Source: a virus. From it: a stretch of DNA of 62,651 bases. A program made the position numbers and the translations under genes. The stretch lies in IMG/VR virus record IMGVR_UViG_3300014202_000736; one strand, written 5' to 3'. Positions 1 to 62,651 of the stretch are shown one piece after another. The notes beneath the pieces are model-generated. The model was not told the origin of the DNA and searched no databases. It saw only the letters and a program-made list of their open reading frames with translations. The number at the start of each line of letters is the position of its first letter. Position 1 is the first letter of the stretch.

Positions 1-71
1 CAGCCAGGATTTTGTCCGCTGTGCCAGGTGCAGCGGAGCTTCGAGAACGTCAAGCTGTTGCCTGAGTTCGA
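1..71. repeat. Terminal direct repeat, copy 1. It is identical to 62581-62651, from either circular-assembly overlap or a short terminal redundancy.
   Basis: Read directly. Both copies run cagccaggattttgtccgctgtgccagg...cctgagttcga. Confidence 0.95.
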
Positions 72-171
72 TCCTGAGCAGCACAAGGACGCTGAGTGGT
101 GGATGAACAACTGCATGGATGCTATGCTCGACCACGCTCGTGAATGTGGCCTGGTGCCCATCATCCAATAA
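1..171 (+). CDS. Hypothetical protein, 3' part of the ORF that starts at 62368 and crosses the circular junction (127 aa once the repeat is collapsed)
   Basis: Position 1 is in frame with ATG 62368, and the TAA stop is at 169-171. The ORF has GC-rich third positions. Confidence 0.5.
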   Translation, partial: QPGFCPLCQVQRSFENVKLLPEFDPEQHKDAEWWMNNCMDAMLDHARECGLVPIIQ

Positions 172-183
172 AGGATCCAAGAG

Positions 184-390
184 ATGGCCTCTCATAAGCT
201 GGTGTACGTTCTCGGCATTCATGCCACGGAAAAGCTCCTCGACACAAACGAGGCTGGTGCCGAACGCGAATGGAAGAAGGTCGTCAACGACGTAGACTTC
301 GTCACCGCGGCGCTGTTCAGAGGCGGGAACATAGCGCCTTTGTCTGGCCAGACATTCTACTTTGTGAAGGCCAAGGCCTGCAAACGATAG
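184..390 (+). CDS. Hypothetical protein (68 aa)
   Basis: ORF with an upstream aaagga SD-like element, on the same strand as its neighbours. Confidence 0.45.
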   Translation: MASHKLVYVLGIHATEKLLDTNEAGAEREWKKVVNDVDFVTAALFRGGNIAPLSGQTFYFVKAKACKR

Positions 391-414
391 CAACACACCT
401 TCGGAGAAAAACAC

Positions 415-582
415 ATGCCCAAGTACAAGGCTGATATTCGCGCCGACTTTTCGGTGGAGTTCGAAGACAACGGCGAGGACTCCATTGTTGACCAGGCACA
501 CGACGCTGGCGAAGCCGTGATCGGCCACATTGACCAGTCCTTCGACATCTCCGTCGTCGGCATGCCAGAGGAGGTGAAGTGA
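415..582 (+). CDS. Hypothetical small acidic protein (55 aa)
   Basis: ATG at 415. The stop overlaps the GTG start of the next gene (GTGA). It falls below the ORF-track cutoff and was read manually. Confidence 0.4.
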   Translation: MPKYKADIRADFSVEFEDNGEDSIVDQAHDAGEAVIGHIDQSFDISVVGMPEEVK

Positions 583-1070
583 GTTCGGCCATCTTCAACC
601 GTGGCGGCACGCATCGGCACATCTTGGTTCGAGATATTCAGGACGGTGGGCCCGTGGTCGGGTTCTTCGGCGTCAACGCCAGCACCGCCGACGGCAAACG
701 AGAGGACCAAACCACCCGCAAGTGGAATGGCTTCAGCTATCGCAACGGGTTCAGCAAATACCTCGTCGCCAACCCGTTCGACTACATCGCCACAGACGTT
801 AACGACCTGGCGAAATGTCCGAAGCCATGCAGCAGCGTCAACCTGAGGTACATTCAACAGGTGCTCGACGAAGCTGAGATCTTGATCCCATGCTGGGGCA
901 ACCGAGGCAAGGTACCTCGTCATCTATGGCCAAAGCTTGACGAACTGAAGATGATGATCTTCGCCACGTTGAAGCCGGTTCTGATTTTCGGCCTGACGAA
1001 AACAGGCGACCCGAAGCATCCGTTGATGCTGCCCTATGACACCCCACTTGTCGAATGGAAACACCTATGA
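579..1070 (+). CDS. DUF1643-like protein
   Basis: The motifs GVNASTAD, IPCWGNRG and TGDPKHPLMLPY resemble the NPSxAD...WG...HPL pattern of DUF1643. The start and stop are both coupled to neighbouring genes. Confidence 0.6.
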   Translation: MSSAIFNRGGTHRHILVRDIQDGGPVVGFFGVNASTADGKREDQTTRKWNGFSYRNGFSKYLVANPFDYIATDVNDLAKCPKPCSSVNLRYIQQVLDEAEILIPCWGNRGKVPRHLWPKLDELKMMIFATLKPVLIFGLTKTGDPKHPLMLPYDTPLVEWKHL

Positions 1071-1738
1071 ACTACGAGATCGCGACACAATCAACGGTGG
1101 ACTATGTCGACAAACTCGGCACAGACATCACCGTCGTCAACGCAGCCAGGGTCAGCTTCGACAAACACAGTGACCTGTTCGGCGGCGGCGACGATCGGCT
1201 TCTGAGGTACTTGGCTGAGCACGACCACTGGAGCCCGTTCGCCCACGCTCAAGTGCAGGTGCGCATTACGGCGCCAATCTTCGTCGCAAGGCAGCTGGTC
1301 AAGCACCAGATCGGCCTGGTCTGGAACGAGGTCAGCCGCCGCTACGTTACGGACGAACCGACGTTCTTCTTGCCCAAAGTGTGGAGGGGCAAGCCTCGAG
1401 ACGGGGCTAAACAAGGAAGCTTCGGTGAGGTTAAAATGCATCCGGATCTGATGACCAGGATTACGGACTTGATGTACGACGCCTCAAATCTCTACACAGA
1501 TTTAATGGACTTTGGTGTCTGCGCTGAGCAGGCCAGAATGTTCCTCCTCCAAAATCTCATGACTAGTTGGTACTGGACTGGTTCACTTTATGCGTGCGCC
1601 AGAGTATGCAGGCTCAGACTGGATCCCCACGCTCAAGGTGAGGCCCGAGACGTGGCCATCGCCATGAACAAGATCTGCCTGGAACATTTCCCTCACTCGT
1701 GGGAGAAGCTGGTTCCAGACTGTCATCAATGGACCTGA
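1067..1738 (+). CDS. thyX: FAD-dependent thymidylate synthase ThyX-like
   Basis: AARVSFD, APIFVARQ, NEVSRRY and LRLDPHAQ match the ThyX core. The signature RHR reads KHQ here. The start has an ATGA overlap with the upstream stop. Confidence 0.85.
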   Translation: MNYEIATQSTVDYVDKLGTDITVVNAARVSFDKHSDLFGGGDDRLLRYLAEHDHWSPFAHAQVQVRITAPIFVARQLVKHQIGLVWNEVSRRYVTDEPTFFLPKVWRGKPRDGAKQGSFGEVKMHPDLMTRITDLMYDASNLYTDLMDFGVCAEQARMFLLQNLMTSWYWTGSLYACARVCRLRLDPHAQGEARDVAIAMNKICLEHFPHSWEKLVPDCHQWT

Positions 1739-2016
1739 ACTTTATTGTGTACAGAAGCCTTCCGACAGCGTACGACGAACCATCTGCTGTTGAGGAGACT
1801 GAGATGCAAGACCACCCGTACCACGTCTACCGACTCAGCCACCTAGGCAAGGTCAACCGAGCCTGCTTCCGCTATCTTGGTGACGCGACCCAGTTCGTAA
1901 AGGCCGTCATCCCTGGTGAGTGTAGCCACTGCCAGTGGATCATCAGGAATGAGGAGAGCGGACGTCTCTGTGCTCGCTGGGAGTACCGTGGCGGCAAGAT
2001 TGAGCGCCAAGTTTAG
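1729..2016 (+). CDS. Hypothetical protein (95 aa)
   Basis: The ATG overlaps the thyX end. It is the last plus-strand gene before the convergent junction. Confidence 0.5.
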   Translation: MDLNFIVYRSLPTAYDEPSAVEETEMQDHPYHVYRLSHLGKVNRACFRYLGDATQFVKAVIPGECSHCQWIIRNEESGRLCARWEYRGGKIERQV

Positions 2017-2136
2017 CTCAGAAAGTCCGCGTCAGAGCGCGTGTAAGCATCTTTTCCCCAACGGGCCTTGGAAGGTATAGGCTTTCAGATCAAATGCTCT
2101 AGGTACGCGGCCTGACGCGGCTTTTCTTGGTAGATG

Positions 2137-2388
2137 TTAGTCCTGGCCCTCAGCCCGACCGAACGTCGCGTCAGCATGAGCGTTGACCTTGGTTACCAGG
2201 GCCTGGTGCGAGGCCTCGGCGTCGGCTGGGGCGGTGCCACCGTTCGCCTCCTTGAGGCTCTGGAAAGCCTCGACCGCCGCCTTGCCAGCCTTGAGCAGGC
2301 TTGGCAGCGCTGCGGCGCCAGGAATGATGGCGGAGGCGATGCTGCTGGAGAGTGAGCCCAGCGTGCTCAGCATTGAATTGTAGTTCAT
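2137..2388 (-). CDS. Hypothetical small protein with a weakly hydrophobic N-terminus, last gene of the late operon (lysis-associated?)
   Basis: ORF with an aaggaag SD and GC3-rich codons. It lies downstream of the endolysin and lipoprotein. Confidence 0.45.
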   Translation of the reverse strand: MNYNSMLSTLGSLSSSIASAIIPGAAALPSLLKAGKAAVEAFQSLKEANGGTAPADAEASHQALVTKVNAHADATFGRAEGQD

Positions 2389-2417
2389 GAGTTTGGCTTC
2401 CTTTGGATCCAGAGGAC

Positions 2418-2882
2418 TCAGGCCGAGGCTCGATCGAGCACAGCCAACCGATCAACCGGCTTGGTCGGTGACAGACTGGCGTGAGGGGCCGAGGCGCCGA
2501 GCAACGTCTTGAACTGCGTCAAAGCGTTCTGAGCCTGGGCGAAAGCTTCCTCGTACGAGGCAGCGTTGCCCGCTCGCCTGGCAGCCTCGGCGGCGTTGAG
2601 GAACCCGAGCACCTTGCGGCCAGCGGCGGCGATCGCCTTGGCCTTGTCAGACCCTGGCGCCGGCTTGTTCAAGTCCATGGCGAAGTCGAAGGCGTAGAGC
2701 GCAGCATCGAAGCTGCTGAACGCGAAGTTCAGGGCAGCTCGGCTCATGGTTTGGATCTGAGACGGCAGCTGAGGCGGAGTCGAGGAACCAGTCATCAGGG
2801 TGCTGAGCATCGGGGCACAGGCCCCGAGCATCATCGAGACGGCCACCAGACCGGCCATCAAAGAGTGTCGCATTTTGGTCAT
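2418..2882 (-). CDS. Lipoprotein (o-spanin-like or exclusion lipoprotein)
   Basis: Signal peptide followed by the lipobox MLGAC. It lies immediately downstream of the endolysin. Confidence 0.65.
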   Translation of the reverse strand: MTKMRHSLMAGLVAVSMMLGACAPMLSTLMTGSSTPPQLPSQIQTMSRAALNFAFSSFDAALYAFDFAMDLNKPAPGSDKAKAIAAAGRKVLGFLNAAEAARRAGNAASYEEAFAQAQNALTQFKTLLGASAPHASLSPTKPVDRLAVLDRASA

Positions 2883-2920
2883 TGTCAGTCTCCTTCGTGG
2901 TTGAGGGTTCTAGCCATACA

Positions 2921-3715
2921 CTAAAAGCCCGGTGCTTGGAAATGCATCGGGTCGTAGTTACGCTCTTTGCCGAGGTTGATCCAACCCTCGTCATACCAGA
3001 ACTGGACGAACGCGGCGTACTCGGGTCCGTCCATCTTGCCGCTTTTCCACGAGTCTCGGAATTCGTTGTTGGCGGCGTCGATGTCGATGGCAATGCCCCA
3101 GCTGTGCATCGACCAGCCTGAGCCGCCGGTGATCCGACGGACCACGCGGCACCCGCTGAAGATGTCCAGGTTCAGGCGTCGGATCTCGTCAGCGCCGTAG
3201 TGTGCCAACGTCTTAGCCAGGATCCGGTCGATCGAGTCCTTGACGAGAGCGTGGCATTCGAACCCTGAAACCTTGTGGTTCTTCTTCCGGGCATAGTCCG
3301 CGTACATCTGGAACGGAGGAACCACCCTGGCCATCGGAGCCTTCCGAGGGTCCTTGCCGAAGAACTCTGCCACGTCACGCTGCTTCGGCCACTTGGTTTT
3401 CTTGGAGGCGGGCGCCGGCTTCGGCTTAGTCGTGGCCGTCGGCTTGACGAGCAGCTTCGCATAGGCTGCCCTGGCGTCGACAGTTTTCTGGCCGACGACA
3501 CCGTCGACCAAAAGGCCGGCCTTGATGTTTGAGTTGAGGAAGAGCTGCTCGATCGCTACGTAGGTGCGTTGGTCAGACCAGGTGATCGGGTAGCGGAGCT
3601 TGCCGAGATAGTCTCGAGCAGCGTCCAGGCTTTTTTTAGCAAACCAGCCATCATCGTTGAGATTGTACTTGCCAACCACGTTCAAGAATTGCTGAAGCGT
3701 CTTTGCGTCAATCAT
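2921..3715 (-). CDS. Endolysin with an N-terminal peptidoglycan-binding domain and a C-terminal M15 (VanY-like) peptidase
   Basis: LLVDGVVGQKTVDA is a PG_binding-like motif. SMHSWGIAIDID and DPMHFQ match the SxHxxGxAxD...H zinc motif. The start is set at MIDAKT, which has an aggaga SD. Confidence 0.8.
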   Translation of the reverse strand: MIDAKTLQQFLNVVGKYNLNDDGWFAKKSLDAARDYLGKLRYPITWSDQRTYVAIEQLFLNSNIKAGLLVDGVVGQKTVDARAAYAKLLVKPTATTKPKPAPASKKTKWPKQRDVAEFFGKDPRKAPMARVVPPFQMYADYARKKNHKVSGFECHALVKDSIDRILAKTLAHYGADEIRRLNLDIFSGCRVVRRITGGSGWSMHSWGIAIDIDAANNEFRDSWKSGKMDGPEYAAFVQFWYDEGWINLGKERNYDPMHFQAPGF

Positions 3716-3725
3716 TGTCGGTCTC

Positions 3726-4541
3726 CTATGGTCCGTACGATCGGACCCTTGCTTGAGTGCGCCACACGTCATAAACCTCAGATTGGAGTCCAATGACGCC
3801 TTCAGGGCGTCCGAACACGATCTGGTCTTGAAGGTTAGAGGCGAATAGATCTGGCACGATCATCATCGGGAGGCTGGTGCCCAGTCCCAACGTGTAGGGA
3901 CCGAGCATCGCTGCCATGTCTGACTCCTTGGCGTAGCTGAAGTCCAGCTCCGCAATGGGGCGGATCAACAGCGAGTCCTCACCAGACCGGTCTTCACCCG
4001 TTTCGATGATGACCTTTTGGTTGAGGTCGACGGCAGAGAATTCAGCTCGCTGAGGTCCGATATCGAAGAGTTGACGTTGGAAGAGCACCGCTCGACTGGC
4101 CTGGTACCTCGCAGCGGCGCCCGATGGCCTGGCCGCGCTGAACTGCCAGTATCGGTACGTCTTCGGCGAGTCGAAGGTCACGAGGAACTTGCCTGGCGCT
4201 GCGACATCACGACCTGAAGCACCGGTGATTGCGGCCAAGGCGTTCGTGGTAAACAGCACGCTAGACGACACGTTCGAGGTATTGCTACCCCGGACCGTGA
4301 TCGTGTCCGTCGAGTAGAGGTTGTGCCACAGGAGCGCAGCGCCGTCGATGGCTGGCGGGTTGGCACCGAGATCGAAGTGGCCGAGGATCATGCCGCCGAC
4401 CGAGAAGTTCGGAGTCGGCTTGTAGACTCGGCCGTAGTCGTTGTTCGCCAAGTTCGCCATCGGAAACGCGGCATCCTGAGCCGGGTCCGTGCCGCCAGCG
4501 TACGTCGTGAAGTTGCGGGGCCTTGCGATCATTCCGAGCAT
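3726..4541 (-). CDS. Putative virion or tail-distal protein (271 aa)
   Basis: Assigned from position in the tail module only. I recognise no motif. Confidence 0.45.
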   Translation of the reverse strand: MLGMIARPRNFTTYAGGTDPAQDAAFPMANLANNDYGRVYKPTPNFSVGGMILGHFDLGANPPAIDGAALLWHNLYSTDTITVRGSNTSNVSSSVLFTTNALAAITGASGRDVAAPGKFLVTFDSPKTYRYWQFSAARPSGAAARYQASRAVLFQRQLFDIGPQRAEFSAVDLNQKVIIETGEDRSGEDSLLIRPIAELDFSYAKESDMAAMLGPYTLGLGTSLPMMIVPDLFASNLQDQIVFGRPEGVIGLQSEVYDVWRTQARVRSYGP

Positions 4542-4544
4542 GGT

Positions 4545-4901
4545 CTATCCCCAACAACGAAGAACGGTCTGCCCCATGGACAGATCGATGGTGAAGTCTG
4601 GAATGACTACGAGCTTGCCTCCGCTAAGCGCCCACCGATCCGAGATCAAGGTGGCGCAGGGAGGAAGTCCATCGTACATCGCCAGCGTAATGATGTCTAC
4701 CCCGATCACGGGCACGTCGAACCGTTGCCTGGGGCTCTTCAAGATGTTGAATAGCTCAGCCGCAATGGTCGCAGCATCGGCGAGCGTGGTCAGGTACGTC
4801 TCGATCTCCACCTGGCGCGCAAGCGAGTAGGCCGTCTTGATCGCATTGTCTGATGCGGTCGAGAAGCGATAGGGCTTGGTGATGAAGGAGTAAACGCTCA
4901 T
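4545..4901 (-). CDS. Hypothetical protein (118 aa), tail-module position
   Basis: ORF tightly packed in the operon. Confidence 0.45.
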   Translation of the reverse strand: MSVYSFITKPYRFSTASDNAIKTAYSLARQVEIETYLTTLADAATIAAELFNILKSPRQRFDVPVIGVDIITLAMYDGLPPCATLISDRWALSGGKLVVIPDFTIDLSMGQTVLRCWG

Positions 4902-4904
4902 AGA

Positions 4905-5324
4905 CTAGTCGAACCAGAAGATGTGGATCAAGATGCTCACGGTAAGCCAGACAGCGGTGGTGCCAAGAGCTACCTGGGTCATGCGCCATTTCGGTGGGTC
5001 TGTCTCGAGGTCGATTAGCCGGATCTTGACGAAGAACCCGAGCAAGAGAAGCAAAAGGCCTGCGGCAATGAAGTAGCCCTCAGTCCTCATTAGGATGGGT
5101 GAGAGACCGAACTGCAGGTTACCAATCGTTCGGCTTGTGTGGGTGATCGTCACACCGGCGCAAACGAGAGCAAAGGACAATGCCACCAACGAGTAGCGGT
5201 CGCTCCACCACCGGCCCTGCATACTTCGATGGCGACGAAGATAAACTCCGGTCCAATACACGGAAATGGGAAGCCCGATCAGGGCACCGAGACCGTAGAG
5301 GAAAACGAAAACAATCTCGTGCAT
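4905..5324 (-). CDS. Integral membrane protein with four predicted TM helices (holin-like or exclusion)
   Basis: There are four hydrophobic stretches of about 20 aa in the translation. Confidence 0.6.
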   Translation of the reverse strand: MHEIVFVFLYGLGALIGLPISVYWTGVYLRRHRSMQGRWWSDRYSLVALSFALVCAGVTITHTSRTIGNLQFGLSPILMRTEGYFIAAGLLLLLLGFFVKIRLIDLETDPPKWRMTQVALGTTAVWLTVSILIHIFWFD

Positions 5325-5527
5325 TACTGCTCTCCAAGGATCTGTCGTAGCGCCTCATCGACGCTTCGGGCGGGTTGCATCTCGTCCAAGCGACTCATCG
5401 AGCGGTGGGCCTCGTCAATGGCCGCACTCGCCTGCTGAAGCTTTTCCTCGGTCTTGGTTGTCGGTGTTTGCTCAGTCTGAGGTTCGATCATTTTCTCGGC
5501 CTCGCCTTGTGACTTCGGATGGTTCAT
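5324..5527 (-). CDS. Hypothetical protein (67 aa), start uncertain
   Basis: The ORF was trimmed to MNHPKS to avoid overlap with the upstream gene. The SD is weak. Confidence 0.3.
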   Translation of the reverse strand: MNHPKSQGEAEKMIEPQTEQTPTTKTEEKLQQASAAIDEAHRSMSRLDEMQPARSVDEALRQILGEQ

Positions 5528-5588
5528 CTCGGCATCAGTGCCATAGAACCACCGTAGCCCCGCGCGCAGATACTCGACGGGTCCCACG

Positions 5589-5945
5589 TCAGCCTCGGCC
5601 ACTGGTAGACTCGGTTCGAGCGTTAAGCGCCCGCATGACCTGAAGCTCAACAACGATTTTGTCGGTTTGATCTTTCCATCCTTTCGCTGCTTCGGTGAAC
5701 TTGTCGGACACCGCCCACATCGACTCTCGTTCCTTACTCATTTGGGCCCGTTCGGCGGCGAGAGTAGTCAGCAAACCCTCACGCTCACGACGCATTGCAT
5801 GGCCAGCCCACCACCTTTCAATCCAAGACGCGATGAGCAGAATAATCAACACGTAGAAGAGCAAACGAAAATCTTGCAGCTGCGCCAAGCCGTTCGTCAA
5901 CTCCCGCATCTGGTCCGGGGTAATCTGGGGTGTTTGAATAACCAT
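5589..5945 (-). CDS. Type-II membrane protein with one N-terminal TM helix and a charged helical ectodomain (i-spanin-like)
   Basis: The TM helix is FRLLFYVLIILLIASWI, followed by a charged helical region. Confidence 0.5.
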   Translation of the reverse strand: MVIQTPQITPDQMRELTNGLAQLQDFRLLFYVLIILLIASWIERWWAGHAMRREREGLLTTLAAERAQMSKERESMWAVSDKFTEAAKGWKDQTDKIVVELQVMRALNARTESTSGRG

Positions 5946-5950
5946 GGTCC

Positions 5951-6289
5951 TCAGCCCTCCCCCTTACCCTTTTCAGACGACTCGGTAAACCTCTGCTCAA
6001 GGGCCTCAACCCTGGCTTCCAGGGGATCTAGGCGCCCCTCAATGAGCTCGACGAGGTCAATCCTGTCCATAGCCCGAAGTTGAGCTGCGCGGATCATGCG
6101 TCGAGACTCGTCTTTGTTGATCTTCCAGCGCTTCCCCTTGCCGTCGGCTTTGGGAACTCGCTCACAACCAGGCACCCGAGGTTCGGAGACATTCTCCTCC
6201 AAGATCTTGCAGTCCTCGTGGCCCTCGAGGCTGCGGACAAGCATTACATCGCCGTTCGGGGCTTGGATCAGGGTCATCAGACAGCTCAT
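5951..6289 (-). CDS. Hypothetical protein with a coiled-coil C-terminus
   Basis: The ORF overlaps the upstream stop by 4 nt. Confidence 0.5.
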   Translation of the reverse strand: MSCLMTLIQAPNGDVMLVRSLEGHEDCKILEENVSEPRVPGCERVPKADGKGKRWKINKDESRRMIRAAQLRAMDRIDLVELIEGRLDPLEARVEALEQRFTESSEKGKGEG

Positions 6290-9200
6290 GGTGCGCTCAC
6301 CGTAACAGATCCTGTGATGTTGTGGACGTTGGTCAAGTTGGTACCAGACGAGATCCGGCCAACGATGCGCCAGTCATAGATGCCTCCACCGGTCAGAGGG
6401 CTATCGGTCTCGTTCATCGCATGAGCAGACGGCACCGCCATCTTAAACGGTGGGACATCGGGTTCACCACCACTCGAGTCTTCGATAGAGGAAACGTCTG
6501 AGCGAACCGACCCCTTGTCAGTCCAAATCGGGCTGCCGACCGTACCGGTGTTTCGTTGGGCCTTGAGCTGGTTGGTCCAGGAGTCTCCAATGTTCGCTGT
6601 CGATTTGGTCGGCGTGGCGTAGATCGTGCCAGCAATCAACGCACTGGTCTTGGCGCTCGGCATCGTGCCCGACATAACACCTGTCAAGTCGGTGAAGGTG
6701 TTGCTCGAGAATGGACTGAAACCTGAGCTCTTGGTGATCGGCATCGTGCCGCCTGAGCCACCACCTCCGCCTCCTGAGGTTGCGGCGTTGATGAACTTCT
6801 CAGCCTTGAGCACGAAGCTGTCTCTGGCAAGTCCGCCGTACGAGGCCGTAATGACTATTGTCGAGTAGGCAGTTTCAAGGCTGGCTAAGCTGAAGGTGCC
6901 CGTGCTGGTTCCAACCATCGGTTTAGAGCCTGAAGAAACCGTGAACAAGTTTGCTCCGCCCTCTTGGACTACGTAAGCCCAAGATACGCCTCCAGTTACA
7001 GTGCCGAGAAGGGTCTTCAACTTGTAGAGCAAATCTTTCGGAAGCTCGCCGGCGAGTGCGTTGCCAGCTGAGTCATATTGAACAGTCTGTTGGGGCGTTC
7101 CCTCGACCCACATCGTCTGGTCAGCCGCAGCTTGGGTGCGACCGATCCGGAACCCGGTCACGTAGGCTGAGAAGCCGGACTTGTCAGCAAACGAGATGAT
7201 GCACTCCACGCTGGCCGTGTTCGCCGGCGTGATGACAATGTGGTCTCGAAGCAGCCAACCAGAGGTGGCACTAGCAAAAGCTTCGGTGTAGCTCGGGCTG
7301 GTACTTAGCAAAGCGCCAGCAGAACTGTAGAACTTGGCCTGAATGGTCAAGTCCGGAGTAGCGGTGCCGCTCGTCTTGACTAAGTTGATGAACGCCCCGA
7401 CCGAGATCAATTGGTTCGGAGCGGCGGGGAACCTAGCGCCGTTGGGCTTGGCCAAGATCGTGCCGGTGGCGGCGGTGCAGACCACGCCAGTCGTGTCAGG
7501 TGCACCGGCTGGGAGGCTCGAGCTGGCGGAAAAGCTGGTCAGCGTGTAATCTGGGAACCCGGCCTTCTTGAAGTTCGGATCGACGGCGTAGTTGTCGCCT
7601 ACTGTGGCGAATGGATCTGAGTCGATGTTGGCGTAGCCAGCGGCAATGTTGGTAACCGTGCCGGCCTGGTAGGCCCAGATCTTCGGGTAGAAAAGCTTGA
7701 ACGCCTCCTCAGCCACCGAGGTCAGGATGGCGGTGCCGATGATGGGCACTATCGCCTTGCCCGTGTACTTGAGCTCGAAGTTCGTGTCGACCGGGATCGC
7801 GCCGACCGAGCCCGAGGCCACTGACGCGCCGTCCTTGTAAAGAACCCACGCGCCGGTCGAAACCGTGACCTCGAACAGCCAAGCTTGGCTAGCGAGTGAC
7901 GTACTCGTGAGGCTGAGATCGTCCAGACCCACGACAGTTTTGCCAGTTGCGCTTGTCAAGCATCGGACATACGCTGAACCTGAGAGCGGAAGACTTCCAA
8001 CGACAGCGTAGTTGTAGTTGCTTCCGACGTTAGTTCTCTTGAAGCTGTTGCCATAGATGTCAGTCAGCAGGGTTGACCCGATCGGCGAGAGCTTGACTCC
8101 AAACCCGATGTCAGTGACGGCGATCCAGGATCCCCCGTCGTAGCGACGAAGAACAGTGGTACCCGTGCTTGTGTCGGGCCAAAGGTCACCAGCGATGGCG
8201 CCAGCCGGAGGCGTCGTGCTCGGGGGCCAGATCGTGTTGATCGTGGCGTCAAAAGCGTCGAGCTGAGCCTGCAGGTCCAGAAGGATGGACGGAATGTTCG
8301 AGGCATCGTGCACGAAGTGGCAAGCTTCGGCTCCGATCCGAAGTGACCAAGTCGGCGACGCCACTGGCAGGTTGTTTGTGTTGATGACGTCTGGCAGCCT
8401 GTCTCCCTTGGCGCTGAGCGTCATCGACGAAGCCCCGAACCTCATGCGGCCGAAGGTCATCACATCGTTGACGTCCCAGAACCAGTAAGCACCGATCGAT
8501 CGAAGCACAGCTGACACGCACTCCAAGACCTTGACTTGGCTCTCGTAGTAGATGTCAAGTGGATAGCCCGCCGCTGTGTTCAAAGCTGACATGCTTGAGT
8601 TAGAAAGCGTGACGCCGGAGATCGTCATGGTGACGACCCGCTTGATGATGTCAGCCGCCTTCTTCAAGCAGGTTCCGCCATTCACCCCGTTCGTGTCACC
8701 CTTGCAGTGGACCGTGACCGGAAACGACGGCTGCGAGCCCAGCTTGATGAGACCGAGATTGTTGTTTCGAACCCACTCGCCTTGGACTACAACGGCGTCT
8801 CGGATCTCGGCATAGGCTCCGGTGTACGTGGCAGCGGGTGCTCCGCCCGTCCCGATCTCGAGTCCGCCCTCGAAGCAACCGTAGATGCTTTCGACTGGGC
8901 CATACCCATGCACTTGATAGATCTGGCGAACCTCGTCAATCAGCACGGGGCGACAGTACTTAGCATCGCCGAAACACATCGGCTTCAGCACGCCTTCAAG
9001 GTCCGGCGTGCCTTCGATGTCTCCCGAACCTGCGTAACCATAGTAGAGAACGTCTCGGTCCTCAAGCAGCTTGTCGTTCGTCCGAAGACCAACGGTGATC
9101 GACTCGTTCGACTTCCTGGTGGCACCATCACCAACCGCCGAGAAAATCAGCGGAAAGGTGCCGGCCTCCACGTCGCCAGCGTAAACCTTGATCCTGGCTC

Positions 9201-9468
9201 CGTGCCACATGTAGGCCATGATCGAGTCGAGGTCTTTGTCGGTGGCAGCGATGACGAAATTGTCGACCGTGGTGAGGCCGAACCCGGTGAAATCGCCGTT
9301 GAAGACACTGAGCCCCACTGACGGGGACTTGATCAGCAGCGGTCGCCACTCGAGGTTGTTCCAGGTAGTGACCCGAGGATCGTTCCGATTGCAGAACCGA
9401 ACCGTCTTGGTCGAGGTCGTCACCGGATCGTAGCAGGTGGCCTCAATGAAGGTGGCAAGTGTCTTCAT
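6286..9468 (-). CDS. Tail-tip, hub or host-recognition protein (1060 aa)
   Basis: It lies immediately downstream of the tape measure. Size fits this role, and it has a poly-Gly linker (GGGGGGSGG) and a Gly/Thr/Ser-rich C-terminal half. Confidence 0.65.
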   Translation of the reverse strand: MKTLATFIEATCYDPVTTSTKTVRFCNRNDPRVTTWNNLEWRPLLIKSPSVGLSVFNGDFTGFGLTTVDNFVIAATDKDLDSIMAYMWHGARIKVYAGDVEAGTFPLIFSAVGDGATRKSNESITVGLRTNDKLLEDRDVLYYGYAGSGDIEGTPDLEGVLKPMCFGDAKYCRPVLIDEVRQIYQVHGYGPVESIYGCFEGGLEIGTGGAPAATYTGAYAEIRDAVVVQGEWVRNNNLGLIKLGSQPSFPVTVHCKGDTNGVNGGTCLKKAADIIKRVVTMTISGVTLSNSSMSALNTAAGYPLDIYYESQVKVLECVSAVLRSIGAYWFWDVNDVMTFGRMRFGASSMTLSAKGDRLPDVINTNNLPVASPTWSLRIGAEACHFVHDASNIPSILLDLQAQLDAFDATINTIWPPSTTPPAGAIAGDLWPDTSTGTTVLRRYDGGSWIAVTDIGFGVKLSPIGSTLLTDIYGNSFKRTNVGSNYNYAVVGSLPLSGSAYVRCLTSATGKTVVGLDDLSLTSTSLASQAWLFEVTVSTGAWVLYKDGASVASGSVGAIPVDTNFELKYTGKAIVPIIGTAILTSVAEEAFKLFYPKIWAYQAGTVTNIAAGYANIDSDPFATVGDNYAVDPNFKKAGFPDYTLTSFSASSSLPAGAPDTTGVVCTAATGTILAKPNGARFPAAPNQLISVGAFINLVKTSGTATPDLTIQAKFYSSAGALLSTSPSYTEAFASATSGWLLRDHIVITPANTASVECIISFADKSGFSAYVTGFRIGRTQAAADQTMWVEGTPQQTVQYDSAGNALAGELPKDLLYKLKTLLGTVTGGVSWAYVVQEGGANLFTVSSGSKPMVGTSTGTFSLASLETAYSTIVITASYGGLARDSFVLKAEKFINAATSGGGGGGSGGTMPITKSSGFSPFSSNTFTDLTGVMSGTMPSAKTSALIAGTIYATPTKSTANIGDSWTNQLKAQRNTGTVGSPIWTDKGSVRSDVSSIEDSSGGEPDVPPFKMAVPSAHAMNETDSPLTGGGIYDWRIVGRISSGTNLTNVHNITGSVTVSAP

Positions 9469-12400
9469 TGAAGAACAGTGCCCGGGGCAGCCATGGGGTT
9501 AGTTATGGGAGCACCAGTTCCACTGCCGTCACCGTAGGTCGGCGTACCCGTTGCGCCACCGCCGACCGAACCCGGCGTGGTGCCAGTGCCAGGTGCTGGC
9601 GCTCCGTTTGTGCCGTAGAGCGCATTCAGAATGGCGGTCAGGATCGAGTTGGTGTCACCGATGGCGGCAATGATGCCAGCCGAGTTCAACGCATCCTGAG
9701 CAGCCTTGGTAGCGTCGTCGATGGCCTTCTGCGTGGCAGCAATCAGCTCTGCCCTAATGGCTTCAAACTGAGGCGTGGCTGTGCCGTACACCTTGCCAGC
9801 CAGGTCGAGGTAGGTTTGACCAGCGTTGGTGAACTCGTCCTGAGTGTAGTCACCGCTGGCAATCAGAGCCTGGAAGGAGGCCTGAGCGGCGAGGAACTGA
9901 TCGTAGATGGTCTTGCCACTCGACGCACCGTTCGTGATCTCGTTCAAGAAGTCACGATAGCCCGCCGTCATCTCCTCCAGGATCTGCTTCTGCTGGGCGG
10001 CGTACGCGTCGGCCAACAGAGCGAGCTCATTGTACGTGTAGCCAGCCGCCTTGAGCTGGGCCATCGTGGCCTGCATGCCCTGCACAAAGGAGGCGTAGGC
10101 AGCAGCCATCGGGTTTGCAGCTGCCTGAGCTGCCTTGAACAATGTCTCGTAGATCTGGGCGGCTTGAAGCAGCTGATCGAGATTGCCCAGGGTTGCGCCC
10201 TTGAGGATCCTTTCAGTTGCGGCCGACAAACCCTTCAGCGCGCCGTCCTGAATGGCGTTGAGAATGGCGTAGGCAATGGCCTCTTCCTCAGTCTTGAAGC
10301 TCGGCGTACCCGGGCCTTTGACCTTGCCGGTGCCGCTCTCGTCAACGATAAACTTGCCCTTGTACATGCCGATCGACACAGCGAAGGTGCCAAGCTGAGC
10401 ACCAAGAGCGTTGGCGATCTGGATTAGTGTGCCCTGAACAGCCTTGGCCATCGCGGTCGCGGCGGTGTCGTACTTGCCACCCTCGCTCTTGCCGGTCACG
10501 TCGGGCTTGCCATACGCGTCGGTGATGGTGGCGCTGGCAAACTTCGTCTTCTTGAAGAGCGACCCGATGGCGCCTCCGATGAACCCACCGATGAAGCCGC
10601 CGATCTTAGCGCCAGCTGGGCCTCCAAAGTACATGCCGATGGCGCTGCCCACGCCACCGCCGATCTCGGCACCGAGAGTGCTGAACTTCTTCCAACCAAG
10701 CGCCTTCATCGACACGGCGACCTGTTCGCCGATGGCGGCACCGTCGGCCACGGCCCCAAGACCCGTGGCGATCTGGCCCATGGTCTGACTCATCTGGCCG
10801 TTCTTGCCGAACAGGGATCCGAGAGACTTTGTCATGTCCTGAAGACCTGACGCCACTTGGCTGACCGGGTTGTTGGAGCTTCGGCCCACGTCGCCAGCCT
10901 TATACAGCTCTTGAGACATCTTAGAGAAGATGACGGCCAGAGTACCGATGGACTCAACGAGGTCGCCGAAGGCACCACCAAGAGCACGGGCGATCTTGTG
11001 GATGCTGCCCATCATCTTTTCGTAGAAGGCGTCCTGGATCTCCTTCATCTGAGCCGCATATTCCTTGGTCAGCTGCTCGAGAGCCTTGTCCTTTTGATCT
11101 TGGGACCGGCTCGAGTTGAAGATCTGCTGCTTCGCGGCCGAGAACTCGGCATCGGCCCTGTACTCCGGGGACAGCGACCGTTCGACGAGGCTGTCTACCT
11201 GAGCGTTGCCCTCTTGGATCAGGCGATTGCGACGCTCGATCTCGTAGTTCGTCTTCTCTCGGGCACGAAGCTCCTCCAACGCCTTCTTGACGGTTTCGTC
11301 CTGAAGGTTCAATCCATCCTCGAGCATCTTCTTCTTGTACGGCCAAAGCCTCTCCTCGAGGGCCATCTGCTCCTCGACTTGCTCAGCGTTCATGCCCTGC
11401 AAGGCCTGTTGCTGGTCAAGCAGATGAGTCTGCTCGATGAGTGCGTCCTTCTTGCCAAGCTCAATCGAAGCGATGATCTTGTTTTTGTTGATGAGGTCAA
11501 CGGCGTTGTTGACCTGCTTGATCTGCTCATCGGTCAACGGCTTAACGGCCGAGAGTACGCCGTCCGCCAGGATCTTTTGAAGCTCGAGCTGCTTCGAATA
11601 CTTTTGCGCCTCGCCCGGTAGCATGCCCGCTACCTTGGCTTCGTTCTGGAGCGTGGCCCAGAAGTCATTCTCAGCAGCCACGCGACGCTCGGCGAGCTTC
11701 GCTAGATCCTCTTGAGCCTTCTTTTGGTCACGAAGCATGTCGGTCAGATCACCAGGCTTGGTATGGCCTTCAAATTCGAGATGGCGTCGGTTGCCGCTCT
11801 CCGAGACCATTTCCACGCCTTTGATGCCGGCGCGCTGTGCGGCGGCGTAGATCTTTTGAGTCGTTTGGGCATCAAAGGCACCACGGTCCAGATCCACCGC
11901 TCGAGAAGCTTGGTGGGCCGAGATCTCACCAGGCCCATAGCCAGACAACGGCGTCAGACCCTGTTGGAACAGCTCGTTTTGCCTCTTAGCGGTCCGGACA
12001 GGGTTAGCCAGAGTGGTGAGGCCCTCGGCGTTGAGCTCGCGAATGAAGTCGTTCAATGCTTGGGCCGCCGACCGAGCCTTCTCGGCCTTGTTGTCGTTGG
12101 CCGCTGTAGGCGCCATGTGTGGAGGCACTGCGCTTCCAGTTTTCACATATTGCTTGAGATCCTCAGGCCCTTGGAAATTCCAGCCTCGAGGAAGAAAGGC
12201 CTTCCAGTCACGATCGGCCTTCGCCGTTTCAAGGTAGCGCTGAGACTCGGTGGCCGCGGCTGCACCAGCGCCAGCCATGTTGACGTGTTCGAGCATCTCA
12301 GCGTCGGTGCCAGGCAAATAGTTCTTCAGGGTGCGAATATGGTTGATGATGTCGATGAAACTGTTGATGACATCGTCCAAAGCCTTCAACAGGCCTTGGA

Positions 12401-13724
12401 TCTGATTGCCCGAGAAGGCGAAGCTGAGCATACTTCCGATCTTCTCGATGATGTCACCAAGGATGCCCATCTCGCCGCCGATGCGTCCGATCCAGTCAAT
12501 GAGCTCCTTGACGCCAGCTACCATGCCGTCGAACGAGGCTCGCACCCTCATGCCGAATTCTTCGGCTGCGTCACCGCTGTTCGAAAAGCCTCCAGTGATG
12601 TCCATCATGAAGTTGACGAACATCTGACTGAACTGACCGCCTCGATCGAATGCTGAGAACGTGGTCAACGCAGCGTTGTGCACCAACGTCATGGCGTCGT
12701 CGAAGGTGACGGGGATCTGGCGAAACTCTTCATCGAGCCTGGCCGTGAACCGCTTGTCAGTCATGGCCTTGTAGAGCTTCGCGCTCGAGATCTCGCCTTC
12801 CTCGGCCATGGCCCGAAGTGACCCGACAGCCACGCCCATGGAGTCGGCCAGCAGCTTAGCCAATCGAGGAGAGTTTTCCATGATGGCGTTGAACTCGTCT
12901 CCGCGGAGCGTACCCGACGCCATGGCCTGGGTCAGCTGTCGAATGACCGACGCCGTCTCCGCCCCGCTAGCTCCTGAGATCTTAAGTGCCTTGGTCACCG
13001 TCTCAGTCGCTCGAGCAGCCGACTCAGACGAATAGCCGAGCTCGGTCGCCTGACGAGCGATGCGGCCGTAAAGCTCAGTGACGGGCTCGAGACCACTTCG
13101 GGTAGTCAGCGCAATGCGATTGACCTGCTCGTGAGCCTGAGCCAAGCTTGTCGTGGCCGGAATGGTCAGCCTGAGCTGGGCTTCCATCTGCTTGGCAGCG
13201 TCAGTCAGCTTGAGGAAAGCTAGGACGCCTTGAACCGAGACGAAAGCCGTGAGAGCTCCGGTGAGGAAGCCGATAGTTCGGCCCAACACCAGGCCGATCG
13301 CATTGGCCCCACTCATCGACGTGCCGAAGAGGTTGGCGCTGTTAGCTGCAGCCCGGAACGAGGCACCTAGGCCGTCAGGACCACCCCCGCCTCCTCCGCC
13401 ACCCCCGCCTCCGAAGCCTCCACCACGCATGGCAGCAAAGGCTCGTTGCCACGCTGACCCAGACCTGTTAGCAGCTCGCTCGTTGTCTTGGCCAGTCTGA
13501 CGGGCCTTAGCTCGAATACCATCGAGGCTGCGCTCAGCGGTCTTGCCGCTAGCAGCCATCTTCTCGAAGCCACGAGCCCCGGCCGTTCCTGATGCGGCCG
13601 AGGCGTCGTTGACCTCTTTCGTCTTGCGCTTGATGTTCTCAAGGGATCGGATGACACGATCTTCGCCAGGCTTTGCGCCTGTCGAGTCAATGCCTACCTC
13701 AATGCCATGGCGTTCTTCAGCCAC
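9465..13724 (-). CDS. Tail tape measure protein with an embedded M15-like peptidase domain
   Basis: 1419 aa. The TMP signature is LRGDEFNAIMENSPRLAKLLADSMGV. It has hydrophobic glycine-zipper segments and follows the G/GT chaperones. Confidence 0.9.
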   Translation of the reverse strand: MAEERHGIEVGIDSTGAKPGEDRVIRSLENIKRKTKEVNDASAASGTAGARGFEKMAASGKTAERSLDGIRAKARQTGQDNERAANRSGSAWQRAFAAMRGGGFGGGGGGGGGGGPDGLGASFRAAANSANLFGTSMSGANAIGLVLGRTIGFLTGALTAFVSVQGVLAFLKLTDAAKQMEAQLRLTIPATTSLAQAHEQVNRIALTTRSGLEPVTELYGRIARQATELGYSSESAARATETVTKALKISGASGAETASVIRQLTQAMASGTLRGDEFNAIMENSPRLAKLLADSMGVAVGSLRAMAEEGEISSAKLYKAMTDKRFTARLDEEFRQIPVTFDDAMTLVHNAALTTFSAFDRGGQFSQMFVNFMMDITGGFSNSGDAAEEFGMRVRASFDGMVAGVKELIDWIGRIGGEMGILGDIIEKIGSMLSFAFSGNQIQGLLKALDDVINSFIDIINHIRTLKNYLPGTDAEMLEHVNMAGAGAAAATESQRYLETAKADRDWKAFLPRGWNFQGPEDLKQYVKTGSAVPPHMAPTAANDNKAEKARSAAQALNDFIRELNAEGLTTLANPVRTAKRQNELFQQGLTPLSGYGPGEISAHQASRAVDLDRGAFDAQTTQKIYAAAQRAGIKGVEMVSESGNRRHLEFEGHTKPGDLTDMLRDQKKAQEDLAKLAERRVAAENDFWATLQNEAKVAGMLPGEAQKYSKQLELQKILADGVLSAVKPLTDEQIKQVNNAVDLINKNKIIASIELGKKDALIEQTHLLDQQQALQGMNAEQVEEQMALEERLWPYKKKMLEDGLNLQDETVKKALEELRAREKTNYEIERRNRLIQEGNAQVDSLVERSLSPEYRADAEFSAAKQQIFNSSRSQDQKDKALEQLTKEYAAQMKEIQDAFYEKMMGSIHKIARALGGAFGDLVESIGTLAVIFSKMSQELYKAGDVGRSSNNPVSQVASGLQDMTKSLGSLFGKNGQMSQTMGQIATGLGAVADGAAIGEQVAVSMKALGWKKFSTLGAEIGGGVGSAIGMYFGGPAGAKIGGFIGGFIGGAIGSLFKKTKFASATITDAYGKPDVTGKSEGGKYDTAATAMAKAVQGTLIQIANALGAQLGTFAVSIGMYKGKFIVDESGTGKVKGPGTPSFKTEEEAIAYAILNAIQDGALKGLSAATERILKGATLGNLDQLLQAAQIYETLFKAAQAAANPMAAAYASFVQGMQATMAQLKAAGYTYNELALLADAYAAQQKQILEEMTAGYRDFLNEITNGASSGKTIYDQFLAAQASFQALIASGDYTQDEFTNAGQTYLDLAGKVYGTATPQFEAIRAELIAATQKAIDDATKAAQDALNSAGIIAAIGDTNSILTAILNALYGTNGAPAPGTGTTPGSVGGGATGTPTYGDGSGTGAPITNPMAAPGTVLQ

Positions 13725-14474
13725 GTGGCCTCTCCCTAGATTGGGCTGCGATCTTCCGGCCTGACTCGATTTTTTCGCCTAGGAACCGAAGGAACGCTTT
13801 GTCCACCCTGCTTAACACTTCCCACAAGAAGTCCCGAGAGTTAGGACCCAGCTCTAGCTCGTCCGCGTAGAACATCACCTCGCGATACGAAATAGGCCCA
13901 ACGGATCCCATCCCTCTTGGCCTGGTCGTGGAGAGCGTGTCGAACGCCCGCCACAACCAAACGCTGTCTTCCTCGATTTGGGGCTGGTTAAGGAGAGGAG
14001 GCGGGGTAACCCCCGTCTTTACTTCGTGCTCTTGGAATGCTTCGACGAAGTCCCCGTATCTGAGTCCCCACTCGAGGACGTCGATGAGTTTCCCGACGCT
14101 TCCTCCACCATCTCTTCACGGAAGGTTTCGTAGGAGGTGGCGACGGTCACCACATCTTCGAGAAACTCAGGCCGCTCTTCGAAAACTCGAAGCGCTTCCT
14201 GAGGCGTAAAGTCCGGAGCGTCTCCGCCCTTCCAGCCGGCGATCACGCCGTGCGCGATCACGTGGTAGGTAAGGTCACGCTGCTGATCAGGGTTGAGCTG
14301 CTTGTTGCGGCCCATCACCTTCATCTCTTGCATCTTCTTCGCCCGGACCGCTTCCACCTTTTTGCTGGAAAGGTGGCGGACCGTCACGAAGAAGCCTCCA
14401 CCGAAGTCGACCTCGGCGCCGTCCTCCATGAGGTTGCGGTCGACTTTGGCGTAGCGGTCTTCAAAAAAGCTCAT
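13717..14474 (-). CDS. Tail assembly chaperone G-T fusion made by a programmed -1 frameshift
   Basis: The -1 frame is open from about 14085 to the stop at 13717. It reads GKLIDVLEWGLRYGDFVEAF... straight after GGGAAAC. Confidence 0.6.
14019..14474 (-). CDS. Tail assembly chaperone (gpG-like)
   Basis: It sits between the major tail and TMP genes and has an acidic Ser-rich tail. It contains the slippery heptamer. Confidence 0.75.
   Translation of the reverse strand: MSFFEDRYAKVDRNLMEDGAEVDFGGGFFVTVRHLSSKKVEAVRAKKMQEMKVMGRNKQLNPDQQRDLTYHVIAHGVIAGWKGGDAPDFTPQEALRVFEERPEFLEDVVTVATSYETFREEMVEEASGNSSTSSSGDSDTGTSSKHSKSTK
14088..14094 (-). other. Slippery heptamer G GGA AAC (X XXY YYZ) for the -1 frameshift
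   Basis: The minus strand reads tcG GGA AAC tca in the G frame, which is the lambda G/GT-type arrangement. Confidence 0.6.
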
Positions 14475-14517
14475 GAGTCACTCCTGTCGGTTGAGTCTGT
14501 CGGTTTGTCGGAACGTA

Positions 14518-14551
14518 GGGCCAGGAGCTGCCGACAATCAGCCCCTGGCCC
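14518..14551 (-). terminator. GC hairpin (8-bp stem GGGCCAGG/CCTGGCCC) between the major tail and chaperone genes, possibly an attenuator
   Basis: The inverted repeat was read directly. No clear U-tract follows. Confidence 0.3.
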
Positions 14552-14596
14552 CTCACTAGCTGGTCACCACACGGAAGTACAATGACCAACCAATGA

Positions 14597-15535
14597 TTAG
14601 GCTGGCACGCGGGTGACCATCAGGTCGGTCACGACGCCGACGGTCGGGTCGTAGATGGCGCGGCCTTCGATCGTCTGAAGGAGATCGGTGTTGTTGCCGG
14701 TAGCGTTCGCGTCCACCGTGCGGTACCGCATTCTCGGCAAGCGGAAGGTGTAGGTGTTCGTGCCGTCGCCGATCGTCATGGTGAGATTTCGGTTCGTTCG
14801 ATTGAGGAGAGCATCCATCTGCTCCCAGGTTTCGAAGTAGGCGTCGAACGAGAATGTCACATCACGCATGCCGTAGCCGATGTCATAAGCGGCGAGCTGG
14901 CCGTGACCGGCTTGGTAGCGACCGTTGTTGTTGATGCCCAGCGTGAACGACCGGATAATCAACGGGGTGACTTCACCAGTGATGGAGAACGCCGTCACGT
15001 CAACCAGGCTCATGATGCGATTGTCCGCCGGTTCGGTCACGCTGCCGGATCCCACAACGCTCGTGGTGCCTGGAACACCGGACAAGGCCATGACGTCAGC
15101 CGTGCCGGTAATGCGCGAACCCACGGCGCCCGTGAGGGTCATGCCCATGTACCTGGACCCGGGGAACTTCATGTACTTGCGGGTGCCGCCGCCGAGGAAG
15201 CTTTTCTCGATGGTGAACGACCGCTTGACCGTTCCACCCTTCAGCACGCCGGTAGTCCAGGTGCCACGAAGCACAGCCTCGAGCTGAGCGTCGAAGGCCG
15301 CGGACTTGGCGAATTCGATGGGGAAGGATCCACCGCCCTCGGAGCCGACAGGCACCAGGTCAGTGAGAGCGTAGGTCGGGTTGATTTCACCAGGCTCGTC
15401 GTAAGCGACTCGAGGGCCGAGAGTTTCGCCGGAGACCCTGATGCGATCCATCACAGGGTTTGCCGGGGTTACGCCCATCGTTGCTTCAACAACGTGGGCC
15501 AGGATCAGATCATTCGCTGCACCAAAACTAGGCAT
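14597..15535 (-). CDS. Major tail (tube) protein
   Basis: 312 aa, directly upstream of the chaperone pair and downstream of the tail terminator. Confidence 0.7.
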   Translation of the reverse strand: MPSFGAANDLILAHVVEATMGVTPANPVMDRIRVSGETLGPRVAYDEPGEINPTYALTDLVPVGSEGGGSFPIEFAKSAAFDAQLEAVLRGTWTTGVLKGGTVKRSFTIEKSFLGGGTRKYMKFPGSRYMGMTLTGAVGSRITGTADVMALSGVPGTTSVVGSGSVTEPADNRIMSLVDVTAFSITGEVTPLIIRSFTLGINNNGRYQAGHGQLAAYDIGYGMRDVTFSFDAYFETWEQMDALLNRTNRNLTMTIGDGTNTYTFRLPRMRYRTVDANATGNNTDLLQTIEGRAIYDPTVGVVTDLMVTRVPA

Positions 15536-15547
15536 GGGTCAATCTCC

Positions 15548-15976
15548 TCAGGACAACAGGTCAGCTCGAAAAGGAACCGACACTACCATGCAGTATCGAT
15601 CATCTTCGAGTCGCTCGAAAGATGACGGCTCACCAATGTAGATGAGCGGGTCCGGGCTGTTGGCTGCGACCATGGCGTCCCGCCAGATCTGCTCCACTTC
15701 CGTGGCTAGTTCGGTAGCGGTGCCGTCCCCGGCTCCCGTCTTTCCGAACACCTCAACGAACACCCTGCCAACGCGCGTCCTGCGCTTGATGTCCGTCCCT
15801 ACACCCGTCACGGCAGCGTCGCCGGTCTGGATTGCAAGTCTCAACCACGTCTCAGTCACCCCGTGGCTGGTGACCTCGTTGGGCACCGCCAAATCAAGAG
15901 CTGCCAGCGTCTGGCTGGCTTGGACCTTCTCTCGGAACCACTCCCGAAGGGTGTTCCGCAATTGAGTGAGATCCAT
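15548..15976 (-). CDS. Tail terminator or tail completion protein
   Basis: Assigned from position and size (142 aa) between the gp10-like and major tail genes. Confidence 0.5.
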   Translation of the reverse strand: MDLTQLRNTLREWFREKVQASQTLAALDLAVPNEVTSHGVTETWLRLAIQTGDAAVTGVGTDIKRRTRVGRVFVEVFGKTGAGDGTATELATEVEQIWRDAMVAANSPDPLIYIGEPSSFERLEDDRYCMVVSVPFRADLLS

Positions 15977-15980
15977 ACCT

Positions 15981-16376
15981 CTACCTCAAGCCGGCAGCCA
16001 CTCGGTCAATCGACAACTGGACCATTGCCCCAGGAGTCGCTTGCTTAGAGTGACCTTTTTCCAACGCAACGATATACGGCAAGTTGTTCGTCAAGTAAAT
16101 GGCCCCATAATTTTGGAGCGACTGGATGGTCTGGCTGCCGTCACTGATGACGCCACCGCCTGCCACGTCCTTCTTTTCCCAATCCATTCCCACGTGTGGT
16201 GCGGCCAGGGTGACGAACCAGTTCCCTCGAGCCCTGCCAGTGTCCACCGGCGTCATGTTGACAATGCCGCTAAGAATATCGAAGGCGATCTTCTTTTGGA
16301 CGAGGAGAACCTTGTCTCCGATGCGTTTACGTACAGACGCGAGATTGATGTTGAATTTCATTCGGACGGTGGTCAC
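15981..16376 (-). CDS. HK97 gp10-like head-tail joining protein
   Basis: The motifs TPVDTGRARGNW and NNLPYIVALEKGHS resemble the HK97 gp10 family. Confidence 0.7.
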   Translation of the reverse strand: MTTVRMKFNINLASVRKRIGDKVLLVQKKIAFDILSGIVNMTPVDTGRARGNWFVTLAAPHVGMDWEKKDVAGGGVISDGSQTIQSLQNYGAIYLTNNLPYIVALEKGHSKQATPGAMVQLSIDRVAAGLR

Positions 16377-16729
16377 GCCCGCTTCACCCCGTAAAACGCC
16401 ACCATCAGGCGAGTGCCTTCGGGGTTCACAAAATTGCTGCTGAGAATGGTGTAGGTGTCGCCAGCGTGGATGATCAAATCGCTGTCATCTCCGGCCGCTG
16501 GAAACTTGGTGGCGTAGACCACGTCTCCGGTCAGATCGAGGGCCTCGATCATCGATTTGTCGCTGATCCGAACACCGAGGCCTGGATGGTCAACAAAGGT
16601 AGGCTCAGTTTTGCCTTCCTCGTTCGGCTTTCCAGGTGAGATCTTACGAAGCGTGGCCGGCGTCCCGAAGTCATTCAGAAGGTCAGTCGCCAGCTTGAAC
16701 ATCTCGTCGTAGAAAACCGTGTCGGTCAT
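16373..16729 (-). CDS. Head closure or head-tail adaptor protein
   Basis: Assigned from position and size. Confidence 0.45.
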   Translation of the reverse strand: MTDTVFYDEMFKLATDLLNDFGTPATLRKISPGKPNEEGKTEPTFVDHPGLGVRISDKSMIEALDLTGDVVYATKFPAAGDDSDLIIHAGDTYTILSSNFVNPEGTRLMVAFYGVKRA

Positions 16730-17226
16730 GCTCGATCAATCCTCGCCTGCTGCATCCAGCCTGGGGACATTGTGTATGGAAGAAGCATCGCTGCCACCGT
16801 GGATCCAGCCCGACCGTAGGGATCGACCTTGTTCGTGGCGTAGTGCACCTCTTTTTCACCAACGCCTTGAAGCTGCTTCCGCTCCATAGTAACGACTGGT
16901 TCTCCCATCACGGTGGACAATGGCCCGAGTCGGGCCTCACGAGCAAGGATGAGTTGAGCATGGCGAACGGCTTGTGGCACGCCGTCATAGGTCAATGTGG
17001 GGAAGCCCATGCCCTGATCGTACGACAGGACTTCCCCACGGGGACGGAAAAATTGGTTGAGGTAGTCGCCGGCTTGAACGAGCAAGCCTGCCTTGACAAG
17101 GTCGCTAGCACCTGCACCGGCCCAATCGGCTACGTTGCGGTCTGCCCAGAACGCGTCTGCATCAGCGACTAGATTGTAGGTGTTGGCACCAGTCACGCCA
17201 GTGCCATCTTCAAGCACGAGTGCCAT
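16726..17226 (-). CDS. Head-tail connector protein
   Basis: The N-terminal pattern ANTYNLVADADAFW...W...KAGLLVQAGDYLNQFF is typical of gp6-like connectors. Confidence 0.5.
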   Translation of the reverse strand: MALVLEDGTGVTGANTYNLVADADAFWADRNVADWAGAGASDLVKAGLLVQAGDYLNQFFRPRGEVLSYDQGMGFPTLTYDGVPQAVRHAQLILAREARLGPLSTVMGEPVVTMERKQLQGVGEKEVHYATNKVDPYGRAGSTVAAMLLPYTMSPGWMQQARIDRA

Positions 17227-17279
17227 GGCGTACCTCTATGCTAGGACGCTGGGAACCGAAGCCCCCAGCGTCCGATGCG

Positions 17280-17675
17280 TCATTCAGCTGGCTTGTCCGC
17301 GGTGGGAAGCACGATCTCTTCCCACTCGTCCTGCAGCTCCTTGTGGTACGCCGAGAAGGTGTAGTCCGGAATTCGGGCGTGAAACCCGTCATACTTCCGA
17401 CGATACATCTTCCCAGGCAGGTCGGAGTCCTCGACCAAGCCGGCCTCGGCCAGCTCCTTCGCCTTCGCAGGAGACACCTTCGAAAGATCCGACGGGACCT
17501 TGATGTCTGACTGGAGGGCTCGGAGCTGGCGATTTGTCTCAGGGGTCTGAGGCAAATCCACCAAGTCCTTTTCGGTCTTGGCCTCGGCAGCAGTGGCGGC
17601 GACGTCGGCAATCGGAGAGACGGCCGGCGCGCCCGTTTCGGCGGCGCCGTTGTCTTCCTTAGCCATTGTCGTCAT
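17280..17675 (-). CDS. Hypothetical protein (131 aa)
   Basis: ORF in the head module. Confidence 0.45.
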   Translation of the reverse strand: MTTMAKEDNGAAETGAPAVSPIADVAATAAEAKTEKDLVDLPQTPETNRQLRALQSDIKVPSDLSKVSPAKAKELAEAGLVEDSDLPGKMYRRKYDGFHARIPDYTFSAYHKELQDEWEEIVLPTADKPAE

Positions 17676-18552
17676 CCTCTCCGGCCTTTTCGGCCCGTGC
17701 CGTTACGATCTTTTCACGGATCGTGTCGGCTGCGGTGGCCCGCCCGATGTCCACGCCCTCGGCTTCCGCCTTGGCCGTCAAGGCCTCAGCATCGAGGTCG
17801 TCGAGATCAGAGTTGTCAGCAGCGCCGGCATAGTCCGACGCTGGCGACTGAGGCGGCGCCTTCGGGTCGACCCCGAGCTGGTCAGCGTAGAAGCCCGTGA
17901 TCTGGTTGATCAGGTCGGGACGCTTCGCGCCCCTCTTGACCTTGAGACCAAGGCGGCCGGCGACCGACTGGAGCTGATCGTCGTTCATCCGCTCGAGATC
18001 CAAGCCGTTCAGGCTTGGCAAGACGTCGCTCGTACGAACACCGATGCGGGAAGCACGCATGCCACCTGCTTCAGCAGCCAGACGATCGCCGCTGCGCTCG
18101 ACGGCCTGGCGGCCGGCGTGCTGATCAAGATCGAGCAGATGCTCCAGCTCCTCGCGGGTGGAGTCTGCACGGACCTCGATGCTGCGCTCGATCGCTTCGG
18201 CGCGCAGCTGCTCCAACGTCATGAAGCCGGTCGTATCGCCCTTGAGCTGACCCATGACGCTGTCGAACTCAAAGTCCTTGAGCTCGTTGGGATCGTCGGG
18301 CAGCTCGAGCGGGATGAACCGGTCGGTGTCGTTGAAGACCTCGACCAGCTCAGCGCCGAGCGACTTGTACCGATCGGCCTCGGCCGGCGACAGAGCGATG
18401 ATGATCTGATCGGCCGGCTCCTTCTCCCGACGAAATGCCTGGAGTTGGCGCAAGCCACCAGAATGTCCGGCTCCGCGGACCTGGTCAGCGAGCCTGGTCA
18501 TGGCAGCAATTGCCACAGCCGACGTCGCCGCTTGGAAGATGAGAACGCGCAT
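17659..18552 (-). CDS. Hypothetical acidic protein with three HeH/Rho-N-like helix-extended-helix motifs
   Basis: The three motifs are MTLEQLRAEAIERSIEV, MNDDQLQSVAGRLGLKV and LDAEALTAKAEAEGVDIG. It lies just downstream of the capsid gene. Confidence 0.5.
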   Translation of the reverse strand: MRVLIFQAATSAVAIAAMTRLADQVRGAGHSGGLRQLQAFRREKEPADQIIIALSPAEADRYKSLGAELVEVFNDTDRFIPLELPDDPNELKDFEFDSVMGQLKGDTTGFMTLEQLRAEAIERSIEVRADSTREELEHLLDLDQHAGRQAVERSGDRLAAEAGGMRASRIGVRTSDVLPSLNGLDLERMNDDQLQSVAGRLGLKVKRGAKRPDLINQITGFYADQLGVDPKAPPQSPASDYAGAADNSDLDDLDAEALTAKAEAEGVDIGRATAADTIREKIVTARAEKAGEDDDNG

Positions 18553-18582
18553 GTCTCTTGTCCTTTCTAGCCGCGAGGCTCG

Positions 18583-19569
18583 TTATGCGTTGACCCGGCT
18601 GCGGATGCGAACACCCGGCAGGTTCTTGATGCTGTTGGTGGCATTGAGCCAATTGGCTGCAGTGGCCACCGCAGCAGCGGACGGGTTGACGCCGCCACCT
18701 GCCTGATCCCAGGCCATCCCGAGGATGCGCAACGAGTACGCGAACTCGGCCTGGTACCGGTAGATGATGTTCTCGAAGCCCGAGAGACGCTCGAAGATGA
18801 GCTCGCGGTCTTCGCTCTCCGTCAACGCCACGGCGTCGTCGGAAAGGCCGAGCGTGATGTATTCGTCCACGCCAGCTCCACCGCCGTCTTCGACGAACAA
18901 CGCCGGGCTGTCGGTCACCAGCGTCGGCAAGCCGAGCGTGGCAATCGTGCCCTGGTAGATCGTCGTGCCGGCGACCGAGTCGAGGTCCATGGCCAGCTGA
19001 GTGCCAACGATCGAATGGAACACGCTCGAGTGCATGACCCACAGACGAATGCGGCTGAACGCGTCACCGAACTTGCCACGCGCCGAGGCGAGGTGTGTGT
19101 GGTCGATGGCCACGTTGACGTCGACGTTGATGTCAGCGATGCCCGACAGAGCTGCATTGACGGCGGCGAGCGCAGTGTTAACCTGCTCCGCTGCTTCGTC
19201 GGCCGCGGCCTGCTGCCCGATGATGTAGCTCATCTCCTCGGGATCTTCACCGATCTTCTTGAACGCGTCAGCGGTCTGAGCGATCGGGCCGTGGCGGCGG
19301 TTGAGCTTGACGGCCGTGAATTCGCCCATCTGAAGCTTGTTGTCCGCAACCGGGGCGACGCTGGTGACGTCACGGCGCTGAGCCGTGCCGGCCAATGCCT
19401 TGATGAACGACTCCGACTCGAAGTCGCCGATCATTGCCTGGGTGACGAGTGTGATGGCGCCGTTCGAAGCAGCGTTGAACGCATCGACGTTCTGCTGCTG
19501 GATTTCGAAGTAACCGCCGTAGTACTGGTCGTTGTAGATCTTGAAGTCTTGCTTCGTACCTGCAGCCAT
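18583..19569 (-). CDS. Major capsid protein
   Basis: 328 aa, immediately after the scaffold gene. The upstream SD is strong (ggaggcatcc). Confidence 0.75.
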   Translation of the reverse strand: MAAGTKQDFKIYNDQYYGGYFEIQQQNVDAFNAASNGAITLVTQAMIGDFESESFIKALAGTAQRRDVTSVAPVADNKLQMGEFTAVKLNRRHGPIAQTADAFKKIGEDPEEMSYIIGQQAAADEAAEQVNTALAAVNAALSGIADINVDVNVAIDHTHLASARGKFGDAFSRIRLWVMHSSVFHSIVGTQLAMDLDSVAGTTIYQGTIATLGLPTLVTDSPALFVEDGGGAGVDEYITLGLSDDAVALTESEDRELIFERLSGFENIIYRYQAEFAYSLRILGMAWDQAGGGVNPSAAAVATAANWLNATNSIKNLPGVRIRSRVNA

Positions 19570-19593
19570 GGATGCCTCCTATGGGGATTGCCG

Positions 19594-20451
19594 CTATTCG
19601 GCGTTAGCGAGTCTGGACTCTTCCGAGACCCGCTGGTTGAACGCTGGAAGTCCGATCTCGCTGATCAGAGCTGCCTTGTCCTTGCGACTCATCTGAGACA
19701 GTTTGCGACCGCTTTGGTCTCCGCCACCTCCGTTGGATCGACGACGCTGTTCGTCGCGTTCCCCGGTGCCTGACACGCCGTCGCCCTCGAAAAGCTTCGA
19801 GAACTTGTCGTGCTTTTTGAACTCGCCCACGAGCTGCTCGATCTTCATCGGATTGCCTTGGCTGTCGCCGATCCGAACGTTTCCTGCCGCGTCGATCACC
19901 TTGATCTTCGGCGTGATGTTGCCAGAGTCGTCTTCGTCCAGGTCCAGATGGATCGTGGGGAGGACGTGCGGCAGCAGGAGGTCAGGATCACCCTTTTCGG
20001 ATATAATAGCCTTGAGGGCGGCGTCGTGTACCAGAGCTTTCCGAAGCAGGGCGTCCCGCCCTTGGATCTTCTTGTCGCGGGCCGACAATTCATCGGCGTG
20101 GCGTTCGTTCAGCTGGCTCAGCTGAGCGCCGACCTTCTCTTCAACGAGTCGATCGACGTCCTTCTTCGGATCGAGATCACCGAGCTCGTCCACCTTCGCA
20201 ATGGCGGCCTTGGCTTTCTCGGGGTCAATCCCCTCGAACGCTTTGACCTTCTGGCGAGTCTTCCCATGCTCCGTCCGCTCAGCGGACAGGGCAGTCTTCA
20301 GACCCTCGACATTCTCAAGTGCAAACCCGTCGGTCGGGTCGACATTGAGAACAAACTTCCCGTCAGTGCCTTCATCGGCCGTCCCGGCACGATATAGTGA
20401 ACGCACATTCTCAGGGGCGTCTTCCAGTTTTGCGATGATAGCTTTGAGCAC
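19594..20451 (-). CDS. Scaffolding protein
   Basis: Charged helical protein between the Mu-F-like and capsid genes. It starts at a GTG with a ggagaga SD. Confidence 0.65.
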   Translation of the reverse strand: MLKAIIAKLEDAPENVRSLYRAGTADEGTDGKFVLNVDPTDGFALENVEGLKTALSAERTEHGKTRQKVKAFEGIDPEKAKAAIAKVDELGDLDPKKDVDRLVEEKVGAQLSQLNERHADELSARDKKIQGRDALLRKALVHDAALKAIISEKGDPDLLLPHVLPTIHLDLDEDDSGNITPKIKVIDAAGNVRIGDSQGNPMKIEQLVGEFKKHDKFSKLFEGDGVSGTGERDEQRRRSNGGGGDQSGRKLSQMSRKDKAALISEIGLPAFNQRVSEESRLANAE

Positions 20452-20587
20452 ATCTCTCTCCGTCGGTAGGCCCCTTCCTGGGGCAAGAAGGACCGCATCC
20501 CGCCGGCCCAACGCATGAACGGCGCACCAGCGCCAGGTTCAATGGTTCGATGATGTACCTTGAAGTGAGGGCTCGTGTAAATAGCCC

Positions 20588-21670
20588 TTAGATGCCGGCC
20601 CGCTGGAATGCTCCAGGATGGAGTTTACGCAGCTGGTCGAGCGTCAGGCCGCGCCCTGTGTTCTCGTCGACGAACTTGTCCAAGGTCAGGCCGCCGTCAC
20701 GAAACAACTTTCCTTTGGCTTCACCAAGCACATCGTCCTGAAACGATTGAGGTTGGCGCTGGAGCCAATCGGAGTAAGTGGTCTCGGCCGGCACGGCACC
20801 GTTCATCGACACCCTGGTGCCTTTCGGCGCTTCCTCGAGGTCAATACCCAACTCCTTCCAGCTTTTCGTCACCGGCACAATCGTGCTTCGACAATTTGGG
20901 TGGGCTGGGGGCCTTGGACCCTTGTTCAACGGAAACGTCTTGCCATCTCTAGACCGGCAGATGGGGCTGGTGCGACCGTCAAGCACAGAGACCCACTGCA
21001 CCGAGGAGATGACGTCACTGTTGTTTTCGAACGTGGCGTGCCTGGCCGTCTGGGCCACGTGGGCGATGGTGGTTCTGGCCAAGGCCTCGGCTGAGCGACG
21101 AAGCAAGCCCTGCACCGCGCCGTCTCGATAACCCATGGCCCTGGTGCCTCGGATCCGACGAATGGTCTGCTCAACTGTCTCGCCCTCGATGACGCTCATT
21201 CGAACCTGTTGCGTGATCCTGAACTTCTGAGCCTGGGAATAGTCTCGGAACCACTCCTTCATCAAGCGGCCCTCGAACGGCCTGGCGTTGACGGCGGCCC
21301 AGAGTTGGGCAGCGCTGAGGGTGTTGAAGCTGATTGCCACCGGAATGACGGTCTCCAGGGTCGCCAAGGTCCACCCCGCCTCGTAGGAGGCAAGGTCTCG
21401 CATTTGAAGGATCTGTGCCTCCTGCATCGACCGAGCCACCTCGTCCGACATGGTCTGGAGATCTTTCAGCAGCTCTTGAAGTCGCTTCGTGTTGATGGTG
21501 CCAGCTGTGGTGACGTCGATCAGACGCTTTCCAAGGACGGCTGAGACGTCGTCTTGGAGCTCTTGAAGAAACCGTTGAAGGTCACGAAGCTGGTTGGCCT
21601 TGAAGCGCTCAAGGTAAACCTGGTGACGGATGAACTCGTCGAACAGGGTCTCGTTGACCGTATCGGCCAC
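20588..21670 (-). CDS. Head morphogenesis protein (SPP1 gp7 / Mu F-like)
   Basis: The motif is LDGRTSPICRSRDGKTF...PPAHPNCRST. Confidence 0.85.
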   Translation of the reverse strand: MADTVNETLFDEFIRHQVYLERFKANQLRDLQRFLQELQDDVSAVLGKRLIDVTTAGTINTKRLQELLKDLQTMSDEVARSMQEAQILQMRDLASYEAGWTLATLETVIPVAISFNTLSAAQLWAAVNARPFEGRLMKEWFRDYSQAQKFRITQQVRMSVIEGETVEQTIRRIRGTRAMGYRDGAVQGLLRRSAEALARTTIAHVAQTARHATFENNSDVISSVQWVSVLDGRTSPICRSRDGKTFPLNKGPRPPAHPNCRSTIVPVTKSWKELGIDLEEAPKGTRVSMNGAVPAETTYSDWLQRQPQSFQDDVLGEAKGKLFRDGGLTLDKFVDENTGRGLTLDQLRKLHPGAFQRAGI

Positions 21671-21673
21671 CGG

Positions 21674-23179
21674 CTACGCCTCGATCCTAGGTCCTGCCTG
21701 GGTCACAGCAGCGCCGCCCTCGTTGACAGCACCGGTCACGTTGGCCGGTGGGATGAGCGTTTCGAGCTCATCGTCCAGCTCATCTCCCTCGGCCTTGTCG
21801 TCGAAGTCCTCAGGAAGGAGGCTATTGTATCGAAGCACCCGCCACAACGTGCCGCGGCTGATGTCGCCCATCTGGCGGACTTTGAGAAGAATGTTCAGAT
21901 CCGCGTCGCTGAGCACGTGGGTGAAGTCAAGGTTCATGTCGACCTTGCCCACCCTCTCGAGTGAGCCGTTGCCGCCCAGGAACTTGTCGGTGTAGATCAG
22001 GCCGAGTTCAATGGAGTCCTTGAGACCAAGAGCCCAAAGCTGCATGACGCTCGAGCCTTCCTTGGCGTCGATGACGCGACCCGAGGCGGACTCCACAGTG
22101 CCGACCTCGCCGGGTTTATCGAACTGGGCTCCGAACGCCCGCATCTGGTCAACAAGATCGTTGATCTCATTTCGTCCAGCCTCTAGATGACGCCCCTGGC
22201 TTTCGACGAACTTGAGATCCACGGCCTTAGAGCCGTCGCCGCCCTTCAAGCCCGTGATCGCGTTCGGCCCGACCTTGATGTTTTCCAGGTCGCCGTCGTA
22301 GTTCAGGGCCACGAGCATGGGGAAGGAGTTGACCTGCAAGATGCGACGCTGCTCGCTGCGGATCTGGAAGTGCTCCAGGTTCATGTCCGCCAGGTCGTCG
22401 AGAGGGTTCTCCGCCTGGAAGAAGCCAGTGCGACCGAAGTAGACAGGCACCAAGGGCACGATGCCAAGCAGGTTTCGACCTTCTTCCACCTGTGTCCACA
22501 CCGTTCGCTTGGTGCGCGGCACGGACCGAAGCTCGAACACCCGCCAGACAGTAGGCTCAATCACCTTGATCTGCGTGACGAACTCGCTCTCGAACTCGTT
22601 GATGACTCGCTCAACCGTTTGATAGAAGCGGAGATGGGCGATGGCCTGCTCGCCATTGGTCACCTGGCTTCGAAGGCTGATCAGGTCTTCGATCTTGATT
22701 TGGCGCCAGTACGGCCCAGTTCGACGCTGCTGGTCAGCTTGGGCCGTGTTCGGAATGTCGCGATCTCGGTCCACGAGAAACAGCCCGAGACCGCAACCAC
22801 CGAGGGCGTCGACCATCAGGTCTCGGGCGAAGGCCTGAACGTCGGTGCCGGCCCGGTCGACGTCCCAGAGGATCTCTTGGATGATGGCGCTGGGCTTCTC
22901 AACCTGGAAGGGTTTAGCGAACATTTTACCAGCTCGGACCTGGACGGTCCGACGAAAGAAGTTGCGAAGCCTGGCCGTCTTGTTCCGATAGAGCCAATCG
23001 TCGTCGGCCTCGACCGGGTGCTGAGGCAGCCACACCTTCAAACCGGCCTGCATGCCCGCCGTGCCCTGCATCAGAGCTCGAGGCAGCTTCGCCTTGGCAA
23101 TCATCTCCGAGATCCATTGGTCCTGCCTGGACGGATCAGGAGGTGGGGCCGTGCGGGCGTTGGTTGGCGCTCGAGCCAT
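21674..23179 (-). CDS. Portal protein
   Basis: 501 aa, directly upstream of the Mu-F-like gene. Confidence 0.75.
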   Translation of the reverse strand: MARAPTNARTAPPPDPSRQDQWISEMIAKAKLPRALMQGTAGMQAGLKVWLPQHPVEADDDWLYRNKTARLRNFFRRTVQVRAGKMFAKPFQVEKPSAIIQEILWDVDRAGTDVQAFARDLMVDALGGCGLGLFLVDRDRDIPNTAQADQQRRTGPYWRQIKIEDLISLRSQVTNGEQAIAHLRFYQTVERVINEFESEFVTQIKVIEPTVWRVFELRSVPRTKRTVWTQVEEGRNLLGIVPLVPVYFGRTGFFQAENPLDDLADMNLEHFQIRSEQRRILQVNSFPMLVALNYDGDLENIKVGPNAITGLKGGDGSKAVDLKFVESQGRHLEAGRNEINDLVDQMRAFGAQFDKPGEVGTVESASGRVIDAKEGSSVMQLWALGLKDSIELGLIYTDKFLGGNGSLERVGKVDMNLDFTHVLSDADLNILLKVRQMGDISRGTLWRVLRYNSLLPEDFDDKAEGDELDDELETLIPPANVTGAVNEGGAAVTQAGPRIEA

Positions 23180-23436
23180 TACGTGGTCTCCACAGGATCA
23201 AGCTCCACCACGATCATGTGGGGGATGATGGTTGACTGGCGAACCTTCTTCACCTTGAACTTTTCACCGTCCACCGGGAAGTCGCTGCCATCGGGTGGCC
23301 GATACGAGGTGGGTGGCACATACGCGACACTCGCGTGGCCGAGGATGACGTTGAAGCCTGCGGTCACGTTGTGGCCGTCAATGCTGAGCGTCAGGCGCTT
23401 GCCATTTTCGATGTGGTACTTTTTGTCGTCGGTCAT
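23179..23436 (-). CDS. Hypothetical protein (85 aa)
   Basis: ORF translationally coupled on both sides. Confidence 0.5.
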   Translation of the reverse strand: MTDDKKYHIENGKRLTLSIDGHNVTAGFNVILGHASVAYVPPTSYRPPDGSDFPVDGEKFKVKKVRQSTIIPHMIVVELDPVETT

Positions 23437-23801
23437 AGCTGGACTACCTGAAGCACGAGGGTTCGCTGGCGGCGTCGTGGTGGCACGTTGTCGGTGACGA
23501 GAGTGAGCTCCATGGCCAGGCCAGCGCCGTCGCCATCGTAAGCCACGTCATCCCAAAACAGCTCGTCGATCTCGAACCAGACCGTGATGTTGTCACCGTC
23601 GGTGGACTCGTCATAGCCACCGCCACTCTTGATCTCGAGGCCTAGAGCGATCGCCTCGGGATAGAGTGCAAGCGTAAAGGTGTCAACCGCCTCGTTGTCC
23701 TCAAGCAGCTTGGTGCCTGGCTGTTTCAGCCTGAACTTGTAGTCCAGAAGCTCGGCCGGGTCCATCTCCGCGAGGATGAATGCTTTCGGTGGGATTGGCA
23801 T
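23433..23801 (-). CDS. Hypothetical acidic protein (122 aa)
   Basis: ORF with a gggaggaag SD. Confidence 0.5.
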   Translation of the reverse strand: MPIPPKAFILAEMDPAELLDYKFRLKQPGTKLLEDNEAVDTFTLALYPEAIALGLEIKSGGGYDESTDGDNITVWFEIDELFWDDVAYDGDGAGLAMELTLVTDNVPPRRRQRTLVLQVVQL

Positions 23802-23861
23802 TAGCCTATCTTCCTCCCATAGGTTCTGGCGTTCCTAGCATATTTTTCTCGATGATAAAAC

Positions 23862-26381
23862 CTATGCAACATCCGTCCAGCGGTCTTCCTCACCAGAACC
23901 CCCTAAATCCGCACTCCGGGACTTGTCACCAGGACCCTGAGCGGCCCTGTTCACCAAGGTGCCGTCCGGGTTGATGAAACGGTCTTCAGTTGTGCTGCCT
24001 GCGATGACCACCTGGCGTTCCTCAGGCGTGGGCGCCTCGATGTGGTAGATGGTCAGGTGGTCGAGCTCGCTGAGCGACACGAGGGCGTTGACGAGGATTT
24101 GGATCTTGAAAAGAATGTCTAGCTCGTCCACCATCGACAAGGAGACGTTGTCGTTGACAGCTAACCCAGTTCTCGGAGCCAGGGTGATGTTCTCCACGGC
24201 CGCCAACGACATAGCACTAGCCATCGTGAGCTCGCCGTTGTAGGTGAGGAGGACAAGGTCCACCAGTCCCGACGACAGAGCGGTGTCGACCAGGAGCGAG
24301 GTCCTGGGCGCGATGGTCGGGGCCTCAACCTGAGTCTCGGAGACGGCGGCGCTCAAGACCAGCTCAGTGCGTGGCAAGACGATGACGTTGTCGGCCAGGC
24401 TTGTCGACGTTGCCGAGTCAGCCAGGATCTGGGTCGTGAGACTAAGGTTATCGGCACTCGAGAGCGAGATACCGCCGTTGATTGTCAGCACGGTCTTAGG
24501 TGCCAAGATCACGTTGTCAGCCTGACCGAGACTTGTGGCCGAAGCCATGGTCAACGTAGTCTTCGGAGAGATGGTAACGTTGCCAGCCTCGGTGAGGCTA
24601 GTCGCCGCCTGCATCGCCAGTGTCGTCTTCGGCGACAACGTCACGCCGTCAGCCAAGGCCAAACTGGTGGCCGAGTTCAGAGTCAACGTCGTCTTCGGCG
24701 ACAAGGTCGGTGAGGTCGTGGTCGCCAGGCTTGTGCTAGCCTGCACGGTGAGAGCGGTCTTCGGCGTCAGGATAACGGCTCCTGCAAGAGATGCAGAGGT
24801 AGCGGAAGCCGGCGCGATCGACGTTTTCGGCAGAAGTGAAATGGTATCTACTAAACTGTCACTCGTAGCTGCTTGAAGTGCAAGGCTTGTCTTCGGCGCG
24901 ATCGTGACGTTGCCAGTCGTGGCACCAGACACCGCAGCCGAAGGTGCTATTGACGTCTTTGGCGCAAGCAACACATTGTCCGCCGAACCGCCGCTGGCCG
25001 CGGCCGCCGGTGCGAGCGCGGTGTTGGACGCCAGCGTCACATTCCCGGCAAGGCTCGCCGAACCCGCCGCGGCGACCGTTAACGCCCAGCGCGGGGTGAG
25101 AGTGAGGATATTCTTATTGCGCAAGATGATGTTGTCGACAGTGCCGACGAAGTTGCCGCCGACGATTGTCAGCGGAGTCGAATTGGCGGCCTGAACGCCG
25201 GTGGGGATCGTCCACGGGGCGCCGGTGCCGATCGGGAATGAAGTCGTGAAGGTGCCGAACTGGACGTCGACGCCGGCGCCGCTGGTGAGCACAACGTCGA
25301 TCAGGATCTCATAATTCCCGCCAGCGCCTACCGAAGTCGGGTCGACCCCGGTGGCGACCAGGTTGCCGGCCGAACTCGAAGGCTTCGACGCCACCCCGCT
25401 CGAGATTACCCAGGGCGAGTTTGCCGCCCATCCTGTGCCGCTCACGAACGTCCCGTCGATCGGAAGCAGATTGACGAACGCTTGGGGATGCGGGCCGATG
25501 CTCGGCGAAACAGCATTAGCGACGACCAAAGCTATCGACGCAGTTGGTGATACCACAACATTGTCGACCAAGCTCAACGACGTCGCATTCGCCGGCACGA
25601 TATCGGTGTTGGGCGAGAGAGTCGGGATGGTTGTGGTCGACGTGCTACTCGCAGCGGCTGCGGTGATGACATCGATGCCAGTAATGGTTGGTGAGTCGGT
25701 TGAGCTTGCGCTCGTGCAGCTAGCGACTGTCAAAGGCCAAGACGGGACGCTGATGTCGAGCTCGATGATCGCCGAACAGAACTCTGAAGCCGAGGCGTTC
25801 CCCCAAGTCTGCGTCGTCGCGGTTTCGCCGCTGTCCCGAGTAATTAAATGAGTGCCAGTGGTCGGCGTCGCATAACCGTTGTCGAAGCGCTCGGTGAACC
25901 CGGTCCGAGGGGTCATTGCAGGAGGATTGGTAGAGTTGAACACCGCTCCGATGATGGCGTTGGCCGTCAACGGCGCCGAGCCGAACACCGGAGCTGGAGT
26001 AGCCGCCGCCTGGTTAGCTTGGGAGGCACTTTGCCGAACTGCGTTTGCGCCGGTACGCGACATACCGGTGACTTTGAAAATAGCCATGCCACCGCCGGTC
26101 GTCGTCCCGGGAGCGTGAGTGAATATGGTGCTAGACGCCGCCGAGATGAAGGCGTCCCGAACGAAGATTTGCAGAGCGTCCGCGTTGGTCGCTTTTCTGA
26201 CTGGAACAATTTGCGTGTAGGTGCCGCTCGAATTATTATCAGTCGGAGTAGCCTGGCTGGTGTTCCCAGTATGCCAAGTGACGATGACGATCAGATCACC
26301 AACGGACGGCGTCGCGGTGACGGTTTTCGTCCCGCTCGTCGTATTATTGATGACGGTCCCGAGAAGTGTTACAGCGGCCAT
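23862..26381 (-). CDS. Large repeat protein (839 aa, fibre-like) with an N-terminal globular domain and about 15 tandem 22-aa repeats
   Basis: The P(K/R)T motif recurs at residues 430, 474, 496, 518, 540, 562, 584, 606, 628, 670, 692 and 736. Degenerate units lie at the intervening 22-residue steps (about 452, 650 and 714). Confidence 0.6.
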   Translation of the reverse strand: MAAVTLLGTVINNTTSGTKTVTATPSVGDLIVIVTWHTGNTSQATPTDNNSSGTYTQIVPVRKATNADALQIFVRDAFISAASSTIFTHAPGTTTGGGMAIFKVTGMSRTGANAVRQSASQANQAAATPAPVFGSAPLTANAIIGAVFNSTNPPAMTPRTGFTERFDNGYATPTTGTHLITRDSGETATTQTWGNASASEFCSAIIELDISVPSWPLTVASCTSASSTDSPTITGIDVITAAAASSTSTTTIPTLSPNTDIVPANATSLSLVDNVVVSPTASIALVVANAVSPSIGPHPQAFVNLLPIDGTFVSGTGWAANSPWVISSGVASKPSSSAGNLVATGVDPTSVGAGGNYEILIDVVLTSGAGVDVQFGTFTTSFPIGTGAPWTIPTGVQAANSTPLTIVGGNFVGTVDNIILRNKNILTLTPRWALTVAAAGSASLAGNVTLASNTALAPAAAASGGSADNVLLAPKTSIAPSAAVSGATTGNVTIAPKTSLALQAATSDSLVDTISLLPKTSIAPASATSASLAGAVILTPKTALTVQASTSLATTTSPTLSPKTTLTLNSATSLALADGVTLSPKTTLAMQAATSLTEAGNVTISPKTTLTMASATSLGQADNVILAPKTVLTINGGISLSSADNLSLTTQILADSATSTSLADNVIVLPRTELVLSAAVSETQVEAPTIAPRTSLLVDTALSSGLVDLVLLTYNGELTMASAMSLAAVENITLAPRTGLAVNDNVSLSMVDELDILFKIQILVNALVSLSELDHLTIYHIEAPTPEERQVVIAGSTTEDRFINPDGTLVNRAAQGPGDKSRSADLGGSGEEDRWTDVA
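24111..25109 (-). repeat. About 15 tandem 66-nt (22-codon) repeats inside the 839-aa gene
   Basis: The plus strand shows recurring gtcttcggcgacaa-type units. The protein consensus is xPKTxLxxxxAxSLxxxxxVxL. Confidence 0.75.
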
Positions 26382-26417
26382 CTAGGGGTGGTTTCCTTCC
26401 CCGTTAGAGGGCGCCGA

Positions 26418-26789
26418 TTAGGTCGGGTTGTTGATCTCGTACTTCCAGGCCGGAATGTCGACCGTGCCGCCCGTGTTGATCGCTTGGCTGGTGCAGGTGG
26501 TCACAAGATCCAGCTGTGCGCGGCCCGAGCTGCTCAACGAGACGTGGGTGGCGGTGCCGCTGGTTGAGACCGAGATGCCTGTCTTGGCGCCGGTCGTAGC
26601 CTTCCGACCGCTCGTGTCGCCGTTCGCCAGCGTGTAGTCGCCCGAGGCCATCGCGACTTCGGCGAGCTTGTACGTGGTAACTTCGGCGTAGGTGGTCGGC
26701 TGAGCCGACTCGACAACCTGGCGGTTGCTATTGGTCTTGATGTCGTTGAGGGCGAGATCAAGGACCGCGGTTGCTACTGCTTTGGCCAT
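26418..26789 (-). CDS. Hypothetical protein (123 aa), probably a virion protein
   Basis: ORF in the TerL-portal insert. Confidence 0.45.
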   Translation of the reverse strand: MAKAVATAVLDLALNDIKTNSNRQVVESAQPTTYAEVTTYKLAEVAMASGDYTLANGDTSGRKATTGAKTGISVSTSGTATHVSLSSSGRAQLDLVTTCTSQAINTGGTVDIPAWKYEINNPT

Positions 26790-26792
26790 GGA

Positions 26793-27206
26793 TTAGGTTC
26801 CCGACTTTCCCTCGACGTCCCTGACGGCGAGCTTAGGTGGAGCATCGCCGTGCGATGCCATGGGGTTTCCGTCCGCCACCTGGGCAACCGAGGTGCCAGG
26901 CGCGACGCCTTCGCGGCCCACACCGATGATCGTGTCGGGGTCGATCGTCTCGTTGCCGCTCGGGTCTTCAGGATCGAAGTTGATCTCGGCGTTCGTGAGC
27001 TCCCTGGTCGGCTCTTTGTCCGAATACTCGGTGCCGTTGAAGGCAAGATCGAAATAGGTAGCAGCCGCAGGATCTTCAAACTTCACCACCTCACCTTTGT
27101 GGAAGGCAAGCCTGCCATGAAGCACCTTCTCGGTGAACTCGATGGTGTCCTTCTTGGGATCCTTTTTTGCCAGCAACGCGTGGCCGGCATTGAGGGTTTT
27201 GGTCAT
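26793..27206 (-). CDS. Hypothetical protein (137 aa)
   Basis: ORF in the TerL-portal insert. Confidence 0.45.
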   Translation of the reverse strand: MTKTLNAGHALLAKKDPKKDTIEFTEKVLHGRLAFHKGEVVKFEDPAAATYFDLAFNGTEYSDKEPTRELTNAEINFDPEDPSGNETIDPDTIIGVGREGVAPGTSVAQVADGNPMASHGDAPPKLAVRDVEGKSGT

Positions 27207-27222
27207 GCAGGATCTCCCTTAT

Positions 27223-28656
27223 TCAACGGCTCGAGAACATACCCCTTCTTGAGGCTGATTGTACATCTCGGACAGCCAACTCGGTCACGGCCCACACCAG
27301 TGCGTCCATCCTGTCCACCAGCATCTTGCCGGCCTTGGCTGGCTCATAGGCCACCATCTGGTCCTCCAGCTTCTTGTGCATGCCCACATGGTGAACCAGG
27401 CCTCTTTCGTACAGAGCGCTGACTGGCTCGGCCCGGGTGAGCTTGCCTCGGCTGGCGTGGACTTCTTTGTAGCTGAACAAGCTCCGGTCGGCCAGACTGG
27501 TCTTCAACACCTCTTTCACCAAGGCGCCGCCGTTGTTGACCTCGGCCACGATCTTGTCAGCCTTGAGCCTCACGTACGTGGACACGGCCCGCCTAGCCCA
27601 CTCAGCCGGCGTGCCTTGAAGAGATTGGTCCTCAAGCACGTAGACGTGGCCTCTCGCGTCAACGCCAGCCGCGATGATGCCGGTGTCAGCATGTTCACCT
27701 TCACTGACCGAGGGATCGATCGCTACCACGAGCCTGATGATCTCAGGCACCTTGTTGGGATCCACCCGGTTGTCATCGATGATCTTCGGAGACCACAGCG
27801 CGCCCATGTTCTCCAGGAGCAGCTCGCCCTCAATCTCCTGGCGGCCAAGCCTGGTGCCCTCGTAGCTGCTGATGATGTCCTCGAAGAACGACTCGTCCAG
27901 GTTCTCTCGGTTCTCATACGTAGAGCCCGTGGTCAGGATCGTTCGAGGCCGGTTGATGATGCTCAGCTTGCCTTCGAAGTCGACAAGCGGCGGCCTCGGC
28001 TTCGGCGTGGTGGTCACGCACACCTGAGGTGGCAGGTTCTTCGCTCGGACCAACCTCATGCCGAACATGAGCATATCCCAAGTGGCTCTAGGATCGGCCC
28101 AAGCGGCAAGCTCGTCGGTCCAGGCTGCATGGTGCTGAGGACCACGCAGACGCTCAGCTTCCTCAGCCGAGTAGAGGAAGCCCATGCTGCCGTCCTTCCA
28201 AGTCAGCCGCCTTTTCGAGCTCTCATATCTCGGCATGTTCCACGGAGGTGAGATGTTCAGAATTCCTGAGTCGCCTTCGAGCATAACGTCGCGGGCGTCG
28301 CCTGCGGTCGGAGCCACCAACGCCACGCGGATCGGCTTCTTCAGCACCCGCTGCGCGTATTCGACCGAGCTCCTGATGAACTGGCTGCCCAGCTCGGTCT
28401 TGCCGTAGCCTCGGCCTGCCATGTTCAGCCAGATCGTCCACGGCTTGGTGGTGTCTCGCTTGACTGTTCGGCCAGCCGGGTTCTCGCCTTCGTCATATAG
28501 GCCTGGCATCATCTGCTTCGGCCTGGCCTTCGCCGCCCACAGATATTGGAGCTTCTTTTTCTCCCTCGGCTCCATCGACGCCAAGATTTTAGCGACCAGC
28601 GTCGCCTCGGTCTTCGGCAGCTGGCTCAGCGCTTCGGTGAGGGTTCGGACAGTCAT
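27223..28656 (-). CDS. terL: Terminase large subunit
   Basis: The Walker A motif is NMAGRGYGKT. VALVAPTAGDARD and a C-terminal nuclease-like region (VAIDPS...) are also present. 477 aa. Confidence 0.9.
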   Translation of the reverse strand: MTVRTLTEALSQLPKTEATLVAKILASMEPREKKKLQYLWAAKARPKQMMPGLYDEGENPAGRTVKRDTTKPWTIWLNMAGRGYGKTELGSQFIRSSVEYAQRVLKKPIRVALVAPTAGDARDVMLEGDSGILNISPPWNMPRYESSKRRLTWKDGSMGFLYSAEEAERLRGPQHHAAWTDELAAWADPRATWDMLMFGMRLVRAKNLPPQVCVTTTPKPRPPLVDFEGKLSIINRPRTILTTGSTYENRENLDESFFEDIISSYEGTRLGRQEIEGELLLENMGALWSPKIIDDNRVDPNKVPEIIRLVVAIDPSVSEGEHADTGIIAAGVDARGHVYVLEDQSLQGTPAEWARRAVSTYVRLKADKIVAEVNNGGALVKEVLKTSLADRSLFSYKEVHASRGKLTRAEPVSALYERGLVHHVGMHKKLEDQMVAYEPAKAGKMLVDRMDALVWAVTELAVRDVQSASRRGMFSSR

Positions 28657-29313
28657 TTACCGACCAAAGGCCACAATCAGGGTGACAAGCAGCGTGATGA
28701 ACGCCATCGACGCCATGAGAATGGTGATTTTGACCCCGGTCGAAAGGCGGTTCTCATAACGATTTTCGACGGTGCGCTCGTCCTTGTTCATGTTTCGGAC
28801 CAACACCTCAACCATCTCAGCCATCTTCGCCATCTGCGGGTCTGCAACCGCGCTCTTGCCGCTGCCTTCGTAGCTGGTGCGCTCAAGCTGAGAGATACGC
28901 TCCGCCAACGGGTTGGTCACAGATGACGCGGCAGTCGCCGCGACCGACGCCGTTGTGGCGACCAGCTCACGAAGTGTTGAAGCGGAGGTCGCCACCTGAG
29001 CAGCCAATGCGGCAGCGGCTGTGGCTGCTCGCTCCTTGTCCAGTGCTGCAGCTGCTACGTCGACCTCTCGAATGGCATTCAGACGTTTGGCCTCGGTCTC
29101 CCTTAACTCCTGCGCGTGGGCGGCATGGACTTCGATCAGCTTGGCGGCGAAGTCGTGCTTAGCATCGTTCAACCGTTCGTCGGCCAGGCGAAGATCATCC
29201 AGCCGACGCTCGGAAGCGGCAACCAGATCCAGCACGTTCTGGGTCGGGTCCACGGCTGGGTTGCCTGCCGAGTCTACGGTCAAGCCTGCTTTTGCTTTCT
29301 TATCACCAAACAT
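28657..29313 (-). CDS. Coiled-coil protein with a C-terminal TM anchor (tail-anchored)
   Basis: Ala-rich helical repeats are followed by ITILMASMAFITLLVTLIVAF at the extreme C-terminus. Its stop abuts the terL start. Confidence 0.55.
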   Translation of the reverse strand: MFGDKKAKAGLTVDSAGNPAVDPTQNVLDLVAASERRLDDLRLADERLNDAKHDFAAKLIEVHAAHAQELRETEAKRLNAIREVDVAAAALDKERAATAAAALAAQVATSASTLRELVATTASVAATAASSVTNPLAERISQLERTSYEGSGKSAVADPQMAKMAEMVEVLVRNMNKDERTVENRYENRLSTGVKITILMASMAFITLLVTLIVAFGR

Positions 29314-29341
29314 CGATTGTCTCCTGTCTCAGTCGGTGACT

Positions 29342-29593
29342 TCATCCGATCACGTCGTCTTTCTCAATATCCAGGTTCAGCCTGAACTGGATGTGGCTCG
29401 TCGCTCCCAGAAGCCTGGTTCGCCAGCCGTTCGTCTCCGACGTAGCCCAGCCGCTGCTGATCAGGCCGTCGCCTACGGCCGCGATCGCGATAGCCTCGTA
29501 CTTGCCTTCCTTGGCCGATGCTAGAACGCTTTCGAGCAGCTGAACGACGTCGTACTTCTCGTTGTTGAGCAGCGTTATTTCGGGCATTGCCAA
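29342..29593 (-). CDS. Hypothetical protein (83 aa)
   Basis: ORF on the operon strand. Confidence 0.45.
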   Translation of the reverse strand: MAMPEITLLNNEKYDVVQLLESVLASAKEGKYEAIAIAAVGDGLISSGWATSETNGWRTRLLGATSHIQFRLNLDIEKDDVIG

Positions 29594-29787
29594 ATCCCGG
29601 CCCAGAAGCCACGCCAGAAGTCTTCCGACCTCTCAGGATGAGTCTGGAGGTTGTACGCGCCTGACGCTGATGGGTCTGGCTCGAACTGGCTGATGACGCT
29701 CATGGCCAGCGCTCTGACCCGCGGATCGTCATCAGTGTTCAGTTCCTGGGCGATCTCCATCAGTCGCCGGCTGCTTTCCTTGCTCAT
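29575..29787 (-). CDS. Hypothetical protein (70 aa)
   Basis: The start is set at MSKESS, giving an ATGA overlap with the upstream stop. Confidence 0.4.
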   Translation of the reverse strand: MSKESSRRLMEIAQELNTDDDPRVRALAMSVISQFEPDPSASGAYNLQTHPERSEDFWRGFWAGIWQCPK

Positions 29788-30116
29788 GCTGCGTCTCCTT
29801 TGGTTACGAACCCGTGCCACTTGCATCCGTGAAGGATCTGAATAGACGGGGTCAGCGTCAAGTCGTCGATGGTGGTACCCACCGCCGTCCACCTGACTGG
29901 CTTGCCTTCCTCGTTCTTAATGCAGACGTCGTCTGGCACTCGGCCGCCGACAAAGTCCACCCTGACGCTGTGCGTGCCTCGCTTGCCTTTGTTCTTCTCA
30001 AAGCACAACGGGCAGAGGAACATCACGCTGTCCGCCTTCGCCCTGGCCTTCACCGGCACGAACAGGTTGTTCCCAGGGTAACGGTAAAGCCCCCCGTCGA
30101 GATCCCTTAGCCTCAT
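29784..30116 (-). CDS. Hypothetical Cys/His-containing (zinc-binding?) protein
   Basis: The motifs are CPLC and HGCKWHG. Confidence 0.5.
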   Translation of the reverse strand: MRLRDLDGGLYRYPGNNLFVPVKARAKADSVMFLCPLCFEKNKGKRGTHSVRVDFVGGRVPDDVCIKNEEGKPVRWTAVGTTIDDLTLTPSIQILHGCKWHGFVTKGDAA

Positions 30117-30298
30117 TTGCGCATCCGTTCGCGTGTGGCAGCTTCCCAGTCAAAGTCCTCAGGCGGTTCGTGGGGATCGTCCTCCCTCAGCGGCAACGGC
30201 TCAAGCCCGTTCGCTCGAAGCTGCGCCGTCCGCCAATGCAGAGCCCTGGCCGCTCGCATGTAGGAGTCCATCGTGGCTTCGCCGTCATACCTCTCCAT
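30113..30298 (-). CDS. Hypothetical protein (61 aa)
   Basis: ORF translationally coupled to its neighbours. Confidence 0.45.
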   Translation of the reverse strand: MERYDGEATMDSYMRAARALHWRTAQLRANGLEPLPLREDDPHEPPEDFDWEAATRERMRK

Positions 30299-30917
30299 CG
30301 TGGGGCCCTTCCTGCTCTTTTTCAGGCTTTGTGCGCATGGCGCCTTCGGGTAGCTCGTCTATGTCGCCCTGATACGTAATCAGAGGCGCTCCAACGCTCT
30401 CCAGGACCCTGTTAAGCAGCACAGTGACCTCGTCCGTGTCAGCATCCTCGTTCGGGTCTGTGATTTCCACCCTCTCGGTCGGACGCCCGTGCAATCTCGT
30501 GATCAGCTTGTCCGCAGCGTCGAGGCGAATGGCTGGATGCACCTTCTTATCGTGCGCAATGTCACTCATCACCTGGATCAGACTCGGCGTCAACGGCTCA
30601 ATCAGCTTCTTGAGCTCGGCCACTCGAGCCAGCTTCTTCGAATGTTGTGAAATCCCTGCCGCCACTTGCCCGTTGACATAGCGCTCACTCTTTTCGACCT
30701 CGTCCTTCGCAGGGCCACGACCTTTGGTCTTTCGGACGCGCGTTTTGGGCTTCGGGCTAGTTTCACCGACGACAGGACGGGCTTGAGAGCCTGGAATTTT
30801 GGGCCCTGTCGTCGTCTTTGACCTGCCAAAGATCGGAGGTGCGGAGTTGGCCTTTTCCTCAGCCTTCTTCCGCACCTCCTCGTAGGTGGGGACTTTTTTG
30901 TCGGACTTGCGAGGCAT
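30285..30917 (-). CDS. Candidate terminase small subunit or DNA-binding protein
   Basis: It has a basic N-terminus and the segment HPAIRLDAADKLITRLHGRPTE, which resembles small-terminase helices. It lies near the start of the late operon but not next to terL. Confidence 0.4.
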   Translation of the reverse strand: MPRKSDKKVPTYEEVRKKAEEKANSAPPIFGRSKTTTGPKIPGSQARPVVGETSPKPKTRVRKTKGRGPAKDEVEKSERYVNGQVAAGISQHSKKLARVAELKKLIEPLTPSLIQVMSDIAHDKKVHPAIRLDAADKLITRLHGRPTERVEITDPNEDADTDEVTVLLNRVLESVGAPLITYQGDIDELPEGAMRTKPEKEQEGPHDGEV

Positions 30918-30918
30918 C

Positions 30919-31068
30919 TCAGTTGGCTTTGCGCCGGCCTCCGTGGAGCCCCTTCGACGCCGACATGGCGGATCTGGTCTTTTTGACGCTCGACACCTTT
31001 TTGCCCCGACGAGCCGAGGCGTACGGGTTCTTGTTCGTGTTGGAATTCTTCGTGGTCGACGTTGCCAT
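30919..31068 (-). CDS. Small very basic protein (49 aa)
   Basis: Read manually as MATSTTKNSNTNKNPYASARRGKK.... It has an aggaga SD and GC3-rich codons and is the first ORF of the late operon. Confidence 0.35.
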   Translation of the reverse strand: MATSTTKNSNTNKNPYASARRGKKVSSVKKTRSAMSASKGLHGGRRKAN

Positions 31069-31422
31069 GGTCCATTCTCCTGTACAGTAGAGCTTTCAAC
31101 TCAGAAACCCTGACCAGTGTGCCAGGGCTGCCTCGGGCGCGTTGGCCACGGTTCAAGGAGACCGCGACCGCCAAGCTCAGAGACACCGAGACTCATCGGA
31201 CCCCGTACCTACGGACATTTACCTAGGCCTGAGGGCATCGTCAAGCTCGGATCCGGCGTTCGCAGATACCACGAAGCCACGGTCGTTGACAATGTCATTG
31301 ATTTGGGAGCCCGTAATTATAGGCTTGCGCGCACGTACGTAGGGCGAAGGGCTCTGTGCGAGAGAGCCACGAGCGCGGCCCGGTGATATGTCTCTGAGAG
31401 AATGGGCGGCCGATCACGCGCA

Positions 31423-31715
31423 GTACAAAAGAACAGAATGACTTTGTGATGCCGGTAGGCAATCTGTACTTTCTGTTCAAACTAAAGAAAAGCCAATGTT
31501 TCCAAGAGCTTAGCTATGAAATAGTACAGATTATTCTCTTCTAACTCTAAAGAGAAAAAGATAAATAGAACAATGGCTAACCTAGGACCAATGGGCAAGG
31601 CCTCTATGGGGCCAATCTGTACTTTGTTCAGCGCGCCATGCTAAGTCGTTGCAACGGCAACAAAACAAAAGTACAGAAGATCTGTTCTACGTGGCTCTCA
31701 GGCGAACAGTTCTCT
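31423..31715. repeat. AT-rich noncoding region with at least 6 CTGTWC/GWACAG-GTAC repeat units and a 13-bp long-range inverted repeat
   Basis: Units: gtacaaaagaacag 31423, ctgtactttctgttc 31464, gtacagattattctc 31524, ctgtactttgttcag 31617, gtacagaagatctgttctac 31671, gaacagttctc 31705. AAGTCGTTGCAAC at 31643 pairs with GTTGCAACGACTT at 31754. Confidence 0.6.
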
Positions 31716-31767
31716 GAAAAAGCCACGATTTGGCTCGACTCGATCGTTACACGGTTGCAACGACTTG

Positions 31768-31926
31768 TTAACGATTGAGGAAGGATTTCAGCTTGACGAT
31801 GGCGCATGGTTCCTCGCCACATGGCTTCTCAGCGGGCGTGCGATACGAGCTAGGTACCACTGTGCAGAGTAAGAAGCCAATGGCTACAACAATCACACAC
31901 GTGAGGACACGGTCAATTCGGTTCAT
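31768..31926 (-). CDS. Candidate small membrane protein (52 aa)
   Basis: Read manually as MNRIDRVLTCVIVVAIGFLLCTVV... with an aaggga SD. It falls below the ORF-track cutoff. Confidence 0.35.
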   Translation of the reverse strand: MNRIDRVLTCVIVVAIGFLLCTVVPSSYRTPAEKPCGEEPCAIVKLKSFLNR

Positions 31927-32017
31927 TGGTCTATCCCTTAGCCGCTATGCGGGTATGATGTGGAGGCGGCACTGACCTCAAAATTGAGTGTCCAGCCGCC
32001 TCCGAGGGTGGCACCGG

Positions 32018-32401
32018 TCAGCCCTGGATCACCGCTTCGACCATCTTGCGGATCTCATCGAGCTTCGGCAGCAGATCTTCTGGGTTCATCTTGGCCGCGC
32101 CTTCGAGCTCGTCCTTGATCTTCCGCTTCTGAGCCTTCAGCTCGAGATCTCGCTGATGCTCGTTATAGCGCTCTTCCGAGACGAGGAAGTCACGACGATA
32201 CTTCGAGGACGATCCACCGATCTCGTCGCCGTCAGGTCCGAAGGTCTTCTTGTACTGGCCATCACCATATTCCCAGATGACTCGGCCCGTCGGCGTGACG
32301 CGCGTGGCGGTCCGTTTCGTGATCCGCACTTCCCATGATCCTGGCGACGCGATGTAGATGGGGTCTCCGGCTTGAATTCCGGCGGTTGAAAACTTGGTCA
32401 T
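32018..32401 (-). CDS. Early protein, hypothetical (127 aa)
   Basis: ORF preceded by GCTGAAGGAG and the upstream box at 32459. Confidence 0.55.
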   Translation of the reverse strand: MTKFSTAGIQAGDPIYIASPGSWEVRITKRTATRVTPTGRVIWEYGDGQYKKTFGPDGDEIGGSSSKYRRDFLVSEERYNEHQRDLELKAQKRKIKDELEGAAKMNPEDLLPKLDEIRKMVEAVIQG

Positions 32402-32458
32402 TGATCGTCTCCTTCAGCAGGCGTTTCGATTATTCACCCTAGTCCGTAAACACGGGCT

Positions 32459-32476
32459 TGTACACAACTATTTTCG
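32459..32476 (-). promoter_or_regulatory. Conserved box CGAAAATAGTTGTGTACA (promoter-like)
   Basis: The plus strand reads tgtacacaactattttcg, 58 nt upstream of ATG 32401. Confidence 0.45.
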
Positions 32477-32487
32477 TTTTGGACGAA

Positions 32488-32673
32488 TTATTTTTCGTCC
32501 TCGATCTCGTAGCGGTAGGCCACGCGAACGATCAACGAGTCGTTCATGTTGCCGGTCAGGACTCGCCAGCCTTCAGGGACAGGGCGGCCGACCGCGAGGC
32601 GGGCTTGTTCGACGATGAGGTCGGTGGACTGGGGATCCATTGGATCGCCTTCGAGTAGGGTGAACTTTTTCAT
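32488..32673 (-). CDS. Early protein, hypothetical (61 aa)
   Basis: ORF coupled to the upstream gene. Confidence 0.5.
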   Translation of the reverse strand: MKKFTLLEGDPMDPQSTDLIVEQARLAVGRPVPEGWRVLTGNMNDSLIVRVAYRYEIEDEK

Positions 32674-32864
32674 GCCGCTTGCTCCTTTCGAGCGTAGCGA
32701 TCGATCCGATTGAACAGATTTTGGACTGCCACTCGGGGCGAGGGACCGAAGTCAAAGATCCCGTCCTTGCAGCCGTCGGTGGCGACTTGAGCGTAGAACT
32801 TGGTGGCGGCGGTCGGCTCGTAGTCAGGGCCGGTCTCGTCGATCTCGATTGTCATCTTGGTCAT
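32670..32864 (-). CDS. Early protein, hypothetical (64 aa)
   Basis: ORF preceded by gctgaaggagatgaccaATG. Confidence 0.5.
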   Translation of the reverse strand: MTKMTIEIDETGPDYEPTAATKFYAQVATDGCKDGIFDFGPSPRVAVQNLFNRIDRYARKEQAA

Positions 32865-32919
32865 TGGTCATCTCCTTCAGCTTGGATGATGTGTACACCC
32901 TAAGCCCGTAGGCGAAGGA

Positions 32920-32937
32920 TGTACACAACTATTTTCA
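32920..32937 (-). promoter_or_regulatory. Conserved box TGAAAATAGTTGTGTACA (promoter-like)
   Basis: The plus strand reads tgtacacaactattttca, 56 nt upstream of ATG 32864. Confidence 0.45.
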
Positions 32938-32948
32938 TCGAAGCGCAA

Positions 32949-33347
32949 TTATTTTTGATCCTCCTTTCGTTGGTAAGTGATGAAACCACCGATCCGATCG
33001 ACCGCACGGCCGAGCGACTGGCACATGGCCATCTTGCCTGTCAGATACAGTTGGCTGTTTCCGAGGCTCATGTAGCTGACTTCGTTCCGTGCGAGCTGTG
33101 CGAGGTCCTTGTGAACTTGTTCGAGATCTTCGATCGTCTCGACTTTCTTGAGGCGGGGGAGAACACTCGTGGTCGCAACACGGCCGTGCATCGAGTCGAC
33201 CACGTGGCTGCCTGCCCACTCGAGCGCGTAGCCGATCCCGTACTTGGTGACGTTTTCGGCGGTCTTGGCTTCGGCTTCTTCGCCGGCTTTGACGTCGCGC
33301 TCGAATTCACGGACGAGGTAGTCGAGTTGGGTCTGGAAGTCGGTCAT
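32949..33347 (-). CDS. Early protein, hypothetical (132 aa)
   Basis: ORF preceded by gctgaaggagaattcaaATG. Confidence 0.55.
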   Translation of the reverse strand: MTDFQTQLDYLVREFERDVKAGEEAEAKTAENVTKYGIGYALEWAGSHVVDSMHGRVATTSVLPRLKKVETIEDLEQVHKDLAQLARNEVSYMSLGNSQLYLTGKMAMCQSLGRAVDRIGGFITYQRKEDQK

Positions 33348-33413
33348 TTGAATTCTCCTTCAGCAGGATCGGAAGCATTTCCGATATTGATAGCCTATAC
33401 CTTTGGGCCAATA

Positions 33414-33431
33414 TGTACATAACTATTTTCG
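33414..33431 (-). promoter_or_regulatory. Conserved box CGAAAATAGTTATGTACA (promoter-like)
   Basis: Read directly. It lies 67 nt upstream of ATG 33347. Confidence 0.45.
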
Positions 33432-33447
33432 TCTGAGCGAAAATAAT

Positions 33448-33675
33448 TTAGTCCGCAACGTCCATCTGTTCGAGAGTCACGGTCGACTGGTTGTCGATAT
33501 CGACCGAGTAGCCGAGGAACAGTTGGCGGATCATAAAGTCTTTGTCACGATTTCCGTCGACCATCCCGTCGTCTTCAAACGCGCGGAGCGCAGAATGTTG
33601 ACTCGCGAAGAGTTGGATCGACATCGGATCGTTCTTCTCGTTCCATAAATGGAACTTCAAAACCCAGACTTTCAT
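33448..33675 (-). CDS. Early protein, hypothetical (75 aa)
   Basis: ORF preceded by gctgaaggagatgaccaATG. Confidence 0.5.
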   Translation of the reverse strand: MKVWVLKFHLWNEKNDPMSIQLFASQHSALRAFEDDGMVDGNRDKDFMIRQLFLGYSVDIDNQSTVTLEQMDVAD

Positions 33676-33729
33676 TGGTCATCTCCTTCAGCTTGGATGA
33701 TTAGTCACCCTAGTCCGTAAGGTGAGGGT

Positions 33730-33747
33730 TGTACACAACTATTTTCG
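33730..33747 (-). promoter_or_regulatory. Conserved box CGAAAATAGTTGTGTACA (promoter-like)
   Basis: Read directly. It lies 55 nt upstream of ATG 33675. Confidence 0.45.
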
Positions 33748-33758
33748 TCTGAGCGCAA

Positions 33759-34172
33759 TTATTTTCTGCGCATCCAATCACGAAGACGAGCTTCGCCGAC
33801 GTGACGATTGATGTACTCGAGCATCGAGATCCCGTCGTCGTGAGCCCATCTAGCAATCTTCGAGTGAACGATCCAGCGGATCGCATCGGCCGAGTATTTT
33901 GAGTTCACGAGATCCTGGATATTCTCGCGCCACGACTCTGGGTCGTAGAGATGCGCTTCTTCTAACGCATAAGCATCGCTCGTATCGTCGACGAGTTCTG
34001 AGACCAAATCATCTTTGTCAACTTCGCGGAGCTGCTCGCAGTTCGAGATGATGAGTGACCGAGTGTGGTTCCAAGCTCCGAGCTCAGAACCTTCGAGCAT
34101 ATCGGAAGCACCATCCATGCGATGTACGGCGCGAGCGATCTCTTCGTCGGTGAAGTCAATCAGATTTTTCAT
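33759..34172 (-). CDS. Early acidic protein, hypothetical (137 aa, net charge about -12)
   Basis: By my count there are 29 D/E against 17 K/R. It is the first gene of the leftward early array. Confidence 0.55.
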   Translation of the reverse strand: MKNLIDFTDEEIARAVHRMDGASDMLEGSELGAWNHTRSLIISNCEQLREVDKDDLVSELVDDTSDAYALEEAHLYDPESWRENIQDLVNSKYSADAIRWIVHSKIARWAHDDGISMLEYINRHVGEARLRDWMRRK

Positions 34173-34220
34173 CGTTCGTCTCCTTGATTATGGGATCATC
34201 CTACTTCGCGAACAAAACTT

Positions 34221-34238
34221 TGTACATAACTATTTTCG
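34221..34238 (-). promoter_or_regulatory. Conserved box CGAAAATAGTTATGTACA (promoter-like)
   Basis: Read directly. It lies 49 nt upstream of ATG 34172. Confidence 0.45.
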
Positions 34239-34308
34239 CGGATCGCGCATTTTTTTCTTGGCATATATCATCGGGTGCGCGCGTGCACGTAGATCGGGAA
34301 AATTCAAT

Positions 34309-34353
34309 TGTACAATACTTTTTTCACATCGAGCGAAAATAAATTGATGTACA
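34309..34353. promoter_or_regulatory. Back-to-back degenerate boxes: tgtacaatacttttttca (leftward) and cgaaaataaattgatgtaca (rightward)
   Basis: Read directly in the 500-bp divergent intergenic region. Confidence 0.35.
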
Positions 34354-34480
34354 TTTCTATGTTCTTGAGAGAGGATGCGGCTGAATATCCGAAGGAGGAT
34401 CATCTTGCCGACGCCGCTATGCGCGCCGACACCGAACTTACGTTCTGTCCCTGGGCCCATCTGTGTCCAGGACACGGCGG

Positions 34481-34655
34481 ACCTACCTCTGCCGCGACCT
34501 ACCTCTGTGTGTCCGGCACTAGACCTACCTCTGCCGCGACCTATCTCGACCGCGACCTACCTCCGTGTGTTAGGATCTTAACCTACCTCTGCCGCGACCT
34601 ACCTACGAAAATAGTTATGTACAAACCTACCTCCACGATCTAAGATCAACCTACC
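34481..34655 (+). repeat. Iteron-like array of nine same-orientation copies of ACCTACCTC (and variants), nested in about 45-bp imperfect repeats GACCTACCTCTGCCGCGACCTACCTC
   Basis: Copies start at 34481, 34497, 34523, 34539, 34555, 34581, 34597, 34625 and 34649. Confidence 0.8.
34606..34623 (+). promoter_or_regulatory. Conserved box CGAAAATAGTTATGTACA (promoter-like), embedded in the iteron array
   Basis: It lies 54 nt upstream of ATG 34677. Confidence 0.45.
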
Positions 34656-34676
34656 AAACGCTGAAGGAGAGTCCGA

Positions 34677-34820
34677 ATGGCTAGTCGCCACACCATTGAG
34701 TGCCCAGTCTGCCTCGCACCACCAGGTTCACCGTGTCGTGAGCAGGTGGGAGACAACCAACGCATTATGCGCCGCGGCCACAAGGAACGTCGTGGCAGCA
34801 GCGAAGTAAAGTCACGATGA
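34677..34820 (+). CDS. Small Cys-containing (zinc-ribbon-like) basic protein (47 aa)
   Basis: Read manually as MASRHTIECPVCLAPPGSPCRE.... It is preceded by gctgaaggag and has an ATGA overlap with the next gene. Confidence 0.45.
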   Translation: MASRHTIECPVCLAPPGSPCREQVGDNQRIMRRGHKERRGSSEVKSR

Positions 34821-35113
34821 CCATCATCCTCCCAGCCCACCTCTACGACCCAGCCGACGCGTTCAGGATCTTCCAAGGCCTGCCGCCACGTACGCAGGCG
34901 GAGAAGGATCACAAAGCGAAGCGCTTAGCCACCTTGATCCAGATCCATCGTGAGGAGTTCCAGGCCTACCAAGTCATCAGGGAAGCTCCAAGAAACCCTG
35001 ACGAACCCGCGATCGAGTGGGCTAGGCGCATGTGGCTGTCGATGGATGCCATGGACGCCAGGATCCAGAAGCGTCAGGCTGAGTGGGACCTAGCCAACCC
35101 AAGTCCTGAATAA
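34817..35113 (+). CDS. Hypothetical protein (98 aa)
   Basis: ORF. Confidence 0.5.
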   Translation: MTIILPAHLYDPADAFRIFQGLPPRTQAEKDHKAKRLATLIQIHREEFQAYQVIREAPRNPDEPAIEWARRMWLSMDAMDARIQKRQAEWDLANPSPE

Positions 35114-35155
35114 CCTACTCGAGGTATACGGACCGACCAACCTGAGAGAGTAACC

Positions 35156-35377
35156 ATGATCGACGAAGCTTCTGAACCACCAACCTCCAAGGAGCCCGAT
35201 GCGCTCCCCCACCCTGAGGGCTGGGTTTACCTTGGCCAGACCAGGGAGGAACGTCCCTTCGGCGAGGTGGATGGGAAGCCGATCACCATGCTCTTCCTGT
35301 TCAACAACTACTACCGCACCCAGGACGACACTGGCAAGACCAGGCTGTCGGTGATGCAGATCCAGGTGCACGAGTGA
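35156..35377 (+). CDS. Hypothetical protein (73 aa)
   Basis: ORF. Confidence 0.5.
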   Translation: MIDEASEPPTSKEPDALPHPEGWVYLGQTREERPFGEVDGKPITMLFLFNNYYRTQDDTGKTRLSVMQIQVHE

Positions 35378-35658
35378 TGACCAATCCAACCACTGAAACA
35401 GCCGAACTGGTGGAGCGGTTGCGGCGCAATCAGGCGGCGTCTGCGACCTCCATCACCTTGCTTAGCAGAGATGTGGACGCCCTTCTCACCCTCTCCTCGC
35501 GTGTGCGGGAACTCGAAGTCGCTCTGCACGATGAAGTCGAGGCGCTGATACTGCTGCGGATCAACTCGTCAGGCAATCGACCAACGTGCGACGTTTTGAC
35601 TTCGCGGATCGACTATCTCCGCACCGCTCTCACCAATAGTGATCGGACTGGAGGGTAA
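35374..35658 (+). CDS. Hypothetical protein (94 aa)
   Basis: ORF with an ATGA overlap. Confidence 0.5.
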   Translation: MMTNPTTETAELVERLRRNQAASATSITLLSRDVDALLTLSSRVRELEVALHDEVEALILLRINSSGNRPTCDVLTSRIDYLRTALTNSDRTGG

Positions 35659-35659
35659 T

Positions 35660-35983
35660 ATGGGCGCGTTAACCGGCTCTCATGCAAGCACCGAGCCTGC
35701 TTCGCGTCTCGGCCCGTTGGGTTTCGATCCGGCGCGGTCAATGGTGCCTTATGGGCCAGAGCATCCTGACTACCCAAACGCACCAAGCGATTGGGATGGA
35801 GGCCCATATCTGTGCAGAGACGGCCAACTCTATCACATGCGCGGCTACGGATGGGCGCATGGTCTCGGCTGCTGGAATGCCACCGCTACTTGGGATCGCA
35901 TAGCCTACTGTTCCACGGTCGCCAACGGCGAGACGCCCAACCCTGGTCAGGCTAACCACAAAATAGAGGAGAAAGGCGCGTGA
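35660..35983 (+). CDS. Hypothetical Trp/Gly/Cys-rich protein (107 aa)
   Basis: The start is set at the ATG after the ggagggtaat SD. Confidence 0.5.
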   Translation: MGALTGSHASTEPASRLGPLGFDPARSMVPYGPEHPDYPNAPSDWDGGPYLCRDGQLYHMRGYGWAHGLGCWNATATWDRIAYCSTVANGETPNPGQANHKIEEKGA

Positions 35984-36138
35984 GCGACTGCATTTTCAAC
36001 ATTCGGTTCGGTGCGTGGCACCTGCAAATGCGCCGAGGTCTGCGCCTCTCCTTGCGGCACAATCCTTGCCAAGAGTGGCTGCGCAAGAACGAGACGCGCT
36101 GGCGCTGGTTCGAGATTATGGAGGCACCGTGGCAATGA
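35980..36138 (+). CDS. Hypothetical Trp/Arg-rich small protein (52 aa)
   Basis: GTGA start overlap and ATGA stop overlap. Read manually. Confidence 0.3.
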   Translation: MSDCIFNIRFGAWHLQMRRGLRLSLRHNPCQEWLRKNETRWRWFEIMEAPWQ

Positions 36139-36563
36139 CCCCACCCACCCCTGACGGGCCGATAGGTTGCACTTGCCATCCGTCAGAGCGCCCCGAGCCG
36201 TGCCAGCACAAATACGCGCTGACTGACTGCATCGAAGCCGCTAACGGGCCGATAGCGGTGGAGGAGCTTGTGGCGGAGCTTGGCGTCGCCGCGTTCGATA
36301 TGCAGACGCTCGAAACGGAGCAGAAAGACGCTATGGAAAGCGCCACGGGTTTCAGCGCCAATGCTTGCGGGCATCTGTATTCCACCGCAGCGAAGGCTCT
36401 CACCACCCTATCTGCCGACCTTGCTGCGATGCGCCGTGTGCTTACGGAGACGCGCGAGGTCATCATCAGGTATGACGGCTACAGCGAAGATGGGCCGGTC
36501 ATTCGCGCAATCGACGCTGCTCTCGGCGCATCCCGTAAAGGTAGTGGGGGAGATACATTGTGA
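36135..36563 (+). CDS. Hypothetical protein (142 aa)
   Basis: The start is trimmed to MTPPTPDG. The upstream part of the long ORF looks like an out-of-frame artefact. Confidence 0.45.
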   Translation: MTPPTPDGPIGCTCHPSERPEPCQHKYALTDCIEAANGPIAVEELVAELGVAAFDMQTLETEQKDAMESATGFSANACGHLYSTAAKALTTLSADLAAMRRVLTETREVIIRYDGYSEDGPVIRAIDAALGASRKGSGGDTL

Positions 36564-36922
36564 CTGTTCGAAAGAAACGCTGCACCGCCAGAGGCAAATT
36601 GGTCGATCCCAAGAAGACTGCCAGCGGCGCACCAACAGACAAGAAGCTGGCTGATGGACAGTTAGCCGACCATTTTGTCCTTTGCCCCGAAGAACGAGCA
36701 AAGGGTTATGTTGAACCCTATCGTGACAGCTACATTCACGAGAAATGTGGCACCCTGACGAGGATGCCAGCGGCCTGTGCTGCGACCTATGCGGTCCAGC
36801 CGGAATACTATGGGTCGACCTTTTGCTGTGGTTGCGGCGGCTATTTTCCCGTTGGTGAAAACGGTGAGTTCGTATGGGACAAGACCAGCGGGCAAAAAGT
36901 TGGCACTAGGCGGGCAGTATGA
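36560..36922 (+). CDS. Hypothetical Cys-rich protein (120 aa)
   Basis: GTG start overlapping the upstream stop. It has a CCGCGG cluster. Confidence 0.5.
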   Translation: MTVRKKRCTARGKLVDPKKTASGAPTDKKLADGQLADHFVLCPEERAKGYVEPYRDSYIHEKCGTLTRMPAACAATYAVQPEYYGSTFCCGCGGYFPVGENGEFVWDKTSGQKVGTRRAV

Positions 36923-37128
36923 AGGCTGGAATTGGCGTGGACAATTGGAAGCTGCCGATCTTTCTCAAGCGGCTTACAGAGGCTGGATATGAATACGAGG
37001 ACGCCGGGCCGATAACTGGTGACACAACTCTGTTGACCGTTAAAACTAACAATATGCTGGCTCTTAAAAGGCTACTCGAAAAGTGCCAATCCGAGTGCCG
37101 CAAATTGAAAGGCCGCCATGACCAATAA
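36919..37128 (+). CDS. Hypothetical protein (69 aa)
   Basis: ORF. Confidence 0.5.
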   Translation: MKAGIGVDNWKLPIFLKRLTEAGYEYEDAGPITGDTTLLTVKTNNMLALKRLLEKCQSECRKLKGRHDQ

Positions 37129-37330
37129 CACACCAACCATCAAAGTCACCGAAGCTGTTGAGCGGGGAAGTGTTACTAGAACATCGCGGTGGTTCTTGAG
37201 TAAGGCGCGAGTTGTCGAGCGATGTCGGCAATGCGGGCGCGATCATCCCGAGATACCGTTCAACGGCTGCCATCGCTGCGGTCACACCCAATTCGCCCGC
37301 CTCAACACACAGCAAGAGGGTAAATCGTGA
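37118..37330 (+). CDS. Zinc-ribbon protein (70 aa)
   Basis: The motif is CRQC...CHRC. Confidence 0.5.
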   Translation: MTNNTPTIKVTEAVERGSVTRTSRWFLSKARVVERCRQCGRDHPEIPFNGCHRCGHTQFARLNTQQEGKS

Positions 37331-37557
37331 TGGCTGATACTGTTGAGTTCACGCTCGAAACGGGCAAGCTACACCCCTTTTACGCGATTCCGATGATCCT
37401 CAATTGTCCGCAGTGTTCCGCGCGGCACATCGACGAAGCGAAGTTTGCCGAGGTCGCGCATCACACCCACGCTTGCCAAGGCTGCGGCTTCGTCTGGCGG
37501 CCAGCGAAGGTGAACACGCACGGAGTTAGGTTTTTGCCGGGCTATGCCAATGACTAG
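37327..37557 (+). CDS. Zinc-ribbon protein (76 aa)
   Basis: The motif is CPQC...CQGC. Confidence 0.5.
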   Translation: MMADTVEFTLETGKLHPFYAIPMILNCPQCSARHIDEAKFAEVAHHTHACQGCGFVWRPAKVNTHGVRFLPGYAND

Positions 37558-37909
37558 GAACGGAGAGGCCATCGCTGATCCACCCGTGATCGAGATACTG
37601 CGCTCAATCATCGGCAATGCGAATGAAGCCCCGCGCTTCGGACCATTCGATCAGATCGACAACACGGGCGAGCCGTATCAGTCGGAAGCGTTCGCCAAAG
37701 CACTCGAACGAGGGCGCAAGTATCTCGCGGGGAATAGTTACTCCCGCTCACCCCCGGCAGCAAGCGAGGATATGGTCGATGCTGCGCTTCATGCTTGGGA
37801 CATACGCGGTGAGCCTCGCAGCGTCGTTCGAGCCATGATCAACGCAGCAATAGCCGCTATGGAGAATGCAAAAATGACCCCGAAAGTTGCGAGAGATGAA
37901 AACCTATAG
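37544..37909 (+). CDS. Hypothetical protein (121 aa)
   Basis: ORF. Confidence 0.5.
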   Translation: MPMTRNGEAIADPPVIEILRSIIGNANEAPRFGPFDQIDNTGEPYQSEAFAKALERGRKYLAGNSYSRSPPAASEDMVDAALHAWDIRGEPRSVVRAMINAAIAAMENAKMTPKVARDENL

Positions 37910-38071
37910 CGTGTTTACATAGGGTGCCTTTTCGTGGTACCCACCGAACTGACGGTCGGGTGGTCGAGCGCCAACGCGCTAGCCCATGCCCCGCCCTCGT
38001 TGAGAGCCGCCCGGGAAGGTCTCCTTCAGCAGCGGCCGCTCGGCCGTCACCCTTCCATCAGGAGAGACCTC

Positions 38072-38317
38072 ATGAAGATGACGAAAGATTGGTACAAGTC
38101 CAAGCTGATCTGGCTCGGCATCGTCGCGGCAATCTACAATCTTCTCAGCGTCGTCGGGATCGAACTTCCGATCGACCAGGAAAATGTCAACGGCTACGTC
38201 AACACCACTTTCGGCCTCCTTGCAATCATCTTTCGTTGGCGCGCCGACGAGGTGATTACTCAGTCGGCGAAGGGGGCTGAGATCCAAAGTTTCACCGGCC
38301 TGAACAACAGACGGTAA
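38072..38317 (+). CDS. Small membrane protein with two TM helices (holin-like)
   Basis: The start follows an aggaga SD. The TM helices are LIWLGIVAAIYNLLSVV and TTFGLLAIIFRW. Confidence 0.5.
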   Translation: MKMTKDWYKSKLIWLGIVAAIYNLLSVVGIELPIDQENVNGYVNTTFGLLAIIFRWRADEVITQSAKGAEIQSFTGLNNRR

Positions 38318-38354
38318 CCTTTTCCGGCGACGCCAGTTCGCCGGCTCGGGGGAA

Positions 38355-38397
38355 AGGCCCTGATCGGACGTCGACAACCGATCGGGGCCTTTTTTCT
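38355..38397 (+). terminator. Rho-independent terminator
   Basis: 13-bp stem aggccctgatcgg/ccgatcggggcct, 10-nt loop, then ttttt. Confidence 0.7.
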
Positions 38398-38426
38398 GTT
38401 TACCACGGGACTAAAATGGGTTAGCC

Positions 38427-38897
38427 TTGCCGACCCACGCTGAAGAGAGGCAACGAAAAGATGAGTCCGACAACGAGGATCCGGCCGTGTTGAGGCCTGA
38501 CACCGTCATTGAATACGTCAAGGCAAGAGCTGCCCGACATCTAAGCGACTTCGAACAACATCTCAACGGCTTGAATGTCGGCGGCCGTCTTGTCGTTGGC
38601 GGACTTCCAGCCGCGGCGGCCCACCTTCGAAGCGTGGCCAAAGTCAATCGGTCCCTTGGCGTAATAGTCAGCATTAACGAGATCCACGGCGCCGAGAAGC
38701 TCGACGTCAACCACACCTATTCATTCGACCTAGTCGCCGTCGCTCAGCTTCTCATGACTGGGAAGAACGAAGCGTTCCACCAGACCATTGACCAAAGCAT
38801 CAACCTCATTCAACGGCTGGTGGTAGACGAAGGCCAGCCAATCGAGGCGGCACTTCAGGTTCTGAGGGAACAGGCGGACAAGATCGGGCACCTTTGA
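38427..38897 (+). CDS. Hypothetical protein (about 135-156 aa, start uncertain: TTG 38427 or a downstream GTG)
   Basis: The plus frame has the strong C/G third-position bias of neighbouring genes. Antisense fragments are interrupted by stops. Confidence 0.45.
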   Translation: MPTHAEERQRKDESDNEDPAVLRPDTVIEYVKARAARHLSDFEQHLNGLNVGGRLVVGGLPAAAAHLRSVAKVNRSLGVIVSINEIHGAEKLDVNHTYSFDLVAVAQLLMTGKNEAFHQTIDQSINLIQRLVVDEGQPIEAALQVLREQADKIGHL

Positions 38898-38901
38898 GGC
38901 C

Positions 38902-41016
38902 GTGCCCGTGGCGAGCAAAAAGCCCAAGCTCGGTGCACCTGCCGATGTGAAGCTGGCCATGGTCAAGCTTCAGTCGTCGGGCCTGACCATGGAAGACGCG
39001 ATTGCGCTCGGGATGCAATTCCTCTCACCGGATCAGACGAGCAAGCTTCACAAGTCCTTCGACGCCAAGACAAGCATCAAGATCAACTACTTCGGCCTGG
39101 ACGGCAAGCCCATGAGGCCTCGTCCAAAATGGCCTGAGTTCTATCGCCTCCGCTACCTCGAGTCAGGCGACCGAGAGGGGCGCGTCACCTTTTCACAGCA
39201 GACGGACGAAAAGCCGAAGCGCTACGTCAACGAGCCAGAGGCTGGCGTGGCCGCCTACTTTCCACGCACGGTCGACTGGGAAGACATTGCCCAGGACACG
39301 GCTCAGCCGCTCATCATCACCGAGGGCGAGTTCAAAGCGGCCAAGGCAACCGTTGAAGGCTTCCCCACGATCGGCCTCGGTGGCGTGTTCAACTATCGGG
39401 CCGTGCGACAGGGAATTCCATTCCTGCCTGAGCTCGAGCAGATCAACTGGGTCAAGCGGTACGTCTACATCTGCTACGACTCGGACTTCAGGACGAACCA
39501 GAACATCTGCCACGCGCTTAACGCCCTAGCCGAAGAGTTGCAGGAACGAGGTGCCATTCCGATGGTCCTGGCGTTGCCTGACGTGGTCGACGACGGCAAG
39601 ACGGGCCTGGACGACCTGCTGGTCTCAGCTCCACAAGCAATCCAACTGCTGACGCAGCTGCTCAAGGAGGCCGAGCCTCTTGGCCTGGCTCGAGCCCTGT
39701 GGCAGATGAATGATCGCGTGGTCTACGTCCAGGATCCTGGCCTCGTTGTCCGTCGCTCGAACCACCAGAAGATGAGCCCAGCCCAATTCAAGGAACACGC
39801 GTTCTCCACGGTCAACTACGTCGAGCAGACGATGGGCGCCGATGGCGAGATGCGATACAAGAAGGTGCCAGCAGCTCCAGCCTGGATCAAGTGGCCACTT
39901 CGGAACGAGTGCACCAAAGTGGTCTACAAGCCAGGCCAGCCTGAGCTGGTGTCCGACATTCACGGCGGCGATGCGTTCAACATCTGGAAGGGTTGGGGCT
40001 GCAAGCCTGAAAAAGGCGACGTCTCGATGTGGCACGAGCTGCTCGATCACCTGTTCGACGGGGCTGACAAAGAGGATCGTATTTGGTTCGAACGATGGTT
40101 AGCCTATCCGCTCCAATTCCCAGGCACTAAGCTCTTCTCAGCCTGCGTCATGCACGGCATTCATCACGGCACTGGCAAGAGCCTCATCGGCTTCATGATG
40201 GGCAGGATCTACGGCGACAACTTCGTCGAGATCAACCGAAAGATGCTCGAGCTTGGCAACAACGACTGGGCTGAGGCGAAGCAGTTCGTGCTAGCTGATG
40301 AGGTGACGGGCTCGTCGAAGCGTGAATTCAACGACATGCTCAAGAAGATGATTACTCAAGAGCGAATGCGCATCAACATCAAGTACGTGCCCACGTTCGA
40401 CCTCGAGGACTTCATCAACTACTACTTCACGAGCAACCATCCTGATGCGTTCTTCATGGAGGACAACGAGCGTCGCTACTTCATCCACGAGGTACGAGCA
40501 AAGCCTCTCGACCTCAGCTTCTATTCGAAGTTCGACGAATGGATGAAGCGTGGCAACGGCCCGTCGGCCGTGTTCCATTATCTTCTCAACCTGAAGCTCG
40601 GCGACTTCAATCCGTACGCCGCGGCCAGGAAGACTGAAGCACTCGAGCGGATGATCCTTGACACGAAGTCAGACCTTGGCAGCTGGGTGCTCCGTCTCAA
40701 GGAGGATCCTGAGGCAATGATCCGAGCATGGATGCCAGCCAACAAGGACTTGGTCACGAACGCTGATCTCTTGCAGATCTACGATCCGAACGGACGGACC
40801 GGCACGACTGCCAACGGCCTTGGTCGAGAGCTTCGTCGTGCTGGCATTCCCCTTGCTTACGGGGGACGACCGCTGCCAGGCCCGAACGGTGCGGACCGCT
40901 ACTACATTCTCCGAAACCGGGAGAAGTGGTTCAACGCGAACCGCGCGATCCTAGTCAAACACATCGAGACCTTCAGCAAAAAGCGTCGGACCGTAAAAAG
41001 CGACACGAAGTTCTGA
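38902..41016 (+). CDS. DNA primase/helicase (Toprim DUF3854-like N-terminal domain plus D5/SF3 helicase C-terminal domain)
   Basis: Toprim motifs: IITEGEFKA, YDSDF, GLDDLL. Helicase motifs: Walker A GIHHGTGKS, Walker B LADEV, motif C FTSN. Confidence 0.85.
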   Translation: MPVASKKPKLGAPADVKLAMVKLQSSGLTMEDAIALGMQFLSPDQTSKLHKSFDAKTSIKINYFGLDGKPMRPRPKWPEFYRLRYLESGDREGRVTFSQQTDEKPKRYVNEPEAGVAAYFPRTVDWEDIAQDTAQPLIITEGEFKAAKATVEGFPTIGLGGVFNYRAVRQGIPFLPELEQINWVKRYVYICYDSDFRTNQNICHALNALAEELQERGAIPMVLALPDVVDDGKTGLDDLLVSAPQAIQLLTQLLKEAEPLGLARALWQMNDRVVYVQDPGLVVRRSNHQKMSPAQFKEHAFSTVNYVEQTMGADGEMRYKKVPAAPAWIKWPLRNECTKVVYKPGQPELVSDIHGGDAFNIWKGWGCKPEKGDVSMWHELLDHLFDGADKEDRIWFERWLAYPLQFPGTKLFSACVMHGIHHGTGKSLIGFMMGRIYGDNFVEINRKMLELGNNDWAEAKQFVLADEVTGSSKREFNDMLKKMITQERMRINIKYVPTFDLEDFINYYFTSNHPDAFFMEDNERRYFIHEVRAKPLDLSFYSKFDEWMKRGNGPSAVFHYLLNLKLGDFNPYAAARKTEALERMILDTKSDLGSWVLRLKEDPEAMIRAWMPANKDLVTNADLLQIYDPNGRTGTTANGLGRELRRAGIPLAYGGRPLPGPNGADRYYILRNREKWFNANRAILVKHIETFSKKRRTVKSDTKF

Positions 41017-41114
41017 CAAACGTGTGTACACGCATGACGCGTAAGGATATGGCAACACGTGCTGAGGGAGATGTCATGCATCTCTCAGCCGACAATGAGA
41101 GAAAGGAAACATGA

Positions 41115-41300
41115 ATGCCCAAGTTGACTGACGACCCCAAGGTGCAGGAACTGATCACCCGCGCCGAGGCCCGCGGAGCGAACGCCGAGCGGAAGCGCAT
41201 CAATGCCCTGATCGGAGACGCTGCTAGCGTCGAAGGCATCGACAAGGGCGCCAAGTCGGCGCTCCGCGACCTCAAGAAGTCGATCCGCGAAGACGCGTAA
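41115..41300 (+). CDS. Hypothetical protein (61 aa)
   Basis: ORF with an aaggaaacatga SD region. Confidence 0.45.
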   Translation: MPKLTDDPKVQELITRAEARGANAERKRINALIGDAASVEGIDKGAKSALRDLKKSIREDA

Positions 41301-41333
41301 GTCTTTTCGATCGGCCTGAAAGGGAGAGCTCTG

Positions 41334-41567
41334 ATGAGAGCATACACCGTAACCCATCCTGGGCTTCCGGTGAAGGACGGCGACACCAAGCCGTTCCTTC
41401 AGTACGCGGGAACGCAGGGAGATGCCGCCGCCGTCAAGCGGGATCTTTGGGACCAACATCGCGACGCCGGATCCGTCAAACGAAACGACATCGCGATCGA
41501 CGAAGTCGAGATCCCCACCGACAAGAAGGGTCTCATCTCGTGGATCAACGAGAACGTCGCCGGCTAA
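41334..41567 (+). CDS. Hypothetical protein (77 aa)
   Basis: ORF. Confidence 0.5.
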   Translation: MRAYTVTHPGLPVKDGDTKPFLQYAGTQGDAAAVKRDLWDQHRDAGSVKRNDIAIDEVEIPTDKKGLISWINENVAG

Positions 41568-41818
41568 TGGCTAGCGAACCCCTCACGCTCGATGCCGACA
41601 ATGGCAGTCGAGATTACTACGCTACTGACAACGGGATCGAGTGCTATCAAGCGCTTCGAGCCTGTCTCGGGCGTGAGGGGTACATCGCGTGGCTTCGTGG
41701 CACGATCATCAAATACAACTGGCGGATGACGAAGAAGGGCCAAGGCCCTGAGGACGCCATCAAGATCAATTGGTACGCTCGCGAGCTCGAGCGGGTGATG
41801 GCTGACCCTAAGGCATGA
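41567..41818 (+). CDS. DUF3310-like protein
   Basis: The pattern YY...IECYQAL...GTIIKYNWRMTKKG...DAIKINWYAREL fits. The start overlaps the upstream stop (TAATG). Confidence 0.6.
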   Translation: MASEPLTLDADNGSRDYYATDNGIECYQALRACLGREGYIAWLRGTIIKYNWRMTKKGQGPEDAIKINWYARELERVMADPKA

Positions 41819-42147
41819 GTCTCGAGGCGCTCGGCTTAGAGCCCGGTGCCACCGAGGCTGAGGTTCAGGCTCGCTACAAGGAGCTGGCCAAGACTGCCCA
41901 CCCGGACCGAGGTGGCTCAGCGGACGAATTCCAGAAGCTTCAAGATCTTCGTGACAGGGCGCTCAGAGAGATCAGCATCGGCGAGAGTCTGGCCAATGCC
42001 AAGATCCAGATCACAGCGCTCAGAGAGGCCGCCAGAGGCACGCTGTGTCCTCGCTGTGATGGCAGCGGCTACTCGATGCAACGGAAGGTTGGCTTCAGAA
42101 CAATGAAAACTGTCTGCCGCCTCTGCCGAGGCAAGGGCAAGATCTAG
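41815..42147 (+). CDS. J-domain protein with a C-terminal CxxCxGxG zinc knuckle
   Basis: The J-domain segment is ATEAEVQARYKELAKTAHPDRGG (HPD motif). The zinc motifs are CPRCDGSG and CRLCRGKG. Confidence 0.8.
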   Translation: MSLEALGLEPGATEAEVQARYKELAKTAHPDRGGSADEFQKLQDLRDRALREISIGESLANAKIQITALREAARGTLCPRCDGSGYSMQRKVGFRTMKTVCRLCRGKGKI

Positions 42148-42314
42148 AGACACCGTGCCGAGGTGAGATCGGCCGTAGACTTGGCTGCGTTAGGGGGAGA
42201 GCCGGACTCCCCCACCAAAATTATTTTCGTCAGGCCCATTTACAAGCCACGCGTTTGTGATAGCTTAGACCACGGTTGGCCGATCATGACCACACCGATC
42301 GTTGGAGAGGTCCC

Positions 42315-42404
42315 ATGCAGGGTCTCATTTTGGTGATGAGTGTTGCGTCCTTGGTCGGTCTGTCAACGTGGATCCGGATCCACGATCATAGGAGGTGTCA
42401 ATGA
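42315..42404 (+). CDS. Candidate 29-aa hydrophobic peptide
   Basis: Read manually as MQGLILVMSVASLVGLSTWIRIHDHRRCQ with a ggagagg SD. It may be spurious. Confidence 0.2.
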   Translation: MQGLILVMSVASLVGLSTWIRIHDHRRCQ

Positions 42405-42437
42405 AGTAACTTCACCGACAAACCCTCTACGCTACTA

Positions 42438-42500
42438 GGGCGGCCTATCCCCTGCACTGCCCTCCCGCAGGGAACATTCCTCAGGCCGCCCTTTTTATTT
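42438..42500 (+). terminator. Rho-independent terminator with a long compound hairpin
   Basis: Stem gggcggcct...aggccgccc with an inner stem ccctgc/gcaggg, followed by tttttattt. Confidence 0.6.
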
Positions 42501-42714
42501 ATCTGAGTTCCAGGCTCACGTGGCCTGCCACCTCACGAAGCGTGCCGAACGGTGTTTGCCACTCGTAGTGGCCGAGTTCGACCTTGGTGACCTTCCCAAG
42601 ATCCTTGACCGAAAAGCCACACTCGTTGGCGTCAATTTCGAACTGGAGGTTGGAGCAAAACTCGCTCTCGTTCCTCATGTCCACGAATTTTTCGAGCTTC
42701 TCTTTTGTCAACAT
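42499..42714 (-). CDS. Hypothetical protein (71 aa), a lone leftward gene in the rightward block
   Basis: The start is set at MLTKEK, preceded by cgctgaaggagagaagg. The upstream box is at 42782. Confidence 0.5.
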   Translation of the reverse strand: MLTKEKLEKFVDMRNESEFCSNLQFEIDANECGFSVKDLGKVTKVELGHYEWQTPFGTLREVAGHVSLELR

Positions 42715-42781
42715 CCTTCTCTCCTTCAGCGCAAGGCCGACCTCGACCCCGCGTGAGCATTCTAGCATACTTTTGAGGCCT

Positions 42782-42800
42782 TGTACATAACTTTTTTCAC
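42782..42800 (-). promoter_or_regulatory. Degenerate conserved box (GAAAAAAGTTATGTACA), leftward
   Basis: The plus strand reads tgtacataacttttttcac, 68 nt upstream of ATG 42714. Confidence 0.4.
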
Positions 42801-42806
42801 TCGATA

Positions 42807-42836
42807 CGAAAAAATAGTTGAAAATAACTGTGTACA
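42807..42836 (+). promoter_or_regulatory. Duplicated conserved box CGAAAAAATAGTTGAAAATAACTGTGTACA, rightward
   Basis: Read directly. It lies 80 nt upstream of ATG 42916. Confidence 0.45.
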
Positions 42837-42915
42837 ATGCCCGAAAGCCGTGGTAGAATGGTCACGTCGACAGGATGACGTCGACGGCTCTTTGAAACTG
42901 CTGAAGGAGAATGAA

Positions 42916-43494
42916 ATGTCACAGGCATTTAAGTTGACTCGCAACCGTGAGATCTCACCAGGTTGCGGTGAAGACCTCGGCCAAACTCTGGCTCGCCTCG
43001 CCGCCATGGAGATGGAACGGCATATCGCCAATCCTAACGCCAAGGTGGCACATTGGGGCGACGGCGTTGCCCAACTCTTCCACTTTGCTGCCGATGCTTA
43101 CGAAGCCGGCGCTTCGGTGACGATCGGCCACAATCGGTCGGATCGCTACATTGCCGCTGCTAAGCAGCATCGCTCGATGGCTGACGAGCTTATCAACCAG
43201 GCCAAGATCTTTCGTGACGAAGTCCGGTCTGCTCGTTTGCTGGCGGCGTTCGACGACGGGTACGCAGGTCGTGACATCTCTCGCCACCATTTCGAGGCGA
43301 GAGAAGCTGCGATTGTCGGAAAACTCTTCGCCGAGTCCAACGAACCGATGCCGAAGCGGATCAACAAGATCTATTCGCCTCGGCCTCTCGGCAAAGACAG
43401 TTCGCTCGACCACCTGTTGGTAGATGATATGAAGTTCGTTGTCATCTACCCCGATGGGAAAATCAAGGACGGGTTTGCCAAACCGATAGCCTGA
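42916..43494 (+). CDS. Hypothetical protein (192 aa)
   Basis: The start follows gctgaaggagaatgaa. Confidence 0.55.
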   Translation: MSQAFKLTRNREISPGCGEDLGQTLARLAAMEMERHIANPNAKVAHWGDGVAQLFHFAADAYEAGASVTIGHNRSDRYIAAAKQHRSMADELINQAKIFRDEVRSARLLAAFDDGYAGRDISRHHFEAREAAIVGKLFAESNEPMPKRINKIYSPRPLGKDSSLDHLLVDDMKFVVIYPDGKIKDGFAKPIA

Positions 43495-43546
43495 AAATAA
43501 TGATGTACGGCCTACGCTTTCGGGTGTAGGCCGTTCATCTTTTTTC
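43493..43546 (+). promoter_or_regulatory. Conserved box GAAAATAATGATGTAC followed by the hairpin ggcctac/gtaggcc and a T-run (box plus terminator-like hairpin)
   Basis: Read directly. It lies 55 nt upstream of ATG 43563. Confidence 0.4.
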
Positions 43547-43562
43547 AGAAGGAGTGTTCACT

Positions 43563-43889
43563 ATGTTTGGATCTCTGATCTTGATCGTGTCTGCGTTCTC
43601 CATGGCTTCAGCTCAGGAGCGTTTGATAAACTGTGTCAGCCAGAATGCTGTTGCCCTTGGTCGAGACAACCAAGAGCCAGCAGACTCAGTCATCAAGGCG
43701 GCGAATGGTCGATGCGCACGAGAGTGGTCAGTCGTCGAGAGCTACCAGGCTGTTGGCAGCATCGGCGCCTCTGCTGCTGGACGATCCTTCTCCCAAAGGT
43801 TCAACGACTCTAGGGACCAAGAAGAAAGGGCTTTGAGAGACACAGTCTATCTGGCTGCATTCGAAAGTTTGATGGCCGCACGAAAATAG
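43563..43889 (+). CDS. Secreted small protein (signal peptide)
   Basis: The signal peptide is MFGSLILIVSAFSMASA|QE, and an aggag SD precedes the start. Confidence 0.55.
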   Translation: MFGSLILIVSAFSMASAQERLINCVSQNAVALGRDNQEPADSVIKAANGRCAREWSVVESYQAVGSIGASAAGRSFSQRFNDSRDQEERALRDTVYLAAFESLMAARK

Positions 43890-43898
43890 TTATGTACA
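43881..43898 (+). promoter_or_regulatory. Conserved box CGAAAATAGTTATGTACA
   Basis: It overlaps the end of the upstream gene and lies 55 nt upstream of ATG 43953. Confidence 0.45.
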
Positions 43899-43952
43899 TC
43901 CTAGGCCTAAGGGTCTAGGGTGCATTCATCGAACTGCTGAAGGAGATGACCA

Positions 43953-44738
43953 ATGACCGTTTCACAAGATAAACTTAACAAGGTCCGTCTTCTGATCAAG
44001 AAGGCCCAAGGCACCGACAACCCTCATGAGGCCGCAGCCTTCATGAACAAGGCCCAGGCCATGATGGTCGCCGAGGGCGTTGACATGCAAGCCGTTGAGA
44101 TGACCCAGATCGGAGAGTCTAGGGTCAAGAGCAAATTCACTGCCTCCAAGCCAGCGATGCATGAGGCTACTTTGATGCACGCCGTGTGTGAGGCCTTTGG
44201 CTGCAAGCTTCTTTGGATCGGCGCCGTGACGTCGGAGATGACCCCGTTCGGCAAGGTCCGTTACAGCGACAGCTACGGTCGCTTCGTCATCGTCGGCAGC
44301 AAGGACCGACTGAACCTCGCCACCTACGCCGCTGAGGTTCTCCAACGCCAGATGGTCAAGGCCAGGACTGAGTTTGTTCAGAAGCGATCAACCGCCTATT
44401 GGGACGTGGCCATCGGAGAAAACTTTGGTCTCGCTGCTCGCGACATCAGAGAGAACAAAGAGCTCAAAAGGCTCATCCGCAAGCAGGTCACCAAGGATGC
44501 CGACTCGTTCGCCTCTGGCTGGGCTTGGAAGATCCGCGAGAAGGTAACCAAGTTCGCCCTTAACGACCAGGAGCAACTGCTCCTTGACGGTTACAAGAAC
44601 GACATTCCCAAGGCCGAGACGAAGAAGCGCGAGCTCGGCCCTGACTTTCACAAGGGCGTGGCCGCCGCAGAAAGAGCAGACCTTCATCGACCAGTCGAAG
44701 ACTCGGTCCTGACACCTAAATCAATAGGTGCGGCGTGA
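43953..44738 (+). CDS. DUF2786-like protein
   Basis: The N-terminal segment KVRLLIKKAQGTDNPHEAAAFMNKAQAMM fits the pattern KLLAxAxxTxNxxEAxxAxxKAQxLM. Confidence 0.65.
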   Translation: MTVSQDKLNKVRLLIKKAQGTDNPHEAAAFMNKAQAMMVAEGVDMQAVEMTQIGESRVKSKFTASKPAMHEATLMHAVCEAFGCKLLWIGAVTSEMTPFGKVRYSDSYGRFVIVGSKDRLNLATYAAEVLQRQMVKARTEFVQKRSTAYWDVAIGENFGLAARDIRENKELKRLIRKQVTKDADSFASGWAWKIREKVTKFALNDQEQLLLDGYKNDIPKAETKKRELGPDFHKGVAAAERADLHRPVEDSVLTPKSIGAA

Positions 44739-44920
44739 TGGAAATGACCTGCACCCGCTGCTTTGGGCCAGCGGAAGGCACGCCTCCGACTGGCCTAACA
44801 GCAAATCAAATCGTCATTCTCTCCGGTACGTGGAAGTGTCTGAAGTGCCTTGATGAATTAGAAGCAGACGAAAATAAAAATGAATACGAAAATAGTTGTG
44901 TACATAGCCCGCAGGCCTAG
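44738..44920 (+). CDS. Zinc-ribbon protein (60 aa)
   Basis: The motif is CTRC...CLKC. The last 50 nt carry the next conserved box. Confidence 0.45.
   Translation: MEMTCTRCFGPAEGTPPTGLTANQIVILSGTWKCLKCLDELEADENKNEYENSCVHSPQA
44869..44904 (+). promoter_or_regulatory. Duplicated conserved box CGAAAATAAAAATGAATACGAAAATAGTTGTGTACA
   Basis: Read directly. It is followed by the hairpins gcaggc/gcctgc and ccggcac/gtgccgg and lies 66 nt upstream of ATG 44970. Confidence 0.45.
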
Positions 44921-44969
44921 GTAGCCTGCATCTACCGGCACGGTGCCGGCCATGCTGAAGGAGAATGAA

Positions 44970-45953
44970 ATGTCGCATGAACTGACCAAGCGTAGAGACG
45001 GCACGTACGAGCACGCCTTCGTCGGAGAAGTCGGCTGGCACGGGCTGGGCAACCAGCTCAAAGAAAATTCGAAGCTCGAGACCTGGCTGAAGGCTGCCGG
45101 CATGGACTGGGACATCAAGCGCTCGGCCATGATGTTCCAACCTGAGGACAACGGCCCTGTCGAAATCGACGGCCGCCAGATCCTCTATCGCGCTGACAAT
45201 CATCTTGCCCTCGGCGAGGTCAGCCAGCACTACAAGGTGGTGCAGCCCAAGGAAGTCCTCGAATTCTTTCGAGATCTCTGCGACAACAACGGCTTCGCTC
45301 TCAACACGGCGGGAACCTTGTTCGGAGGCAAGCGCTTCTGGGCTTTGGCCTCCATCGGCGAGACCGCGGTCGTGGTCGGCGAAGACCAGATCAAGGGCTA
45401 CTTGCTCTTGGCCACGAGCGCCGACGGTAGCCTCGCCACGACGGCTCAGTTCACCAGCATTCGAGTGGTGTGCAACAACACGCTGAGCTGGGCCCATTCT
45501 GAGGGCAAGAAGAAAAAGACCGGACGCGTCAGTGTCAGCCACCGCAGCCTCTTCAAGCCTGATGACGTCAAGGACGACCTCGGCATCGTGCGCGGCCAGT
45601 TCCGTGACTTCATGGTCGCCGCTCGTGCCCTGTCGAAGGTCAAGGCCTCTAAGCCTCTTGCGTCAGACTTCGTTTCGACGCTTCTGACTGACTCGAAGAC
45701 GATTGCGTCGGCTGAGCCGGCCAGCACGAAGGCCTTCAAACGGATCATGGAGCTCTTTGAGGGTCAGGGCAAAGGCGCTGACCTGAAGGGATCCAAGGAC
45801 ACGATGTGGGGCTTGGTCAACTCGGTCACCGAGTACGTCGACCATCACCAGAACGTCAAGTCGATCGAGCACCGGATGAACGACGCATTCTTCGGCCGCG
45901 GTGACCAGCTCAAGCGAATGGCGATGGACATGGCCATGGAGCAGGTCAAGTGA
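44970..45953 (+). CDS. DUF932 / TIGR03299-like phage-plasmid protein
   Basis: The N-terminal segment is YEHAFVGEVGWHGLGNQL. Size is about 327 aa. Confidence 0.7.
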   Translation: MSHELTKRRDGTYEHAFVGEVGWHGLGNQLKENSKLETWLKAAGMDWDIKRSAMMFQPEDNGPVEIDGRQILYRADNHLALGEVSQHYKVVQPKEVLEFFRDLCDNNGFALNTAGTLFGGKRFWALASIGETAVVVGEDQIKGYLLLATSADGSLATTAQFTSIRVVCNNTLSWAHSEGKKKKTGRVSVSHRSLFKPDDVKDDLGIVRGQFRDFMVAARALSKVKASKPLASDFVSTLLTDSKTIASAEPASTKAFKRIMELFEGQGKGADLKGSKDTMWGLVNSVTEYVDHHQNVKSIEHRMNDAFFGRGDQLKRMAMDMAMEQVK

Positions 45954-46132
45954 GCGTCTGGAAAGAGATCCGCTGCGACGGCCAAGATCCTAGGTCCGAC
46001 GACTGCAAAGACAACAACAATTTAGGTCCAAAGGGCTTTGAAAGCGCGTCTGAGCTAAAGGCCGAAGCCCGAAAAGAGGGCTGGCTGATTAAGGGCGACC
46101 AGGCTATTTGTCCAGCTTGTCGCAAACACTAA
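45950..46132 (+). CDS. Hypothetical small Cys-containing protein (60 aa)
   Basis: GTG start overlapping the upstream stop. CPAC lies at the C-terminus. Confidence 0.45.
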   Translation: MSVWKEIRCDGQDPRSDDCKDNNNLGPKGFESASELKAEARKEGWLIKGDQAICPACRKH

Positions 46133-46146
46133 CTTTTTTGTGTACA
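46129..46146 (+). promoter_or_regulatory. Degenerate conserved box CTAACTTTTTTGTGTACA
   Basis: It is followed by two GC hairpins (cccag/ctggg and ccccagg/cctgggg) and lies 99 nt upstream of ATG 46245. Confidence 0.4.
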
Positions 46147-46244
46147 ACCCCAGACCCGCTGGGTAGCATCCAAATCGAGGGAACTCCCCAGGTCAGCTTC
46201 GGCTGCCTGGGGATGCTCCCAAAACCTTTGCTGAAGGAGCCACC

Positions 46245-46646
46245 ATGGCTGAGAAAAAGAAGACCTACAAGTTCCCGAAGTCCATGGGCCTCTGTGCCGA
46301 CCAGCTCTACGCCACCCGCGAAAAGAGGCTCAAGGCCCAGAAAATCGTGGACGAGATCGACGCCGAGGAGAAGGCTCTTAAGGCCTTCATCATCGACAAC
46401 CTGCCGAGGAGTCAGCAGACTGGTGCCAGCGGCAAGGTGGCGAACGTCCGGATCGTCGACAAGGAGATCCCTCAGATCGCAGACCTCGATGCCTTCTACA
46501 CCTATCTCCGCCGGACCAAGCGGAACGATTTGCTGCAGAAGCGCCTGAACGAAGGCGCCGTGCTCGAGATCATCGACAGCGGCAAGACCGTGCCGGGCAT
46601 CAACATGTTCAACGTCAAAACGGTCTCGTTGACGAAAGCGAAATAA
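46245..46646 (+). CDS. Hypothetical protein (133 aa), in the replication/recombination module
   Basis: ORF preceded by tgctgaaggagccacc. Confidence 0.5.
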   Translation: MAEKKKTYKFPKSMGLCADQLYATREKRLKAQKIVDEIDAEEKALKAFIIDNLPRSQQTGASGKVANVRIVDKEIPQIADLDAFYTYLRRTKRNDLLQKRLNEGAVLEIIDSGKTVPGINMFNVKTVSLTKAK

Positions 46647-46882
46647 TGTCCGCTCTGGACCTAAGACGAGATCACGAAATGATAGGTCCGGTAGATGATC
46701 GAGGCCATTCGTGGGCTCTTCAAGACGGCAAGATCTTCGGTTGGTCGGAAAGCAACGTCCAATTTGAAGAGGCCTGGTGGCTGAATTCTGATGGTTCCCC
46801 CAAGGATCCTCAGACCCCTCTCATGGTGTCCCTGAACCGGACACGACCGTTCGACCCTTCATGGATGAGGAAAGGAACCTAG
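46646..46882 (+). CDS. Hypothetical protein (78 aa)
   Basis: ORF with a TAATG overlap. Confidence 0.45.
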   Translation: MSALDLRRDHEMIGPVDDRGHSWALQDGKIFGWSESNVQFEEAWWLNSDGSPKDPQTPLMVSLNRTRPFDPSWMRKGT

Positions 46883-46885
46883 AAT

Positions 46886-47875
46886 ATGGCGCAAGCTCCA
46901 CGTAAGACCGCAGGCCGTCGCACGCGAAACGAAGAGCCCGAGGAAAAGCCAACTGGCCGAACCAGAACCCGCGGCGGCCGAGATCTCGAGCCGGCCAAAG
47001 GCCGAGCAGTCGGTGACCTCGCCAAGCAGATGGAGCAGCAGGCTGAGGCCGCGGCCAACATGGAGCGTGGAGCTCCGATGGGTCGGAACTTCAGCTTCAA
47101 AGGCGGCCAGATGGTTTTCGACGGCGCGCCTGTTCGTGACAACGAGGTCGTCGTCATCATTGCCGGCGCCGTGATCGAGAAGGCATTTTACGAAGGTGAT
47201 TACGATCCTGATCAGCCTGAAGCCCCAGTGTGCTTCGCCTTCAACACGGATCCGGACGAGCTTGCTCCGAACCCGGACGACGTCGCTTCTCTGCAGAACG
47301 ATGTGTGCGCCACGTGCGAATGGAACAAGTTTGGCTCGGCCGACCGCGGCAAAGGCAAGGCTTGCAAGGACGTTCGGCGCCTTGCTCTCATTCCTGCCGG
47401 CACGATCGACAAGAAGGGCGAGATCCAGCTGGTTGAAGATCCGAAGGAGATCGAGAAGGCTGAGTTTGGCTTTGCCAAGCTTCCGCCGACCAGCCTCACT
47501 CCCTTCGCTGCATTTGTGCGTCAGGTTGCCGGCACGATGAAAAGGCCGCCTCACGGCATCTATGCAATCATGCGCTGTGAACCCGACCCGAAGAACCAGT
47601 TCGTCATTGCCTGGGAGCCGATCGACGTCGTCGAGAACAACTGCCTGCCAGCTGTGATGGCTCGCCACGAGGAGGCCATGAAGGCGCTGGTCCAGCCGTA
47701 CACCTATCCGACCGACGAAGAGCGGGCAGACCGCGCGAAGGACAAGAAGGGTGGACGGAAACCAGCGGCCAAGGGTTCTCGCGCTCAGGCGAAGCCTGAC
47801 AAGGCCTCAGGCACACGAACCACGAACCGGTCGACCAACCGGACCACCGGCGGCGCGCGAGCCCGCAAGTACTAA
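46886..47875 (+). CDS. Hypothetical protein with basic termini and a CxxC motif (possible DNA-binding or recombination protein)
   Basis: The motif is CATCEWNKFGSADRGKGKACKDVRRL. I cannot recall the family with confidence. Confidence 0.5.
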   Translation: MAQAPRKTAGRRTRNEEPEEKPTGRTRTRGGRDLEPAKGRAVGDLAKQMEQQAEAAANMERGAPMGRNFSFKGGQMVFDGAPVRDNEVVVIIAGAVIEKAFYEGDYDPDQPEAPVCFAFNTDPDELAPNPDDVASLQNDVCATCEWNKFGSADRGKGKACKDVRRLALIPAGTIDKKGEIQLVEDPKEIEKAEFGFAKLPPTSLTPFAAFVRQVAGTMKRPPHGIYAIMRCEPDPKNQFVIAWEPIDVVENNCLPAVMARHEEAMKALVQPYTYPTDEERADRAKDKKGGRKPAAKGSRAQAKPDKASGTRTTNRSTNRTTGGARARKY

Positions 47876-47884
47876 GGACAAACC

Positions 47885-48118
47885 ATGGCCCGACAACTCG
47901 CTGCAAAGACGGACCCGCTGGAGTCCTGGCACGCTCTTCAGAAGCACATCCACAACCTGTCCGAGACTCAACTCACGGATCTGATTGAGGATGAGCTCAA
48001 GGGCAAGGCTCGTCGCAACCTCGTGATGCGAATGTTCATGAAGCAGAACAAGCTCCGCTATCGGCGCGAGCGTGAGACGCTGGAGAACAGAGTCAAGGCC
48101 GCCTCGAAAAAGAGGTAG
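47885..48118 (+). CDS. Hypothetical basic protein (77 aa)
   Basis: ORF. Confidence 0.5.
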   Translation: MARQLAAKTDPLESWHALQKHIHNLSETQLTDLIEDELKGKARRNLVMRMFMKQNKLRYRRERETLENRVKAASKKR

Positions 48119-48120
48119 CT

Positions 48121-50097
48121 GTGCGCCAACCTAAGCCTGTCACGATCGACTTCGAGACCAAAGGCATCGAGCTCCGGCCAGACTACCCGCCGGAGCCTGT
48201 TGGTGTCTCGATCAAGAAGCCCGGCCAGAGACCCCGATACTACGGTTGGGGGCATCTGGCCGGAGGCAACAACTCATCCAAAGACGAGGCTGTCAAAGCC
48301 CTCCGCAAGGTGTGGGACCATCCCGACGGCTTGCTTTTCCACCATGCCAAGTTCGACCTCGACGTGGCCGAGTGTCGGCTAGGCCTTCCGATGCCGCCAC
48401 CGGACCGGGTTCACGACACCTTGTTTCTCCTGTACCTGGAGGATCCTCGTCTCCACAGCTTTAGCCTGAAGCCATGCTCTGAGACCTTTCTCGACATGCC
48501 GCCTGAGGAGCAGGATCTTCTTAAGGCGTGGATCCTCGACAAGAAGAACAAGGCCTGGATCGAGAGCCACCTCGGCCTCGACGCTGAAGGCAAGCAGATC
48601 ACTGTCAAACCGTCCAATTGGGGCGCCTACATCTGGTTCGCACCAGGCGAGGTGGTTGGACCATACGCGAACGGCGACGTGGTTCGGACTGAGGGCTTGT
48701 TCAACTTGCTGTGGCAGAGCATCCAGAAACGAGGCATGCTTGACGCCTACATGCGTGAGCGTCGTCTCATGCCCCACCTGCTTCGGTCGGAGCGTGAAGG
48801 CACCAGGGTCAACAAGGCTAGGCTTCGCAAGGACATCAACGCCTACGAAGATCTTCTTGTCCGCATCGACGACCGCATCAGAAAGAAGTGCAAGCGCGAC
48901 ATCAACGTCGACTCGCCTGCGGAGTTGGCCAACGCTCTCGTGGAGGCTGGTCTAGCTGACGATGGGCTGATGGGCTACACCAAGACCGGCAAGCTTAGCA
49001 CGAACAAGGCGGCCATCAAGGAGGGCGTGACAGACAAGGAGATTAGAGGCCTGCTACTTTATCGTGGGCCTCTGACCACATGCCTCGGCACTTTCATGAG
49101 GCCGTGGCTCCACACCGCTGAACGTTCCGATGGTCTTCTGTTCACGAACTGGAACCAGACCAAGAGCGGAGACGGCAAGAACAAGGTCGGCACCTCGACT
49201 GGTCGACTGTCCTCCACGCCCAACTTTCAGAATGTGCCGAAGGAATTCCCGCCTCTTGACAAGCTGATGCAGATCACGCCGGCGCAGTTGAAGACCTTGT
49301 GTGATCGACTGAGGATCCCGAAGCTCGAGCTTCTGCCACTGTGCCGAAGCTACATCGTGCCGTACGACAAGGGCCATGTGCTGATTGACCGAGACTACTC
49401 ACAGCAGGAGCTCAGGATCCTGGGCCACTACGAGGACGACGTTCTTTTTCAGGCCTATCTCAAGGACACGTGGCTCGACATGCACGAGTTCGCTCGTCAG
49501 CTCATCAAGAAGATCACCGGTACCCTGTACGATCGGAAGCCGGTCAAGAACACGAACTTTGGCATCATCTACGGGCAAGGGGCTCCGAGCCTGGCAGTCC
49601 GCAACGAAATTCCGGTGCACGAGTCTCGCCAGATCATCGACGGCATCCTCGCAGCTTTCCCTGGTGTGCAGGACCTGATTGACGACATGAAGGAGCGTGC
49701 TCGCAACGACGAGCCCATCCGAACATGGGGAGGCCGAGAGTACTTTTGCGAGCCGCCGATGTTCGTCGAGAAGTTTCAGCGTGTCATGAGCTTCGACTAC
49801 AAGCTATTGAACCTGCTCATCCAGGGGTCGGCAGCGGATTGCACGAAGGAAGCCATCATCCGGTGGTGCGAGGCCAAGCCGAACGACGACAAGTTCTTGA
49901 TGACCGTGCACGACGAAACCTTAGGCTCCACGCCGAAGGGTCGGATGCACGAGGCGATGACACTGATGCGTGAGAGCATGGAGAGCGTAGAGTTTGACAT
50001 TCCGATCTTGACCGAGGGCACGTGGTCGAACACCGACTGGGCCCACATGAAGGACTACGACAAAGAAGGGAAGATGATCGGTGGCCGTGCGAGATAG
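48121..50097 (+). CDS. Family-A DNA polymerase with a 3'-5' exonuclease domain
   Basis: ExoI is TIDFET. Motif A is LIDRDYSQQELRIL, motif B is RKPVKNTNFGIIYGQG and motif C is LMTVHDET. Confidence 0.9.
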   Translation: MRQPKPVTIDFETKGIELRPDYPPEPVGVSIKKPGQRPRYYGWGHLAGGNNSSKDEAVKALRKVWDHPDGLLFHHAKFDLDVAECRLGLPMPPPDRVHDTLFLLYLEDPRLHSFSLKPCSETFLDMPPEEQDLLKAWILDKKNKAWIESHLGLDAEGKQITVKPSNWGAYIWFAPGEVVGPYANGDVVRTEGLFNLLWQSIQKRGMLDAYMRERRLMPHLLRSEREGTRVNKARLRKDINAYEDLLVRIDDRIRKKCKRDINVDSPAELANALVEAGLADDGLMGYTKTGKLSTNKAAIKEGVTDKEIRGLLLYRGPLTTCLGTFMRPWLHTAERSDGLLFTNWNQTKSGDGKNKVGTSTGRLSSTPNFQNVPKEFPPLDKLMQITPAQLKTLCDRLRIPKLELLPLCRSYIVPYDKGHVLIDRDYSQQELRILGHYEDDVLFQAYLKDTWLDMHEFARQLIKKITGTLYDRKPVKNTNFGIIYGQGAPSLAVRNEIPVHESRQIIDGILAAFPGVQDLIDDMKERARNDEPIRTWGGREYFCEPPMFVEKFQRVMSFDYKLLNLLIQGSAADCTKEAIIRWCEAKPNDDKFLMTVHDETLGSTPKGRMHEAMTLMRESMESVEFDIPILTEGTWSNTDWAHMKDYDKEGKMIGGRAR

Positions 50098-50213
50098 CCT
50101 CAGCAAGCAAATTGAAAGGCTGGCGAAAGAACAGCTCAGTGAGCTAGTGAAAAAGACGCCGATCACAAGGCGTCTACCTAATCGTCCACTTGGCATAGAG
50201 AAAGGGTAAGTCG

Positions 50214-50513
50214 ATGAAGGGTAGCGAAGACGATGTGAAAGGTCTCTTGGTCCTCTCCGATCGCGGCCCTGTTATTCCTGACAGCGATCGTCACGCCATC
50301 ATGATCTTTGGAGTGGTCGGTGCCTCAAAGGCCGTGGCCCAAACCTTCTCTGACGAAAAGCACTGGACTCAACGTCTCGTGACAGGAAGAGCCGTGATGG
50401 ATGAATTCCTGTCGCTATCAATCGAGAGAGACGTGGTTGAAAATCTCAGCGAAAATGGTTTCGCTGGTCACCGTGTTGACCAGCTCCTTTGTTCGCGGAT
50501 ATGGAGAACCTGA
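50214..50513 (+). CDS. Hypothetical protein (99 aa)
   Basis: ORF. Confidence 0.45.
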   Translation: MKGSEDDVKGLLVLSDRGPVIPDSDRHAIMIFGVVGASKAVAQTFSDEKHWTQRLVTGRAVMDEFLSLSIERDVVENLSENGFAGHRVDQLLCSRIWRT

Positions 50514-51208
50514 TGGCGGGCATAGTTAGGCAAATCACGCAGTGGAGCCTGTCACGTCTGCAGACGTACGAGCAGTGCCCGTTCAAAGCGAAGTGTGCGT
50601 ACATCGACAAGATCCCCTATGTACGTGGCCCTGCCCAGATCCGAGGCGACGAGATCCACAAGGAGGCGGAGGCCTTCCTGATTGGCAAGAAACGGAAGCT
50701 GCCACCGTCACTCAAAAACTACGAAGAGGACTTCCTCCGATGTCGAGCAGCGGCCAAGGATCCTGAGGCTGAGCTCTTCGTCGAGCAACAGTGGGGCTTC
50801 AGGGTGGACTGGTCACCAACCACCTGGTTCGGCAAGGACGTCTGGGGTAGGATGATTGCCGACATGGTTATCGTCCACGGCGGCCACGTCAAGATCGAGG
50901 ACCACAAGACCGGCAAGGCCTATCCTGACAAGCACGCTGAGCAGCTCGAGATCAACGCCATCGTCGGCCTCCATCGTTTTCCAGAGGCCCAGACGGCGAG
51001 CGGCCACATCTGGTACCTCGACATTCCGAAGGTGGAGCAGCCTGAGCTGACGCTCGAATTCAGCCGGTCAGACCTGCCGAAGCTTGAGAAGAAGTACGTC
51101 AACCGAGTCAGGCCGATGTTGGCTGACAAGAAGTTTGCCCCTCGGCCTGGTTGGTATTGCAAATGGTGCGACTACGCCAAAGCGAAAGGTGGACCATGTC
51201 GGTATTGA
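50513..51208 (+). CDS. PD-(D/E)XK nuclease, Cas4/RecB-like with a 4-Cys cluster
   Basis: There is an N-terminal Cys (YEQCPFK), the motif D...IEDHKTGK, HAEQLEINAIV, and C-terminal CKWCDYAKAKGGPC. The start could be ATG 50501 or 50513. Confidence 0.75.
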   Translation: MAGIVRQITQWSLSRLQTYEQCPFKAKCAYIDKIPYVRGPAQIRGDEIHKEAEAFLIGKKRKLPPSLKNYEEDFLRCRAAAKDPEAELFVEQQWGFRVDWSPTTWFGKDVWGRMIADMVIVHGGHVKIEDHKTGKAYPDKHAEQLEINAIVGLHRFPEAQTASGHIWYLDIPKVEQPELTLEFSRSDLPKLEKKYVNRVRPMLADKKFAPRPGWYCKWCDYAKAKGGPCRY

Positions 51209-51429
51209 TGCCTCAGGTCGGCGAGGTCTGGAAATACAACGGCAACAACCGAGACCGGTTCGGCGTCGAGTACAGGATCTTGGAGTTGCTGCCTGCGATG
51301 AAAGAACCCAACTGGGACTGGAAGCCCGGGGTGAAGTACGCACCCCTAGATCCAGTCGCCACAGCGCCGGAGAACTTCGTTCGGTTCACCCATGACTTCG
51401 TAAATTGCTTCAAATATGTCAGGGGATAG
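51196..51429 (+). CDS. Hypothetical protein (77 aa)
   Basis: ORF trimmed to MSVLMPQ. Confidence 0.45.
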   Translation: MSVLMPQVGEVWKYNGNNRDRFGVEYRILELLPAMKEPNWDWKPGVKYAPLDPVATAPENFVRFTHDFVNCFKYVRG

Positions 51430-51853
51430 GGTCCGCATCCGCGGGACGTTAGAGAAAGTAGACGAGTCATGGGTTTGCGAGCAGGCTTTAGAGAGATACG
51501 GCGTGGAGAATATCAAGGTTGGCCACTCAGGCTGGCCCGACAGGTTATATCTAATACCAGGCGGCAGGCCTTTGTGGATCGAACACAAACGAGCTGGCGA
51601 GAAGGCGATGAGGCGTCAGCAATTCAGGATCCAACGACTCAAGGAAATGGGCTACGACGCGGAGCTGGTCGATGACCGAGAAGAAGCGCTACGTCAAATC
51701 GGCCGAGCCGTGGAAGCCGCACAAGTTCCAAGGAAAGGCCGTTCAACGCCTCATGGACAACGCGACGCAGATGCTCCTCGCCAGTCCAGGCGCGGGCAAA
51801 ACGTCGGTTTCCCTGGACGCCTTCCGTCGCCTCCAAGACCGAGGCGTCGCTAA
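51416..51853 (+). CDS. VRR-NUC domain nuclease
   Basis: The motif is GWPDRLYLIPGGRPLWIEHKRAGEKAMRRQQFRIQRLKEMGY. The C-terminal 60 aa form an Arg/Pro-rich read-through that overlaps the SNF2 gene. Confidence 0.7.
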   Translation: MSGDRVRIRGTLEKVDESWVCEQALERYGVENIKVGHSGWPDRLYLIPGGRPLWIEHKRAGEKAMRRQQFRIQRLKEMGYDAELVDDREEALRQIGRAVEAAQVPRKGRSTPHGQRDADAPRQSRRGQNVGFPGRLPSPPRPRRR

Positions 51854-53210
51854 GCGGGCACTCATCATTCCGCCTCTCCGTCCAGCGTATCTGGTCTGGC
51901 CCGCCGAGGTGGACAAGTGGAAGCAGTTCGAGCATCTGACGTACACCGTTCTCCACGGCAACGATAAGGAGGACCGTCTACTCGACGACGTTGACCTCTA
52001 CATCATGAACTGGGAAGGCCTGGACTGGCTTCTCGGCGCTGAGTCGTTCACCACCAAGACGGGTCGCAAGGGGGTGGAGCTTGATCTCAAGCGCCTGAAG
52101 GATCTCGAATGCGACACGCTCATCTTCGACGAGCTGACCAAGGCCAAGAACCACCAGTCCATTCGGTTTCAGATGCTCAAGCAGATTGTCCCGCTCTTTG
52201 CCCGAAGGTGGGGGTTGACTGGTTCGCCGGCTGCCAACGGCCTGATGGGTCTGTTTGGTCAGACGTACGTCATCGACGAGGGACGAACCTTCGGCCCCTA
52301 CATCTCGCCGTTTCGAAGCAAATACTTCTTCCAGCACCCGTACATGAAATTCCGCTGGGACATCAAGACCGAGAAGGACCACGGGTTCGATGGCGAGCAG
52401 GCCATCTTCGACGCTCTGAAGCCTCTCGCGATGCGGGTGGACGCAGCGGACCACATCAAGATGCCGAAGCCGGTGCCACTTCGCGTGGACGTGGAGCTGC
52501 CGAAAAAGGTTCGCGAGGTCTACGACATGATGGAGGAGGATCTCTTCGCCCTCGTGTCGACTGGCAAGAAGGACCAGGTGCTGCCGTCTACTGCCGCCAA
52601 CTCAGGAGTGGCGTTAGGAAAATGCCGTCAGATTGCCTCAGGTGCGTTGTACACCGACCGAGGTGAGATGTTCAAAGGCTTCAAGACGATCGCCGGCACC
52701 AGGCCATACATCGACCTGCACAACGAAAAGCTCGACGCTCTCGAGGAACGGCTTGAGGAGCTTCAGGGCCAGCCATACTTGCTCGGCTACGAATATCAGC
52801 ACACGCTCGACCGGATCCTGAAGCGCTTCGGCAAGCGGGTGACCGTGTTCGGTGGTTCCGGAGACATGCGAGCCGAGAAGAAGATCGAGGACGCGTGGAA
52901 CGCTGGCGACATTGAGCTGCTCGTGGGCCACCCGCAGTCGATCGGCCACGGCTTGAACCTCCAAGGCTCGAGCCAGAACGTTGGCTTCATCGACCCCATC
53001 TGGGACTACGAGCTCTACGACCAGTTCTATCGTCGTGTGCTTCGTCAAGGCAATCGCCATGAGTACGTGTACATCGACCACTACGTCGCCCTGGACACGG
53101 TCGACGAAGTCATCTACCAGGTGTCCGCACTTGAGGGGTCGAAGGCCAAGCAGCAGACCAGGTTCTTCGACGCACTCATGGGAAGAAAAAAGTCAAAGGA
53201 CCGAAAATAA
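51672..53210 (+). CDS. SNF2/DEAD-like helicase
   Basis: The motifs are PHKFQGKAV, LASPGAGKT, LIFDELTKAKN, LLVGHPQSIGHGLNLQ and YRRVLRQGN. Confidence 0.85.
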   Translation: MTEKKRYVKSAEPWKPHKFQGKAVQRLMDNATQMLLASPGAGKTSVSLDAFRRLQDRGVAKRALIIPPLRPAYLVWPAEVDKWKQFEHLTYTVLHGNDKEDRLLDDVDLYIMNWEGLDWLLGAESFTTKTGRKGVELDLKRLKDLECDTLIFDELTKAKNHQSIRFQMLKQIVPLFARRWGLTGSPAANGLMGLFGQTYVIDEGRTFGPYISPFRSKYFFQHPYMKFRWDIKTEKDHGFDGEQAIFDALKPLAMRVDAADHIKMPKPVPLRVDVELPKKVREVYDMMEEDLFALVSTGKKDQVLPSTAANSGVALGKCRQIASGALYTDRGEMFKGFKTIAGTRPYIDLHNEKLDALEERLEELQGQPYLLGYEYQHTLDRILKRFGKRVTVFGGSGDMRAEKKIEDAWNAGDIELLVGHPQSIGHGLNLQGSSQNVGFIDPIWDYELYDQFYRRVLRQGNRHEYVYIDHYVALDTVDEVIYQVSALEGSKAKQQTRFFDALMGRKKSKDRK

Positions 53211-53218
53211 CTGTGTAC
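53202..53218 (+). promoter_or_regulatory. Conserved box CGAAAATAACTGTGTAC
   Basis: It spans the SNF2 stop codon and is followed by the hairpin gagcctc/gaggctc. It lies 54 nt upstream of ATG 53272. Confidence 0.45.
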
Positions 53219-53271
53219 TCTAGGTGAGCCTCGCAATAGGGTGAGGCTCTCGTGCTGAAGGAGAATGACCA

Positions 53272-54180
53272 ATGACAACCGAAATTCGTCCGTGCCAGCA
53301 GATTGGCGTCAAGCGCATTTGCTTCCTGGTGGACCTCGACAAGACCAGGGCCAAGATCCTGGACAACTTCGTCTGGGCCGTCGCCACCAAAGAGATCCCG
53401 ATCAAGGTCTGGAAGAAGGAGTGGAAGACGCTCCAGCTGCCTGAGGACAAGGTCGCGAAGATCCTCGACGGCCTAGCTGCCTACGCCATCTACGCTGGCA
53501 TGACGCCTGACGCAGGCGAGTACCTGCCGAACATGGTGCCGATGTCACAGCCGGCCCGGACCGTGGCCCTCAGCAAGGGCAAGGAGCTGCTCGAGCGCTA
53601 CAAGACCCAGGCCGAAATCGAAGAGGCGGCTGAAAAAGCCGGCAAGCCTCTGACCGGCGCCGCTCTGATGAGCGTCGTCAAGCGCGAGCTAGCCAAGGTC
53701 AGCGCCGAGGATGGGCTTCGGGGCCTGGACACACCTCCGGAGCAGCTCTCCGAACCAGGCACCGGCAACACGGCGACTGAGGACGGAGAGGTCACGCAGG
53801 ACAAGCCAGCTGGCCGAGTCGCTCGCCGAACCGAGACCAAGAAGGCGAAGCAGATTAAGACGCTCGCCGCCGAGGTCACGAAGGATCTGACCGAAGCTGA
53901 GCAGGCCGGCGAAAACCCGGCGAAGATCATGAAGAGCCGACCTCCAGTCGAACGGTCGAAGGGTTTTGACCCGGCCAAGCTCAAAGGCTCCGACGGCGAA
54001 TATAAGTCCGTCTCGGCCATGTTCAAGGGCCTCGTCCTCGAGAACGTCGGTAAGAAAAAGCCGTTGACCGACGACCAGATCTTCGAGAAGGTCAAGGCCA
54101 AGTTTGGCATCGACGAGTCAAAGCGCGGCTACGTCCAATGGAACCGCAATTGGCTGAAGAAGGAAGGAGTCATCGCATGA
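53272..54180 (+). CDS. Hypothetical protein (302 aa) with a charged central linker
   Basis: ORF preceded by gctgaaggagaatgacca. Confidence 0.5.
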   Translation: MTTEIRPCQQIGVKRICFLVDLDKTRAKILDNFVWAVATKEIPIKVWKKEWKTLQLPEDKVAKILDGLAAYAIYAGMTPDAGEYLPNMVPMSQPARTVALSKGKELLERYKTQAEIEEAAEKAGKPLTGAALMSVVKRELAKVSAEDGLRGLDTPPEQLSEPGTGNTATEDGEVTQDKPAGRVARRTETKKAKQIKTLAAEVTKDLTEAEQAGENPAKIMKSRPPVERSKGFDPAKLKGSDGEYKSVSAMFKGLVLENVGKKKPLTDDQIFEKVKAKFGIDESKRGYVQWNRNWLKKEGVIA

Positions 54181-54923
54181 GCAAGAGCATCATCGACCAA
54201 CAGGAGGTCGTTGTCGAGTCGGCCGATGGCAAGACCATCACTTATCGTTTCCAGCTCGAACGAGCAGACGACGTATTTACGATGTTGGTCTCAGCCGCCG
54301 ACTCCACTGGCAACTCTATTCGCCTTCGTGATGGTGACCACTACGTCGGCATGGTCCTGATGGCTCAGGCCAACATGATCGAGCAAGGGCTCCATATCAA
54401 GGAGCACGGGCCCGACGTGATGGAGGACATCGTCAAGTTCCATCAGAAGTTCAGCCTCGAATATCACGGCAAGCCGAGGATGCTCGAACCCGAGCTCTTC
54501 GACTTCCGCAGCCGCTTCCTCGAGGAGGAGCTGACCGAGTGGCGAGAGGAACAGGTCGGCCTGATCGAGGCGTTGACCTCGGACGACGGCAAGCCTGACC
54601 ATCGGCGCGTGGCCCTCGGTCTGCATCAACAGCTCGACGCGCTGGTCGACCTCGTCTACGTCGCCGTCGGCACGGCCTATCTCCAGTTCGGCCGCAAGAT
54701 TTTCAACGAGGCGTGGCGCAGGGTCCAGGCTGCCAACATGAGCAAGATCCGGGCCGAGAACGCCGGCCTGTCGAAGCGTGGCTCAGCGTTCGACGTTGTC
54801 AAGCCCGAAGGCTGGCAGGCGCCGGACCATCACGACCTCGTGAAGGACCACGCCCACATTCCGTTCCGGCAAAGCGGAGAGCTGAACCCAGGCCACGAAA
54901 AAGACACCCAGGTGATCGCATGA
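54177..54923 (+). CDS. MazG-like all-alpha NTP pyrophosphohydrolase with an extra N-terminal domain of about 85 aa
   Basis: The motifs are FHQKF...RFLEEELTEW...DALVDLVYVAVGTAY...EAWRRVQAANMSK. The start has an ATGA overlap. Confidence 0.7.
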   Translation: MSKSIIDQQEVVVESADGKTITYRFQLERADDVFTMLVSAADSTGNSIRLRDGDHYVGMVLMAQANMIEQGLHIKEHGPDVMEDIVKFHQKFSLEYHGKPRMLEPELFDFRSRFLEEELTEWREEQVGLIEALTSDDGKPDHRRVALGLHQQLDALVDLVYVAVGTAYLQFGRKIFNEAWRRVQAANMSKIRAENAGLSKRGSAFDVVKPEGWQAPDHHDLVKDHAHIPFRQSGELNPGHEKDTQVIA

Positions 54924-55093
54924 AGATCCAAATCGTATTGCCACTCTACAAAGAGTGCGTAGGCAGCTGGCGCTACCAGGCTGAGGACAAGGACGCCGTG
55001 ATCCAATCGGTCTACATTCGGAAGTCGGCCTTCAAGCAAGGCGAGCCTCCACCGAAGAGCATCCTTATCACGGTCAACGGGGTGGAGGCCTGA
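54920..55093 (+). CDS. Hypothetical protein (57 aa)
   Basis: Read manually. The start has an ATGA overlap. Confidence 0.4.
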   Translation: MKIQIVLPLYKECVGSWRYQAEDKDAVIQSVYIRKSAFKQGEPPPKSILITVNGVEA

Positions 55094-55094
55094 G

Positions 55095-56114
55095 ATGGCC
55101 AACCGACAAGTGGTCCTCAGCCCGTTCTACCCGATCTCGGACAAGCTCGACACCAGCCATCGAGCCGGCTGGGCCAGGTACTGGGCCAATGAGCTTAAGG
55201 CCGAGATCTTCACCACCGGTTCCATGGGCCAGATCGCCACCCTCAAAAAGGGCGACGAGATCCTGATGTACCACGGTATGGAGTTCAAAGGCCAGCTGAA
55301 CCTCCAGTCTGGCCTCACGGATGAGATCCTGGGCCGCGTCAAGCTCGTGCTGGATGCGAAGAAGCGGGGAGTGGTGTTCGGATCACTCGACGTGCCAGGG
55401 CCTCGTTACGGGCGGCTTCTGGCGGACCGTGGCATGGATCCTGACTCGGCTGAGGCGCTGGACAAGGTCGGCACGAACACGCCGTTCCTCGGGGCGCCGA
55501 ACAAGGGCAAGCTGGTGGTGATCGGTGACAGCCACGCCCTGAGCCTCTATCGGCCAGGTTCCACCATCAGCCGATCCGACGGCCTGACCCTCCACGGCGC
55601 ATTGAAGACTGGCCTCAGCCAGCACATGCAGAACTTCGTCTTTGAAGCCGACGCTGGCTTGGCCAAGGCCGACGTGCTGACGTTCTACTTCGGCAACATT
55701 GACATTCGCCACCATCTCGGACGTCAACCAGATCCGAAGGCGTCGATCAAAGAGCTGGTTGACGAGTACGGTCAACAGCTCGCCATGGTTGTCAAGGACT
55801 TCCGACCGAAGGTGCTCGAGGTAGTGATGCCGCTGCCAATCGAGGACGAGAGTCGCCCCATTCCGAAGTCTGGCTGGTACAAGGGCGCACCGTTCTTTGG
55901 CCCGTGGAGCGTGCGTCACCAGATGCGGCTCGAGCTGCGTGATCGGCTGAGACGGATGTGCAAAAAGTACGGGTTCGCGTCGTACGAGCATCCGAGACAC
56001 TTCGTCGGCCGAGATGGCAAGCTGCCGTTCGAGGTGATGGAGAAGCCTCGGTCGGTGCACGTCAGGCCGGCGGAGTATCGGCTGGTGCAGGAAGGCCAGG
56101 CGTGGAATGGCTGA
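55095..56114 (+). CDS. Two-domain protein of unknown function whose C-terminal half has SGNH-hydrolase-like blocks
   Basis: VVIGDSHA resembles GDS block I and FYFGNIDIRHH resembles GxND block III. The evidence is weak. Confidence 0.45.
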   Translation: MANRQVVLSPFYPISDKLDTSHRAGWARYWANELKAEIFTTGSMGQIATLKKGDEILMYHGMEFKGQLNLQSGLTDEILGRVKLVLDAKKRGVVFGSLDVPGPRYGRLLADRGMDPDSAEALDKVGTNTPFLGAPNKGKLVVIGDSHALSLYRPGSTISRSDGLTLHGALKTGLSQHMQNFVFEADAGLAKADVLTFYFGNIDIRHHLGRQPDPKASIKELVDEYGQQLAMVVKDFRPKVLEVVMPLPIEDESRPIPKSGWYKGAPFFGPWSVRHQMRLELRDRLRRMCKKYGFASYEHPRHFVGRDGKLPFEVMEKPRSVHVRPAEYRLVQEGQAWNG

Positions 56115-56340
56115 ATATCAAGATGAGCTGACTCCTCTGAACGACGTTCTCGAACCTCAGCACCAACTCCTACCGGTAACTCGAGGTCGAGAGTCAGAGT
56201 CCTGGGTCGACTCTGCAATAATTTCAGCTGCCATCAGCCTGAAGCGCATTGCCGACATGCTCGAGGCTGTCGTTGACCACAATCGAGACGAGCCGATGGG
56301 GCCGGCGATCCGCACTCAACGACCCGGGGACGAGCGGTGA
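56107..56340 (+). CDS. Hypothetical protein (77 aa)
   Basis: ORF overlapping the upstream stop. Confidence 0.4.
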   Translation: MAEYQDELTPLNDVLEPQHQLLPVTRGRESESWVDSAIISAAISLKRIADMLEAVVDHNRDEPMGPAIRTQRPGDER

Positions 56341-56627
56341 CGGGTGTGAACCGCAATCGCTATGGACGTGCCATTAGCCAACCCATCGGTCCCTGGCCCG
56401 GGTTCGAAGCCGAGGACGAAACTTGGGAGACGGTAGATCCCTCCCATCCTGAGTTACTTCCTCCTCCAGGTCAGTTGGTCGAAGTATTTTGGGTCGTTGC
56501 CAATCTTGAGTACAACACTCTTCGGATCTCGTACGGGAAGTGCTCCATGGTCGGAGACCGCAAGTGGCTGAACGAAGATGGCCAACAGGTGGTCTTCAAC
56601 CCTAAGTTTTGGAGGCCGATCCCATGA
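56337..56627 (+). CDS. Hypothetical protein (96 aa)
   Basis: GTG start overlapping the upstream stop. Confidence 0.45.
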   Translation: MTGVNRNRYGRAISQPIGPWPGFEAEDETWETVDPSHPELLPPPGQLVEVFWVVANLEYNTLRISYGKCSMVGDRKWLNEDGQQVVFNPKFWRPIP

Positions 56628-57811
56628 CGAGAACAGTGAAGCGAGGGTCGATCAAGCTCGAGGAGAACGTGACACCTCCGTCGGCTCTGGAACTCAAGAT
56701 CGGAAAGATCACGCTCGCCGTCAACGAGCCAATCGTTGCAGACCCCAAAGCCTTCGAAAAGAAGGTCAAGGCTGGCTTCAGAGCTTTTGCCATCGCCCAC
56801 GATCGTGGGCTCAGGCCAACGCCCTACTTCTTTGAGGCGATCGACTACGTGCGCAAAGCCAAGATCTTACAGGCTGCAAGCCTGGAGAACGGAGGTCTCG
56901 GCGCCGAGAAGGTGCCGAAGGTCGGAGACCCGTTGATGGAGACCATCCCGATCTACAACACAGTCCAACGTCGCTACGCCGGCTTCTCCAACGTGCTCGA
57001 GCAACTGTGGTACGGCAGCCGAGCTCCGAAGGTGCAAGCCAACAAGGCTCGAGGGTTCTATGACCCGAAACTGAAAGCGTGGAAAGGCATCTCTAAGATC
57101 TTACCTCGCGAGTGGCTCTATCTGTGCCTTGCCCATCGCATCACGGGGTCTGGAGCGTCGTTCGAGTGGGACCACGGCTGGCGCAATAATCGGATCTACG
57201 AGATTGCCTACTTAGACAAGATGAGTGAGATGTCCCATCGGTTGTCTACGTACGATGGGCCGATCTTCACTAGCATCGGCAACCAGATCCCACCATTTCC
57301 AAAGTGCGGAGGCAGAGAATATCTCGACTATCTTGCACCTCAGCTCGTGCTCAAGACATATAAGTGGCTGTCGTGGCGCGCCACCCAAAGCGGGCCTGCG
57401 CCCATTAAGCAAGTCGTAGATAAGGTGCTCGAGTTTCACACTGAGCTCGGCTGCAAGCAGTTCAAGTTCGTGCTGACGGCCTGGGTCATGGACATCGCCG
57501 AGTACATGCCTCACCTGGTCGACCCCAACTCCGACTGCTACCACGGCAAGAACGCCATCGAAGCGGTGGACATCTGCTTCTACAACACGACGATGACGCG
57601 CCAGCAGAAGCTCGATGCCGCCACCAGGCTCTTTGCCGACGTCAGCGGTACTCAGCCCATGGACGTAGAAGACGCCAGCCCTGGCTGTGACCTGGTCCGA
57701 TGGATTGAGAATTACGTGCCGAAGAAGGGGTTCGATCACGTGCACGAGAACGAGATTTTCAACGGCTCGAGCTTGACGTGGTCTCATGGACGTCAACCGC
57801 CGCCATTTTAG
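56624..57811 (+). CDS. Large orphan protein (395 aa), candidate DNA/nucleotide base-modifying enzyme (aGPT-Pplase-like is hypothesis only)
   Basis: Motif-like islands are LAHRITGSGASFEWDHGWRNN, GNQIPPFPKCGG and FVLTAWVMDIAEY. The assignment rests on genomic context only. Confidence 0.5.
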   Translation: MTRTVKRGSIKLEENVTPPSALELKIGKITLAVNEPIVADPKAFEKKVKAGFRAFAIAHDRGLRPTPYFFEAIDYVRKAKILQAASLENGGLGAEKVPKVGDPLMETIPIYNTVQRRYAGFSNVLEQLWYGSRAPKVQANKARGFYDPKLKAWKGISKILPREWLYLCLAHRITGSGASFEWDHGWRNNRIYEIAYLDKMSEMSHRLSTYDGPIFTSIGNQIPPFPKCGGREYLDYLAPQLVLKTYKWLSWRATQSGPAPIKQVVDKVLEFHTELGCKQFKFVLTAWVMDIAEYMPHLVDPNSDCYHGKNAIEAVDICFYNTTMTRQQKLDAATRLFADVSGTQPMDVEDASPGCDLVRWIENYVPKKGFDHVHENEIFNGSSLTWSHGRQPPPF

Positions 57812-57820
57812 CTGTGTACA
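57803..57820 (+). promoter_or_regulatory. Degenerate conserved box CCATTTTAGCTGTGTACA
   Basis: It spans the stop of the upstream gene and lies 48 nt upstream of ATG 57868. Confidence 0.35.
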
Positions 57821-57867
57821 GGCTCATGTTCGCATAGTAGCCAAGGATCTTGCTGAAGGGGATCAGA

Positions 57868-58059
57868 ATGAACCTGAACTTCAATGCCGCTGAGAATGAG
57901 CTTCTGCTCACGCAGACCGCCATGGTCCGAGCATCAGATAATCGGCTTGGCGCCGGCGTAGTGCTAAACCCGTCGGGCAAGACCCTTTGCTCGTGCGACG
58001 AGGACGAGCAGGCCCATCTGATCGCGAAGCTCTTCAACAATGGGCTCAAGATCCCATGA
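57868..58059 (+). CDS. Hypothetical protein (63 aa)
   Basis: ORF preceded by gctgaaggggatcaga. Confidence 0.45.
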   Translation: MNLNFNAAENELLLTQTAMVRASDNRLGAGVVLNPSGKTLCSCDEDEQAHLIAKLFNNGLKIP

Positions 58060-58322
58060 CCGAGCTTCCTGAGGCCGACAAGTACATGGAGGCGGTTTTC
58101 CTCCAGAAGATTAGAGCCAAGGCCAAACGTACGTTCGGCTGTGGGCTGAGCGTCACCGTTGACGAGGTCGAGGAGATCTTTTGGTCTCAAAACCCTGAGC
58201 TGCTTGAGTCGCTTGAGCCTCGAGGCCAACTCGATGAAGCGAAACAGATGTTTCGTGACCGGTTCCTTGAGAGTCTCACGATCAATGTAGAGGAAAACGG
58301 CATCAAGGTGGTCCGAGCATGA
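58056..58322 (+). CDS. Hypothetical protein (88 aa)
   Basis: ATGA overlap. Confidence 0.45.
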   Translation: MTELPEADKYMEAVFLQKIRAKAKRTFGCGLSVTVDEVEEIFWSQNPELLESLEPRGQLDEAKQMFRDRFLESLTINVEENGIKVVRA

Positions 58323-58558
58323 AAGATCCATTCGACCGCTTCACCGACTGGCTTCGTCGACAGACGGACAAGACGGTTGACGACCCACCTGTCCACGGCT
58401 GGTTGATCCAATACTTCTTCGGTTTGTTCGGCCTCTTCATCATGGTGACGGCGGAGCCTGAAGATCCTAGGTTCATGATTGGCATGATGTGCTTCGGCAC
58501 GTACTCCATCATCCGAACCATACGTGTGATCGAGAAGGAACGTCGAGATGGCGCATAA
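58319..58558 (+). CDS. Membrane protein with two TM helices (79 aa)
   Basis: The TM helices are WLIQYFFGLFGLFIMV and FMIGMMCFGTYSII. Confidence 0.5.
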   Translation: MKDPFDRFTDWLRRQTDKTVDDPPVHGWLIQYFFGLFGLFIMVTAEPEDPRFMIGMMCFGTYSIIRTIRVIEKERRDGA

Positions 58559-59513
58559 CAACCACACCACCGACTCGACCATCCGAGAGTTCGTCAAGGA
58601 CGGTGTGACGCCTGAGTCATTGGTCCGCATGGCTGAAGGCTGGGTCGACCCGTTCCCAGAGCCGGTGGTCGAAAAGGTTCGAACGACGAACACCGTGGCT
58701 GACCAGAACCGGAACGGAGTGATTGGAAAAACTGTGTTCGTCGTGCGTGACGACCTGCCTGAAATGGGCAGCAAGGGCAGGTTCGGCAGCCTGCTGGTGC
58801 AGCGGATCAAGGATGACACGATCGTCTACGTCGCACCACGCGTAGGCTGGGCCGCCATCAGTCTGGCTAAGCTGTGCAACATGTATGACAAGCGCCTGAT
58901 CCTCTTCGCGCCGGCGTGCAAGGAGCCGAGTGACCACCAACGAGTGGCCATGGAGCTCGGAGCTGACATGAGGTTCTACCGGGTGGCGGCGATGCCGAAC
59001 CTGCAGCGTGAGGCTGAGGCGTTCGCCAAAAAGCACGGCTACTTCTTTGCTCCCCTCGGGCTTCGTCACCCGCTGGTCACGGCGGCAATCGTAGCTACAG
59101 TCAAGAAGATCATGGCCAAGCGTCGAGTGCCGTTGACTGGCAAGGAACGGCGTCAGATGTGGTGTGCCATGTCCACCGGTGTGCTGAGCCGTGGGCTTCA
59201 GATTGCTTTGCCGAACTGGGACCATCACGGCGTCGCCGTGGCTCGCAACATTCACTCCGGTGAGCGTGGCCATGCCGAGATCCACAGTCACCCGTACGCA
59301 TTCACTCAGAATGAGATGCCGGCGCTTCGGCCTCCGTTCCCATCGGCGTCGAACTATGACGCCAAGGTGTGGCGCTACATCTGCGATGAAGGCGAAGACG
59401 GATGCTGGTTCTGGAACGTCGCGGGCGAGATCCTGCCGACGAAGCCGTTGCCACCGAGGTGGTCCAAGTCCGACGTGCCATACAACGATCGCTCAGCGTT
59501 CAGGAGGAAGTAG
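58548..59513 (+). CDS. PLP-dependent fold-type II enzyme (ACC-deaminase / D-cysteine-desulfhydrase-like)
   Basis: VFVVRDDLPEMGSKGRFGSLL resembles KRDDLxxxxGGNKxRKL, with a candidate PLP lysine. Size is 321 aa. Confidence 0.6.
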   Translation: MAHNNHTTDSTIREFVKDGVTPESLVRMAEGWVDPFPEPVVEKVRTTNTVADQNRNGVIGKTVFVVRDDLPEMGSKGRFGSLLVQRIKDDTIVYVAPRVGWAAISLAKLCNMYDKRLILFAPACKEPSDHQRVAMELGADMRFYRVAAMPNLQREAEAFAKKHGYFFAPLGLRHPLVTAAIVATVKKIMAKRRVPLTGKERRQMWCAMSTGVLSRGLQIALPNWDHHGVAVARNIHSGERGHAEIHSHPYAFTQNEMPALRPPFPSASNYDAKVWRYICDEGEDGCWFWNVAGEILPTKPLPPRWSKSDVPYNDRSAFRRK

Positions 59514-60445
59514 TGCTGCAACCATTGACCATCTTTGAAGGCCCTGATTGCTCAGGCAAATCGACCGCGGCAAATGAATTCTGGCAGCTCGCTCGAACGA
59601 GCCAGAAGCGGATCCACCACGGGCCGTATCCGGGCATCAAGAAGATGCTGCCTCGGCTGTACGTGGAGACAATGCTGCCGATGCTCGATGGTGGCGCTGG
59701 TCAAGTCTGGGATCGGGCCTGGTACTCTGAGCCGATTTACGGCGCCTCGTTCCGGAACGGCGAAGACCGGGTCGGCTCAGTTGCTTCACGCCACCTGGAA
59801 CGCTTCGCTCTTCGTCACGGTGCCGTCGTTGTGCTCTGTCTGCCGCCGTGGGACACAGTCCGTGAAAGTTGGCTCAAGCGCAAGGGCGAGGAGTACCTCG
59901 ACAAGGTCGAGCAGCTCGAGAAGGTCTACAACGACTACTCCGACCTTCGTCGGTGGTGCGGTCTGCCCGTGGTGCTGTACGACTACGAACGTCACTCGAT
60001 TGACCAGATGTCTGAGGCCGTCGAACGGGCCAGGCTCGGCATCTTCAAGGAACCGAAGATCCACGCCGGCGGCAACCCGAACGCCAAAGTCGTCTTGGTC
60101 GGCGACAGGTGCAGCGACCTCAAGGACGAAGACTGCAACTGGCGCCTGCCGTTTGCCAGCTTCTCTGGCGGCGGCTCGAGTTCGTGGTTGACCAGAAAGT
60201 TGATGGATCTCAAAGTTCGAGAAGACCAGCTTCTCTGGGTCAACGCTAGCGATCGCCTCGAGTGGCTCGACGAGCGCCACAATGAGCTTGTCATCGCACT
60301 CGGTCAAGAAGCGGCAAGGAAGCTTGTCCACCACGACATTCCTCATGTGGAGGTAGAGCACCCGCAATACTTCAAGCGTTTTCGTGAGGGCGACGAAGCC
60401 GCCGTCTACGAACTTTTTGAAATCTTGGAAGGATTGAACCCATGA
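59513..60445 (+). CDS. Fusion protein with an N-terminal thymidylate-kinase-like P-loop dNMP kinase and a C-terminal UDG-superfamily (family-4-like) domain
   Basis: Kinase: FEGPDCSGKST and VWDRAWYSEPIYG. UDG-like: KVVLVGDRCSDLKDEDCNWRLPFASFSGGGSSSWLTRKL and a terminal HPQYFKR. The GTG start has an aggagga SD. Confidence 0.7.
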   Translation: MLQPLTIFEGPDCSGKSTAANEFWQLARTSQKRIHHGPYPGIKKMLPRLYVETMLPMLDGGAGQVWDRAWYSEPIYGASFRNGEDRVGSVASRHLERFALRHGAVVVLCLPPWDTVRESWLKRKGEEYLDKVEQLEKVYNDYSDLRRWCGLPVVLYDYERHSIDQMSEAVERARLGIFKEPKIHAGGNPNAKVVLVGDRCSDLKDEDCNWRLPFASFSGGGSSSWLTRKLMDLKVREDQLLWVNASDRLEWLDERHNELVIALGQEAARKLVHHDIPHVEVEHPQYFKRFREGDEAAVYELFEILEGLNP

Positions 60446-61260
60446 GCGTAGCTCTAGACCTGAACATCGAATGGAAAAAGCTTCTCGGCGACGTTGTTCG
60501 TCGTGGCCAGCTCGTTCAGCCTCGAGGGTTGAACACGAAGGAGCTGCCGCAGATGACGATGATGTTCAGCATGCTCTATCCTGTCATCACACACGCTGAG
60601 CGGAAGCTCGGCTATCGGTTCATGGCGGCCGAAGCGTGGTGGATCCTGTCAGGCCGGAATGACGTGGCGTCCATCGCGCCCTACTCGAAAGCCATCAGCG
60701 AATTCAGCGACGACGGCCAGTACTTCTTCGGCAGCTACGGCGTGCCGTTCGTGGACCAACTCGCCTATGTGGTCAACACTCTTCGAAACGACATCGACAC
60801 GCGCCAGGCCACGATGACGTTCTGGCGTCAGTGCCCGCCGAAGACGAAAGACGTGCCGTGCACCATTGCGATCGACTTCAAGATCCGCAAGGGCAGGTTG
60901 AACGCCCACGTCTTCATGCGCTCAAGCGACGTCTGGCTTGGCGTGCCGTACGACTCGTTCAACTTCACGATGATGGCCTGCCGCGTGCTCGAGCTATACA
61001 ACGACGGCCTGGCCGACGATGACCGGGTTGGCCTGGGCACCTGCTTCTTGACGGCGGCGAGCAGCCACCTGTACGAGAAGAATTGGCTCGACGCTGAGCA
61101 GGTGCTGAAGTCGGCCGTGCCGTCACCAGCCACGGTGCCCGTTCCTAAAGCTCTCTACGGCAAAAATTCAGACACGCCGGTCGACCTGATCCCGTTCCTC
61201 GACACGCTGAAGGACGAGACAAGCGACGAGTCGCCGTATCGTTGGTGGGTGCCGAGATGA
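60442..61260 (+). CDS. Thymidylate-synthase-family pyrimidine nucleotide C5-(hydroxy)methylase, dCMP-hydroxymethylase-like
   Basis: The motifs are EAWWILSG, FGSYG, DIDTRQATMTFW, catalytic PC(140)T and MRSSDVWLGVPYD(171)SFNF. Asp sits where ThyA has Asn177. Confidence 0.8.
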   Translation: MSVALDLNIEWKKLLGDVVRRGQLVQPRGLNTKELPQMTMMFSMLYPVITHAERKLGYRFMAAEAWWILSGRNDVASIAPYSKAISEFSDDGQYFFGSYGVPFVDQLAYVVNTLRNDIDTRQATMTFWRQCPPKTKDVPCTIAIDFKIRKGRLNAHVFMRSSDVWLGVPYDSFNFTMMACRVLELYNDGLADDDRVGLGTCFLTAASSHLYEKNWLDAEQVLKSAVPSPATVPVPKALYGKNSDTPVDLIPFLDTLKDETSDESPYRWWVPR

Positions 61261-61406
61261 AGAACCTGGAGTCCATCGTGATGCGGCTCCTCGTCGGCGT
61301 CATGCTCCTGTTTTTGTGCGTGGCAGTCTTGATCCACAAGGTCGAGAAGCTCGACCAGAAGATCAACCATCTTGAGATGGTCGACGTGGTGATCCCTGAT
61401 GGTTAA
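61257..61406 (+). CDS. Small membrane protein (49 aa, one TM helix)
   Basis: Read manually as MKNLESIVMRLLVGVMLLFLCVAVLI.... The start has an ATGA overlap. Confidence 0.4.
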   Translation: MKNLESIVMRLLVGVMLLFLCVAVLIHKVEKLDQKINHLEMVDVVIPDG

Positions 61407-61554
61407 GATCCTGCTCACGCTCACCATTTTCATGGCCATCGTGTCTGGCGTCACGCTCGCGTTGGCTGAGGATCCGATCACCGCTTCGATGCCGCTCTTC
61501 CTGACTGGCTGGTTCGGCGTCTTTACCTTTTGGGTCGGAAGGAGCCGCAAATGA
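61399..61554 (+). CDS. Small membrane protein (51 aa, two TM helices)
   Basis: Read manually as MVKILLTLTIFMAIVSGVTLALA...LFLTGWFGVFTFWV. The stop overlaps the next ATG. Confidence 0.4.
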   Translation: MVKILLTLTIFMAIVSGVTLALAEDPITASMPLFLTGWFGVFTFWVGRSRK

Positions 61555-62129
61555 GCTTTCGAAGCTTGGCGAAGCAACGCACTCTTAGGATCAGTCGTCA
61601 CGAGTGGGCGATCAGCCTGGCGGTCATGACCTCCAAGCGTGCCACGTGTGTGCGCCGCCAAGTCGGCTGCATCCTGGTTGACAAGGACTGGTACGTCCTT
61701 GCTACCGGGTTCAACGGTGTGCCATCAGGCTTACCCCACTGCAACGACCCAGGGAACATCAGCAAGCTTCGAGCCGTGCCATCTGACGACGGGAACGAGT
61801 TGACCAACTTCTCGTTTCCCAACGCCTGTCCAGGAGCCTTCGCCGAGAGCGGCACGAACCTGGACGGATGCCACGCCATCCACGCTGAGCAGAATGCTCT
61901 GCTTCGGTGCCGGGACCCTCGTGAGATCTTCGCATGCTATGCCACGGCCAGCCCGTGCATGACGTGCGTCAAGCTGCTGATGAACACCGGCTGCAGGCAG
62001 ATCTACTTCCTCGAACCTTATGCCCATGACGAGCCAGCCCGAGAGCTGTGGGAGTCGCTTCGGGGCAAAGGTGCGTGGATCCACCTGACGCCTGAGCTCG
62101 AGGCCCAGCTGAGGGAGCACGGTCAATGA
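61551..62129 (+). CDS. dCMP deaminase
   Basis: The zinc motifs are CHAIHAEQNAL and SPCMTCVKLL. The start follows a ggaaggag SD. Confidence 0.85.
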   Translation: MSFRSLAKQRTLRISRHEWAISLAVMTSKRATCVRRQVGCILVDKDWYVLATGFNGVPSGLPHCNDPGNISKLRAVPSDDGNELTNFSFPNACPGAFAESGTNLDGCHAIHAEQNALLRCRDPREIFACYATASPCMTCVKLLMNTGCRQIYFLEPYAHDEPARELWESLRGKGAWIHLTPELEAQLREHGQ

Positions 62130-62371
62130 GACCAGAGACGCTCGATGAAACGATCAGAGAGATCTTCGACGCCGTGTTCCATGCTGCTCAGGTAAGGATC
62201 GAGGCCAGAGGCACCAACGACGACGAAGATGACGATGGGAAGCCTATCGACCCGATCCACAGATACGCTGATGCGTTGGTCAAAGAAGCTGTCCCTCTAG
62301 CCGTCATCGGTCTGTTTCTCATCGGCTATCGAAGCGTCAAAGCCGAGATCAAGGAGTCACTTGAGTCATGA
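62126..62371 (+). CDS. Hypothetical protein with an acidic stretch and a C-terminal TM helix (81 aa)
   Basis: ORF with an ATGA overlap. Confidence 0.45.
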   Translation: MRPETLDETIREIFDAVFHAAQVRIEARGTNDDEDDDGKPIDPIHRYADALVKEAVPLAVIGLFLIGYRSVKAEIKESLES

Positions 62372-62651
62372 ACATCTGTCAACGGCACTGGGAAGACCTT
62401 CGAAAAAAGGTCGATGAACGAGGCATGTCGCATCTTGTTTCTTCCAATGGTGAGGAGGCGATGGCGAGAACCCTTGCCCAGCTCAACAACGAAGACACAT
62501 CAGACGATTGGGACCCGTTGATGGCGGCGTTCTTCGCCATCGGCCAGTGGGCATTGAACCGAATGGGTCTGGCCGTGCTGCAGCCAGGATTTTGTCCGCT
62601 GTGCCAGGTGCAGCGGAGCTTCGAGAACGTCAAGCTGTTGCCTGAGTTCGA
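62368..62651 (+). CDS. Hypothetical protein, 5' part. It runs off the window end and continues at 72-171 after the repeat is collapsed.
   Basis: ATG 62368 has an ATGA overlap with the upstream stop. There is no stop before the window end. Confidence 0.5.
   Translation, partial: MNICQRHWEDLRKKVDERGMSHLVSSNGEEAMARTLAQLNNEDTSDDWDPLMAAFFAIGQWALNRMGLAVLQPGFCPLCQVQRSFENVKLLPEF
62581..62651. repeat. Terminal direct repeat, copy 2 (identical to 1-71)
   Basis: Read directly from the sequence. Confidence 0.95.

Follow-up and report, generated by a model that had tools for sequence, protein, structure and literature searches.

A phage protein in which a nucleotide kinase is joined to a uracil-DNA glycosylase (UDG) fold raises the question of what it phosphorylates, a free nucleotide or a base in DNA, and what the glycosylase fold contributes. 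We examined such a fusion in the window, the whole 62,651-nucleotide stretch of IMG/VR record IMGVR_UViG_3300014202_000736, through its neighbors, its two domains, and their homologs.

The fusion gene and its neighborhood

The fusion gene, its translation signal, and the neighbors discussed below are as follows.

54138..54923, + strand: MazG/PRA-PH-type NTP pyrophosphohydrolase, candidate dCTPase/dUTPase of the fusion's module (Pfam PRA-PH, phrog_671)
58548..59513, + strand: PLP-dependent enzyme of the M6 gp52 family (phrog_7093, E 6e-35)
59502..59507, + strand: Shine-Dalgarno AGGAGG, read from the sequence, 5 nt before the GTG start
59513..60445, + strand: kinase-UDG fusion gene, 310 aa; a 62.7-kb JGI contig carries a called protein (P0001) of identical sequence and length
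60442..61260, + strand: ThyA homolog, predicted dCMP 5-hydroxymethylase (N177D, L143D, D169 retained; MilA match)
61530..62129, + strand: dCMP deaminase (Pfam dCMP_cyt_deam_1, E 9.5e-16; phrog_174)
1055..1738, + strand: ThyX, FAD-dependent thymidylate synthase (TIGR02170, 107.5 bits versus a cutoff of 87.9)

The fusion gene starts with GTG at 59513, which shares 1 nt with the TAG that ends the preceding PLP gene, and stops at 60443-60445, where ATGA overlaps the start of the ThyA-like gene by 4 nt. Start codon, AGGAGG, stop, overlaps, and the identical protein on the JGI contig bear out the gene boundaries of the original prediction. Judged from the two overlaps, the gene is apparently translationally coupled to both neighbors.

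Gene order around the fusion is conserved. The order MazG, fusion, ThyA homolog was found in 9 of the 9 loci examined, with the MazG-type gene immediately upstream of the fusion in 7 loci other than the window, and a dCMP deaminase gene comes next in the 8 loci whose contig does not end earlier. On a circular reading of the genome, ThyX comes after the deaminase, which is also its position in locus L003. For the window PolA (48121-50097), DNA_pol_A was the sole family in the Pfam scan. M6 gp52, the archetype of the PLP-dependent enzyme, itself matches phrog_7093 at E 2e-159, and pairwise BLAST between the window enzyme and M6 gp52 gave an E value of 8e-4. The fusion is also found in AXL3-type phages without the PLP gene set, where it is equally conserved.

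The best PDB match of the ThyA homolog was the CMP hydroxymethylase MilA (E 2.8e-15), and its scores were far below the NCBIfam cutoffs for thymidylate synthase. N177D and L143D with D169 retained were found in the ThyA homologs of the window, L003, L004, L005, and AXL3, and the homolog of pelagiphage HTVC200P also has N177D and L143D. The combination of all three residues is the published signature of dCMP hydroxymethylases (PMC13326640). The residues were read from an alignment that included E. coli ThyA and T4 gp42, and PDB alignments independently give the same conclusion. Assignments as a thymidylate synthase or a dUMP hydroxymethylase were rejected because of the Asp at the N177 position, as was assignment as a 5-hydroxy-dCMP synthase because D169 is retained. 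Together with the presence of ThyX, these residues predict that the modified base of the window phage is derived from cytosine and is not 5hmU. AXL3 DNA resists 35 of 37 restriction enzymes, and only AATT and TTAA cutters work (PMC7504290), a pattern that fits modification of C. In AXL3-like phages and siphophages related to them, the fusion marks a conserved nucleotide module whose product is very likely DNA containing 5-hydroxymethyl-dC.

A thymidylate kinase-like domain joined to a UDG fold

The features of the two domains are given below; conservation counts here and in the text refer to 56 divergent homologs (39 to 76% identity).

59513..60028, + strand: dNMP-kinase domain, residues 1 to ~172, TMPK/YorR-like fold (Foldseek PDB, YorR profile, phrog_761)
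59540..59566, + strand: Walker A/P-loop, G10-PDCSGKS-T18 (G10, D12, G15, and K16 invariant in 56 homologs)
59711..59743, + strand: D67-R68-x-W70-x-S72-E73-x-x-Y76-G77 segment, matching the TMPK motif DR(Y/H)xxSxxAYQ
60038..60442, + strand: minimal UDG-fold domain, residues ~176 to 310, ~130 aa versus ~190 to 200 aa in family-4 UDGs (Foldseek PDB, BFVD, weak Pfam UDG)
60101..60133, + strand: UDG motif A region, G197-D198-RCSDLKDE-D207 (G197 invariant; aligns to UdgX IGEQPGDKED)
60149..60160, + strand: P213-F214-A-S216, with F214 at the base-stacking Phe position of UDGs (F214 in 56/56; aligns to UdgX LPFvG)
60236..60244, + strand: W242-V-N244, end of strand 2 (N244 in 55/56; strand from the model; aligns to UdgX vtNa)
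60359..60382, + strand: UDG motif B, H283-P284-Q-Y-F-K-R289-F290 (H283 and P284 in 56/56; R289 and F290 in 55/56)

The AF2 model of the full fusion protein (pLDDT 94.8, pTM 0.93) was matched in the PDB by thymidylate kinases (TMPKs), YorR, and dNKs, with Foldseek E values from 1e-7; the TMPK matches had E values of 1e-7 to 1e-5 and TMt of 0.53 to 0.62. The kinase family profile matched YorR at E 1.6e-10, and the fusion protein matched phrog_761 at E 5.7e-12. These matches agree with the original reading of the N-terminal half as thymidylate kinase-like, which was based on FEGPDCSGKST (residues 8 to 18) and D67-R68-A-W70-Y-S72. D67, R68, W70, S72, E73, and Y76 are invariant in the 56 homologs, and the segment from D67 to Y76 aligns to DRfvySnlvY of YorR in the family profile. 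The domain combines a TMPK-like fold, a P-loop, and the acceptor motif DR(Y/H)xxSxxAYQ. In thymidylate kinases, the DRxxxSxxxY segment presumably binds the 5′-phosphate of the nucleotide at the acceptor site, and we take D67-G77 of the fusion to be this acceptor-site motif. Aligned by eye, a near-invariant R48 falls where TMPKs have the Arg that binds thymine O4, which would fit a uracil-type rather than a cytosine-type nucleotide and makes any assignment of the kinase substrate tentative.

The fusion protein did not match the Pfam TMPK family PF02223 (at E ≤ 10, the Pfam scan returned only the P-loop families AAA_33 and KTI12), nor did it match any NCBIfam family. With TMPK/YorR kinases (PDB 2axp, 3kb2 YorR; 2wwg, 2v54 TMPKs), it shares the P-loop fold, EGxDxxGK(S/T), DRxxxSxxxY, and a length of ~170 aa; it differs from them in its ~20% identity, the missing Pfam TMPK match, the C-terminal UDG, and a predicted substrate that is 5-substituted dCMP and not dTMP. 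The phage members of this group also adjoin nucleotide-modifying ThyA homologs, as the fusion does. In HTVC200P, a stand-alone 157-aa kinase homolog that carries DRxxxSxxxY (gp013; phrog_761, E 3.8e-18) lies directly upstream of the Asp-type ThyA homolog, and TMPK/YorR-like “nucleotide kinases” adjoin dCMP-modifying ThyA homologs in DLP3, RB69, and RL38J1 (PMC13326640).

The whole-model Foldseek search was dominated by the kinase domain, and a separate model of residues 170 to 310 was therefore made (AF2, pLDDT 86). All 34 PDB matches of this model with E ≤ 1e-3 were family-4 UDGs (1ui0, 1l9g, 1vk2) or UdgX, with TMq of 0.53 to 0.64 and E values of 1.2e-5 to 6e-4, and its BFVD matches were phage UDGs and PolA-UDG fusions. 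Pfam UDG (PF03167) was matched at E < 1 by 11 of 39 homologous C-terminal domains (best E 1.6e-5), while the window copy scored 14.3 bits at full length and 17.6 bits as the domain alone, below the gathering cutoff of 24.3 bits. The sequence profile of the domain gave only sub-threshold family-4 UDG matches in the PDB (E about 1.3), which serve for register and not as evidence. The match to UDG is far beyond chance, and the structure prediction and Foldseek search confirm the proposal that the C-terminal half is family-4 UDG-like.

The two motifs by which this half had been recognized are present as described, GDRCS in motif A (G197-D-R-C-S201) and HPQY in motif B (H283-P-Q-Y286). The LVG, ED, and PF elements are also in place, but the spacings LVG-x5-ED and PF-x-G-x-G-x-L do not hold literally: the window has LVG-x8-ED and PFASFSGGGSSSWL, the latter with a four-residue insertion after PF relative to family-4 UDGs. 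The family consensus of motif A is LVGExFAExKDxD. Position 198 is Glu in 29, Asp in 25, and Gln in 2 of the 56 homologs, which makes 54 of 56 acidic; the window copy and the family consensus both lack the Pro-Gly of GE(A/G)PG and keep only G-(E/D). Motif B, the stacking Phe, and the Asn after strand 2 are all kept in a register that agrees with the UdgX alignment, N244 being at the position of the uracil-recognizing Asn (ytN) of family-4 UDGs. There is no set of four Fe-S cysteine ligands, and the kinase stands in place of the N-terminal Cys helix. Among the tabulated positions, 222 alone has a widely conserved Cys (Cys in 41 and Ser in 14 of 56 homologs, Ser in the window), and C200 is specific to the window sequence. 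The KRRIH insertion of UdgX with its cross-linking His was not found in the fusion sequence, where 13 residues (S246-E258) separate strands 2 and 3.

With family-4 UDGs and UdgX (PDB 1ui0, 1l9g, 6ajo), the domain shares the alpha/beta fold, G-x-G-N-x-x-A-x-hhhVG(E/D), the Phe of PF, the strand-2 Asn, and HPxYxxR; it differs in its length (~130 rather than 190 to 205 aa), its lack of the Cys helix, Fe-S ligands, Pro-Gly, and KRRIH loop, its insertion after PF, and its attachment to a kinase. The model suggests a complete-looking but trimmed, Fe-S-free UDG fold of the family-4 type. In alignment, the domain retains the full set of active-site residues, namely, the motif-A Asp/Glu, the stacking Phe, the Asn, and the motif-B His-Pro followed by Lys-Arg-Phe. 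Conservation of these residues in 54 to 56 of 56 homologs argues that the UDG active site is under selection.

The full-length fusion is conserved across no fewer than 164 clusters (90% identity), and the profile of its C-terminal domain has 1,634 representatives at 50% identity. We conclude that the kinase-UDG fusion is real and common in uncultured phages. Databases label it “thymidylate kinase” (phrog_761; RefSeq, as AXL3 gp29; JGI) or “hypothetical,” and no description of a dNMP kinase-UDG fusion was found in the literature searched. The architecture first read from this one sequence, a P-loop dNMP kinase with a divergent family-4-like UDG that is not known to have been characterized as a fusion, is supported. 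Both domains are of known kinds and UDGs fused to phage polymerases are known; a UDG fused to a dNMP kinase appears to be new.

A proposed role in nucleotide supply and base surveillance

The reading that we favor, although we would put it at no better than an even chance, is that a kinase for 5hm-dCMP and a uracil-type glycosylase, the latter probably active, are combined in one protein of a pre-replicative pathway for modified cytosine. The kinase domain would convert the predicted 5-hydroxymethyl-dCMP made by the adjacent ThyA homolog, its putative substrate, to the diphosphate; host NDP kinase would then produce the triphosphate, and the phage PolA would incorporate the modified nucleotide. 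Removal of dCTP may be the role of the MazG-type enzyme, and dCMP deaminase and ThyX would provide dTMP via dUMP. The logic of this proposed pathway is that of T4, where gp56, gp42, gp1, and cd are the dCTPase, dCMP hydroxymethylase, hm-dCMP kinase, and dCMP deaminase; the T4 gene 1 dNMP kinase differs in that it is absent from the top structural matches of the fusion model and is not fused to a glycosylase.

The UDG domain, for its part, would excise uracil-type bases, i.e., U and possibly 5hmU from deaminated 5hmC. Such bases would be a by-product hazard of a dUMP-rich metabolism and would leave unprotected sites in phage DNA. Joining the domains may link the supply of precursors to a base surveillance associated with replication, as SPO1- and SP15-type phages do with their UDG-PolA fusions. 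In those fusions (SPO1, SP-10, SP-15, YerA41, phiLo), a family-4-type UDG with motifs A and B kept is likewise covalently attached to a precursor or replication enzyme, in phages that replace a pyrimidine, as is predicted for the window phage; the partner is a polymerase rather than a dNMP kinase, and the UDG is N-terminal rather than C-terminal. Active UDG domains have been reported on the PolA of modified-pyrimidine phages (bioRxiv 10.1101/2025.03.26.645540). The original prediction had offered as its alternative that nucleotide phosphorylation is coupled to surveillance of bases in DNA, which is close to the reading favored here. If the glycosylase is active, the fusion would be a new way to couple precursor synthesis with base surveillance, and the domain, being very small and Fe-S-free, might find use as a reagent.

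A domain that is about one-third shorter than known UDGs, has no Pro-Gly in motif A, and has no Fe-S cluster might have lost or changed its UDG activity or its DNA binding. It is conceivable, if rather doubtful, that the UDG module is non-catalytic and localizes or controls the dNMP kinase, either by tethering it to DNA or the replisome or as a regulatory domain that binds nucleotides. The heavy trimming to ~130 aa, the missing Fe-S cysteines, the altered motif A with Gln in place of the acid in 2 of 56 homologs, and the score of the window copy below the Pfam cutoff are all consistent with such a role. Poxvirus D4, a UDG that acts as a processivity subunit, would be a precedent, and crystals of UdgX with dUMP (PDB 6ajp) indicate that a mononucleotide fits in the fold. 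Known cases of inactive UDG domains on replication enzymes come from N4-like polymerases, where the domains were reported to have lost catalytic and recognition residues (bioRxiv 10.1101/2025.03.26.645540). The fusion is unlike these domains: its acid, Phe, Asn, His-Pro, and Arg-Phe are kept in 54 to 56 of 56 homologs, which would not be expected of a purely structural tether.

DNA bases as possible kinase or glycosylase substrates

The original prediction proposed that the fusion supplies the missing 5-HMUDK-like step by phosphorylating a 5-hydroxymethyl pyrimidine in DNA. In this scheme, here adapted to cytosine, the base would be turned out of the duplex by the UDG fold so that its CH2OH reaches the attached P-loop kinase. 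The protein would then be a functional analog of 5-HMUDK, and the resulting 5-phosphomethyl base would be a leaving-group intermediate for amino acid transfer and PLP-dependent decarboxylation. The fusion does not belong to the 5-HMUDK family. M6 gp54 (5-HMUDK) matches phrog_800 at E 2e-39, and all its homologs carry PF18748; neither family was matched by the fusion protein in the Pfam and PHROG scans, and PF18748 was absent among the 120 fusion homologs listed. Pairwise BLAST of the fusion protein against M6 gp54 (BLASTP E 2.3) and gp55 found no similarity. An M6-type 5-HMUDK profile run against all six-frame ORFs of the window (hmmsearch --max) gave nothing better than E 1.8 and nothing on the fusion ORF. 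This profile is narrow (≥54% identity to M6) and very divergent DNA kinases would escape it, so all Walker-A ORFs were listed too: apart from the fusion, they encode an SNF2 helicase and a terminase-like protein, which leaves the fusion protein as the sole candidate P-loop kinase of the genome. The context of a 5-HMUDK, a co-occurring aGPT-Pplase and a dUMP hydroxymethylase of the Asn-type ThyA kind, was likewise not found; the ThyA homolog is Asp-type, and no family match to aGPT-Pplase was obtained among the neighbor proteins scanned. A 400-aa neighbor was rejected as an aGPT-Pplase/AADT candidate after it had no match in Pfam, PHROG, NCBIfam, or PDB and an hhalign probability of 0.7% against M6 gp51, leaving the resemblance by eye of its FKFVLTAWVMDIAEY to GFKIADMMD unsupported. 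Neighbors of 302 and 339 aa had only chance-level matches in the PDB.

The fusion and 5-HMUDK (M6 gp54) have in common a small P-loop kinase whose gene lies close to that of a ThyA homolog, and in the window clade, a phrog_7093 PLP enzyme is also encoded near the fusion. Only Walker A aligns between the two, however; 5-HMUDKs have neither the DR motif nor a UDG domain, and their known pathway starts from 5hmU, whereas the window genome is predicted to make 5hmC. Phosphorylation of a base in DNA retains some attraction, with no second P-loop kinase candidate and no M6-type 5-HMUDK in the window, a pTM of 0.93 that suggests two domains packed as one unit, and a motif A remodeled where the 5-substituent would point. 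Furthermore, the archetype of the adjacent PLP enzyme, M6 gp52, acts on amino acid adducts in DNA (PMC8989533). We nevertheless regard this function as unlikely. The DRxxxSxxxY segment, which we take to match the nucleotide-binding motif of TMPKs, is invariant and is also found in the stand-alone HTVC200P homolog; the module is constant and the fusion just as conserved in AXL3-type genomes without the PLP genes; and a dNMP kinase for the product of the ThyA homolog would then be missing. Taken with the predicted cytosine pathway, these observations mostly contradict the proposal of a 5-HMUDK-like step. Equally unlikely is a version confined to the window clade, in which the fusion doubles as, or was recruited as, a DNA 5-hydroxymethylcytosine kinase whose 5-phosphomethyl-C product would receive an amino acid through the 400-aa family before the M6 gp52-type PLP enzyme carries out decarboxylation. 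If true, such a kinase would be the cytosine counterpart of thymidine hypermodification, built from unrelated parts.

It is more improbable still that the UDG fold excises plain, unmodified cytosine, wrecking host DNA or culling dCMP-containing phage DNA, a glycosylase role comparable to that of the cytosine-specific endonucleases of T4. In its favor are the predicted modification of cytosine by the pathway, a MazG enzyme suited to dCTP removal, and the remodeled gate region of motif A, and the fold can be retuned, since single substitutions turn human UNG into a cytosine-DNA glycosylase; the engineered enzyme needs Asp at the position where N244 stays Asn in 55 of 56 homologs. Least probable of all is an ordinary thymidylate kinase that makes dTDP and carries a fortuitous extension, for although phrog_761, RefSeq (AXL3 gp29), and JGI name it so, its top Foldseek matches are TMPKs, and ThyX supplies dTMP in the window genome, the protein has only generic P-loop matches in Pfam and none in NCBIfam, the extension has a conserved UDG fold, an Asp-type ThyA homolog that is no thymidylate synthase accompanies the gene in every case, and hosts already possess Tmk.

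In the window clade, the M6 gp52-type PLP enzyme occurs without a recognizable DNA kinase or aGPT-Pplase. This counts against the favored reading of a 5hm-dCMP kinase with a surveillance domain, in that an activation step is left with no assigned enzyme. The neighboring genes may matter more than the fusion itself: the PLP enzyme and two to three unannotated families lie beside the predicted dCMP hydroxymethylase and include neither a DNA kinase nor a transferase of a known kind, which points to an undescribed cytosine hypermodification pathway in this clade.

Architecture and conservation of the fusion protein

The gene under study encodes a protein in which an N-terminal kinase domain is joined to a C-terminal uracil-DNA glycosylase (UDG) fold.

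59513-60445 (+), kinase-UDG fusion, 310 aa, GTG start 5 nt 3' of AGGAGG

Its start shares one base with the stop of the upstream gene, and its end at 60445 forms an ATGA overlap with the downstream gene. GTG 59513 was preferred over ATG 59402 because it agrees with the public gene call, is preceded by the Shine-Dalgarno sequence, and fits the alignment of homologues. The disfavoured in-frame ATG would add 59402-59512, yielding a 347-aa protein and a 112-nt overlap with the gene for a PLP enzyme. A metagenomic contig of 62.7 kb carries a gene call for an identical 310-aa protein, which indicates that the window is, in essence, an entire phage genome.

Pfam returned only weak P-loop and UDG matches for the fusion protein, and PHROGs assigned nearly its full length (residues 7 to 295) to phrog_761, named "thymidylate kinase." The original prediction of a kinase tethered to a UDG fold was nonetheless borne out by structural models and profile comparison. 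The AlphaFold2 model of the full protein, built with 56 homologues, had a pLDDT of 94.8 and a pTM of 0.93, and Foldseek searches with it returned thymidylate kinases, YorR, and deoxynucleoside kinases. The family profile matched SPbeta YorR across the entire N-domain (E = 1.6e-10). When the C-domain was modeled separately (residues 170 to 310, pLDDT 86), all 34 significant PDB matches were family-4 UDGs (1ui0 from Thermus; 1l9g and 1vk2 from Thermotoga) or UdgX, and its BFVD matches were phage UDGs and UDG-PolA fusions. The Pfam UDG model was matched by 11 of 39 homologous C-domains. A survey with the C-domain profile recovered 1634 representatives, and among the matches listed nearly all had the fused form. 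The fusion is real, conserved, and widespread, and it is uncharacterised. Every literal motif that had been cited for it occurs in the protein, while two spacer lengths in the proposed family-4 pattern were inexact.

Residue conservation was counted over 56 homologues with 39 to 76% identity.

Position 198, motif-A acid: Glu in 29, Asp in 25, Gln in 2
F214: 56 of 56
N244: 55 of 56
H283 and P284: 56 of 56
R289 and F290: 55 of 56

The important UDG residues are thus retained. Compared with known UDGs, the C-domain is smaller by about one third; Fe-S cysteines are absent, and motif A no longer contains its Pro-Gly. The linker position immediately preceding the "GxGN" entry of the UDG domain (position 178, 60044-60046) is His in 52 of the 56 homologues and Phe in the window protein.

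Predicted cytosine modification and the proposed role of the fusion

Two thymidylate synthase-type genes are present in the window genome.

60442-61260, ThyA homologue labelled "thymidylate synthase," predicted dCMP 5-hydroxymethylase
1055-1738, ThyX (TIGR02170, above cut-off)

The closest solved relative of the ThyA homologue is the CMP hydroxymethylase MilA. The protein has Asp at the positions of E. coli N177 and L143 and retains D169, as do the ThyA homologues of phage AXL3 and of three relatives' loci (L003, L004, and L005). N177D confers dCMP preference, L143D/E accompanies hydroxymethylation, and D169N marks 5-hydroxy-dCMP synthases (PMC13326640, 2026); the signature therefore predicts a dCMP hydroxymethylase. 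Since ThyX is also encoded, ordinary dTMP would still be made. ThyX lies near the window start, and in L003 it lies directly 3' of the dCMP deaminase gene, an order that makes the window look like a circularly permuted, near-complete genome. AXL3 DNA resists 35 of 37 restriction enzymes; all tested enzymes with G/C in their site fail, and only AATT and TTAA cutters work (PMC7504290). Together, these observations point to 5hmC rather than 5hmU as the probable modified base in the phage DNA.

Nine loci were compared: the window, AXL3, MW202621, and the relatives' loci L003, L004, L005, L008, L009, and L010. In all nine, a MazG-type NTP pyrophosphohydrolase came first, then kinase-UDG, then the ThyA homologue, and a dCMP deaminase came next in eight; the L009 contig stops inside the gene 3' of the fusion. 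In pelagiphage HTVC200P, the kinase domain has a free-standing homologue of 157 aa that shares its motifs, and the gene immediately precedes that of a ThyA homologue of the same kind, which likewise has the N177 and L143 substitutions. This adjacency indicates that the kinase goes together with the ThyA homologue; it was in the siphophage lineage that the UDG domain was added. YorR/TMPK-like "nucleotide kinases" also adjoin dCMP-modifying ThyA homologues in DLP3, RB69, and RL38J1 (PMC13326640).

We infer that the N-domain phosphorylates 5hm-dCMP and that the C-domain is probably an active glycosylase on uracil-type bases. A flood of dUMP in the cell would come from the route through dCTPase, deaminase, and ThyX, and deamination of 5hmC would yield 5hmU. 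In the UDG-PolA fusions of SPO1-, SP-10-, and SP-15-type phages, the UDG motifs are intact, and a pyrimidine is replaced there too. By analogy, fusion to a kinase may be another way to put a UDG where precursors are supplied and DNA is replicated.

Comparison with the DNA kinase of phage M6

The original prediction proposed that the fusion supplies a missing DNA-base kinase step, like that of 5-HMUDK, the DNA kinase for 5-hmdU. This activity was proven by experiment for M6 gp54 (PMC8989533). In favour of this idea, the PLP enzyme of the window falls in phrog_7093, whose archetype, M6 gp52, decarboxylates amino-acid adducts in DNA. Neither a DNA kinase nor an aGPT-Pplase was found when window frames were searched with the M6-type profile and neighbour proteins were scanned, and the fusion is the sole P-loop kinase candidate in the genome. 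However, M6 gp54 is a phrog_800 member with PF18748 present in all its homologues, whereas neither family was matched by the fusion protein or found among the 120 fusion homologues listed, and the M6-type kinase profile gave no hit in the window in any reading frame. Moreover, the N-domain retains an invariant DRxxxSxxxY segment common to YorR, which we take to be the TMPK motif holding the nucleotide's 5'-phosphate. By family membership and motif content, the fusion kinase is not a 5-HMUDK, and a role as a DNA kinase is unlikely.

M6 gp54 (11686-12249 of the M6 locus) is labelled "terminase small subunit" in RefSeq, as is phrog_800. This label is an annotation error that will conceal 5-HMUDKs in phage annotations.

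Variable genes upstream of the conserved block

The genes upstream differ between loci carrying the fusion block. In the window, L003, and L008, they comprise a PLP enzyme and three unannotated proteins, with these positions in the window:

58548-59513, PLP enzyme of the M6 gp52 family (phrog_7093)
56609-57811, 55095-56114, and 53272-54180, the three unannotated proteins

The three are a member of a 400-aa family, a 339-aa GDSL-like protein (phrog_13881), and a 302-aa protein. The 400-aa family comprises 419 clusters and matches no entry of Pfam, PHROGs, NCBIfam, or PDB. No 5-HMUDK or aGPT-Pplase was recognisable in this genome, which is predicted to make 5hmC, and other chemistry, provided by the 400-aa family and the proteins encoded around it, may account for the missing steps. 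The PLP set may constitute an undescribed pathway for hypermodifying cytosine and is a more promising lead than the fusion itself.

Methyltransferase genes occupy this region in other loci.

AXL3 5602-6426, L004 6742-7545, L005 7803-8573, and L010 6094-6864, SAM methyltransferase (Methyltransf_23)
L009 6296-7336 and L010 7438-8481, C5 cytosine DNA methylase (PF00145)

The SAM methyltransferase loci belong to the clade without the PLP set; the gene immediately precedes MazG in AXL3, L004, and L005, and in L010 it lies two genes further upstream. Its product may further modify hydroxymethyl-cytosine or its nucleotide. The C5 methylase gene is directly upstream of MazG in L010 and one gene further upstream in L009. 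Such an enzyme beside the module would be odd if C5 were already substituted, and its presence suggests that in these phages replacement is partial or the product differs. Elsewhere in L003, an Nmad5 (nucleotide-modification-associated domain 5) protein is encoded between an exonuclease and a helicase (1011-1598); the corresponding position in the window holds a 145-aa endonuclease-like ORF (51416-51853).

Follow-up and report, generated by a model that had tools for sequence, protein, structure and literature searches.

A predicted deoxycytidylate 5-hydroxymethylase of an uncultured phage and its link to a gene trio for a possible cytosine hypermodification

The gene at 60442..61260 (+) of the window (the whole 62,651-nt stretch of viral DNA analyzed here) probably encodes a folate-dependent deoxycytidylate 5-hydroxymethylase; the substrate and product are those we infer from the active-site residues. 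Since this active site matches the enzymes that convert dCMP to 5-hydroxymethyl-dCMP, the DNA of this phage very probably carries a replacement for cytosine, judging from the sequence. The enzyme type is already known; the window protein, a thymidylate synthase (TS) homolog, belongs to an independent lineage, nearer to MilA and to the SP8 enzyme than to T4 gp42. With this prediction, an uncultured phage of ~62.7 kb and a large metagenomic clade join the viruses expected to have 5hmC in place of C, which is of relevance to restriction and CRISPR evasion, sequencing bias and the mining of nucleotide-modifying enzymes. The gene and its diagnostic segments are as follows:

60442..61260, +, TS-fold enzyme of 272 aa, predicted folate-dependent dCMP 5-hydroxymethylase (PF00303, MilA as the best PDB match, signature residues)
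60850..60864, +, DVPCT, with Asp137 (= E. coli Leu143), catalytic Cys140 (= Cys146) and Thr141 (= His147) (codon translation, alignments)
60916..60954, +, MRSSDVWLGVPYD, with Arg160 (= Arg166), Ser161 (= Ser167), Asp163 (= Asp169) and Asp171 (= Asn177) (codon translation, alignments)

The open reading frame was found exactly as given in an earlier, sequence-only reading of this DNA, and it matched Pfam PF00303 (Thymidylat_synt) with 66.1 bits (cut-off 24.3, E = 3.5e-18) over model positions 3–223 of 266. Three independent alignments were made, namely HMMER pairwise alignments with PDB chains, MAFFT with GenBank/RefSeq sequences, and a MAFFT alignment of 129 sequences. In all of them, Asp171 aligned with E. 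coli Asn177 and T4 gp42 Asp179, and Cys140 with Cys146/Cys148. That reading had placed an Asp at the Asn177 position and a Thr after the catalytic Cys140; both are there, and the comparison with ThyA, gp42 and the Xp12 enzyme likewise put Asp171 in the Asn177 column. The active-site motifs of ThyA and gp42, which it had quoted, agree with the real sequences (MAFFT with fetched GenBank/RefSeq records). The catalytic set E64, Y99, C140, R160, H209 and Y211 corresponds to E58, Y94, C146, R166, H207 and Y209, and all six residues were invariant or nearly so in both MAFFT alignments; Arg121 occupies the Arg126 position. The signature D143/C146/T147/D169/D177 (E. coli positions) was common to 120/120 best database homologs in the 129-sequence alignment, and so it is not a matter of chance. 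At the Arg127 position the protein shares Gln with SP8, and conservation does not extend to Trp80/Trp83; therefore, cofactor binding may differ.

Assignment to the canonical ThyA class was rejected, with Asp171, Thr141 and Asp137 standing instead of Asn177, His147 and Leu143 (signature D/C/T/D/D versus L/C/H/D/N in E. coli ThyA). Among the NCBIfam thymidylate synthase equivalog models, the best score was 55.2 bits against a cut-off of 174.55, and no equivalog-level name resulted. At least 1,315 proteins matched the TS homolog at E ≤ 1e-10, and a search for contigs encoding the same 272-aa protein found no record of it. At the nucleotide level, blastn of 58000–62651 gave only patches of 65–70% identity to the phages AXL3 and PW916 and to one Manatee Spring contig, so that the window does not belong to any deposited phage. 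A large metagenomic clade of this homolog is annotated merely as "thymidylate synthase".

Published rules for TS homologs were applied to these residues. According to a MetaGPA analysis, positions 177 and 147 are the best at telling whether a TS homolog comes from a cytosine-modified or an unmodified contig (PMC8670742), and these are the two positions from which the sequence-only reading had argued for cytosine. Among experimentally tested enzymes, an acidic residue at position 143 goes along with hydroxymethyl or hydroxy products, a retained Asp169 marks the folate-type enzymes, and all nine D169N enzymes tested yielded 5hodC (PMC13326640). Ser167 and Arg126 are associated with a 2'-deoxy preference, Ala176/Lys133 of MilA are ribose determinants, and a Ser/Arg swap turns MilA to dCMP (PMC5175136). 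The rule for Leu143 is a correlation drawn from few characterized enzymes, and it is not sharp, because the Xp12 methylase has Asn there and not a hydrophobic residue. Taken together, Asp137, Asp163 and Ser161/Arg121 narrow the earlier alternative of "hydroxymethylation or methylation" to the T4 gp42/MilA pattern. Thus, the proposal of dCMP modification rather than dTMP synthesis is supported, and the choice it had left open now favors hydroxymethylation.

Among solved structures, the best match was MilA, the CMP 5-hydroxymethylase of Streptomyces rimofaciens (PDB 5B6D, 5JNH; 2.8e-15 over 207 aligned residues), ahead of the best other TS (1.2e-11) and E. coli ThyA (~1e-10). MilA shares the D/C/T/D/D signature at ~35% identity (MAFFT) but has Ala176 and Lys133, which favor ribo-CMP; the corresponding residues of the window protein are Ser161 and Arg121. 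Moreover, the role of MilA is in an antibiotic pathway and not in a phage DNA pathway. Among the characterized phage TS homologs, the dUMP hydroxymethylase of the SPO1/SP8 type gave the top BLAST score (tblastn, 93 bits, ~30% identity; Xp12 77 bits, ThyA 65). It shares with the window protein the motifs NKNxxQFSDDG and DTRQA, Asp143 and Gln127, but its signature is D/C/N/D/N, with Asn177 and Asn147 in place of Asp171 and Thr141; accordingly, the substrate of SP8 is dUMP. T4 gp42 (EC 2.1.2.8; PDB 1B5D/1B5E) has the same TS fold, and D143, C146, T147, S167, D169, D177 and R126 are all identical. However, identity to gp42 is only ~20% (MAFFT) with no tblastn match at 1e-3, and the window protein is not classed as a gp42 ortholog; it has no Trp80 and differs over the C-terminal 50 residues, which end in a conserved RWW motif. 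At such low identity, the predicted function depends on active-site residues that were either retained or reached by convergence.

The TS gene sits in a T4-like precursor module, the genes of which are listed here together with a ThyX gene at the other end of the window:

54138..54923, +, MazG/PRA-PH-type nucleoside triphosphate pyrophosphohydrolase, candidate dCTPase and functional analogue of T4 gp56 (Pfam PRA-PH 3e-5; phrog_671 2.1e-21)
59495..60445, +, P-loop dNMP/dN-kinase-like domain fused to a UDG-superfamily-like C-terminal domain (phrog_761 9.2e-12)
61530..62129, +, dCMP/dCTP deaminase family protein with HAE and PCxxC motifs (PF00383 9.5e-16; phrog_174 7.8e-34)
1055..1738, +, ThyX flavin-dependent thymidylate synthase (Pfam Thy1 6.2e-39)

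The MazG-type gene is kept alongside the TS gene in relatives. The kinase/UDG gene, whose stop overlaps the TS start (ATGA), adjoins the TS gene also in AXL3, PW916 and the Manatee Spring phage; its listed ORF start is 59402, and homologs start near 59495. The family profile of this protein matched SPbeta YorR (1.6e-10), Tmk (3e-5) and T. maritima UDG (0.22) in the PDB, Pfam UDG matched its C-terminal part (0.0049), and it is predicted to be the kinase for modified dCMP. A separate ThyX and a dCMP deaminase had been named before, and both are present. In the related loci L010–L012, ThyX follows downstream of the deaminase; if the contig represents a circularly permuted genome, the ThyX gene of the window would likewise be a continuation of this cluster. 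Co-location of a deaminase, an N177D TS and a PRA-PH gene is typical of cytosine-modified viral contigs. Genes for DHFR, a glycosyltransferase, T4 beta-GT or NDP-sugar synthesis were not found in the window, where the ORFs of the structural module were partly scanned with Pfam. The pathway logic is thus shared with T4: analogues of the dCTPase and the dNMP kinase accompany a dCMP deaminase, and thymidylate synthase is encoded separately; unlike in T4, no glucosyltransferase partner was found, and dTMP comes via ThyX and not via a ThyA-type td. The presence of ThyX makes dTMP independent of the deamination of 5-methyl-dCTP, in contrast to Xp12-type phages.

By analogy to T4 gp42 and MilA, and with the steps in the order that we infer, the following pathway can be proposed. 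The MazG-type pyrophosphatase would remove dCTP and supply dCMP. Cys140 would attack C6 of dCMP, while Asp171 would hydrogen-bond to, or protonate, cytosine N3/N4 and so select C over U. Then, the methylene of 5,10-methylene-THF would move to C5, and the exocyclic methylene intermediate would presumably be hydrated rather than reduced, because the acidic Asp137 occupies the site of the hydrophobic Leu143 of ThyA; THF would leave unoxidized. The translationally coupled kinase-like protein may phosphorylate hm-dCMP on its way to hm-dCTP, which the family-A DNA polymerase of the phage would use. Meanwhile, dTMP would be made by the deaminase and ThyX.

Close, uncharacterized relatives are gp28 of the Stenotrophomonas phage AXL3, ORF60 of PW916 and the protein of the Manatee Spring phage MW202621, with 48–53% identity to the window TS homolog and the same signature. 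All three phages carry the same MazG–kinase/UDG–TS–deaminase module (52% identical in AXL3), and the depositors of MW202621 named the TS gene "pyrimidine hmase". The DNA of AXL3 resisted 35/37 restriction enzymes; the two that cut it recognize A/T-only sites, AATT and TTAA, and no G/C-containing site tested was cut (PMC7504290). This result would be explained just as well by 5mC as by 5hmC or by a guanine modification. In place of the gene trio described below, these phages have an upstream SAM methyltransferase gene (Methyltransf_23).

Between the MazG-type gene and the kinase/UDG gene, the window contains the following conserved trio:

55095..56114, +, g339, SGNH/GDSL-like protein, first member of the trio (Lipase_GDSL 2.6e-4, below cut-off; phrog_13881 3.6e-49)
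56609..57811, +, g400, all-alpha protein resembling the amino-acid:DNA transferase, aGPT-Pplase and 5-hmdU DNA kinase helical domain (AF2, Foldseek)
58548..59513, +, fold-type-II PLP enzyme, similar to ACC deaminase and D-cysteine desulfhydrase (AF2 pLDDT 93.6; PALP 3.7e-6)

The motifs GDSHS and GNIDIRHH of g339 are invariant. A 339-aa neighbor in the window was considered as a counterpart of the equally long ORF upstream in Xp12 and rejected, since the two did not match. The AF2 model of g400 (pLDDT 89) matched an "Amino acid:DNA transferase domain-containing protein" by Foldseek against BFVD (E = 4.5e-17, TM 0.70) and, weakly, the SP10 5-hmdU DNA kinase (0.023) and Pplase1 (0.027). There was no Pfam aGPT-Pplase match; against the PDB the model gave nothing significant, only weak helix-hairpin-helix-like matches to AGOG and Qng1. 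Comparison with the solved AADT of PaMx11, gp46 (8Z2M), also gave no match, so the designation "AADT-like" for g400 comes from BFVD predicted structures only. The family profiles of g400 and g339 found nothing useful among PDB sequences. The model of the PLP enzyme, in which Lys76 is invariant, matched D-cysteine desulfhydrase (4d8w, 1e-11) and 1j0a (4.7e-10) by Foldseek against the PDB; 1j0a is the template reported for ViI gp226 (PMC8989533).

The reading as a dCMP 5-hydroxymethylase has to be weighed against other products of the same fold. It is unlikely that the enzyme is a dCMP C5-methyltransferase of the Xp12 type, reducing the intermediate to 5-methyl-dCMP and producing DHF. Xp12/PaMx74-type enzymes share Asp177 and Asp169 with the window protein and also lie in a siphovirus context next to a deaminase and an NTP pyrophosphohydrolase gene; in addition, ThyA mutated to N177D/N229D becomes a dCMP methylase (cited in PMC8670742), formation of 5mdCMP was demonstrated for five metagenomic TS homologs linked to deaminases, and the restriction resistance of AXL3 is compatible with full 5mC. 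However, the Xp12 signature is N/C/P/D/D, and Asn143 and Pro147, found in DoCa10 as well, stand against Asp and Thr in the window protein, which is less similar to the Xp12 TS (26–28% identity) than to MilA and SP8, both of them hydroxymethylases. Furthermore, Xp12 carries a DHFR gene adjoining its methylase and none was found among the window ORFs scanned, ThyX makes a 5mdCTP-to-dTTP route unnecessary, and the transferase-like neighbors make sense only given a hydroxyl handle. Flavin-dependent synthesis of 5-hydroxy-dCMP, as by RB69 gp48 or DLP3 gp80, would leave the same Asp177, acidic 143 and Cys-Thr, all of which RB69 gp48 has, yet it is highly improbable here, because Asp169 is retained (Asp163): the RB69 signature is E/C/T/N/D, with the D169N change that the window protein does not have. 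Identity to RB69 gp48 is also only ~20%, and glycosyltransferase or NDP-sugar genes were not detected among the ORFs scanned. This third product class was absent from the options of the sequence-only reading.

It is very unlikely that the substrate is a uracil nucleotide, for dTMP synthesis or dUMP hydroxymethylation, or that it is ribo-CMP, which MilA uses. The SP8 dUMP hydroxymethylase is the closest characterized phage enzyme by BLAST, the best PDB match is a CMP enzyme, and relatives are labeled "thymidylate synthase" or "deoxyuridylate hydroxymethyltransferase" in GenBank; these labels are automatic, though, and probably wrong on substrate or product. Against such substrates stand the Asp at position 177 in every one of the 120 homologs, the distance from the NCBIfam cut-offs, the supply of dTMP by ThyX, and Ser and Arg at the sites of Ala176 and Lys133, two residues that together turn MilA into an enzyme for dCMP. 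It is also very unlikely that hm-dCMP is made and then largely converted by the adjacent deaminase to hm-dUMP, so that the base in DNA would be a 5-hydroxymethyluracil derivative. Such a route is known in vivo, where seven deaminases beside N177D TS genes gave 5hmdU from the 5hmdC pool, and g400 and the PLP enzyme resemble enzymes of thymidine hypermodification (PMC8989533). On the other hand, AXL3, with the same TS/deaminase pair, was cut at its A/T-only sites and at no G/C-containing one, most loci with the trio and an Asp177-type TS have no deaminase in their flanks, ThyX indicates a normal dTMP supply, and Asn177 is found in the dUMP hydroxymethylases of the known T-hypermodifying phages (PMC8989533).

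Returning to the 5-hydroxymethylase, it is possible, but by no means assured, that it is the entry to an undescribed cytosine hypermodification, in which the trio derivatizes 5hmC in DNA or in the nucleotide. This is suggested because the trio adjoins TS homologs of the Asp177 type and never of the Asn177 type. Such a pathway may be the cytosine counterpart, by analogy, of the amino-acid-derived thymidine hypermodifications of the phages M6, ViI and PaMx11. The clusters for these contain an AADT and a fold-type-II PLP enzyme (ViI gp226, M6 gp52), the latter matched by that of the window, but also a 5-hmdU DNA kinase and an Asn177 dUMP hydroxymethylase, neither of which is present in the window system. 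The kinase of the window had no tblastn match in M6, PaMx11, ViI or SP10, and compact operons such as that of L024 have no kinase. Our search of the literature for an AADT acting on 5hmC, or for an SGNH-like/AADT-like/PLP cassette, found nothing. The proposal is weakened by the fact that no DNA kinase of a known type accompanies the trio, that the resemblance of g400 to AADT-named proteins is one of structure only, and that four full-length trio flanks have no TS gene; in these four loci, no alternative source of 5hmC (a C5 methylase or TET) was among the 25/39 families listed. The strict tie of Asp177-type hydroxymethylases to the trio is nevertheless the more valuable lead: if the proposal is true, amino-acid-type hypermodification would extend to cytosine as well as thymine, and AXL3-like and window-like phages would be ready test systems. 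In related viral loci the trio is co-located in ~78/82 cases, and a TS homolog was found in the trio flanks of 68/82, with the Asp177 signature in 68/68 and Asn177 in 0/68. When grouped at 60% identity, these 68 homologs fall into 17 TS clusters, gp42-like ones included, and in some loci MazG, TS, g339, PLP and g400 form, in this order, a single tight operon.

The window encodes a thymidylate synthase (TS) homolog of 272 aa which, judging from its sequence, is probably a dCMP hydroxymethylase. The relevant genes are as follows.

1055-1738, ThyX
48121-50097, family-A DNA polymerase
54138-54923, MazG/PRA-PH pyrophosphohydrolase, upstream of the TS gene
55095-56114, g339, with SGNH-type GDSHS and GNIDIRHH motifs
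56609-57811, g400, putative amino-acid:DNA-transferase (AADT)-like all-alpha protein
58548-59513, PLP protein, fold-type-II PLP enzyme by model
59495-60445, kinase-like P-loop protein, directly upstream of the TS gene
60442-61260, + strand, TS homolog
61530-62129, dCMP deaminase family protein, downstream of the TS gene

The TS homolog matched Pfam Thymidylat_synt (E=3.5e-18, 66 bits, cut-off 24.3) and four "thymidylate synthase" PHROG families. Its top sequence match among solved structures (5b6d/5jnh, 2.8e-15, residues 27-233) was MilA, the CMP 5-hydroxymethylase of the mildiomycin pathway, followed by the best other TS (1.2e-11) and E. coli ThyA (~1e-10). Based on identity, the nearest enzymes are two hydroxymethylases, MilA (~35%) and SP8 (~30%), while Xp12 (26-28%), ThyA (22%) and gp42 (20%) are more distant. 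The protein is predicted to be gp42-like in action, yet it belongs to an independent lineage and is not a gp42 ortholog.

Codons 60850-60864 translate as DVPCT and codons 60916-60954 as MRSSDVWLGVPYD, which places the catalytic-type Cys at residue 140, Thr next to it at 141 and the last Asp of the second motif at 171. From these residues the sequence-only reading had argued for dCMP hydroxymethylation or methylation instead of dTMP synthesis; it had read them correctly, and the ThyA and gp42 motifs it gave agree with the fetched references. The reference set, taken from public records, included E. coli ThyA, T4 gp42, RB69 gp48 (a 5-hydroxy-dCMP synthase, as recent work has shown), the TS homolog of Xp12 (the classical dCMP methylase) and the SP8 enzyme (SPO1-like, a dUMP hydroxymethylase); MilA residues are those printed in its HMMER structure-sequence match. 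MAFFT alignments of 10 and 129 sequences agreed with HMMER pairwise alignments, and against ThyA, gp42, SP8 and Xp12 Asp171 falls at position 177.

Active-site residues at positions 143/146/147/169/177 (E. coli ThyA numbering)
Window protein: D / C / T / D / D
T4 gp42: D / C / T / D / D
MilA: D / C / T / D / D
ThyA: L / C / H / D / N
Xp12: N / C / P / D / D
RB69 gp48: E / C / T / N / D
SP8: D / C / N / D / N

Furthermore, the window protein retains Glu58, Tyr94, Arg166, His207 and Tyr209, its counterparts being E64, Y99, R160, H209 and Y211. The DCTDD signature was found in all 120 best homologs from a search of 5.8 billion proteins, which indicates a pattern under selection and no chance substitution.

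N177D is the classical determinant of preference for dCMP over dUMP, and product prediction for such TS homologs is well established in virome work. In the MetaGPA study, TS homologs of cytosine-modified and unmodified viral contigs were told apart best by positions 177 and 147 (PMC8670742). Lee et al. 2026 summarised the product rules and extended them by assaying products in vivo: a bulky Leu143 keeps water out and accompanies methyl products, Asp/Glu at 143 accompanies hydroxymethyl or hydroxy products, and D169N marks flavin-dependent 5-hydroxy-dCMP synthases (PMC13326640). The presence of Asp137 (position 143) and the retention of Asp163 (position 169) predict a folate-dependent hydroxymethylase, and the cytosine-enzyme reading, which is supported, can thereby be narrowed to a probable dCMP hydroxymethylase. 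A 5-hydroxy-dCMP synthase, which would share an acidic residue 143, Thr147 and Asp177 with RB69 gp48, is extremely improbable given Asp163. A uracil- or ribo-specific enzyme is very unlikely: SP8 also has Asp143 and carries Asn177, and MilA, identical at all five positions, owes its ribo-CMP preference to Ala176 and Lys133', A176S/K133R reversing it (MilA structure paper, PMC5175136). With Ser161 and Arg121 at these positions, the window protein is predicted to use a 2'-deoxy substrate.

Few enzymes underlie the position-143 rule, and in the Xp12 methylase this position is occupied by Asn, not by a hydrophobic residue. An Xp12-type dCMP methylase, which would share Asp177, is nevertheless unlikely, as Xp12 has Pro at 147. 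Moreover, a DHFR-like gene adjoins the methylase in Xp12, whereas no DHFR, glycosyltransferase or T4 beta-GT homologs were found in the window (Pfam covering part of the structural-module ORFs).

The genes around the predicted hydroxymethylase are comparable with those of T4, where gp56, gp1, gp42, cd and td are mirrored by the pyrophosphatase, kinase, Asp177-type TS, deaminase and separate thymidylate synthase. Co-located deaminase, TS(N177D), PRA-PH and PolA have been reported as characteristic of contigs with modified cytosine (bioRxiv 2024.12.05.627091). The deaminase, whose NCBIfam matches were far under cut-off, may either supply ThyX as an ordinary dCMP deaminase or belong to the recently described deaminases acting on C5-modified dC nucleotides. 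In the latter case, 5hmdCMP might mostly be deaminated to 5hmdUMP, which we consider quite unlikely.

The ATGA at 60442-60445 combines the start of the TS gene with the stop of the kinase-like gene; the listed start of the latter, 59402, would make it overlap the PLP gene and is probably placed too far upstream. Its family profile matched SPbeta YorR, a dNK-like protein (1.6e-10), as well as thymidylate kinases (3e-5), and the C-terminal third contains the UDG-superfamily motifs VGDKFSE, PFGSF and HPQYxKRF, with weak statistics (Pfam UDG, 0.0049; T. maritima UDG, 0.22). It appears to be a dNK/Tmk-like P-loop domain fused to a tentative UDG-superfamily-like domain. In 5-hmdU DNA kinases, a kinase is likewise joined to a glycosylase-like base-flipping domain, and by analogy this protein might act on DNA instead of dNMPs. 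The kinase part alone occurs in Pelagibacter and Microbacterium phages.

The pyrophosphatase-kinase-TS-deaminase module is kept, with TS identity of 48-53%, in Stenotrophomonas phage AXL3, Pseudoxanthomonas phage PW916 and a Manatee Spring siphovirus, whose depositors named the TS gene "pyrimidine hmase". AXL3 DNA was cut by just two of 37 restriction enzymes, TasI (AATT) and Tru1I (TTAA), and resisted the other 35, from which its authors deduced a modification of G/C bases (PMC7504290). This pattern, the sole wet-lab evidence for the clade, fits C replacement, 5mC or 5hmC alike. AXL3 lacks g339, g400 and the PLP gene (the trio), which in the window are situated between the pyrophosphatase and kinase. 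In trio-less relatives, a small-molecule-type SAM methyltransferase (Methyltransf_23) lies directly upstream of the pyrophosphatase-kinase-TS module (AXL3 gp31, L003 3635-4459; Manatee Spring 'capping protein', L001 3796-4545) and might modify the C5 substituent further.

For g400, no sequence matches were found in Pfam, PHROG or PDB. Its confident AlphaFold model (pLDDT 89) matched BFVD entries named "Amino acid:DNA transferase domain-containing protein" (E=4.5e-17, TM 0.70) and, more weakly, the SP10 5-hmdU DNA kinase, aGPT-Pplase clade 1 and the PhiW-14 kinase helical domain, but not the solved PaMx11 gp46 AADT; the AADT-like assignment is thus a structure-only prediction. The PLP protein model, likewise confident (pLDDT 93.6), is fold-type-II and nearest to homologs of D-cysteine desulfhydrase and ACC deaminase. 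Among these is 1j0a, the reported template for ViI gp226, a decarboxylase that acts in thymidine hypermodification (PMC8989533). In Erythrobacter phage ZS04 (L013 2326-4764, 812 aa), a homolog is fused to an N6_N4 DNA methylase domain; in Microcystis phage Mae-JY30 (L014 5081-6672), it directly follows ORFs labelled ParB/sulfiredoxin in GenBank, of which the scanned one matches Pfam N6_N4_Mtase. Both PLP-domain proteins carry the GenBank label DNA methylase, and together these observations point to a DNA-linked role of the PLP family.

A g400-family scan of IMG/VR gave 80 loci, or 82 with Logan loci L015 and L016. The trio was co-located in ~78 of the 82, and a TS homolog lay within the flanks in 68, always with R126/D143/C146/T147/S167/D169/D177 (68/68) and never with Asn177. 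These loci are phylogenetically non-independent, a concern lessened by the spread of their TS genes over 17 clusters (60% identity), some of them gp42-like (45-54% identity to gp42). Some loci form a single tight operon, MazG-TS-g339-PLP-g400 (L024) or TS-g339-g400-PLP (L045). Four trio loci with full flanks had no TS and no obvious alternative 5hmC source among the families listed. A DNA kinase of the 5-HMUDK type is absent from the proposed system. That the trio accompanies such divergent TS lineages suggests a role in tailoring the 5hmC product, and we tentatively propose, as a possibility somewhat short of even, a cytosine analogue of amino-acid-derived thymidine hypermodification; our literature search found no description of one. 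If so, the trio and Asp177-type TS may together constitute a hitherto undescribed cassette for 5hmC hypermodification.

A 62,704-bp JGI contig encodes an identical TS protein. Since ThyX lies a few genes past the deaminase in ~62-63 kb relatives (L010-L012), the window probably represents a whole phage genome in circularly permuted form. As in these relatives, the nucleotide-metabolism cluster at the right end (53272-62651) runs on into ThyX at the left end (1-2016). The replication region encodes DUF7168/DUF2786 (43953-44738), DUF932 (44943-45953) and a DUF3854+DUF5906 primase-helicase-like protein (38902-41016); DUF932 and DUF5906 were found again in L024 and L015, two distant loci with the trio.
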